Of a DNA stretch of 24,000 bases, positions 1 to 24,000 are shown piece by piece. The DNA is from Candidatus Nomurabacteria bacterium (lineage in GTDB: Bacteria > Patescibacteriota > Saccharimonadia > Saccharimonadales > UBA7683), in contig JACKGS010000003.1 in the NCBI GenBank assembly GCA_020631865.1, forward strand, positions 45,098-69,097, given 5' to 3'. A program made the position numbers and the translations under genes. The notes beneath the pieces were generated by a model. The model searched no databases and was not told the DNA's origin. It saw nothing but the letters and a program-made list of their open reading frames with translations. How positions within the stretch are numbered: the stretch's first letter is position 1; each line of letters opens with the position of its first letter.

Positions 1-445
1 ATTATCCTTGCATCGTTTTGCAAATAAATCTATAAATACGACCAATAATGAAAAAAGTAGCTGGTATCCTGTACCAACAACAATAATGAAGGATGAAAAC
101 GGTTTTGCTGACGGCTTAGTCAGCAACTCATGGGCTATGTCTGTTCTTTCGGAACAAGACCTAAACTTTCATGACCCATCATACAAAATACAAGTTAAAA
201 AGAATCCTACTAATGACATGTATGCACGAAACATAGCTCTAGTAATAGCCAGCGAAATGATGCAAACCAATAGAGGACATCGCTTAGGATGGTCTCAAAC
301 ACTTCGTAGCTTTAGCGGAGAAGACGATTCAAATGTAAATATGGCTCATAGAGAAAAAATAGTACAGTACCTAAATAACATACAATACTATATCCTAGAT
401 AAAATAGACTTGCTTGAAACACAAGATACAACTCAAACAAAATAA
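1..445 (+). CDS. hypothetical protein, C-terminal part (reading frame is open to the window start)
   Basis: The frame of ORF 8..445 has no stop back to base 2, so the gene probably starts left of the window. I recognise no motif. It ends at TAA 443-445. Confidence 0.5.
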   Translation, partial: LSLHRFANKSINTTNNEKSSWYPVPTTIMKDENGFADGLVSNSWAMSVLSEQDLNFHDPSYKIQVKKNPTNDMYARNIALVIASEMMQTNRGHRLGWSQTLRSFSGEDDSNVNMAHREKIVQYLNNIQYYILDKIDLLETQDTTQTK

Positions 446-607
446 TCTACCCGAATTGAAGATACACAGTGAGTTATACAAGAATATCATCTTGAATATA
501 CAAACTTATTTAGTACTTGATACTACGAACTGGACTTAAGCCGATACGACCGTAATAGGCGCCAGATTCTGAACACTCAGTGTCGTTAGCTATCGTTTAT
601 CTCGGTT

Positions 608-692
608 TGGTGGGCGAGGAGGGACTTGAACCCTCAATCCCGAAGGAACACGATTTTGAGTCGTGCGCGTATACCAATTCCGCCACTCGCCC
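608..692 (-). tRNA. tRNA-Leu (anticodon CAA)
   Basis: The reverse complement reads GGGCGAGTGGCGGAATTGGTATACGCGCACGACTCAAAATCGTGTTCCTTCGGGATTGAGGGTTCAAGTCCCTCCTCGCCCACCA. It has a 7-bp acceptor stem GGGCGAG/CTCGCCC and an anticodon stem CACGA/TCGTG with loop CTCAAAA (anticodon CAA). It also has the long variable arm of class II tRNAs, a T-arm GAGGG-TTCAAGT-CCCTC, and an encoded CCA. Confidence 0.9.
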
Positions 693-751
693 TAGTTGTT
701 AGATGTGCTCTAGCAGTTTAGTGTCTTGCGGGACATGGTGATTTGCGCAGA

Positions 752-804
752 GCGCGTATACTATTACTTATGGTCGTACTTCGTACAAACCCGCCACTCG
801 CCCT
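752..804 (-). repeat. partial duplicate of the 5' part of tRNA-Leu (non-functional fragment)
   Basis: The 14-mer ccgccactcgccct (680-693) recurs at 791-804, and gcgcgtatac (665-674) recurs at 752-761. In the copy they are 28 nt apart instead of 4. No anticodon arm or T arm follows. Confidence 0.5.
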
Positions 805-958
805 TCAGACAGAGATAAACATGAATGTAGTGAATTGCCTACCAACTACACCGTTGCTGTACAAAATGTTAAATAACGTAGTCTACTAGCATACTAGCAT
901 TAGCTAATATTGCGTAATAATTGTACACTATTATCTGTATATAAGCACGACCACAACC

Positions 959-2137
959 ATGAATGACGATACAAATTTAATTAAACCCAGTTCACGACAA
1001 CCAAATGAAAGACCTCTGACTCAGAGGCCACCAATTAACTGGCCAATTCATCGTGCTTCACCATCTGAAAATAGAACTACAGACTTTGCCAGAAAACAAG
1101 TTGAGCGCAGCTATGTAAACGCCCCCACTTTACATCATGCACAAACCTCACCAAGCAATATCAACTCAGAATCAAGCCATACTCAACATACTCTAAGAAA
1201 TACTTCCGTTGATGCAAGCCAATACCATCAAGCATGGCAACAATACTACCACCAATATTTTTATCAGTATTACGCAAATTGGTGGCGACAACAGCCTCAT
1301 AGCCAGGCGACAGTAAATAACGCTACCCATACGGACACAAAATTAAATGAACATGAAATTATTAACAAAAACTTAAAAGCCAAAATACGAGCTACTGCCA
1401 AAAAACAAGCTCAGCGCGTAAAATCCAGCAATCACTATAAGCCAGCGTTAGCTTCAATATCAGTTGGTTTATTTTTCCTATTAATAAATTATAATCAGGT
1501 ACTCGTCGGGGCGGTAAAACAGTATGTTTCTCCAGGAAGCGTTGTTACGACTCCCGTGATAGTAGAATCTAGTGCCAGTGCCATGGTTGGCCCTGAGCCA
1601 AAAATTATTATTCCCAAAATTGGGGTAGAGGCGCCAGTTGTATACGATGAACCCAATATCGATGAAGCAAGTTATCAAAAAGCGCTAGAAAGGGGAGTTG
1701 TGCGACTAGGCAACAGCGCGGACCCCGGAACTAACGGTAATGTTGTAATCGGGGGTCATTCAAGCAATAACGTTTTTAATGCCGGTGGATTTAAATATGT
1801 TTTTGTAAACTTGAAGCAACTAGATGTAGGTGATGTATTTTACCTTAACTACAATTCAAAACGCTATACTTACAAAGTTACTGTTGCAAAAAAAATTATT
1901 ACACCCCAAGAAACTTCCGTCCTAGCACAAACTAGCACGCCAACGATCACATTATTTACATGCGATCCACCAGGAACCAATGTTAACCGACTCATTGTAC
2001 AAGCCACGCAAATAGACCCAAGCCCCAGTAGTGCCACCAAAGTATCAAATAAGACAATTGAGGTGAATCCGGAGAATCCATTACCCAGCGTAGCACCTAG
2101 TATGTGGGATTGGCTACTGCGAAGAGATAAAAACTAA
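959..2137 (+). CDS. membrane-anchored sortase family transpeptidase with a long Q/H/Y/W-rich N-terminal region
   Basis: The catalytic signature TLFTCDPPGT (TLxTC Cys) is present, with an upstream His in VVIGGHSS and a downstream Arg in NRLIVQA. A TM segment ALASISVGLFFLLINY precedes the catalytic domain. Confidence 0.85.
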   Translation: MNDDTNLIKPSSRQPNERPLTQRPPINWPIHRASPSENRTTDFARKQVERSYVNAPTLHHAQTSPSNINSESSHTQHTLRNTSVDASQYHQAWQQYYHQYFYQYYANWWRQQPHSQATVNNATHTDTKLNEHEIINKNLKAKIRATAKKQAQRVKSSNHYKPALASISVGLFFLLINYNQVLVGAVKQYVSPGSVVTTPVIVESSASAMVGPEPKIIIPKIGVEAPVVYDEPNIDEASYQKALERGVVRLGNSADPGTNGNVVIGGHSSNNVFNAGGFKYVFVNLKQLDVGDVFYLNYNSKRYTYKVTVAKKIITPQETSVLAQTSTPTITLFTCDPPGTNVNRLIVQATQIDPSPSSATKVSNKTIEVNPENPLPSVAPSMWDWLLRRDKN

Positions 2138-2143
2138 TCTAAT

Positions 2144-3586
2144 TTAATCTTCAACTATTAAACTTGTCATATTGAACGTTGTATCATTATCTTTTTGTGT
2201 AAAGCTGTAGTATGTTTTATAGTCTCTAGAAAAATATGCCTTAGATCCAGGCATTACTACGCTCAATAACTGAAGATTAGCAGAATCATATTCAAATATA
2301 TATGAACTGTTATCGGTCGATACGGCCTGAATCCGATGATCGTCTATCCATCCAAGCCTACTTCCACCTAGAATCTCAAACGGAAGAGTATTCTGATAAT
2401 TAAACAGATCCCTTAGATCATACACCGATACTTGGTTACTATTTTGTAACATTATAAATTGGCCTGAACCACTAGTCTCTATTTTTCCGATATTAGAAAA
2501 CTTTAACTTAACCAATGGTAGTTGTTTTTTTAATATCGGCTTCTTCAGTGGGTCTTTATAAATTACCGCACCAGAATCATCTGAATTTGCAATAACAAAA
2601 TAGTGGTGTTGATCATACTCATGATAAGAAAGGTTAACCGGAACGTCTAAATGATCTGACGATTCAATTACGTATGCATTGTGATCTTTATAGATACCTA
2701 TCTCACGCTTATCGTCCACATTACGTACAAATAAAATAGTGTCGTCTGAATACGGCTGGTAACTTATGATATTTTGCATCACCAGAGTTAAGCTCTGTGC
2801 TTTAATATCATATCTTGCTAGAGTACCGTCTTTTATGCCGTATATCTGGTTTGTATTATCACCAACAAAATGCACATCAAGTGGTGATTGTTCACCAAAA
2901 ATAGCTGTTATATTTATTACTTCAGTTGGATTTTCAACATCCAAACTTAATATCTGAGTCTTACCACTAGGCAGAGTCTGCTCCAAAAGAATATTTTTAT
3001 TGTTTAAAGCCCACTCAATAACCTTAAGCACGCCCAGCTTACCTTCCTCCTTCACGATGCTGGGACCTAGGTCTAAAGATTTAATTTTCGAGTTTTTGGC
3101 ATTAAGATCAATCAACTGAATATCACCACTGTCTTGAGAATAAGTTAATATTTTTTTCCGATCACCAGATTGACTAATCATTTCTGGGGTTTTGATACTT
3201 AGAATATGTTCTGAATTGAGCTTATTTGGTATCAGCAGTGGGTATCCAACCTCTCGAACCTTAGAGGCATCCACTCTAACAGTTTTTGACCAATCACGAT
3301 AACCTTTTAATTTTAAACCTAGTTTGTAGTCTCCAGCAGGCAATACAAACCTAGATGGCGCAGTGGAATCTTCTAGCTTGTCGTTAATATACACACTGGC
3401 AGATTCTGGACGATTATCTACCAAAAGCAGGCCATCCCTAACCACTTTTCCACCAGAACCCAGTCGATAACCTTGAGCTAGGTAAATCAGAAGTGCTGTA
3501 GTGATAATTGTCATTATGAATGTAATGGCATATGCTATGATTCTTAGAACAGTCTTTTGACGATCTTTTGTATCTACTCGATGCAT
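2144..3586 (-). CDS. PEGA domain-containing membrane protein
   Basis: An N-terminal TM helix (IIAYAITFIMTIITTALLIYL) is followed by a PEGA-like segment SVYINDKLEDSTAPSRFVLPAGDYKLGLKLKGYRDWSKTVRV and a long beta-rich C-terminal region. I prefer the ATG at 3586 (MHRVDTKDRQK...). The longest ORF reaches 3646 but adds an implausible Cys/Tyr-rich leader. Confidence 0.7.
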   Translation of the reverse strand: MHRVDTKDRQKTVLRIIAYAITFIMTIITTALLIYLAQGYRLGSGGKVVRDGLLLVDNRPESASVYINDKLEDSTAPSRFVLPAGDYKLGLKLKGYRDWSKTVRVDASKVREVGYPLLIPNKLNSEHILSIKTPEMISQSGDRKKILTYSQDSGDIQLIDLNAKNSKIKSLDLGPSIVKEEGKLGVLKVIEWALNNKNILLEQTLPSGKTQILSLDVENPTEVINITAIFGEQSPLDVHFVGDNTNQIYGIKDGTLARYDIKAQSLTLVMQNIISYQPYSDDTILFVRNVDDKREIGIYKDHNAYVIESSDHLDVPVNLSYHEYDQHHYFVIANSDDSGAVIYKDPLKKPILKKQLPLVKLKFSNIGKIETSGSGQFIMLQNSNQVSVYDLRDLFNYQNTLPFEILGGSRLGWIDDHRIQAVSTDNSSYIFEYDSANLQLLSVVMPGSKAYFSRDYKTYYSFTQKDNDTTFNMTSLIVED

Positions 3587-3700
3587 ATATCCATAATAAC
3601 ACTTGCAAGCACGTTTATTACGGCGTAATATTATAAGAGCAAGCAAAAGCGCAATGTAATTTAAATTTAATCGATAATCTAGAAGTAGGCATCAAAAAAT

Positions 3701-4804
3701 ATGAGTTCACGCAATACAATTCACATCAATGGGAAAGTCTACGACGCTAAAACTGGAATTATTATTGATAACAAAACTAGTCTGCAGCCACATAAAATTA
3801 CCATCACAGACGTAGCCCCACAAAAACAAATTACTAAAAGCCCAGCGCCTAAAACCACCACAGTAGCTTCAAAACAAAAAATCGTCACAACACCCGAGCC
3901 CCAAATAGCCAGATCCAACTCGGATCACCGTAAAACACATACATATCACGTCAAACCCAAGAAATCCTTAACAATTAACCGCAGAATTGTAAAAGCACCA
4001 ACTCTAGCAACCGAAGCAACGCCTGCGGCTGTAAAAAAACCGAGTATTCCGACTAGAAGCACTGCTCAAGTTAGAGTTAACCGTGCAAATAACATCAATC
4101 AAAGTCATCACATTTCTAAATTCCATAGACCACAAACACAGCAAAAGACATCAGAAGAGATATCACCAGTACCCGTTACAGCTAAAAAGAATCTTGAGAC
4201 AAAACCTGAAAACATCAACCAAAATAAGAGTCCAAAGAGCAGCATAGTCCATTCTAGTCTAGCTCATAAAATTGTAGCCGAGTCGGTTATACAGCCTGAC
4301 GAGCACACTAAATTAACTAAGAAGTCAAAACGTCGCCATATTTTAAATAACCATTTTTCAAAATATGCAAGCGGTCTCGCTGTAGTTCTGGTTCTTGGTG
4401 CATATGTTGCCTATTTAAATATCCCATCAATCTCAATGAAGGTCGCTGCGAATCGTGCTGGATTTTCTGCCAATTTACCAAGCTATACACCTAGTGGATA
4501 TAGCTTACAAAATCCGATAGTTCATTCACCGGGCCAAGTTGCCATTAACTTCAAATCTAATACTGATGAAAGAAAATTTAGCCTGACTCAACAGCCCACA
4601 AACTGGGATTCAGCAGCTTTGTTAGAAAATGTAGTTACAAAAAATAATCCCAACTATTTAACCTATCAAGATAGAGGATTAACAATTTATATTTTCGACG
4701 GCAGCAGTGCAGCATGGGTTAATGACGGAAAAATGTATCAAGTCAACGGTGAGGGCTCTAGCTTAGATGCCGATCAGTTGTTAAAAATCGCTACCAGCGT
4801 TTAA
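3701..4804 (+). CDS. hypothetical single-pass membrane protein (disordered K/P/T-rich N-terminus, folded extracytoplasmic C-terminal domain)
   Basis: The ORF is 367 aa. A TM helix ASGLAVVLVLGAYVAYL sits at about residue 225. The C-terminal roughly 120 aa (PSYTPSGYSLQN...) resemble anti-sigma-type or DUF4367-like domains, but this assignment is weak. Confidence 0.55.
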   Translation: MSSRNTIHINGKVYDAKTGIIIDNKTSLQPHKITITDVAPQKQITKSPAPKTTTVASKQKIVTTPEPQIARSNSDHRKTHTYHVKPKKSLTINRRIVKAPTLATEATPAAVKKPSIPTRSTAQVRVNRANNINQSHHISKFHRPQTQQKTSEEISPVPVTAKKNLETKPENINQNKSPKSSIVHSSLAHKIVAESVIQPDEHTKLTKKSKRRHILNNHFSKYASGLAVVLVLGAYVAYLNIPSISMKVAANRAGFSANLPSYTPSGYSLQNPIVHSPGQVAINFKSNTDERKFSLTQQPTNWDSAALLENVVTKNNPNYLTYQDRGLTIYIFDGSSAAWVNDGKMYQVNGEGSSLDADQLLKIATSV

Positions 4805-4876
4805 TTACACCGATCTCACACATAACCTTGTTATAGTAAACTATGATTATTACCTCTGTTATGGTATCGTATTTTT

Positions 4877-5131
4877 ATGGATAAATTCAGAAACCCGATT
4901 AAGCATAATCATGACACCGTAGTACAAACCCCAGAAGTATCCGGAATTAAGATTGCTGGATATGGGTTGATTCTTGGAGGGCTGGCAACGCTAGCAGAGG
5001 CGAGGCTTGGGGCACTAGGTTTACCAGCGAATTACGAAACTGGAGTGGCACTTATAACAGCAGGATTAACCACACTTAATGTTCGTGAAGTTCTCATTAG
5101 TACCAGTAAACACAAGGATACAAATGAATAA
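4877..5131 (+). CDS. small hypothetical membrane protein
   Basis: The 84-aa ORF has Gly/Ala/Leu-rich hydrophobic stretches. Its stop overlaps the gltX start as ATGAATAA, which suggests translational coupling. Confidence 0.4.
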   Translation: MDKFRNPIKHNHDTVVQTPEVSGIKIAGYGLILGGLATLAEARLGALGLPANYETGVALITAGLTTLNVREVLISTSKHKDTNE

Positions 5132-6554
5132 TATCAGGACTCGCTTTGCACCAAGCCCAACCGGGTTCCTGCATGTCGGTGGCATACGTACTGCTTTATT
5201 TGCATATTTAGTTGCAAAACAAGCTGATGGCCAATTTATATTACGACTTGAAGATACAGATCAAAAAAGAGAAGTTGAAGGCTCCGCTGAGCACTTGATG
5301 GAATCACTACATTCACTTGGTATTGAATACGATGAAGGGCCAGATAGACCTGGTGATTTTGGACCTTATCGTCAATCTAAGCGTTTAGATATCTACATAA
5401 AATGGGCTCAGAGATTAATTGACTCTGGCAGAGCCTACGCGGATCCATATTCCTCGGAAGAAGTTCAAAAATTTAGAGAACAAGCTCAGAAAACTAAACA
5501 GCCATTCTTATACCGTAATCATCGGCCAGAGAATCCGCCTGCATGGGACGGCAGCCAGCCACTAAGATTTAAATCAGACCCTAAAGAATATGAGTGGCAC
5601 GATGAAGTTATGGGGGACCTGAGGACAGGGCCGGAAGTAATTGATGATATTATTCTAATTAAATCTGATGGTTACCCAACATATAATTTTGCTCACATCG
5701 TTGATGATGCCGAGATGGAGATTACTCACGTAATTCGCGGACAGGAGTTCCTCTCCAGCCAACCGAATTACCTCAACCTCTACGAGGCGCTAGGGCTAGA
5801 GAAGCCTATTTTTGCCACCATGCCACACATCATGAACGATCAAGGCAATAAAAAGCTCGGTAAAAGAGATGGAGCAAAAGATGTGCTAGACTACATAAAA
5901 GACGGTTTTTTACCAGACGCAATGGTGAGCTTTATCGCTACCCTTGGTTGGAATGATAGCACTGAACAAGAAATCTTTACCAAAAAAGAACTGATTGAAA
6001 AATTTAGTTTAAACAGGGTAGGTAAGAGCGGTGCGCAATTTGATCAACGGCGACTTTTGTGGACGAACGGTCATTTTATTCGATCGCTTGACATCGATGT
6101 TTTATACACCCTTTGTCAAGACTACTGGCCAGAATCAGCCAAAAATGCTGACGAAGATTACAAAAAGCAGGTACTAACCCTGGTACAAGAGCGTATGAAG
6201 TATCTAGCCGAGCTACCAGAGCTAATTAATTTCTTCTTTGAAGAACCAGCACCCGACCTTGAACTAATTACATCTAACAAACAGCTCAAAAAACTAGATC
6301 ACAATCGGATAAAAGAACTACTAGAGCTCAGTAGACAGAATCTAGAACAAAGCAATTTCACTCATGGAGATATTCAAGAACAACTCAATCAACTCTTAGA
6401 CCAAACCGGCGAAAAACCAGCCGTAGTGTTCAGTCTAATCCGTATCGCGACTACTTGGGCCCCGGCCAGCCCTCAGTTAAACACCAGTCTAGCAGTTCTC
6501 GGTAAACAAACTACTCTATCCAGAATACAAAAGGCAATAGATCTACTAACATAG
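5124..6554 (+). CDS. gltX: glutamate--tRNA ligase
   Basis: The N-terminus RTRFAPSPTGFLHVGGIRTALF carries the class I HIGH motif. A KMSKS-like KKLGKRDG, YPTYNFAHIVDD and VIRGQEF are also present. The start is set at ATG 5124 (MNNIRTRF...); the 5079 start in the ORF track adds a non-homologous leader. Confidence 0.95.
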   Translation: MNNIRTRFAPSPTGFLHVGGIRTALFAYLVAKQADGQFILRLEDTDQKREVEGSAEHLMESLHSLGIEYDEGPDRPGDFGPYRQSKRLDIYIKWAQRLIDSGRAYADPYSSEEVQKFREQAQKTKQPFLYRNHRPENPPAWDGSQPLRFKSDPKEYEWHDEVMGDLRTGPEVIDDIILIKSDGYPTYNFAHIVDDAEMEITHVIRGQEFLSSQPNYLNLYEALGLEKPIFATMPHIMNDQGNKKLGKRDGAKDVLDYIKDGFLPDAMVSFIATLGWNDSTEQEIFTKKELIEKFSLNRVGKSGAQFDQRRLLWTNGHFIRSLDIDVLYTLCQDYWPESAKNADEDYKKQVLTLVQERMKYLAELPELINFFFEEPAPDLELITSNKQLKKLDHNRIKELLELSRQNLEQSNFTHGDIQEQLNQLLDQTGEKPAVVFSLIRIATTWAPASPQLNTSLAVLGKQTTLSRIQKAIDLLT

Positions 6555-6555
6555 C

Positions 6556-7293
6556 GTGATGAATAATTCTCAGCTGATTCATGATTTTCAAAATAACAAG
6601 CAAGGTAAGCACGTTATTATTGAAGGAGCACAGGCGCTAAAGCATGCTGTGAGGTTCGGGGCAGAAATTGAACATATTATCACATGTGATATATCTGAGC
6701 TAAATAAGTTAGTAGATGAGTTGGCACCTGATATATCACCTATGATATCAAGTAAAATTTTAGAGGTAGACGACGGAACTTTTCAAAAAATTAGCCCTAA
6801 AAATCATCGCACTAGAGTGGTGACGCTTGCCAAAAAACAAAATTATTTACTTAACGATATCGACAAGAGCAAACCAATTATATTTTTAGAAGATCCTAAA
6901 GATCTAGAAAATATCGGCGCTGTAATTAGAGCTTCAGCCGCCGCAGATGCCGGTGCAGTAATTACCGATGCTCAAGCCAGTGTTTGGCATCCGGCAGTAG
7001 TTAGGGGAGGGGCGGGTCTTCAGTACGCATTACCCGTGCTAAACTCAACCCTTACTGAAGTTATAAACTATTTCCCAAATAGAAAAATTATATCATTAGA
7101 TCCCGAAGGCGAAGACATCACTAACGAAAACATTGAAAATGACTGCATTTTAATATTTGGCACCGAACGGCATGGAATTAAGCCGGAAACATTAAAGAAA
7201 TCAGATAAGGTAGTGAGGCTATCCATGAAGCCAGGAGTCAGTAGCCTAAACCTAGCCACCTCGGTATCCGCAACGCTCTATTTAATTAAATAG
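6556..7293 (+). CDS. SpoU/TrmH-family RNA 2'-O-methyltransferase
   Basis: SPOUT motifs are present: LEDPKDLENIGAVIRASAAADAGAVI, ILIFGTERHGI and SSLNLATSVSATLY. The start is GTG 6556 or ATG 6559, 2 nt after the gltX stop. Confidence 0.85.
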   Translation: MMNNSQLIHDFQNNKQGKHVIIEGAQALKHAVRFGAEIEHIITCDISELNKLVDELAPDISPMISSKILEVDDGTFQKISPKNHRTRVVTLAKKQNYLLNDIDKSKPIIFLEDPKDLENIGAVIRASAAADAGAVITDAQASVWHPAVVRGGAGLQYALPVLNSTLTEVINYFPNRKIISLDPEGEDITNENIENDCILIFGTERHGIKPETLKKSDKVVRLSMKPGVSSLNLATSVSATLYLIK

Positions 7294-7333
7294 CATTTTT
7301 CCATTTTCCATTTTCCATTTTTCATTTTTCATT
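7294..7333. repeat. tandem heptamer repeat (C)CATTTT(T), about 5.5 copies
   Basis: The sequence reads cattttt ccatttt ccatttt ccattttt cattttt catt, directly after the TAG stop of the methyltransferase gene. Confidence 0.7.
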
Positions 7334-7394
7334 AAATTATGCGCCTCTACCGCATCTCTAGCAATTATATTAATCGTCTGTTAACATAAGCGTT

Positions 7395-8534
7395 ATGAAA
7401 GAAAAACAAACAAAATCTGATAGTTTTCATAAGTATAGTAATTATGAACCTCACCTAAAGCCTATCGACAAACCAAAAGGTGATAAGTTTAAGAAAATTA
7501 ACAAGTGGTTATCTAGCCACAAGTTTTTGGTTCTCTCTTTTATATCCATCCTAGCAATCACGCTAGGCGTAAGTGTTTACTACCTTTTTGGTACCATAGA
7601 TTACAGTACGCCAACGGTCGCAAGCGTCAAGAAGAAAGAGATCAAAAAAACCTATTCACCGTTAACCGGCACAGAAGTCAGTGAAGCAGACAGCAAGCTA
7701 CCACTCACCGCAGTAATGATAGAAAATAGCCCTGAGGCAAGGCCTCAGAGTGGTCTTAAAGATGCGGGCGTAGTATTTGAAGCAGTTGCCGAAGGTGGCA
7801 TAACTCGCTTTTTGGCTATTTATCAAGAAGCTAAGCCGGGTGTTATTGGGCCAGTCAGAAGTGTACGACCTCATTACGCAAGCTGGGTAGCAGCTTTTGA
7901 TGCCGGATTAGCTCATGTCGGCGGAAGCGACATACCACTAGCAAAACTCCGTAGCGGGCAAATTAAAGATTTAGATCAATTTTTTAATGCTGGAGCATAC
8001 TACCGCTCAAACGAACGCTATGCTCCACACAATGTTTATACATCTATGGAAAAGCTTCAGGGCCTTAATAATGCCAAGAAATATTCCACCAGCACATTCA
8101 CGTCATGGACAAGAGTAAAAAAAGAACAAGTATCACCAACTCCAACCGCTAAATCCATAGACATACCTGTATCTACCGGACTATTTGCCGTTCATTACGA
8201 CTGGGACCCAGCAACAAACAGCTATCAAAGAAGCCAGGGTGGCGGCGCACATATCGACAGAGAGGCGGGCAGAATAACACCCAAAGTAGTTATCACTATG
8301 CAAGTTCCTCATGATGTAATTAAAGAATCCAACCGCTACAGCTATCCAGATGTTATCGGAAGTGGAAAAGCCTGGCTATTCCAGAACGGCACAGTAACCG
8401 AAATAGGCTGGTCAAAAGCAAGTGATAAGGATCAAATTATCTTCACAGACCCCACCGGTAAACCCGTAGAATTTAACCGTGGCCAAACATGGATAACAGC
8501 AATCAAACCAGACAAAACACCATCCTGGCAGTAA
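7395..8534 (+). CDS. DUF3048 domain-containing protein (YerB-like, membrane-anchored)
   Basis: An N-terminal TM helix is followed by PLTAVMIENSPEARPQSGLKDAGVVFEAVAEGGITRFLAIY and RSVRPHY, which are characteristic of the DUF3048 family. Confidence 0.8.
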   Translation: MKEKQTKSDSFHKYSNYEPHLKPIDKPKGDKFKKINKWLSSHKFLVLSFISILAITLGVSVYYLFGTIDYSTPTVASVKKKEIKKTYSPLTGTEVSEADSKLPLTAVMIENSPEARPQSGLKDAGVVFEAVAEGGITRFLAIYQEAKPGVIGPVRSVRPHYASWVAAFDAGLAHVGGSDIPLAKLRSGQIKDLDQFFNAGAYYRSNERYAPHNVYTSMEKLQGLNNAKKYSTSTFTSWTRVKKEQVSPTPTAKSIDIPVSTGLFAVHYDWDPATNSYQRSQGGGAHIDREAGRITPKVVITMQVPHDVIKESNRYSYPDVIGSGKAWLFQNGTVTEIGWSKASDKDQIIFTDPTGKPVEFNRGQTWITAIKPDKTPSWQ

Positions 8535-8943
8535 AATACAGTATAAGCAGAAATAACTATACTGATTAATGAGCGATTTGGTATCTATAATCAAACTTTA
8601 GTATTTCACAACAATATTAAAGTTATATAATTTACATTAGCTGAAACACTAAGCTTCTTGCCAACCGTTCGAAAAAGCTGGTCTGACCCCTTTTCTGAAA
8701 CGCTGTCTAGTTACATTATAACTACCGTCAGGTTTACGATAGCTCTTGTTGCCTTACATAACTATAGCTTCGTTTCCATGGGCCACCCAGTGACATGGCT
8801 ATTTTTGAATGGTGCATTTTCTCTGGTATTGATTCACCGCCGCAAAGTAGCATCAAGGCAATAAATTATGCAGAACTAAAAAGAAGCTCGAGGTGGATGA
8901 CTAGCATCGTTCGTGCTTCAATATTCATATACTAGCAAAATAT

Positions 8944-9342
8944 TTAGCCTATGTCAATAACTTTGCCATGACGCGTAATAAACTTTATGGCCACGATCTT
9001 CGGCAATTCCAAAAGCTGTGTAGCCAACTCTCGCTCAACAGCTTTGTCTGGCATACCCTTCATACGCTTTGCGGTAAAGACTATTTTGTTAGACTGCCAA
9101 CCGGCTAATTTGAGATTACGCCTAACGGCCTTGAGGCTGCTAGTACGTGGTGATTTCATTTCCCACTTTTCACCGTCTATTAATACGTCGGGCGTTGATT
9201 CGTATTTTTTATCACTTGGTTTTATGAATTCAACTGTATAGCCAGCGTTCGCCAACCGATCTGCCATATATTGCTCATGCGGCCAGACATTAAGCCCGGC
9301 AATTTTGATTACTTTTCCAACTTTATTTGACATCACCTCCAT
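8944..9342 (-). CDS. small PD-(D/E)xK-type nuclease-fold protein (resembles stand-alone CdiA-CT/tRNA-nuclease-like toxin domains)
   Basis: The 132-aa ORF contains STPDVLIDGEKWEMKSP, which fits the D...ExK catalytic motif. A downstream QSNKIVF strand follows. The family assignment is from memory of the motif pattern only. Confidence 0.45.
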   Translation of the reverse strand: MEVMSNKVGKVIKIAGLNVWPHEQYMADRLANAGYTVEFIKPSDKKYESTPDVLIDGEKWEMKSPRTSSLKAVRRNLKLAGWQSNKIVFTAKRMKGMPDKAVERELATQLLELPKIVAIKFITRHGKVIDIG

Positions 9343-9384
9343 TATACATCAAGAAGTTTTTCTACCTCTGTCTCCTCAGTATAC

Positions 9385-9495
9385 GGGTGAACCAAAACCA
9401 TCAAGGCAGTATTCGCCCATAAGATATAAGGTTTTTATTCTTTTTAATTGAATATCTTAAGGGGAATCTCCACCCTGACAGTTTTGGTTCATCCC
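9385..9495. repeat. 111-bp segment bounded by 11-14-bp inverted repeats (MITE-like element or regulatory hairpin)
   Basis: gggtgaaccaaaac (9385-9398) and gttttggttcatccc (9481-9495) are reverse complements over 11 contiguous bp, or 14 bp with one bulge. The segment lies just upstream of the minus-strand gene starting at 9342. Confidence 0.4.
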
Positions 9496-9702
9496 GAAGC
9501 CCTTTCTTTAAGAAAGAGCATTAATGCACCTCTCAGAAATGCTTCTTGACCTCTGTAATCCACTGCGCAAAGCTGCCTTTTTCGGTGCAATATTCAACAC
9601 AGTGCCGACCTACGCAGAAATAAACTTGAGAACCAATAAAATAAGCTCGCTACCAGAGGTAAACGAGCTGTTTCTTATTCGGACTTCTTTAAAATCCACG
9701 TA

Positions 9703-9721
9703 TGGTGATCCCGGCGGGATA
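9703..9721 (-). repeat. tRNA-3'-end-like 19-mer, copy 1 (att-like)
   Basis: tggtgatcccggcgggata is the reverse complement of TATCCCGCCGGGATCACCA. That reads as T-stem 3' strand, acceptor 3' strand, discriminator and CCA. It matches 13319-13337 at 18 of 19 positions. No cloverleaf is attached. Confidence 0.6.
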
Positions 9722-9866
9722 AACGCTTCGCTACTCTCTACGGCACTTACTCGAAGCAAGCTTCTGCGTCAGCACCTTGCGATCGAACCTCGAGGGTTCG
9801 GACTCTCTGCGAGAGCTAACCAAGTAAAAACCCCAGTCTTTTGACCGAGGCACTTGCTTGGTGACC
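9703..9866 (-). ncRNA. candidate structured RNA, copy 1 (unknown family)
   Basis: Hairpins present are cgaacc/ggttcg, ctctc/gagag, and a long composite hairpin ccaagta..ccccagtc-tttt-gaccgagg..tgcttgg. Two mismatches in the inner stem become G-U pairs only in the minus-strand transcript. The architecture and length match copy 2. Confidence 0.25.
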
Positions 9867-9994
9867 TCAAGAGTATCAATTTAGAACACCTTTTTGATGA
9901 TCTCTTTAGGCTTAAGAAGAAGTTCGAAGCACTCGGTATGGTAATTAAAGACAACCGGGTTTATATACCTGACTCGGCGGAACGTGATAGTTAG
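9854..9994 (+). CDS. small conserved peptide ORF or gene remnant, copy 1 (LGDLKSINLEHLFDDLFRLKKKFEALGMVIKDNRVYIPDSAERDS)
   Basis: It is similar at the protein level to the C-terminus of ORF 13388..13615, with synonymous and conservative codon changes (Leu ctt/ttg, Gly ggt/ggc, Asp gac/gat, Pro cct/ccg). A possible TTG start lies at 9854. It is in frame with ORF 9524..9844 across a single TGA. Confidence 0.3.
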   Translation: MLGDLKSINLEHLFDDLFRLKKKFEALGMVIKDNRVYIPDSAERDS

Positions 9995-10031
9995 CTTCAG
10001 CACAACAATGTCGAGTTTAAGCAAAATGCCC

Positions 10032-10202
10032 TAAGAGTCAGCGGACAGAGAAGCCGGCGTTACGATCATTGTTGTCAGCCGGGTTAACTTCATCAGCGTT
10101 GAAGTTCGCGTTGAAAGCATTGTCCGCAGAATCCGGGTGAGCCGAGGCCGCCCAAAAGTTGCCGTTGTCACCCTGGTTGTCGAACTCGCCGTTCCAGTTG
10201 CC
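10032..10202 (-). repeat. DGR template repeat (TR), non-coding
   Basis: It aligns over 171 nt without gaps to 11624-11794. All 24 differences are at plus-strand T, which is sense-strand A, in this copy. The sense strand has 13 AAY codons in the VR frame and an in-frame TGA, so this copy is not translated. Confidence 0.9.
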
Positions 10203-10443
10203 AGAAATCGCAGAAGTCCCGGGACGGCGCGCGCTTGTTAATACTGCTCCCTGTATTGCACTCAGCGTACCGAGTACAAGCAGACCCTGGTGGCGCTTCC
10301 TGTAATAGAACTAGCCGAGATACTAATCAAAGCTAGTGAGTATTGTCTCTTAGGTATGCTTGTCGGGTTGGCGATTCATCAGTCAACCAGCTATATATGA
10401 GCCACCAAGAGTTGTCTGCTCTTGCGCCAAACCAAGCACACTT

Positions 10444-11529
10444 TTATTGTACACCCCGAGCAATATCTACCATTTTCAGCAAGCGGCAATGCTTGTAGTG
10501 TTTTACCAGCCCCTTGTATGAGGCTTCGGTTTCCGGTGAGCAGTCTGCATTGGACAGTGCAGCTACCAAATTATGTTTCAAACGCTTACCGGGATGCAAC
10601 CGAAATGGATAGACAACAGCGCCAAGAAAGGCGACGCCCTTGTTGCACTCTTGTAAATGTCGTTTGCGCGGATGCAAAACTAGGCTCAGCTCACTGCTAA
10701 CATATCTCTCGATAACCTTACTGGCTTCTACCAGCTCTGCTTTGTTGGTAGAGATGAGGTAGAAATCATCTACGTAGCGTCCATAGTGCTTAAAGCCAAG
10801 CTCAAATGTTACAAATCGATCAAGTTGATCCAGGTAGATATTGCTCAGCAGCTGCGAGGTCAGGTTGCCAATAGCCACACCGCGACCAAGAGGCTGGTGA
10901 AACAAGCTTTTGCTCGGCGGCAGGCCTTTCCAGGCGCTGCGCGGACAGTTGAACACCGCGTCTTTGAGGGGATCATTAAAGATAATGACTTTCCATAAGA
11001 ACTTGCACAGTTGGTAGACATAACCTTTATCTGGGAATTGCCTATCCAGCCCCCACATGGCCCTTTTATAGAGTTTTTTACGATCTAAGCTCATAAAGTA
11101 CCCCTGGAGATCAAGCTTGAGTATGTAGGCTGGCCGAGTATAATTACGGCTCACCGAGCGGATGTGATGATCCAAACGGCGAATACCGTAGAGCGTGCCT
11201 TTACCGATACGGCAGCTGTAGTTATCTTCAATAAATCGGGCGTCCCACCACTTGCTGACTTGGTTGAACAGAAAGTGGTGTACCACTCTGTCACGGAAGG
11301 CGGCGGCGAATATCTCCCGCTTGACAGGCTTGTTCACGATGAACGCCGTAGATGGCCGCGGTACGTACCTGCGCGAGTGAATTTCTTTGGCCAGTGCTGC
11401 AAGTTCAGACTCCGCGATAGCATCGAACTTTTCTACCTCGGGCTTTTTAGTCTTGCCGCGCCGGGCATCGAGGTAGGCTTTTTTGAGCTCTTTGGCAAGC
11501 CAGTCAGCGCGTTTGTCTGGTGTGTTCAT
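10444..11529 (-). CDS. DGR-type reverse transcriptase
   Basis: The 361-aa ORF carries REIFAAAFRDRVVHH, LDLQGYF, AIGNLTSQLLSNIYL (the DGR-typical [ILV]GxxxSQ motif) and the catalytic RYVDDFYLI (YxDD). It has no maturase or endonuclease extension. It sits between VR and TR. Confidence 0.9.
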   Translation of the reverse strand: MNTPDKRADWLAKELKKAYLDARRGKTKKPEVEKFDAIAESELAALAKEIHSRRYVPRPSTAFIVNKPVKREIFAAAFRDRVVHHFLFNQVSKWWDARFIEDNYSCRIGKGTLYGIRRLDHHIRSVSRNYTRPAYILKLDLQGYFMSLDRKKLYKRAMWGLDRQFPDKGYVYQLCKFLWKVIIFNDPLKDAVFNCPRSAWKGLPPSKSLFHQPLGRGVAIGNLTSQLLSNIYLDQLDRFVTFELGFKHYGRYVDDFYLISTNKAELVEASKVIERYVSSELSLVLHPRKRHLQECNKGVAFLGAVVYPFRLHPGKRLKHNLVAALSNADCSPETEASYKGLVKHYKHCRLLKMVDIARGVQ

Positions 11530-11550
11530 GTCAGCTAGATTTCTTTCGGA

Positions 11551-11618
11551 GCAACCCAGTCGACTCGACGGGTTCGGTCGTGGTCACTCCCTCACGCCAG
11601 CTTCGCTTAGTGGGTTGC
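11551..11618 (-). promoter_or_regulatory. stem-loop in the 88-nt target-RT intergenic region, immediately 3' of VR
   Basis: gcaaccca (11551-11558) pairs with tgggttgc (11611-11618, overlapping the target stop codon). The enclosed 52 nt contain smaller GC-rich palindromes, gtcgactcgac and cgacgggttcggtcg. Confidence 0.35.
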
Positions 11619-13033
11619 TACTGTAAGAGACAGCGGACAGAGAAGCCGGCGTAACGAACATTGTAGGCAGCCGGGTGAACTTCAACAGCGCCGAAGCCCG
11701 CGAAGAAAGCATAGTCCGCAGAATCCGGGTGAGCCGAGGCCGCCCAAAAGACGCCGTAGACACCCTGGTAGCCGAACTCGCCGACCCAGAGGCCCGAGAA
11801 GACCCCTTTAAAGGCACCGTTATACTGCCACTGGGCAATGTTGGGTTCGCCACTATATGCAGGAGCACCGGTACCACCAAAGGCAATGTCGAGGTCAGAG
11901 AAGTCGCCGGAGTAGACATCTTCTCCTTCGTCATCATCCCAGATCTGTGAAGCGGTCGGTAATCGCCAGTTGGCCGGGCAGATAGAGTACGGGGCATCAC
12001 CGTCTTCTTCGGTGTGGGAGGTTCTGGATTCACCGGCTGTGGCCGCAGACCAGTTGTAGAGGTAGCCGTAGTTGGTAGCACCACTGCCAGTGTCACCGGG
12101 GATTGGGCCGTAGACGAAAGGTGTATCGAAGAGGTTATCTTCGTCTTCCTGAGTATCCATAGGGGGATTGTCGGTAATCTGTGGCAGGGTCAGGTTACTG
12201 GCAATGTTGGTATCGCTTGGGGTCAGCGTCATGGTGGATGTGGTAGAACCAAGTTTGAGGTTCTGAAGCATCCAGCAGTTACCATCGGCTAGTTTGGCGA
12301 CTTGGTAGGTTTGGGTGGTGCCACCACGACTGTCGGTGAGTTCTATGACTGCTTCTTCATTGCTACCAGTGTAGGTAGCAAGGGCATCACATTGCTGAGG
12401 AGTAAAGCTTTGCATGGTTGCACTAGTTGCACCGTTGTCGGTGATGGCGTAGGCAAGCTTGAGATCTTTCTTGCCTGCAGTTACAGTGCTGTCAATGGTG
12501 AAATCTAACGTTACTTCGGTTGTGTCGTTGGAAGTGGCAGTTTCGGTGGTTTTGAGAGTCAGAGCTGGGTCGCCAGCGCCAAGTACTGTGCTCGTAGCTA
12601 TATCGCCACCCTTGAGCTTGATACTAATACCAGGTTCAGCTGCGGTTAGGGCTGCGGTCAGGGTATAGCCGCCTTCGTTAGCGGTGCCGGTAGTGAGGGT
12701 AGTTGTGGTACTGGCGGTACCACCACCCTCCGGGACGGTAACAGTGAGAGCCTCTTGGTTAGCGCCAATACTGAGGGTGGGAGCAGCGGAGATGGAACTA
12801 CTGAGAGGACTGAGCGTGAGGCTGGCGGTGAAGAGTGCGAGGAGGAAGAAGCTGCCCATACCACGGAAGTTGAGTTTATGCGAACGGCGGGAGAGGTAGC
12901 GCCAACTGAAGATGCTGGAAGCTATGAGAGCGAGGGCTGTAGCGAGGAGCGGTAAGAGTGATATGCCTGTTGAAGCGAGACCATCTCCCCCGATGATGAT
13001 GTTGATCGTTTGGGTAAGTGTTTGGGTTTCCAT
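11618..13033 (-). CDS. DGR target protein: secreted or surface protein with a Thr/Ala/Gly-rich beta region and a C-terminal lectin-like (Fibrobacter-succinogenes-major-paralogous / C-type-lectin-fold-like) variable domain
   Basis: The N-terminus has hydrophobic segments with a signal-peptide-like FLLALFTASLTLSPLSSSISA-AP. Domain landmarks are YQVAKLADGNCWMLQNLKLG, YGYLYNWSAAT, ICPANWRLPT and the terminal AGFSVRCLLQ. The last 57 codons are the VR. An AGAGGA sequence lies 5 nt before the ATG. Confidence 0.85.
   Translation of the reverse strand: METQTLTQTINIIIGGDGLASTGISLLPLLATALALIASSIFSWRYLSRRSHKLNFRGMGSFFLLALFTASLTLSPLSSSISAAPTLSIGANQEALTVTVPEGGGTASTTTTLTTGTANEGGYTLTAALTAAEPGISIKLKGGDIATSTVLGAGDPALTLKTTETATSNDTTEVTLDFTIDSTVTAGKKDLKLAYAITDNGATSATMQSFTPQQCDALATYTGSNEEAVIELTDSRGGTTQTYQVAKLADGNCWMLQNLKLGSTTSTMTLTPSDTNIASNLTLPQITDNPPMDTQEDEDNLFDTPFVYGPIPGDTGSGATNYGYLYNWSAATAGESRTSHTEEDGDAPYSICPANWRLPTASQIWDDDEGEDVYSGDFSDLDIAFGGTGAPAYSGEPNIAQWQYNGAFKGVFSGLWVGEFGYQGVYGVFWAASAHPDSADYAFFAGFGAVEVHPAAYNVRYAGFSVRCLLQ
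11624..11794 (-). repeat. DGR variable repeat (VR) inside the target gene 3' end
   Basis: This is the partner of TR (coordinate offset 1592). It encodes GLWVGEFGYQGVYGVFWAASAHPDSADYAFFAGFGAVEVHPAAYNVRYAGFSVRCLL. TR in the same frame encodes GNWNGEFDNQGDNGNFWAASAHPDSADNAFNANFNADEVNPADNNDRNAGFSVR*LL. Confidence 0.9.
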
Positions 13034-13250
13034 GTGTTCCTCTGCTCTCTTTACTTTTCTTATGTCTGCTGTACTTGAGTGTAATGAGTGGATAGCAAAA
13101 TGGTAAGAAATTGCTTAATCCATTGTTTTTGCTTCCACTTCACCTCACTATATTAATACTGCTTACGTATATTCTACATCATTATGAACGGAATGCAAGC
13201 AGTTTAGTACCCCCGCGGGGTTAAAACTCCATCCTACGTAGGTAATGTAC

Positions 13251-13286
13251 AAAAAAGAATGTGTTCTTAGATATATTTAAGAACAC
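13251..13286 (-). terminator. Rho-independent terminator-like hairpin (minus strand)
   Basis: A 9-bp stem gtgttctta/taagaacac (13261-13269 / 13278-13286) encloses an 8-nt loop. On the minus strand it is followed by AUUCUUUUUU (13251-13260). It lies 33 nt downstream of the CCA-like end at 13319 and upstream of the DGR target promoter region. Confidence 0.5.
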
Positions 13287-13318
13287 TTTCTTATCTGTGA
13301 TTTATCTGATTTTATGCT

Positions 13319-13337
13319 TGGTGACCCCGGCGGGATA
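13319..13337 (-). repeat. tRNA-3'-end-like 19-mer, copy 2 (att-like)
   Basis: tggtgaccccggcgggata is the reverse complement of TATCCCGCCGGGGTCACCA. It matches 9703-9721 at 18 of 19 positions. Confidence 0.6.
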
Positions 13338-13490
13338 GCGGACTTTGTCCTTTTCCGCTTAGACATGCTCGGAGTTAACTCCTGCGCGTGTCTGCGCTAC
13401 ACCGTACCCGCTTCGCGTGTTTCGGTTCTCGTAGAGAACCACCAATAAAATACCCCACCGCAAGGGTGAGGTATTTTATTGGTGAGCCCA
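13319..13490 (-). ncRNA. candidate structured RNA, copy 2 (unknown family)
   Basis: An 18-bp hairpin ccaataaaataccccacc-gcaag-ggtgaggtattttattgg has one C-A mismatch on the plus strand that becomes G-U on the minus strand. Other hairpins are the 7-bp ggttctc-gta-gagaacc, ggag-ttaa-ctcc inside agaca..tgtct, and gcgga..tccgc. The element ends in the CCA-like 19-mer and is followed by the terminator at 13251-13286. Confidence 0.3.
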
Positions 13491-13615
13491 CTAGTATTAA
13501 TTTAGAACACCTTTTTGATGATCTCTTTAAGTTGCGAGATAGGTTCAAAGCACTAGGCATGGAGATTAAAGATGGCAAAGTGTATTTGCCGGATTTGGAG
13601 ACTGATCATGTTTAA
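13478..13615 (+). CDS. small conserved peptide ORF or gene remnant, copy 2 (IGEPTSINLEHLFDDLFKLRDRFKALGMEIKDGKVYLPDLETDHV)
   Basis: This is a homologue of 9854..9994. The frame is open from 13379 and the ORF track uses GTG 13388. No canonical start lies next to the conserved part, so the 5' end is uncertain. Its stop overlaps the PLD gene start as ATGTTTAA. Confidence 0.35.
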   Translation: MGEPTSINLEHLFDDLFKLRDRFKALGMEIKDGKVYLPDLETDHV

Positions 13616-14072
13616 TTATCGTGGTTCGATCTCAGGACTTTATGACCAAAACACATTTGATGGGCAATTTCTAAAAGACATTGCTAGGGCACGTAGCAGT
13701 CTGGTGATTGAAAGCCCATTTATCAGGTTGGGTAGGGTAGAGCAACTATTGTCTGTAATAGCTAAGCTCCGTCGCCGCGGAGTGACTGTGATTATCAACA
13801 CCCGAAGCCCTAAGGAGCATGACAATGTCTACGAAACTCAGGCTGAAGAAGCTATTGAAATGCTCCAGAATTTAGGCGTAACGGTACTATTTACTGTGAA
13901 ACACCACCGTAAATTAGCAGTTATTGATGGTGAGGTGTTTTATGAAGGGAGTCTTAATATTCTCTCCTACTATGATAGTTGTGAGATAATGAGACGAACG
14001 GTATCACCAAGTGAAGCCGAGGTACTCCTACGATTCATTGGACTGCAAAAATACCTAACGAAAGCGAGCTAG
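13608..14072 (+). CDS. PLD/HKD-superfamily nuclease-like protein (single HKD domain)
   Basis: HHRKLAVIDGEVFYEGSLNI fits HxK(x)4D(x)6GSxN exactly. It is about 155 aa, the size of Nuc-type single-domain members. I prefer the start at ATG 13608 (MFNYRGS...); the track start at 13572 adds a Cys/Trp-rich leader. Confidence 0.75.
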   Translation: MFNYRGSISGLYDQNTFDGQFLKDIARARSSLVIESPFIRLGRVEQLLSVIAKLRRRGVTVIINTRSPKEHDNVYETQAEEAIEMLQNLGVTVLFTVKHHRKLAVIDGEVFYEGSLNILSYYDSCEIMRRTVSPSEAEVLLRFIGLQKYLTKAS

Positions 14073-14074
14073 CT

Positions 14075-14302
14075 ATGGACGATGTAGATATATTCAAAGA
14101 TAAACACCTGTATGAAGATGAGGAAACTATCATCAAGACGATCAATTATTTGAAGCTAAACGACCCAGAAAATGCTAATCGTGAATATGCCATTGGTTTT
14201 CTTAAATTCATGCAACGATTCGCATTCCACGCCGAAAAAGTTGGCGAACTGAATTACGACGACTTTTTTCAGAAGTATAAACAATCAAAAAGTGACATCT
14301 AA
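14075..14302 (+). CDS. small acidic hypothetical protein
   Basis: The 75-aa ORF starts 2 nt after the PLD gene stop. I recognise no motif. Confidence 0.45.
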   Translation: MDDVDIFKDKHLYEDEETIIKTINYLKLNDPENANREYAIGFLKFMQRFAFHAEKVGELNYDDFFQKYKQSKSDI

Positions 14303-14305
14303 ACG

Positions 14306-16903
14306 TTAGTCATCAATTTTCTTCCTGTTCTTAGTAGTTGTCTTTGATGCTTCATCACTCTTGGTACGGTCACTGCTTTTTGTTATGACTTTTTGCCTTT
14401 GGTTGCCCTCAGTTACGGGTGACGCTTCCTGCTTCTTAGCAAATGATGCACGTGACAACTCTATGGCACGTTGTGAGACTTCTTGACTCCCATCACCAAC
14501 TAGTAACAATGTTTGACCAGACATGGGCTCCTGGGGTGTAATAGCAGATAATTTGGCATAGAAGTTAAAGGCCGGAACGTTACTCATCTCTCCTTGTTCA
14601 ATATATGGCGAAAAGAGTGGTAGTAATAATCTTTCATCTTCAGGATTTCCAGTTCTAAAACTAATGATCGTACCGACGTTTGCCAAGATGATACTTACCA
14701 TCTGCTGGTCTTTTTGTTGAGAAGTAGACTGTTCAGCCATCACCATAAATAACTTATACTTCCGTGATTCAGACAGCATCTGCACGAATGAAGACGTGGC
14801 AAAGTTCTGGAACTCATCAACGTACAAATAAAAATGTCGACGTTCACTCTGGGGGATACGGGCCCGCCGCAAACTGGCTAGCTGCAATTTAGCAAGTACA
14901 GTGATCCCAAACAATTCCGAAGTATCTTCACCAAGAATACCTTTAGAAAAGTTACAGATAAGAATCTTACCTGAGTTAATGATGTCATCGAAATCAATGG
15001 TAGAACGTGGTTGTTCGAGGATTTGCTTAGCAGAAGCTGAGAACAAAAACCGTCCGATCTTTGCCGTGATACCGGCTGCCATTTTAACTTTCTGCATGTC
15101 TCCAGCTTTACCAAGTTCGTTATTCCAAAAGTTAATTAGGTTTTTATCTTCCAGTGTTTTTATAATCTTTTTTCTATACTTAGTATCATTGAGTAGATCA
15201 AAGACCGTGAACAGGGTAGCGCCTTCTACTGTCAGGGCGGTTTGTATGGTGTTTCGAAGGACATATTCAATGCGGTGACCGCCGGTGTCTTCTTCTGAAA
15301 ATATCTTCCGAAATACCGAAATGACAGATTCAGTAATGATATCTTTTTCCCTCAGTAAATCATTACCAGATATCTCGGGAGTAAGCTCCAAGATATTGAG
15401 CCCAATGGGGTACTCTAAATCATCTGGATTGAAGTAAACGACGTCATCGATGCGATCTGGTGGCACATGTCGAAGTAGCGTTTCTGCCATGTCGCCGTGC
15501 GGGTCAATGATTGCGACACCTTTGCCACTTCTCATATCTTGAGTAATGGCGTACTGCAGCATGGTTGTCTTACCGTTACCAGTGCCACCAATGATGTACA
15601 TATGTCGCTCACGCTCTGGTTCAGTTAAACCAATGAGTGTTTCAGTGCCTCTGTGTATATTTTTTCCAATAATGACATCAAGTGCATGATGTTGCTTGAG
15701 GGATATTGGTGCCGGAAGGGTCCGACTGAGCGAACTTACAAGATTATCTGTTTTACTTATGTAGCTGCTGGGGAAGTGGAATAAACTAGATAACTCTGAA
15801 GCGGAAAGTATTAATGAATGTGAACGATAAATACCTGGAAGCCTCAAGCTGGCAAGCTTTAATTGGTAAGCCCGAAGGAGCGGATTATACATTTTGGCAC
15901 GAAGTTCTTGGTACGGCGGCACCGAGTATGCATCAAGCGAAGATTTCAAAGCCGACACGTGATCCTTGGTGTGATTACTGGTGATAAGCAGTCTGAGATC
16001 TACCTGGAAAAGGGGCTGGGTGAGTTTTTGGTGCATTGATTCCATAAGCTCTAATTCAAAAGCACTGAGCGTTCGAGCCGGACGTTGGCGTTTCATAACC
16101 TGGGCTTGAAACTGCGCATCTTTGCCCGACTTGTTTTTGTAATGAGCATCGGTTGAGCCGTTATATACTTCACCGACCATTTCGGTCGCTCCGAGCATAG
16201 CACCACCAAGTACATCGGTCAGCGAATGAAGCCGCGAAAGCTTACCCTGTTCAACTCGCCGCAGTATATCTTCGTTACTTAAGATTCTTCGAGATAGTTT
16301 ACGCGCTTCAGGAAGGTGAACCGGCGTAACAACGAGCTGCATGGATATTTGCTCGTCGTCTGCTAAATTTGTCATAGCGCTGGTGATATATGACAGCGGA
16401 TCGTGTTGATCAAACGCTTTGGAGGTGCTGATAGGTAGTACGTAGTGATTCTTCTGAGTAAACTCGATAACCTTGTCCGCGGGCTTAGGATGATAATCGA
16501 CGATACTCACTTTACTATCCGGGATGTAAGCAGCTATGGCTTTTTGGACGGTGCTGCTGTGTTTTTTCTCGATTTGAATATAGAAGCGGATACCGCTAGA
16601 TTTGGTTGAGGTGATCTCGAAACTCGACGTTGGACTACGCTTTAAGATTCGATCGCGCAATGCCCGTGCGGCGTATAATCCATGAATGACGGAGAATAGT
16701 TGCTGAGTGGCTTCTGGTGTCTTTTTGATAGAAAGCGGGGGAGTCACTTCAAGCCAGACGAGGTCACGATGGTAGAGATATCTTCTGTTCAGAATTAGTA
16801 TGAGCAGCTTACATATGAATACGGTGGCGACTGCAGTGAATAGGCTAATGACTATAGTAGGCCACTGCTCAATGATGGTAGAGATATATCCTGGGGGTTC
16901 CAT
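14306..16903 (-). CDS. type IV secretion coupling protein (VirD4/TraG/TraD-like ATPase)
   Basis: An N-terminal TM helix is present. Walker A is MYIIGGTGNGKTT and Walker B is HFYLYVDEFQNFAT. The intervening AIIDPHGD and the LFMVMAEQS motifs are typical of T4SS DNA-transfer/TraD-type ATPases. The C-terminal tail is Lys/Ser/Thr-rich. Confidence 0.8.
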   Translation of the reverse strand: MEPPGYISTIIEQWPTIVISLFTAVATVFICKLLILILNRRYLYHRDLVWLEVTPPLSIKKTPEATQQLFSVIHGLYAARALRDRILKRSPTSSFEITSTKSSGIRFYIQIEKKHSSTVQKAIAAYIPDSKVSIVDYHPKPADKVIEFTQKNHYVLPISTSKAFDQHDPLSYITSAMTNLADDEQISMQLVVTPVHLPEARKLSRRILSNEDILRRVEQGKLSRLHSLTDVLGGAMLGATEMVGEVYNGSTDAHYKNKSGKDAQFQAQVMKRQRPARTLSAFELELMESMHQKLTQPLFQVDLRLLITSNHTKDHVSALKSSLDAYSVPPYQELRAKMYNPLLRAYQLKLASLRLPGIYRSHSLILSASELSSLFHFPSSYISKTDNLVSSLSRTLPAPISLKQHHALDVIIGKNIHRGTETLIGLTEPERERHMYIIGGTGNGKTTMLQYAITQDMRSGKGVAIIDPHGDMAETLLRHVPPDRIDDVVYFNPDDLEYPIGLNILELTPEISGNDLLREKDIITESVISVFRKIFSEEDTGGHRIEYVLRNTIQTALTVEGATLFTVFDLLNDTKYRKKIIKTLEDKNLINFWNNELGKAGDMQKVKMAAGITAKIGRFLFSASAKQILEQPRSTIDFDDIINSGKILICNFSKGILGEDTSELFGITVLAKLQLASLRRARIPQSERRHFYLYVDEFQNFATSSFVQMLSESRKYKLFMVMAEQSTSQQKDQQMVSIILANVGTIISFRTGNPEDERLLLPLFSPYIEQGEMSNVPAFNFYAKLSAITPQEPMSGQTLLLVGDGSQEVSQRAIELSRASFAKKQEASPVTEGNQRQKVITKSSDRTKSDEASKTTTKNRKKIDD

Positions 16904-17412
16904 GTTTGAGCTCCTCTCATGCCATGAATAAATGAATAGCTGATTGCAGCATCTTTAGAAAAGGTACGTTTGCTTACTATGTTAAGTCCAAGTACATTCA
17001 TCTCCGATATGGTGAATTCTCCAGTCATACTATCGACATGTATAACGTAGGCTACATGACCAAACTCTCCGGAATCGGTTTGGAAAATTGCACCAACGGC
17101 AGGGGTGTTATTGACTTCATAGCCATCATTCCATGCTCGATCGTCCCACGTATTGGCGTTGCCCCAACTTGTGGGGATAGGGTAACCGGCCCAATGACGC
17201 ATTGAATACACCCAGTAGGTACAGTTGCCCCAAGCGTAGGTATTGCCCTCAGCGTGCCCCCCAGTATAGAAACCTTGCGATTCAGCTGCAGCCAAGCTTG
17301 GTACATTTGAAAGAAACGATAACACACTGCCGCCCATAGAAAATACTGCTGCGAAGGGCAGAGCAATAATCACTGACATAGTGGCGAGAAGCAGTATGAG
17401 CTGTTTCTTCAT
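16852..17412 (-). CDS. secreted CHAP-domain peptidoglycan hydrolase (VirB1 functional analogue)
   Basis: It has a signal or TM segment MKKQLILLLATMSVIIALPFAAV, a catalytic Cys in WGNCTYWV and a His in FGHVAYV. An alternative GTG start lies at 17457. The 3' end overlaps the coupling-protein start by 52 nt. Confidence 0.75.
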   Translation of the reverse strand: MKKQLILLLATMSVIIALPFAAVFSMGGSVLSFLSNVPSLAAAESQGFYTGGHAEGNTYAWGNCTYWVYSMRHWAGYPIPTSWGNANTWDDRAWNDGYEVNNTPAVGAIFQTDSGEFGHVAYVIHVDSMTGEFTISEMNVLGLNIVSKRTFSKDAAISYSFIHGMRGAQTWNPQDISLPSLSSGLL

Positions 17413-17453
17413 ATTGCCGCTAGTGACTACATTCAGCGCTACGAAACCTACAC

Positions 17454-19202
17454 TCACGTGTACAGCTCCGCAGGATCAGTGGTAATGAGCGGATGCTCTT
17501 TTTCGCTCGCGACCACTTTTACAGCCACATGATTCTGATCCGCAATAATCAGCGCATCTCCACGCTCACAGGTGAGCAGAAACTGTTGTTCATACTCTGA
17601 GAGATTAAATTCACTAACGACGCCTTTGATAGTCGTAGTGTCTTGGCGCATCAGAATTCTTAGCGCTGACTGCGAGGCAATAGCCCGACCGTAGCAGTTC
17701 TTCAAAAAGTCATCAGCTTGTTGGGTAATGATGGAAACTCCGAGGTAGTATTTTCGAGCTCGTCTGACAAGTCCAGCCACAAACTGGGCACTTTGCTCAT
17801 GCTCAAGTAGTAACCAACCTTCATCGATGACCAGTAAGCGTTTTTCTGGACGGGCTTTGACTTGATTCTGAATAAAGGTAGAGATTATCAGCATCATGAT
17901 CGGACGTAGGTCTCCGGGCATGTCTTTGATATCGAAAACCACCAGGCGATTATCTAATTTAATGTTGGTGTGTGAATTGAAGACTTCGGCAATGGATCCG
18001 GTTATATATTTCTCCAGCCGTTCACAGAGCTGCAAATGACCCAACTTATGTAACTCAGCGTACAGATCTTGAAGCAGTGGTTGCTCATTTTTGGCTTTTT
18101 TATAGACTTTGAGGATTGCTTTATCGACTGCCGCTTTTTCACGTTTTTCGAGACCCTCGGCCATCAAGGCTATCACTGCTGTTAGATCCTGAACATGTTC
18201 AGCAAGATCACTTTTGGAATGAAAAGTACTGGCTAGATCAAACGGGTTAATCTTTTGTTTGCTTTTAGCAGATAGTTTTATGTAGGTGCCACCAACTGAC
18301 TCACTAAGGTTTTTATATTCCCGTTCTGGATCAATGACCAGCACTTTGGTGCTCTGCATGAGCTGCCGGAGTATCTCTACTTTGGTGGTGTAGCTTTTAC
18401 CTGAGCCACTTTGTGCAAAGACTATTGAGTTAGCGTTATGGAGTGCGAAGCGGTCTAAAATAACCAGTGAGTTATTCGACTTATTAACGCCGTAGAGGAT
18501 GCCGGATTCTTGGACTAACTCGGAGCTCATAAATGGGAAGGTGAGGGCGGCGGAACTACTATCGAGGTTCCGTTTTTGAGAAAGCTGGTCTTCACTTCTG
18601 GGTAGAACCGACTGCAGAGCTTCAAGTTGTTCATAGCGGGCAACTTTAGAGTAAAACAGGCGAGCGGATAGAGTCGCTTCCAGGAGCTTGGTAATCTTAT
18701 TGAGCTCGGTCAAACTATCGGCACGGAGGCATACATAGATGGCCATTTGGAAGAGCTTTTCTTGACCACGTTGAATCTTGTCGCGAAGTTCAATAGCAGA
18801 TTCTAGTGGGTCAGTGATTTCTGAGCCAACTATCTTACCAGCTCGCATCATGGCTCGCTTGGTACTCTCAAGCTCAGTTATCTTACGATGTAGTTTTGGT
18901 AGAGCAAGCAGGGCATCCACTTCATGCAGATGATAGCTGATATCACTATCATGGTTAAAGTTAATTAAACTATCCATCCAGCCGGAACTGGCTACAAACG
19001 GGTAGCCAGATATATACAGTGTTCTAATATAGACGCCGTCCAGTAAGAGGTAATCGGGATTTTCTTCTAGTCCAGCATAGCTCAGAATATCCACGGCATC
19101 TTGTTCGCCAAATGTTAGCGATAATTCACTTCGTTTGTTTTCTCTGGCTCGTTTTTGTTGTTTGATTTTGTCTTTGGTTCGTTCAAGTAGTTTACCTGGC
19201 AT
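17454..19202 (-). CDS. virB4: VirB4-family T4SS ATPase, C-terminal two thirds (ATPase part of a split VirB4)
   Basis: Walker A is VFAQSGSGKSYTT and Walker B is RLLVIDEGWLLLE. LGVSIITQQ is also present. The N-terminus YIRTLYISGYPFVASSGWMDSL matches the middle region of Gram-positive VirB4/TcpF/PrgJ-type proteins. An AAGGAG sequence lies 7 nt before the ATG. Confidence 0.85.
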   Translation of the reverse strand: MPGKLLERTKDKIKQQKRARENKRSELSLTFGEQDAVDILSYAGLEENPDYLLLDGVYIRTLYISGYPFVASSGWMDSLINFNHDSDISYHLHEVDALLALPKLHRKITELESTKRAMMRAGKIVGSEITDPLESAIELRDKIQRGQEKLFQMAIYVCLRADSLTELNKITKLLEATLSARLFYSKVARYEQLEALQSVLPRSEDQLSQKRNLDSSSAALTFPFMSSELVQESGILYGVNKSNNSLVILDRFALHNANSIVFAQSGSGKSYTTKVEILRQLMQSTKVLVIDPEREYKNLSESVGGTYIKLSAKSKQKINPFDLASTFHSKSDLAEHVQDLTAVIALMAEGLEKREKAAVDKAILKVYKKAKNEQPLLQDLYAELHKLGHLQLCERLEKYITGSIAEVFNSHTNIKLDNRLVVFDIKDMPGDLRPIMMLIISTFIQNQVKARPEKRLLVIDEGWLLLEHEQSAQFVAGLVRRARKYYLGVSIITQQADDFLKNCYGRAIASQSALRILMRQDTTTIKGVVSEFNLSEYEQQFLLTCERGDALIIADQNHVAVKVVASEKEHPLITTDPAELYT

Positions 19203-19831
19203 TAGTTATCTCCTTTTTGAGTTAGGGCGGTGTGGATGAGTGACAAGGCCTGCTCAGTGAGCGGCTGGATCTTGGCCATTGAAGGATTATAGAAACCGTA
19301 AAACAGATCAAGTATTTCAAAGCTGGACAATAACTTGGTGTGCATACCAAGTCGGCTCATGCCTTTACTGATAATGTCTACTTTGATCTTCAGCTGTTCT
19401 TTAATCAGATCAAAGTCCGTCTTGTTGGCTGCGGCGTATGGAATGATCAGATAGAAGTGGCGGGTCAGGATTTTGTTGGTGGTGACGAGCGAGCTGATAA
19501 ACTCTTTATAGTTCAAAAGCTGAGAACGGTAGATTGGCTCAGACTCACTCGCAAACCGATCAGATAGATCCTGAAGGTATTTATCCATATCTATTTCTCT
19601 GGTTCGTATGAGAATTTGCAGGTTACTACCAATCGAATTCAGAAAACTTTCATAGGTATCGATAATAGCATCCTGCTCATCCTCACTTTTCAGTTCAAAG
19701 TTGAGTGATGATACTTCCAGTACTGCCCGGAACTGGTTATTTGGGAGTATCAGAATACTATCCTGTACGCCCTTAATGGCAATCTGATTTCGGGAACTGG
19801 TCTTAGTCTTGGATTTCTGTAAGGCGAACAC
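19202..19831 (-). CDS. VirB4 N-terminal domain protein (first part of a split VirB4)
   Basis: IAIKGVQDSILILPNNQFRAVLEVSSLNFELKSEDEQDAIIDTYESFLNSIGSNLQILIRT matches the N-terminal domain pattern of Gram-positive VirB4-like ATPases. The start is placed at GTG 19831, which is preceded by AAGGAG with a 6-nt spacer. The stop overlaps the next ATG as TAATG. The longer track ORF to 20089 overlaps the upstream gene. Confidence 0.65.
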   Translation of the reverse strand: MFALQKSKTKTSSRNQIAIKGVQDSILILPNNQFRAVLEVSSLNFELKSEDEQDAIIDTYESFLNSIGSNLQILIRTREIDMDKYLQDLSDRFASESEPIYRSQLLNYKEFISSLVTTNKILTRHFYLIIPYAAANKTDFDLIKEQLKIKVDIISKGMSRLGMHTKLLSSFEILDLFYGFYNPSMAKIQPLTEQALSLIHTALTQKGDN

Positions 19832-20312
19832 GTAATGCTCCTTTCTTGGATGTTTCAAAACGAAGCTTCGCTTCCGGATGATCGACGCGGGCGAGTACTC
19901 TGGCGGTTTGATGGAAATCGAGTTGCGGCATTTGCATAGTCGTTTCACGGGTGAAGGCTTCGGATTCATTATCTGATTCAATCGTGATAGCGTCGTAGTC
20001 TTTTCGATATGCATGCGTATTCTTATTGAAGATGTAATACTTTGGACGCAGGTTATACCGGGCAATTGTAAGTATCCATAGCAAGACAATTTTGCCTCTT
20101 ATTCGAATGGCAAGAATAAAACTGACAAGTGAAACGACAGTAATAATAAGGTACTTATATAAACTGCCGCCCATATTTGGCGGCAGTAGTGCGTATAGCC
20201 CGGCTCCGATAAACACCGGCAAGATAAACAGGAGTATCTGAGACAAACCGAGGTTTCCCATTATGCGGTCTTCTACTGTAGTCACTTGAGCGGGAACAAC
20301 GGTAGTTTTCAT
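19803..20312 (-). CDS. PrgI/VirB3-like small T4SS membrane protein
   Basis: VPAQVTTVEDRIMGNLGLSQILLFILPVFIGAGLY and a second TM helix fit the PrgI-family pattern. The gene sits directly upstream of VirB4. Its ATG overlaps the upstream stop as ATGA, and an AAAGGA sequence lies 6 nt upstream. Confidence 0.65.
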   Translation of the reverse strand: MKTTVVPAQVTTVEDRIMGNLGLSQILLFILPVFIGAGLYALLPPNMGGSLYKYLIITVVSLVSFILAIRIRGKIVLLWILTIARYNLRPKYYIFNKNTHAYRKDYDAITIESDNESEAFTRETTMQMPQLDFHQTARVLARVDHPEAKLRFETSKKGALRVRLTEIQD

Positions 20313-21790
20313 AATTCATCCTTTCCGGTTCTTGGCGTTGGTGGTGTGCTCTTGATTACTGTCGTCCGTGGAGTCGGTTTTGGTGCGGCGTAGGTAGTGC
20401 CCGTCGGCAGGTTGCTAGAATGAGTCGACTGCTTACCTGACGGCTTAGATACACTTGGGCTGCGGTAGGTACTTGTATTGTTGAAGCGTTTATACGATCC
20501 GCCACTTGCTGCAGTAATTCCAGCTCTGCTCGTTGATCCAGTCGTAGACTTTGAGGCAACTACTGAGCGGCCTTTTGTTTGCATGTAGGATATGCCATTC
20601 ATAAACTGACTACCGAGTTTACGAGCATTACGGGCGCCCATACTGACGTAACTAAACTGCATCATAACTCCCTGAGTTTTAAGAAGTACAAGTACTGTAG
20701 CGAGGCCAACCACCATACTCATGAGGGTATTGGGAAGTTGCTCGCCACTTGTAACTGACATACCCGTGAAAAGCGAGGAGGCAAGTTGCAGGGTGACAAC
20801 GTGTACAAAAAGTACAAAGATAGTCGTGATGTAGGTTCGAACAGCGCTTGATGAAAAGTCACGGAAGCCAGGGATCAGCCAGATCATAATGATAAGGGGC
20901 GAGAGGACGGCGCCAATAAACAGCGTAACAATCCTCCCCACGTAGTAGACCATCAGTACAACTGAGACGATTAAGAAGGCTAACATAATCAGCAGAGCGG
21001 CTGCGCTCTGTCCGCCACTTTCTGAAACGACGGTGGACAGTGTTTGCCAGACGGAGCTACTGCCACTGACTTTACTGATTGCTGTGATGAGCACATTGGA
21101 TAGTTCGATAATTGCATCGATGATAAAGATCGAAGAATTAAGTAGTAAAAAGGCCAGCCCAATACGCGGCAGTAGGTGTTTGACTTCAATTTCATCAAAC
21201 CCAAATGTCGCAGCGCTCATGACATGAAAGCCGAGCAGAGCCACGATAACAATAAGTAGCACATTGGTGATACCAACCACTGCTAACCAAAGATTAAAGA
21301 CACTGGAGTTTTCTGCCATCAAAGGCGTTTCCTTGGTGAAGTAATCAAGCGCCGCCAAAAACGGTGCGCCAACAGCTTGGATAATGTTATTTAAAAATCC
21401 GGTTACGGCACGAATCAGTACATCGACCAGGCCGTTACCAACATCAGCTGGTTCTATTGCTTCGAGTGCAGGAAGGGAAGTGTTAGCACCTCCAGCAGGA
21501 GCGCCGTATGCATTACTCAGAACGGAGACTAACGTCGCAGATGCAATGACGATCACCAGTCCAATCAAGGCGTTTCTGATAATACGCTTGGCGTTTTCTA
21601 GGGACTCAGGATTACCACGACTGGTGATGTAGCCATAGCCACCATAGACCAAAAAGAACACAACGGCTACCGTAGCGAGACTAGCTAACATACGTATAGT
21701 TGGATACACATACTCTCGCATAACTGCGATGGCACCCGAGGAGTCTGCCATGAGCTGCAAACTCATGGTGAAATAATCAGGAATATTCAT
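20309..21790 (-). CDS. polytopic VirB6/TrbL-like T4SS membrane protein with an N-terminal pilin-like module and an S/T/P-rich tail
   Basis: There are at least 7 hydrophobic helices. Residues of about 36-95 (ASLATVAVVFFLVYGGYGYITSRGNPESLENAKRIIRNALIGLVIVIASATLVSVLSN) are homologous to the adjacent pilin. A GGAGG sequence lies 5 nt before the ATG. Confidence 0.65.
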   Translation of the reverse strand: MNIPDYFTMSLQLMADSSGAIAVMREYVYPTIRMLASLATVAVVFFLVYGGYGYITSRGNPESLENAKRIIRNALIGLVIVIASATLVSVLSNAYGAPAGGANTSLPALEAIEPADVGNGLVDVLIRAVTGFLNNIIQAVGAPFLAALDYFTKETPLMAENSSVFNLWLAVVGITNVLLIVIVALLGFHVMSAATFGFDEIEVKHLLPRIGLAFLLLNSSIFIIDAIIELSNVLITAISKVSGSSSVWQTLSTVVSESGGQSAAALLIMLAFLIVSVVLMVYYVGRIVTLFIGAVLSPLIIMIWLIPGFRDFSSSAVRTYITTIFVLFVHVVTLQLASSLFTGMSVTSGEQLPNTLMSMVVGLATVLVLLKTQGVMMQFSYVSMGARNARKLGSQFMNGISYMQTKGRSVVASKSTTGSTSRAGITAASGGSYKRFNNTSTYRSPSVSKPSGKQSTHSSNLPTGTTYAAPKPTPRTTVIKSTPPTPRTGKDEL

Positions 21791-21791
21791 A

Positions 21792-22142
21792 TTATCCTCC
21801 GAAGGCGTTCGTCGCCAGACCAGCCACGATATTGCTCAGTACAAATGCTCCAATGGTGATCGCTAGTCCGATCAAGGCATACATGATCGTCCGCTTACCC
21901 CTATCAAGGTGTTCAGGGTTACCCGAGCTGGTGATATAGGTAAATCCTCCAGCAACTAAAAAGCCGGTCGCTATGAGACCGGCTAGACTTGCTATGACTT
22001 TGATGATGCTACGGATGAAGGATTCTATCTGCGCAACCTCACCTGAGGACGATTGCGCCAGAACTTCTGGTGCAAATATGATCGGTAAACCGAGCATAAT
22101 GAGAAACGCTACTACTTTAATACTTGTGGAACTTCTAGTCAT
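21792..22142 (-). CDS. VirB2/TrbC-like T4SS pilin
   Basis: A signal peptide (IKVVAFLIMLGLPIIFAPEVLA-QS) is followed by two hydrophobic helices flanking YITSSGNPEHLDRGKRTIMYALIGL. The start is at ATG 22142, preceded by GGAGGG with a 7-nt spacer. The track start at 22175 is less likely. Confidence 0.7.
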   Translation of the reverse strand: MTRSSTSIKVVAFLIMLGLPIIFAPEVLAQSSSGEVAQIESFIRSIIKVIASLAGLIATGFLVAGGFTYITSSGNPEHLDRGKRTIMYALIGLAITIGAFVLSNIVAGLATNAFGG

Positions 22143-22278
22143 CTCAGACCCTCCGTTGATAAGTTGTAAGCTCAAAGTATCACAGTGGAATAAAAATAGT
22201 ACAGCATAAGCTTTTACAATGTTTGTAAAATGGGTGGTTATATAAGCGTTTTGGTATCTGAAAATTGTGTAGTATATA

Positions 22279-22307
22279 ATACTACAAAGTATTCACGGAC
22301 TTATCAA
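22279..22307 (-). promoter_or_regulatory. candidate sigma-70-type promoter of the T4SS operon
   Basis: On the minus strand the sequence reads TTGATA, then 17 nt, then TAGTAT (plus-strand tatcaa 22302-22307 and atacta 22279-22284). This is about 137 nt upstream of the pilin ATG. An 8-bp inverted repeat ttttacaa-tgt-ttgtaaaa (22212-22230) lies in the putative leader. Confidence 0.3.
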
Positions 22308-22581
22308 TAAATTTAAAACACTTTGCAATGTATTGGCGCAATAGACAATATGGTATAGACTTAAGGTATTAAGACGAAAAGAGCCCCGAACGGTTAAATG
22401 CCTAAGGCTCTCTTTTTTTGTCGCTTACAAAAACTGGTTCTCTTAATTACTGAGAGCTGTCTATTGTGCTATCCACACCTGTATATTCTCCCAACCTCCG
22501 GCCATCCATGCCATGGAGCATTTCGACCACAAAGGCTGGTGGCTGAGAAAATGCTTGCCATTTTGTCACATATTCTTCAAC

Positions 22582-22887
22582 CTAGGTTGGCACATCGTCC
22601 AGCCCCTTGCCTCTGACGGAATCAATAGCATGATTTATCTCATTTCCATACAGTCGCCAGTAATATTTATAGCGCATTCGTTCTGCCATCGATGCATTAC
22701 GGTCACCCGGGTGACTGATGCCATAATGAGATATAAAGTACAGGTCGCACCGCTTACGCTCGTCTAGGCTGAAATCATGGCGGATGAGAAAATAGTTAAA
22801 CCTATTGGTTGTTTTAGCTACTAGCTTGGCACGGGCTCTCAAGAACGGGAGCTTCCATGTGGCAATTTCTGGCATATATTCGTTCAT
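22582..22887 (-). CDS. hypothetical protein (possibly interrupted by an in-frame TAG; the frame continues to 22444)
   Basis: The ORF is 101 aa with no motif I recognise. The same frame stays open for 45 more codons after the TAG at 22582-22584 and ends at TAA 22444-22446. Confidence 0.45.
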   Translation of the reverse strand: MNEYMPEIATWKLPFLRARAKLVAKTTNRFNYFLIRHDFSLDERKRCDLYFISHYGISHPGDRNASMAERMRYKYYWRLYGNEINHAIDSVRGKGLDDVPT

Positions 22888-22912
22888 AGTGATTTTATAG
22901 ATGTAAGATTTT

Positions 22913-23446
22913 TTACCATGGCGTGGATTTTTGATATTTTTTTAAGACTTTTGAAATAAGTTTCGCGTCTTCTTCGTTGTAGGCGCAGAGGATCACTTGT
23001 TCAATACTGCTTGCATGATTATCATCGAAAAACTCTCGTATTGAGTCTACCGCGATTCGAACGGCTTCTTCTTTCGGGTAACTATATATGCCGGTCGATA
23101 TAAGCGGGAAGGCGATAGAGTTTAATGACTTTTCTTCTGCTAAGTTTAGTGATTGCCAATAACAGCTCCGTAAAAGTTCAGCGTCATTTTCATTATCTCC
23201 GTAGACTGGCCCAACGGTATGTATAACGTACTGAGCCGACAACTTAAACCCAGGAGTTATGACCGCATCACCAGTTTCGCAGTGGCCGTGCTTTTGACAG
23301 GCTTCTGTCATTACATCATACCCTGCAGCATCAAATATTGCCCCGCAAACACCACTACCACCAAAGAGTTGCTTGTTTGCGGCATTCACAATTGCATCTG
23401 TTTTCTGATCGACAATATTTCCTTGGACGCAGGATATCTCAGCCAT
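22913..23446 (-). CDS. macro domain protein (ADP-ribose binding / O-acetyl-ADP-ribose deacetylase-like)
   Basis: GNIVDQKTDAIVNAANKQLFGGSGVCGAIFDAAG, VIHTVGPVY and IAFPLISTGIYSYP are canonical macro-domain motifs. The ATG overlaps the upstream stop as TAATG. Confidence 0.85.
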   Translation of the reverse strand: MAEISCVQGNIVDQKTDAIVNAANKQLFGGSGVCGAIFDAAGYDVMTEACQKHGHCETGDAVITPGFKLSAQYVIHTVGPVYGDNENDAELLRSCYWQSLNLAEEKSLNSIAFPLISTGIYSYPKEEAVRIAVDSIREFFDDNHASSIEQVILCAYNEEDAKLISKVLKKYQKSTPW

Positions 23447-24000
23447 TATACTTCTCGTAATTTTCTATGTATTTCAACCATAGCAAGTGTGTCGAGCTTG
23501 CAGTACTCGACAAGGTCACTGAATATTTTTTCTTTTTCATCTGGATGCTTGCCATCAAGTGCGGCCTCCATCCAAAGTCGCTGGGCAGTTCCACCTTCTT
23601 GAATATCCAGAGTTTTGTAAGAAAGTTCTGGTACTAAAACTGGAAGCACATTCTTAATTGAGGCACTGCCACAAAAATCTGCATCAACGTAGTAGTTCTG
23701 CGAAAACGGAATCATTAGATCTACCATCCGATTATTTATGTCTGCTAAAAATTCTGCGGCTTCTGGAACAAAATGCATGAGCGTATTATTGCAACTTTTT
23801 TCAAAGCCCATGTTCCAGGCAATTACTGATCCAGAACTACCAAAGTGGGACTGCATTGCAGCGACAACTGAAGCGGCGGGATTAGAGTTTTCGCGGTGTA
23901 AGTACTCTTCATGACGAAGGGGTGCATCTGGAGCGTCCAGTATGTGTAGAGAGTACTGAAACGGGTACTGAGCATACGGACGCATACCGTCAAAGTAGGG
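23446..24000 (-). CDS. DUF2779 domain-containing protein, C-terminal part (the gene continues beyond the window end)
   Basis: YPFQYSLHIL, SVIAWNMGFEKS, GSASIKNVLPVLVPELSY and VEYCKLDTLAMVEIHRKL match the DUF2779 (RecB-like exonuclease-fold) pattern. The frame is open to base 24000. Confidence 0.75.
   Translation of the reverse strand, partial: PYFDGMRPYAQYPFQYSLHILDAPDAPLRHEEYLHRENSNPAASVVAAMQSHFGSSGSVIAWNMGFEKSCNNTLMHFVPEAAEFLADINNRMVDLMIPFSQNYYVDADFCGSASIKNVLPVLVPELSYKTLDIQEGGTAQRLWMEAALDGKHPDEKEKIFSDLVEYCKLDTLAMVEIHRKLREV

Follow-up and report, generated by a model that had tools for sequence, protein, structure and literature searches.

A probable stack of integrative elements with split serine recombinase genes at a tRNA-Glu 3' end in Saccharibacteria

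The window (the whole stretch of 24,000 nucleotides that we analyzed) contains a DGR and the left part of a T4SS gene cluster, and each of these is preceded by a diverged copy of the same repeat module. The features that we discuss are as follows, with the strand given where it was assigned.

608-692, minus strand: tRNA-Leu(CAA), the sole tRNA in the window (ARAGORN and Rfam)
9524-9702, plus strand: S0, a recombinase gene remnant (the last ~60 codons, up to ...KSTY)
9703-9858, minus strand: U1, a spacer unit of 156 nt (161 bits with the covariance model; matches L002)
9859-9864, plus strand: attL crossover (TGGTGA core 'b') and leftmost limit of the inserted DNA as a whole, from comparison with L002 and L138
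9865-13318: DGR island (tail1, TR, RT, VR, target gene, and right arm)
9865-9994, plus strand: tail1, the last 43 codons and stop of a serine recombinase gene
10032-10205: TR, 86% identical to VR
10444-11529, minus strand: RT (RVT_1 in Pfam)
11618-13033, minus strand: DGR target gene (Fib_succ_major in Pfam)
11624-11797: VR
13034-13318: right arm, 285 nt
13319-13324: TGGTGA 'c', right junction of the DGR island and first 6 nt of U2, from comparison with L138
13319-13479, minus strand: U2, a spacer unit of a diverged type, 161 nt (134 bits with the covariance model)
13480-13485, plus strand: attL crossover (TGGTGA core 'd') for the T4SS island, from comparison with L136 and L003
13486-13615, plus strand: tail2, the last 43 codons and stop of a recombinase gene
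13486-24000: left part of the ICE-like T4SS island, which extends past the end of the window
13608-14072: PLD-like nuclease (Pfam)
14075-14302: 75-aa ORF in the T4SS island
14306-16903, minus strand: VirD4-like gene (Pfam)
between the VirD4-like and VirB4-like genes: CHAP (Pfam)
17454-19202, minus strand: VirB4-like gene of the T4SS island
after the VirB4-like gene: pilin/TrbL-like genes of the T4SS island

Each module begins with a 19-mer, TGGTGATCCCGGCGGGATA at 9703-9721 and TGGTGACCCCGGCGGGATA at 13319-13337. As the initial annotation reported, the two copies are identical at 18 of 19 positions; we found no other match in the window with up to three mismatches, and none in 100 shuffles. The 31-mer that it described, AATTTAGAACACCTTTTTGATGATCTCTTTA, is also present in both modules, with identical copies at 9878-9908 (in tail1) and 13499-13529 (in tail2), as compared to a chance expectation of 0. 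A repeat search of the window paired 9847-9977 with 13468-13598 at 73% identity. Both modules have the same make-up: a spacer unit (U), a second TGGTGA, and a recombinase tail that includes the 31-mer. The second TGGTGA lies 156 nt (module 1, 9859-9864) or 161 nt (module 2, 13480-13485) past the first. It was overlooked in the initial annotation.

The first 18 nt of the 19-mer are the antisense of the 3' end of an intact tRNA-Glu(CTC) in the relatives L001 and L002, so the suggestion that the 19-mer derives from the 3' end of a minus-strand tRNA was correct. Neither copy is part of a cloverleaf, again as suggested: ARAGORN and Rfam found no tRNA at 9703 or 13319, nor did a permissive Rfam search (E ≤ 10) of both modules. 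With only the 18 3'-terminal nt matching tRNA-Glu(CTC), the 19-mers do not qualify as tRNA genes or pseudogenes. Instead, they are the ends of the spacer units. Copies of U are ~120-160 nt long and begin with the 18-nt antisense of the tRNA-Glu(CTC) 3' end, which in U1 is at 9703-9720 (plus strand) and in U2 at 13319-13336. The right end of U1 (~9820-9858) is a terminator-like hairpin. Save for 5 mismatches at 9842-9856, U1 is the same as positions 10180-10335 of L002, which directly adjoin an intact tRNA-Glu(CTC), and the nearest relatives of U2, in L118 and L112, are also directly downstream of tRNA-Glu(CTC). Furthermore, in L087, L115, L116, and L118, U is found downstream of tRNA-Glu at a site that holds no element. 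So we view the 19-mers as the distal ends of pre-existing U and not, as originally proposed, as att scars of the two islands.

S0 and the two tails are pieces of recombinase genes. An nhmmer profile that was built from 68 recombinase 3' ends matches 9587-9701 (E = 5e-28), and the region equivalent to S0 in full-length relatives is the C-terminus of Resolvase-domain proteins of 576-613 amino acids. If U1, the 156 nt from one TGGTGA of module 1 to the next, is removed, then tail1 is in frame with 9524-9702, and the spliced product has 104 amino acids. Alignments turned up uninterrupted homologs of this product with 103-105 amino acids (for example P0001, P0004, and P0008). Other homologs continue as ...KSTYGDPGGIRTRD, which is read-through into an antisense tRNA. 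In module 2, homology to the uninterrupted ORF of L003 resumes at 13480. The stop codon of tail2 overlaps the start of the PLD-like gene (ATGTTTAA, 13608-13615), and the same overlap is found in L003, L045, L123, and L136.

We examined 71 loci from species-representative genomes of Saccharibacteria, and at 63 of these the recombinase ORF ends at the GGTGA of a minus-strand tRNA-Glu (38 CTC and 25 TTC). About 24 loci have full-length ORFs (576-613 amino acids) in which a Pfam Resolvase domain is accompanied by an RVSSDKQ motif and a putative zinc ribbon, CPKC...HC. The N-terminal resolvase catalytic domain is found in these full-length relatives (30.5-31.3 bits, with a cut-off of 23.3, and the serine motifs RVSSDKQ and RVSTTKQ); the window itself has just the ~60 codons of S0 and the two tails. 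Pfam's Recombinase domain is below its cut-off (20.1 vs. 21.1 bits, in one of three proteins) and is among the matches for the L123 protein. In its C-terminal part, the sequence shows the CPKC...HC motif and a heptad-like region. We detected no sequence relative of the recombinase in the PDB.

The att sites are short sites of the LSR type, with hybrid arms around the common core TGGTGA, and all four combinations are present: attB in L002; attP-like sites in L003 and L052; attL at 9859 and 13480 in the window and also in L045, L055, and L136; and attR in L001 and at 63 other loci. S0 along with 9703-9708 is an attR-type junction of an older, decayed element, with the first 18 nt of U1 as a pseudo-attB that is occupied here. 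In L045, L055, and other relatives, tails lie 3.8-6 kb to the left of recombinase remnants, beside TGGTGA and a terminator flank. In L122/L123, a second recombinase subfamily shows this same arrangement, around a complete element of 10.5 kb with a DGR as cargo. We did not find a full-length recombinase gene with its tail attached, which is what we would expect for a circular form; the uninterrupted copies in L003, L052, and L140 are all N-terminally truncated remnants. The 31-mer, which is 14-44 nt from the core, may be in part the outer half-site of P' and in part a product of recent gene conversion that involved both tails.

Comparisons with relatives establish where the junctions are. L002 is 96% identical to the window across 786-9864, and the homology ends exactly at 9864; beyond this point L002 has the intact tRNA-Glu(CTC), PAS/HisKA, and further host genes. 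So L002 is an empty site for the insertions to the right of 9864, the kind of comparison that the initial annotation called for: this nearly identical genome lacks everything to the right and has the intact tRNA in its place. L138 is 87% identical to all of 9858-13527, but there this region has different U units and different host genes around it: the TGGTGA-tail1 junction (core 'b') follows a different U, and the arm of the DGR island is joined at TGGTGA to a different U than U2. Similarly, L136 matches the window at 96% identity from position 13474 to the right, and its tail2 and PLD-like gene are joined at TGGTGA to an unrelated terminator flank. Because each occurs elsewhere with different flanks, the DGR and the PLD-T4SS block are separate islands with related left ends, as had been proposed. 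Their limits need to be revised from 9.7-13.3 kb and 13.3 kb onward to 9865-13318 and 13486 onward.

We think it quite likely that the window covers the left portion of several integrative elements that are stacked at the 3' end of a tRNA-Glu(CTC) gene on the minus strand in a Saccharibacteria genome. The integrase belongs to a family of large serine recombinases of ~580-610 amino acids, and its attP falls within the gene itself, ~43 codons from the stop, in ...TAT GGT GA.... The target of integration is TGGTGA, which is the antisense of the TCACCA-3' end of the tRNA. Because attP lies inside the 3' coding end, integration would split the recombinase gene. The body of the gene would remain tRNA-proximal and read into the antisense tRNA (attR), while the 43-codon tail, and then the PLD-like gene, would land distally, beside the downstream flank of the tRNA (attL). 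In this lineage, that flank is a structured U of ~160 nt whose end copies 18 nt of the tRNA 3' end, and with this copy each U would offer a further site, a pseudo-attB. Read from the left, the window contains what remains of an old element at the U1 pseudo-site (9524-9708), U1, and attL at 9859-9864; then the integrase-less DGR island (9865-13318), with the pseudo-site of U2 as its right junction; and then U2, attL at 13480-13485, and the ICE-like PLD/T4SS island. We infer the activity of the recombinase and the order of events from this arrangement, and joint excision from 9859 may be the origin of empty sites like that of L002. The original idea of tandem accretion at a tRNA 3' end was largely right, except that the core is only TGGTGA, in the second copy within each module. 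Likewise, each element does have a mark at its left end, not the 19-mer but the split-off recombinase tail with its 31-mer.

The DGR island has an RT and a TR/VR pair at the 3' end of the target gene, as expected for a DGR, and the RT and the target are its only genes. It has att-type junctions on both sides, without an integrase or transfer genes, so it resembles a CIME. Because it lacks an integrase, the island is non-autonomous. On the left flank of 13319, nhmmer detected no similarity to recombinase 3' ends; the right junction of the DGR island is therefore placed by the comparison to L138 alone, and the island probably cannot excise on its own. Both junctions of the island are kept in L138, with different U units. 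A related DGR (81% identity of the RT) is cargo of the intact tRNA-Glu element in L122/L123.

The T4SS island encodes a T4SS of the conjugation type, including VirB4 and a coupling protein. The 865-aa ORF matches the Pfam families TrwB_AAD_bind, TraG-D_C, and DUF87. The VirB4/TraG P-loop, TraC-like, PrgI, and pilin assignments come from Pfam matches of the homologs in L003 and L004, which are 50-80% identical to the ORFs in the window and are in the same order. The arrangement of a tail followed by PLD and T4SS genes is kept in L003, L004, and L080. The 10.5 kb of the island that lies within the window begins with attL and contains no relaxase or integrase. In L016, L025, and L053, the pilin end of the T4SS cluster is ~7 kb to the left of a full-length recombinase gene that abuts tRNA-Glu, and in L025, the one of these loci that was annotated, a Replic_Relax gene is beside the recombinase gene. 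By analogy to these three loci, we expect that the recombinase gene and an intact tRNA-Glu lie beyond position 24000, at what would be the right end of the stack. The chromosomal T4SS of Patescibacteria has been described as fixed, relaxase-poor, and co-opted (bioRxiv 10.1101/2025.01.22.634366), and the main text of that study does not mention a recombinase, integrase, or tRNA. The cluster in the window is the same one (VirB4, VirD4-like, and pilins). Unlike in that description, it begins at attL, and in relatives it ends in a gene of the relaxase family (Replic_Relax), a serine recombinase gene, and tRNA-Glu, which looks like the architecture of an ICE or of something derived from an ICE.

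Several known systems share parts of this arrangement. In Streptococcus thermophilus, CIMEs have accreted with ICESt1 or ICESt3 at one att site. As in that system, we see tandem elements at the 3' end of one target gene, internal att sites between them, one element without an integrase, and possible joint excision from the outermost attL. Unlike that system, which uses a tyrosine recombinase, the recombinase here is of the serine type, the target is the CCA end of tRNA-Glu, the common core is 6 bp, the internal sites come from the repeated structured U, and the elements carry a DGR and a Saccharibacteria T4SS. In SSV1-type viruses of Sulfolobus, int contains attP and is therefore partitioned when the virus integrates into a tRNA gene. 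The location of attP in the integrase ORF, the tRNA target, and the gene fragments at opposite ends of the element are all shared with SSV1. But the SSV integrase is a tyrosine recombinase that is cut near its middle, and the recombinase here does not have that fold; it works in an SSV-like way without being a member of the family. Also, only the last 43 codons are lost here, which leaves the integrated copy with both its catalytic and its DNA-binding domains.

The integrases of phiC31, Bxb1, and SPbeta and the recombinases of Tn5397 and SCCmec are large serine recombinases, and the recombinase here shares their N-terminal resolvase domain with a serine motif and has a putative zinc ribbon and a candidate coiled-coil region like theirs. 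As with phiC31- and Bxb1-type systems, the att sites are short, with very little identity between attP and attB. As far as we know, enzymes of the phiC31 and Bxb1 type have mostly protein-coding targets and their attP is outside the integrase ORF, whereas here the target is the 3' end of tRNA-Glu and attP is within the ORF. A serine integrase that is aimed at a tRNA CCA end and that sheds its own C-terminal tail is unusual. The loss of the tail could be a state-dependent switch between integrated and free forms. In the integration-dependent immunity of mycobacteriophages, attP is inside the repressor gene. There too, integration alters the C-terminus of a protein, and the integrated and free forms differ; however, the gene here encodes the integrase and not a repressor, and a role for the tail as a degradation tag or regulator is unsupported. 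To our knowledge, mobile elements are poorly described in Saccharibacteria, and the boundaries that we report are exact and come with a proposed mechanism in which one recombinase system carries or strands DGRs. Also, short sites centered on TGGTGA, with many natural examples of attB, attP, attL, and attR, might become recombinase tools for bacteria that are hard to manipulate.

Could the modules have another origin? They might have arisen by homologous (Campbell-type) recombination or segmental duplication between tails, with the 31-nt block as the crossover or conversion tract. The block is perfect within flanks that are just 73% identical, and the tail2 of L136 has two mismatches inside it, which suggests homogenization within the genome of the window. 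Also, divergence from L002 across the junction region is a mosaic (~19% at 9527-9658, 0% at 9659-9841, and then the mismatches near the end of U1), so homologous recombination has also shaped the locus. However, all of the boundaries coincide exactly with a TGGTGA that has unrelated DNA to one side (9864 versus L002, 13480 versus L136, and 9858 and 13319-13324 versus L138), a precision that we would not expect from homologous exchange. We consider this explanation unlikely, and the tails may also have undergone homologous exchange besides site-specific integration. It is scarcely credible that the layout is an assembly artefact in which contigs were mis-joined at a common 31-mer. The repeat is exactly 31 nt, and the k=31 Logan contigs L132, L134, and L137 start at 13500, inside it. 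But metagenome contigs cover both modules: L108 is 100% identical and runs from S0 through U1 and tail1 into TR, while L133 and L135 are 96-99.5% identical and run from the DGR through U2 and tail2 to PLD. Because these contigs are independent, the layout is not a chimera. Also, L138 covers tail1 through the second tail in another genome.

Other explanations concern the U units. The 156-nt segment could be viewed as an intron- or MITE-like insertion, with TGGTGA as a target duplication, in a small gene of 104 amino acids: the segment has TGGTGA on both sides, is in frame, and is missing from the uninterrupted homologs, and one homolog (P0002) reads through it. Yet the supposed gene turns out to be the 3' end of the gene for a 580-aa recombinase, the second copy measures 161 nt and does not keep the frame, U occurs just downstream of tRNA-Glu with no surrounding ORF in L087, L115, and L118, and Rfam, even with permissive settings, gave no match of the U modules to ribozyme or intron families. 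So we see very little chance that this is correct. A harder case to dismiss, though we doubt it, is that the 19-mers, with the ~140 nt that follow them, are scars left by some other kind of element (such as one that uses a tyrosine integrase and has an 18-bp core at the 3' end of the tRNA) or decayed tandem copies of tRNA-Glu, and that U has no function of its own. The 18-nt identity to the tRNA end does stop inside the T-loop, L116 has tandem copies of U, and in L081 and L138 the copy of the tRNA end resembles the local type of tRNA-Glu. Against this, U contains no integrase or other gene, no tRNA model matches past the 3' end, and the 3' end of U in L087 differs from that of the neighboring tRNA. 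Furthermore, 11 copies of U from different genomes keep their common helices by compensatory changes: 91% of cells pair, as compared to 31-54% with slid partners, and there are 22 two-sided pair changes, as compared to 3-9 with slid partners.

U is a candidate new RNA. More speculatively, and with considerable doubt, we suggest that U is an undescribed family of structured RNAs that doubles as a portable attB landing pad and spreads in composite elements. The gene for this RNA would immediately follow tRNA-Glu on the same strand, and the RNA would end in a tRNA-like hairpin and ACCA. This 3' end would make each U an extra attB for elements with serine recombinases, and arrays of islands could grow while the tRNA is left untouched. 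U itself would hitch-hike inside composite elements, as U2 appears to do here.

All of the DNA from 9865 rightward is an insertion at the CCA end of a tRNA-Glu(CTC) gene. From 786 to 9864, the window is 96% identical to L002, a locus from a related genome. Past the TGGTGA that they share, L002 continues with an intact minus-strand tRNA-Glu(CTC), followed by PAS/HisKA, a response regulator, RluB, and Der, and this continuation is why we read the rest of the window as inserted. The 3' end of this tRNA (...ATCCCGCCGGGATCACCA) is the exact reverse complement of the first 18 nt of the 19-mer that begins each of two repeat modules in the window. The initial annotation had proposed tandem accretion of integrative elements at the 3' end of a minus-strand tRNA gene and suggested comparing relatives for an empty site; L002 is such a site. 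In another relative (L001), the tRNA and the right flank are as in L002, and the ...KSTYGD end of a Resolvase-domain gene, which carries a frameshift in the assembly, leads directly into the tRNA from the left.

Features of the modules and islands (window coordinates)
608-692 (-): tRNA-Leu(CAA)
9703-9994: module 1 (spacer unit U1, second TGGTGA, recombinase tail1)
9703-9708 and 9859-9864: TGGTGA hexamers of module 1 (junctions a and b)
9865-13318: DGR island, with RT and target genes, the target of Fib_succ_major type
10032-10205: TR
11624-11797: VR
13319-13615: module 2 (spacer unit U2, second TGGTGA, recombinase tail2)
13319-13324 and 13480-13485: TGGTGA hexamers of module 2 (junctions c and d)
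13486 onward: T4SS island, in order tail2, PLD, 75-aa ORF, VirD4-like, CHAP, VirB4-like, and pilin/TrbL-like genes

Both repeats are present as initially described: the 19-mers at 9703 and 13319 match at 18 of 19 positions, and the 31-mers at 9878 and 13499 are identical (31/31). At up to 3 mismatches, neither the rest of the window nor shuffled sequence contains a further match. The earlier statement that the 19-mers lack a cloverleaf also holds, as the tRNA-Leu is the only tRNA that ARAGORN and Rfam find in the window, and neither reports one at the modules, even at E<=10. Since independent contigs from other samples (L108, L133, and L135) span each module, the layout is not an assembly artefact.

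Within module 1, the ORF at 9524 enters the first hexamer as ...KSTY-GD, and its frame resumes after the second hexamer as GDLKSINLEHLFDDLF..., with a stop at 9994. The joined parts encode a 104-aa protein with uninterrupted homologs of 103-105 aa in Saccharibacteria (P0001, P0004, and P0008), while other homologs continue after ...YGD with PGGIRTRDLLDENQ, which is translated antisense tRNA. Our first reading was that the intervening 156 nt were an intron, a MITE, or a translational bypass within this gene. We dropped it because the U unit also occurs alone downstream of tRNA-Glu and because the gene is the 3' end of a recombinase.

We surveyed this recombinase in one genome per species and found 80 loci, 71 of which have the conserved ...VNELF...YG motif. 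In 63 of the 71, the ORF ends in the GGTGA of a minus-strand tRNA-Glu (38 CTC and 25 TTC); of the remaining eight, three are contig ends, two are uninterrupted copies, one is the U-containing locus L081, and two are odd cases. At about 24 loci the ORF is full-length, at 576-613 aa, and combines a Pfam Resolvase domain and the serine motif RVSSDKQ with a CPKC...HC zinc ribbon and a stretch resembling a coiled coil. Judging from these sequences, the family consists of large serine recombinases whose attP lies inside their own 3' coding end; TGGTGA is the only sequence common to attP and attB. The 31-mer lies 14-44 nt right of this core, in the coding sequence of the tail (NLEHLFDDLF). With U1 taken out, the first bases of the 31-mer (AATTTAGAACAC) and TTCTTTAAAA, on the left side of the core, make up an imperfect inverted repeat, judged by eye only. 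This would fit the outer half-site of attP.

Uninterrupted attP-like junctions also occur in chromosomes (L003 10001-10318, L140 9592-10062, and L052 4820-5062). In each, what is left of the recombinase gene is truncated at the N-terminus and immediately precedes PLD. In L003, the remnant is also upstream of T4SS genes, and in L140, a T4SS pilin gene is just upstream of it. P0005, from L140, was a candidate for a full-length gene with its tail attached and proved to be another truncated remnant. These junctions look like a circular-form junction that became fixed in the chromosome, perhaps by way of tandem copies and then deletion.

Elsewhere, the 43-codon tail marks the distal end of decayed elements, directly after a terminator flank and TGGTGA. 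In four loci (L026, L029, L056, and L057), the tblastn match to the tail is 3.8-6 kb to the left of a recombinase remnant. A second recombinase subfamily has the same geometry in a complete element of ~10.5 kb (L122/L123), with the order tRNA-Glu(TTC), recombinase, Replic_Relax, DGR target and RT, VirD4-like, HTH, PLD, tail, TGGTGA, and terminator. In L045 and L055, viewed at the sequence level, the tail's stop codon overlaps the ATG of the next gene, which is PLD-like. The same overlap, ATGTTTAA or ATGTTTAG, is at 13608-13615 of the window and in every lineage examined (also L003, L045, L123, and L136), so in the circular form, translation of the PLD gene would be coupled to that of the recombinase gene.

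The U units are 118-161 nt long. They lie directly 3' of tRNA-Glu(CTC) in L087, L115, and L118, are in tandem in L116, and are also present in L081, L112, and L138. Read on the tRNA strand, they begin with a terminator-like hairpin that holds the tRNA CCA within its lower stem, continue with more hairpins, and end in ...TATCCCGCCGGGRTCACCA. In a MAFFT alignment of seven units, 92% of cells pair, versus 80% if shuffled and 29-54% with the partners slid, and 17 pairs changed on both sides, versus 2-5 when slid. When RNAalifold was given the two most divergent copies as well, the consensus was lost, and we used a model-based alignment instead; these eleven sequences were fitted to the model, which leans towards structure, and gave 91% pairing and 22 two-sided changes, versus 3-9. 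Several G-U pairs are possible only on the tRNA strand. Local duplication alone does not explain U, because the 3' end of the unit in L087 is unlike that of the adjacent tRNA. We also considered tmRNA, a tRNA-like molecule, T-box, SRP, and other known RNAs, and no Rfam family matched. Our conclusion is that U, a conserved and structured element, provides a secondary site for integration; it may be an RNA gene, a terminator/insulator module, or a maintained scar.

The tRNA 3'-end copy (9703-9720, 13319-13336, and ~2001-2020 in L138) is 18-19 nt long and ends at tRNA position 59/58, in the T-loop. This is also the extent of a retroviral primer-binding site; we found no link between the copy and reverse transcription. 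The 19-mer had no match in the viral contigs that we scanned, and its metagenome matches were mostly unrelated GC-rich coding DNA.

Relatives in which the partner differs confirm every junction in the window. At junction a, a recombinase 3' remnant meets the pseudo-tRNA end of U1; L002 shows this arrangement too, as does L081, where U is of a third variant. For junctions b and c, L138 is 87% identical to 9858-13527 and carries the segment of tail1, DGR, and right arm between two different U units, the left one TTC-type and preceded by HisKA-RR host genes, the right one again followed by TGGTGA and a tail. For junction d, L136 matches the window at 96% identity from 13474 onward (tail2, PLD, and the 75-aa ORF), and left of its TGGTGA is an unrelated terminator flank without U. 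These different flanks bear out the idea of two adjacent islands with related ends; their limits are 9865-13318 and 13486 onward rather than the 9.7-13.3 kb and 13.3 kb onward first suggested.

The segment from 9865 to 13318 is a discrete island with a DGR as its only content. It contains no integrase, and a recombinase 3'-end profile (nhmmer) had no match left of 13319, so we consider the island to be non-autonomous; possibly it is immobile. On visual inspection, the sequence left of 13319 faintly resembles E.FLI...GD; given the negative profile search, we claim nothing from this. Homology to other cassettes covers 10031-13036 only (to 13080 against L127). The gap between the RT and target genes is just 88 nt (11530-11617), the cassette has no Avd-like ORF, and TR is downstream of RT, separated from tail1 by 36 nt. 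DGRs recur beside element junctions: L136 has another DGR-like set (560-2400) beside the same T4SS-island attL with a different flank. It comprises a bAvd-like 113-aa ORF and a 347-aa ORF, whose C-terminus (GDFDYVVLADV...) recurs in a nearby ORF like a TR/VR pair.

How did this locus arise? On the simplest reading, an old element would have used U1's pseudo-site and later have been reduced to 9524-9702. A composite of DGR island, U2, and T4SS island would then have entered at 9859-9864, after its parts had accreted at a tRNA-Glu locus whose spacer was of the U2 type. The islands might instead have entered a U1-U2 tandem, each on its own. Excision between attL at 9859 and a tRNA-proximal attR would restore the exact L002 arrangement.

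The comparison of 9527-9864 with L002 (10004-10341) shows mosaic divergence within otherwise 96%-identical genomes: ~19% at 9527-9658, mostly at third-codon positions of the recombinase remnant, 0% at 9659-9841, and five mismatches clustered at 9842-9856, in the terminator beside the crossover. Such a pattern points to gene conversion among remnants of elements. Because of this mosaic, and because the tail in L136 differs from the window at two positions of the 31-nt block, gene conversion between tail1 and tail2 likely contributed to the identity of the 31-mers. Between DUF3048 and the recombinase remnant is a 132-aa ORF (8944-9342, minus strand) with a CdiA_C toxin-like domain, possibly cargo that the oldest element left behind. 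Between this ORF and the remnant (9343-9523), the stretch 9358-9411 is 93% identical to a stretch within the L001 element (4900-4953), which has a weaker copy at 3800-3910.

That elements accrete in tandem at tRNA genes was already known. What appears to be new is a serine recombinase, widespread in Saccharibacteria, that targets the CCA end of tRNA-Glu from an attP in its own ORF; the location of the Saccharibacteria T4SS cluster and DGRs inside such elements; and the U unit. We found no description of this system in the literature, and a term search of a preprint on Patescibacteria T4SS (bioRxiv 10.1101/2025.01.22.634366) returned, in its main text, no mention of recombinase, integrase, or tRNA.

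After the tail, the gene order in the T4SS island is the same as in L003 and L080. In L016, L025, and L053, the pilin end is ~7 kb left of a full-length recombinase that abuts tRNA-Glu, and in L025, a Replic_Relax gene adjoins the recombinase. If the genome studied here follows the same pattern, its recombinase and tRNA-Glu(CTC) would be expected some 7-10 kb past the right end of the window. The island also encodes a Macro-domain protein (22913-23446, minus strand), of which identical copies are on short contigs from several samples (L128-L131). Finally, three Logan (k=31) contigs of the same island (L132, L134, and L137) start exactly at 13500, inside the 31-mer; evidently, in several samples, assembly graphs built at k=31 are broken at this repeat (13499-13529).

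Follow-up and report, generated by a model that had tools for sequence, protein, structure and literature searches.

The window analysed here (the whole 24-kb stretch of DNA) very probably carries a complete, recently active DGR of architecture A2 on a Candidatus Saccharibacteria chromosome. As a DGR the locus is ordinary, in that its gene order and its target family are both already published classes. What is new, judged from comparison of sequences, is that no Avd is detectable, that a covarying RNA scaffold of ~240 nt lies 5' of the template repeat (TR), and that an element of ~75 nt follows the variable repeat (VR). The initial annotation, made from this DNA alone, had missed both the lack of Avd and the conserved cis-acting RNA or DNA structures. 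On the minus strand the order is target gene with C-terminal VR, post-VR element, reverse transcriptase (RT), RNA scaffold and TR, as follows (window coordinates).

11618..13033, minus strand: DGR target gene, a 471-aa ORF with two N-terminal hydrophobic segments and a C-terminal FISUMP / Fib_succ_major domain (residues ~251-469)
11624..11794, minus strand: variable repeat (VR), codons 414-470 of the target, with 24 of 24 mismatches at TR adenines
11542..11625, minus strand: post-VR structured element, closing stem 11621-11611 with 11558-11548 (RNAalifold, CM R2)
10444..11529, minus strand: DGR reverse transcriptase, 361 aa (RVT_1), IGNLTSQ at residues 220-226 and YVDD at 252-255
10203..10443, minus strand: RNA scaffold in the RT-TR spacer (alignment A6 and RNAalifold, CM R1)
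10032..10202, minus strand: template repeat (TR), non-coding, with 40 adenines and 13 AAY among its sense-frame codons

Repeat pair, reverse transcriptase and recent activity

TR and VR align without gaps at an offset of 1592 and differ at 24 of 171 nt, with all 24 mismatches falling on a plus-strand T (the minus-strand A) of the 10032 copy; 40 of its 171 nt are such adenines, and the hypergeometric probability of finding all 24 mismatches on them is 5.4e-19. The exact alignment thereby reproduces the length, offset, mismatch count and adenine restriction given in the initial annotation, and recounting likewise returns its 13 AAY codons in TR, 12 of them altered in VR (to L, V, Y, F, G or H), and its 241-nt gap from the RT stop codon (ending at 10444) to the TR start (10202). 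Its placement of VR as the last 57 codons of a 471-codon ORF held for the number of codons and not for their position, as these are codons 414-470, with a final CAG (Gln) and the stop lying outside the repeat. In sense orientation the changes from TR to VR are A>T (14), A>G (7) and A>C (3), and the coding changes fall exclusively at codon positions 1 or 2. Directly beyond the repeat edges identity is at random level, a 174-nt extension reported by a repeat finder adding just 2 matches and one T/G mismatch.

One of the 24 mismatches, at position 165 (window 10038 versus 11630; TGA in TR, TGT in VR), recurs as the identical A/T difference in 12/12 clade members having both repeats. It probably did not arise by mutagenesis and instead reflects a fixed difference at the repeat boundary, of the IMH/IMH* type, with positions 165-171, the last 7 nt, acting as the boundary; the TR 3' end (10030-10038) is IMH*-like and apparently not transferred. 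Selection for Cys (TGT) together with the A>T bias is an alternative account of the fixed VR T165, with an estimated chance of ~0.14 of T in all lineages.

The reading frame of the RT is unbroken and retains every catalytic motif, and the DGR motifs GxxxSQ and YVDD that had been reported for it are borne out as IGNLTSQ and YVDD, whose residues are invariant among 34 homologues. It sides with DGR RTs, the best solved relative being bRT of Bordetella phage (PDB 8ub7, E 1.7e-24), and the next PDB matches (retron-type RT, group II intron RT, Cas6-RT-Cas1) come at ~1e-5. RVT_1 was the sole domain match, no endonuclease domain being found in the RT. Two other identities were rejected: a retron, on 44.7 bits to NF038233 (cut-off 235), no Rfam retron match and the presence of a VR target; and a group II intron, on 83.5 bits to TIGR04416 (cut-off 300) and no intron RNA in Rfam at gathering threshold or E<=5. 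The closest phage RTs belong to Bacteroides and Pseudomonas phages (36-40% identity); the 92 matches also include records from Bordetella phage. Relatives at 38-51% RT identity carry Avd together with TR/VR, and clade members (65-88%) are all laid out as VR, then RT, then TR. A-biased TR/VR pairs occur in 54 of 83 related loci, and the same pair with the same bias is present in 10 independent assemblies and also in at least 12 diverged relatives.

Activity was assessed in a population sample of 10 metagenome contigs encoding an identical RT protein. TR is 100% identical (0 differences) in 10/10 of these contigs, distinct VR alleles occur in 4/10, and each of the 28 variable VR columns is a TR-adenine column, so that polymorphism is limited to template-A sites as the initial annotation had anticipated. 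From contig to contig, 8-20 A-site changes separate the VR alleles, whereas the remaining ~2.8 kb of the 3-kb cassette shows 0-1 differences in the four contigs with other VR alleles. Given an invariant TR, VR variation at TR adenines only and 0-1 changes elsewhere, the element has therefore been recently active, and VR diversification is more recent than almost any point mutation. Adenine-confined mismatches, a DGR-type RT and adenine-confined VR variation between contigs together sustain the DGR reading. Within the 90% cluster of the target protein, at least 10 VR alleles sit on an otherwise near-identical protein; by contrast, target nt 512-671 is an ordinary recombination tract with all base changes represented and mostly synonymous. 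Within the protein cluster, the short contig P0249 (1.7 kb) fuses VR with TR, a chimera of a type that assemblers make.

By its domain matches the target is a FISUMP, putatively lectin-like surface protein with VR at its C-terminal tip (Pfam PF09603, E 4e-9, 37.4 bits versus a cut-off of 33.9; TIGR02145 also matched), and an AF2 model of its last 253 aa has a pLDDT of 93.3. The exact protein is held at NCBI as MCB9822480.1, annotated hypothetical. Its gene immediately follows a type IV secretion gene cluster, and a type IV prepilin N-terminus is a frequent fusion partner in homologues of the variable domain; this suggests that the diversified function is that of machinery for host attachment or contact. 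P0243 (217 aa), from the same MAG, was considered as a remote second target and dropped when an exact look-up found nothing; the analogous 217-aa P0121 is the cassette's own target in a truncated gene call.

Covarying elements beside the two repeats

Both structured elements became visible solely through comparative analysis, single-sequence folding being no better than shuffles (z = -0.9 for spacer plus TR, z = -1.0 for the post-VR region). The scaffold comprises the following parts.

10439-10434 with 10361-10356, minus strand: scaffold helix H1
10431-10425 with 10373-10367, minus strand: scaffold helix H2
10418-10410 with 10388-10380, minus strand: scaffold helix H3
10409-10401 with 10294-10286, minus strand: scaffold pseudoknot H4
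10346..10354, minus strand: primer-strand analogue CCUAAGAG plus A10346, the proposed priming adenosine; pairs with the TR 3' boundary (H5)
10030..10038, minus strand: TR 3' boundary, comprising A165 (10038), CUCUUA (10037-10032) and GG (10031-10030); partner strand of H5
10345-10339 with 10245-10239, minus strand: scaffold helix H6
10337-10331 with 10316-10310, minus strand: scaffold helix H7
10280-10270 with 10265-10255, minus strand: scaffold helix H9, UACG loop

Covariation in the scaffold and in the post-VR element was read from just 10-12 sequences of one clade, in which 92.6% of scaffold cells are paired (31-46% with the 3' partners slid) and 43 scaffold pairs show double changes (12-18 when slid), values that 0/500 shuffles reach. 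CM R1 matches at 10236-10361 with 117 bits. The strand CCUAAGAG-A-CAAUACU (10354-10339) pairs with the TR 3' boundary CUCUUAGG (10037-10030) and, one nt on, forms a second pairing with 10245-10239, ~40 nt upstream of TR; this places TR in a loop between two neighbouring duplexes, H5 and H6, which covary and are sited 5' of TR instead of 3'. H5 was predicted unaided by RNAalifold and covaries as TAAAAG:CTTTTA in L105 and CAAGAG:CTCTTG in L102 and L106. Its -1 position pairs with the TR flank in 10/11 members and with the VR flank in 0/11, on which pairing of this strand with the VR 3' end was rejected for the flank positions. A10346 is complementary to T165 of every VR, and every TR has A there. 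The window's own H6 holds one A/C mismatch, and the region 3' of TR is not conserved. A sigma-70 scan of the window returned no convincing promoter for a scaffold-TR RNA; a conserved TACAAT at the 3' end of the RT gene and, in L100, a good TTGTCG-N16-TATAAT upstream of the scaffold are suggestive only.

The post-VR element was folded by RNAalifold from 10 clade members into 25 pairs, 16 of them with compensatory double changes, and CM R2 matches it with 84 bits. Its closing stem includes the target stop TAG (11620-11618), its loops CAAAGCGA and GAGUCGACUGGG are invariant, and its inner GC-rich hairpin, which covaries, has a GACC loop at 11585-11582, 39 nt after VR. The criterion for a DGR stem-loop is a 7-10 bp GC-rich stem with a 4-nt GRNA loop, 4-34 bp from VR, accompanied by an IMH-like 3' end. 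In the window's own copy the inner stem carries two mismatches (GGGAGU/ACGACC). This covarying element (~75 nt) always comes after VR, adjoining it in L012 and L100, and in L100, where the RT is on the opposite strand, it stays with VR and the scaffold stays with TR. Its G.U pairs occupy 23 cells versus 3 for A.C pairs, which points to folding of a single sense strand and not to a symmetric DNA cruciform. An interaction of post-VR GAGUC with TR GACUC was ruled out, because L098, L104 and L105 have GCGUC with no compensating change in TR.

Searching Rfam over 9300-13700 (gathering threshold and E<=5) gave noise only, so neither RNA element is a described family. Scaffold and post-VR element were absent from the 79 Avd-carrying relatives searched, CM R1 having no match in those loci, and when the Sp regions of canonical relatives were inspected by eye, none resembled the scaffold.

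Absence of Avd, a proposed mechanism and its rivals

Not every DGR has an accessory gene (Avd, HRDC, MSL or CH1); ~74% do. An Avd HMM built from 27 relatives and run against six-frame translations of the 24-kb window and of 14 close loci (L001-L014) left Avd undetected in all of them (best E 3.4, versus 1e-20 to 1e-54 in controls, on one of which bAvd was confirmed). The 800-nt gap between target and RT in L012 contains a RelB/YafQ toxin-antitoxin pair and no Avd. The window holds RT and then TR on one strand with no accessory gene, the arrangement defined as A2 (Wu et al. 2018, PMC5758913), so the locus is a further member of a known DGR class; and since architecture A, which has no accessory gene, makes up 29% of DGRs (PMC5758913), a missing Avd is compatible with DGR membership. 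Wu et al. proposed Avd-independent homing for some DGRs without giving a mechanism, and their search for an avd encoded in trans, in genomes with other DGRs that lack Avd, came up empty (PMC5758913).

From the sequences compared we infer that this DGR is independent of Avd. A further reading for this Saccharibacteria clade, plausible though short of probable, is a two-component DGR made of an RT and a circularly permuted RNA, whose scaffold would supply the priming A10346, the stop duplex and a pseudoknotted domain in place of Avd, and whose recipient would be designated by the VR-linked ~75-nt element. In BPP-1, TR lies between a template:primer duplex and a cPRT-stop duplex, and the strand concerned is 3' of TR in Sp (bioRxiv 10.1101/2023.10.23.563531). 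The RT here would bind the 5' scaffold without Avd, and H5 and H6 would correspond to those two duplexes. By analogy with A56 of the BPP-1 Sp, A10346 would be the cis-priming site; cDNA synthesis would be primed in cis at or beside it, with copying beginning at about TR G164, and the resulting RNA-cDNA chimera would be fully antisense to the VR 3' end (A10346 opposite VR T165). The RT would misincorporate opposite template adenines and halt at the upstream duplex. Finally, the cDNA would replace VR, the post-VR element marking VR and not TR as recipient, and the output would be up to ~1e22 variants of the ligand-binding face of the target.

Priming by the target DNA is a reading that we consider unlikely. 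It supposes that the post-VR structure recruits a nick at the VR 3' end and that a DNA 3'-OH then primes on the 3' end of the TR RNA, with H5 merely presenting that end. An elaborate and conserved structure is indeed linked to VR, the region 3' of TR lacks conservation, DGRs were first modelled as using TPRT and BPP-1 homing depends on a hairpin (PMC3240598); yet the H5/H6 geometry matches the solved cis-priming architecture of BPP-1, the RVT_1-only RT has no detected endonuclease domain, and the excess of G.U over A.C pairs (23 versus 3 cells) points to sense-strand folding.

Quite unlikely, in our assessment, is a canonical accessory-dependent DGR whose Avd, or a substitute for it, is encoded elsewhere and acts in trans, the 5' scaffold then being a local RT/Avd-binding RNA. 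The profile that came back empty from the window and the 14 close loci does find the Avd of distant relatives at 1e-20 to 1e-54, the avd slot between VR and TR is lost in every clade member, and the search of Wu et al. turned up no trans-encoded avd for other Avd-less DGRs (PMC5758913). Moreover, the scaffold has an extra 5' domain of ~110 nt (H1-H3 and the pseudoknot) with no BPP-1 counterpart, which could assume the positioning role of Avd. These points stand against the fact that Avd is essential for bRT activity in Bordetella phage (bioRxiv 10.1101/2023.10.23.563531), that our search spanned 24 kb here and 4-13 kb per relative, and that Avd proteins are poorly conserved (PMC5758913).

That the TR/VR pattern records past activity of an element now inactive is very improbable: mismatches in the window's own post-VR inner stem and H6 and the existence of degenerate relatives (TR truncated in L106, target gene call truncated in L107) would fit such a fossil, but 8-20 A-site changes in VR against 0-1 bases in the other 2.8 kb, an intact RT ORF with catalytic motifs and a 100% conserved TR speak against it. 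Without any retroelement, the pair would be an ordinary diverged duplication or an artefact of assembly. For this reading there is nothing beyond the existence of the repeat and the P0249 (1.7 kb) chimera; its probability is negligible, and it is refuted by the alignment, the hypergeometric test (P = 5e-19 for adenine restriction) and the contig comparison, with the same bias seen in 10 assemblies and at least 12 diverged relatives.

Relation to known systems and significance

More than 30,000 DGRs have been catalogued, CPR bacteria being enriched in them, and a published survey of DGR RNA elements reportedly covered Avd-containing DGRs only, with elements downstream of TR. The best-characterized point of comparison is the DGR of Bordetella phage BPP-1 (mtd-avd-TR-brt). 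With it this locus shares a DGR-clade RT bearing I/LGxxxSQ and YxDD, of which bRT is the top match among solved structures; an A-specific TR/VR pair that alters the C-terminal end of a ligand-binding protein; last TR nucleotides that are apparently untransferred, as in IMH*; and a GC-rich hairpin with a 4-nt loop downstream of VR. It also shares a TR looped out between two adjacent RNA duplexes (one with the TR 3' end, one with sequence upstream of TR), and duplexes that are followed by a stem-loop, a conserved single strand and a long stem-loop. Unlike BPP-1, the locus has no Avd, its TR comes after and not before the RT, its hairpin loop is GACC and not GRNA and is embedded in a conserved element of ~75 nt, and its target is FISUMP, not Mtd, and chromosomal, not phage-borne. 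The scaffold has an additional 5' domain and a pseudoknot, and the strand forming both duplexes is 5' of TR here and 3' (Sp) in BPP-1, which amounts to a circular permutation; as no sequence homology to canonical Sp was found, this permutation rests on matching geometry.

Among the classes of Wu et al. 2018, the locus matches A2 with target category d / CLec2 (DUF1566 / Fib_succ_major, e.g., Legionella LdtA) in gene order, lack of an accessory gene and target family (PMC5758913). That survey is one of gene order only and includes neither an RNA scaffold nor a post-VR element for the class; the Legionella DGR is ordered avd-TR-RT, unlike this locus, and the CPR DGRs it lists are mostly B3, TR-(avd)-RT, which this locus is not (PMC5758913). 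The topology of retron ncRNA (msr-msd, a1/a2 pairing) is also shared, in that structured non-template RNA lies 5' and template 3', the 5' part forms a duplex with the template's 3' boundary, and an internal 2'-OH beside that duplex would be the primer; the differences from a retron are the DGR RT (44.7 bits to NF038233 versus a cut-off of 235), the homologous target that is rewritten and the adenine-specific mutagenesis.

For an uncultivated episymbiont it is uncommon that activity can be read, as here, straight from public assemblies. The scaffold makes an Avd-less mechanism testable at specific nucleotides, namely H5, H6, A10346 and the post-VR element. With DGR-based tools for directed evolution under construction in E. 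coli, a compact diversifier consisting of an RT plus an RNA would be attractive there. About a quarter of DGRs are without Avd, and the proposed mechanism, if true, would give these their first concrete mechanistic model.

A template and variable repeat with a DGR reverse transcriptase

Exact alignment of the two 171-nt repeats, the template repeat (TR, 10032-10202, minus strand) and the variable repeat (VR, 11624-11794, minus strand), reproduced what the initial annotation had counted by hand: an ungapped match at an offset of 1592 with 24 mismatches, all 24 at plus-strand T (minus-strand A) of the 10032 copy and none at a template G, C or T. The template copy holds 40 adenines on the minus (coding-sense) strand, as claimed, and the probability that 24 random mismatches would all hit 40 A positions of 171 is 5.4e-19. 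Both the alignment and the repeat search showed identity dropping at once beyond the repeat edges. Equally borne out were the 13 AAY codons of the sense template, 12 of them altered in the VR (to L, V, Y, F, G or H), and the coding changes from TR to VR fall exclusively at codon positions 1 or 2. The VR does lie inside the 471-codon target ORF (11618-13033), but it does not form the last 57 codons, as had been proposed; it comprises codons 414-470, with Gln471 after the repeat. The template copy is non-coding and lies, as described, 241 nt past the stop of a 361-aa ORF (10444-11529, minus strand).

That ORF encodes a reverse transcriptase (RT; RVT_1 match), whose grouping the initial annotation had proposed to check. 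Its best solved relative by far is bRT, the RT of the Bordetella phage DGR (8ub7, E 1.7e-24), with retron-type RTs, group II intron RTs and Cas6-RT-Cas1 as runners-up at E of about 1e-5, and it scores far under every cut-off of the NCBIfam models for group II intron, retron and Drt RTs. IGNLTSQ (residues 220-226) and YVDD (252-255) do not vary among 34 homologues, and 54 of 83 related loci from genomes and metagenomes possess a TR/VR pair in which at least 80% of the mismatches fall on adenines. The closest phage RTs come from Bacteroides and Pseudomonas phages (36-40% identity), and the 92 matches include Bordetella phage records. The C-terminal domain of the target is Fib_succ_major/FISUMP, the family listed as DGR target category d / CLec2 in Wu et al. 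2018 (PMC5758913).

Populations carrying the same RT revealed VR variation restricted to TR-adenine columns, the pattern that the initial annotation had suggested looking for. Ten metagenome contigs from different samples encode exactly the window's RT protein, and the 171-nt TR is 100% identical in all ten. Six of them share the window's VR allele; the other four (L006, L007, L008, L010) carry alleles differing at 28 columns, every one a TR adenine (28/28), with 0 or 1 differences from the window across the remaining ~2.8 kb of the cassette. An internal contrast is provided by target nt 512-671 (window about 12363-12522), where L003, L004 and L009 show 11-30 substitutions of all base types, mostly synonymous, as expected from ordinary homologous recombination between strains. 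Among proteins clustered with the window's target at 90% identity, at least 10 different C-terminal alleles occur, with hardly any difference in the rest of the protein. These population data support recent diversification specific to adenines, and the 38 adenines upstream of the 3' boundary give a theoretical repertoire of ~1e22 proteins. On one 1.7-kb contig (P0249), the target VR turns halfway into unmutated TR sequence and terminates at the TGA of the TR, which could be either an assembler jump or a genuine TR/VR recombinant. The DGR reading of the initial annotation was correct: this Saccharibacteria locus is an active DGR whose architecture belongs to a published class.

Genomic neighborhood and the diversified protein

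The nearest genome matches are Candidatus Saccharibacteria MAGs, and the exact target protein has a database entry, MCB9822480.1, named hypothetical and assigned to a MAG with the label Candidatus Nomurabacteria. GC content of the cassette is 50-57% against a background of ~40%. The features around it are as follows.

14306-21790, minus strand: Gram-positive-type type IV secretion (T4SS) cluster, with T4SS pilin, PrgI, VirB4-like ATPase, CHAP hydrolase and VirD4-like coupling protein
8944-9342, minus strand: ORF with CdiA_C-like toxin domain, flanking the cassette
13572-14072, plus strand: PLD/Nuc-like ORF, flanking the cassette
9385-9494: imperfect inverted repeat of 43 nt

The DGR cassette lies directly downstream of the T4SS cluster on the same strand, and in four relatives (L011-L013, L094) the VirD4-like gene instead abuts the TR convergently. 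A type IV prepilin motif is found N-terminally in many homologues of the variable domain. Given the T4SS neighborhood and these prepilin-motif homologues, the diversified protein is most likely a surface or contact adhesin of the episymbiont. The linkage between DGR and T4SS is repeated across the clade to which the window belongs.

The target N-terminus (residues 1-50, window 12880-13033) possesses a conserved L-A-(S/D/N)-T-G motif, a hydrophobic helix and then RR/K; the motif, kept in L012-L014, resembles a sortase signal but is N-terminal and precedes a second signal-peptide-like segment. A sortase ORF (959-2137) lies 10 kb from the target. The MAG with the window's target (locus tags H6801_) also encodes a second RT, H6801_02255, that is 79% identical, and a 217-aa protein that repeats the C-terminus of the target and has a different VR allele (proteins P0030 and P0243).

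Two paralogous small ORFs (9797-9991 and 13388-13615), on the plus strand opposite to the cassette, flank it and encode the peptide ...SINLEHLFDDLF(K/R)L..F.ALGM.IKD..VY.PD; the two, which share repeat D2 (9847-9977 / 13468-13598), are 73% identical in DNA and differ at the third positions of codons. Where contigs encode the same RT, their match to the window stops exactly at these repeats (13340, 13598, 9819) and they continue into other contexts, so that the repeats resemble breakpoints, of recombination or of assembly, that surround a movable cassette. VbhA-Fic-DinB lies upstream in L001, L002 and L107.

Avd-less order and the RNA scaffold 5' of the template

Almost all distant RT relatives (38-51% identity) have the order VR, avd, TR, RT. 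The window and every member of its clade (RT identity 65-88%; L011-L014, L094-L107) have the order VR, RT, TR, with about 90-170 nt from target stop to RT start. An Avd profile built from 27 relatives, one of them confirmed as bAvd (PF22296), found no Avd in six-frame translations of the 24-kb window and of L001-L014 (best E 3.4), and the same profile detected Avd in control loci at E 1e-20 to 1e-54. This layout is architecture A2 (RT-TR, no accessory gene) of Wu et al. 2018, and the locus therefore belongs to a known class; in that survey, 26% of DGRs lacked avd and Avd-independent homing was proposed, with the mechanism not given (PMC5758913).

The 241-nt spacer between RT and TR (10203-10443, minus strand; hereafter the scaffold) is highly conserved within the clade, and 3' of the TR conservation ends after 1-3 nt. 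We aligned the scaffold of 11 members joined to the last ~16 nt of the TR and 6 nt of flank, a design that imitates the TR-deleted RNA of the BPP-1 (Bordetella phage DGR) cryo-EM work; the covariation here and in the element after the VR draws on 10-12 sequences of a single clade. RNAalifold predicted 64 pairs, 39 with compensatory changes, and, unprompted, paired CUAAGAG of the scaffold with CUCUUAG of the TR 3' boundary in a long-range helix. A pseudoknot helix, CUUGGUGGC:GCCACCAAG, was spotted by eye and then added to the structure. With the pseudoknot included, 92.6% of cells were paired versus 31-46% after sliding the 3' partners, and 43 pairs changed on both sides versus 12-18 after sliding, values attained by 0 of 500 shuffles. 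A covariance model of the scaffold core matched the whole clade, six loci with five distinct sequences outside the seed among them, and none of 79 Avd-carrying relatives; no Rfam family matches the scaffold.

In the predicted fold, scaffold strand CCUAAGAG-A-CAAUACU (10354-10339) forms helix H5 with the TR 3' boundary (10037-10030) and, one nt later, H6 with AGUAUUR (10245-10239), ~40 nt upstream of the TR; a stem-loop of 7 bp (H7), an invariant single strand GUUCU and a long stem-loop (H9) with a UACG cap follow. H5 covaries (TAAAAG with CTTTTA in L105, CAAGAG with CTCTTG in L102 and L106), and the window's own copy of H6 contains a mismatch. Of 11 members, 10 can pair the scaffold base just beyond TR/VR homology with the TR flank and 0 with the VR flank.

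In the BPP-1 RNP, nt 47-56 of the RNA spacer Sp pair with TR nt 117-129, with priming nucleotide Sp A56 at the duplex end and TR G117 as the first templated base; two nt further, Sp 59-70 pairs with a segment upstream of the TR that is the cPRT stop, the TR is looped out between the two adjacent duplexes, and next come a short stem-loop, a single strand that is conserved and a long stem-loop that binds the RT (bioRxiv 10.1101/2023.10.23.563531). The predicted fold of the window's scaffold shares this geometry of two adjacent duplexes, but the strand making both lies 5' of the TR here and 3' of it in BPP-1. By this analogy the RNA appears to be in effect circularly permuted relative to BPP-1, and its topology resembles that of a retron. 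The published survey of conserved DGR RNA elements covers Avd-containing DGRs only, with elements downstream of the TR.

L102 (3457-3690) carries another copy of the scaffold and then a shortened TR-like segment beside a Fic gene, and L106 (1370-1560) has a scaffold with a TR truncated to ~50 nt and then tRNA-like sequence; both look like degenerate or secondary modules of DGR RNA. In L100 (3001-6669) the RT is encoded opposite to target/VR, post-VR element, scaffold and TR, which share a strand. A good sigma-70-like promoter (TTGTCG-N16-TATAAT) lies upstream of the L100 scaffold, which suggests that scaffold and TR can be transcribed as a unit of their own.

The post-VR element and the repeat boundary

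A second conserved element lies beside the VR.

11625-11542, minus strand: post-VR element, from the target stop codon to ~15 nt before the RT start, conserved across the clade

Its predicted closing stem (11 bp) includes the stop codon, its internal loops CAAAGCGA and GAGUCGACUGGG are invariant, and an inner GC-rich hairpin has a GACC loop. Compensatory double changes occur in 16 of 25 predicted pairs, and the window's own inner stem contains mismatches. A covariance model of the element matched all clade members and 0 canonical relatives. The element travels with the VR and not with the RT: L012 has a RelB/YafQ-type toxin-antitoxin pair (5340-5908) between post-VR element and RT in an otherwise intact DGR, and in L100, despite the inverted RT, VR and post-VR element are still adjacent, as are scaffold and TR. 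Homing in BPP-1 needs, at 4-34 bp from the VR, a hairpin/cruciform with a GC-rich stem of 7-10 bp and a GRNA loop of 4 nt (PMC3240598). The post-VR element is similar but much larger, and its loop differs. Among its paired cells, G.U (23) far exceeds A.C (3), suggesting that folding involves a single sense strand (RNA or ssDNA) and not a symmetric cruciform. We infer that the element may mark the VR as recipient.

Position 165 of the repeats is A in the TR (in-frame TGA) and T in the VR (TGT, Cys) in each of the 12 clade members that possess both repeats, and T in every population allele of the VR. TR A165 stands opposite the invariant scaffold A10346 in H5 as an A.A mismatch, and A10346 is complementary to VR T165. 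By analogy with BPP-1, A10346 would be the priming adenosine, the counterpart of Sp A56; copying would begin at TR G164, and the RNA-cDNA chimera would be fully antisense to the VR 3' end. Such priming would explain both the invariance of 165 and the harmlessness of the TR stop codon. Alternatively, selection for Cys plus an A>T bias could have fixed T165; the chance of T in all lineages would then be an estimated ~0.14, which keeps this alternative plausible. If priming starts at A10346, one of the 24 positions that the initial annotation took as mutagenised, position 165, would be a fixed difference of the IMH/IMH* type (the boundary sequences at the 3' ends of VR and TR).

Scaffold and post-VR element are both undescribed in Rfam and in the searchable literature. 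Beyond the first reading of the locus, comparative sequence analysis offers evidence that a clade lacking Avd has a DGR RNA scaffold that is permuted and covaries, together with a large VR-linked element, and these two elements recast how Avd-less DGRs work as specific, testable nucleotides.
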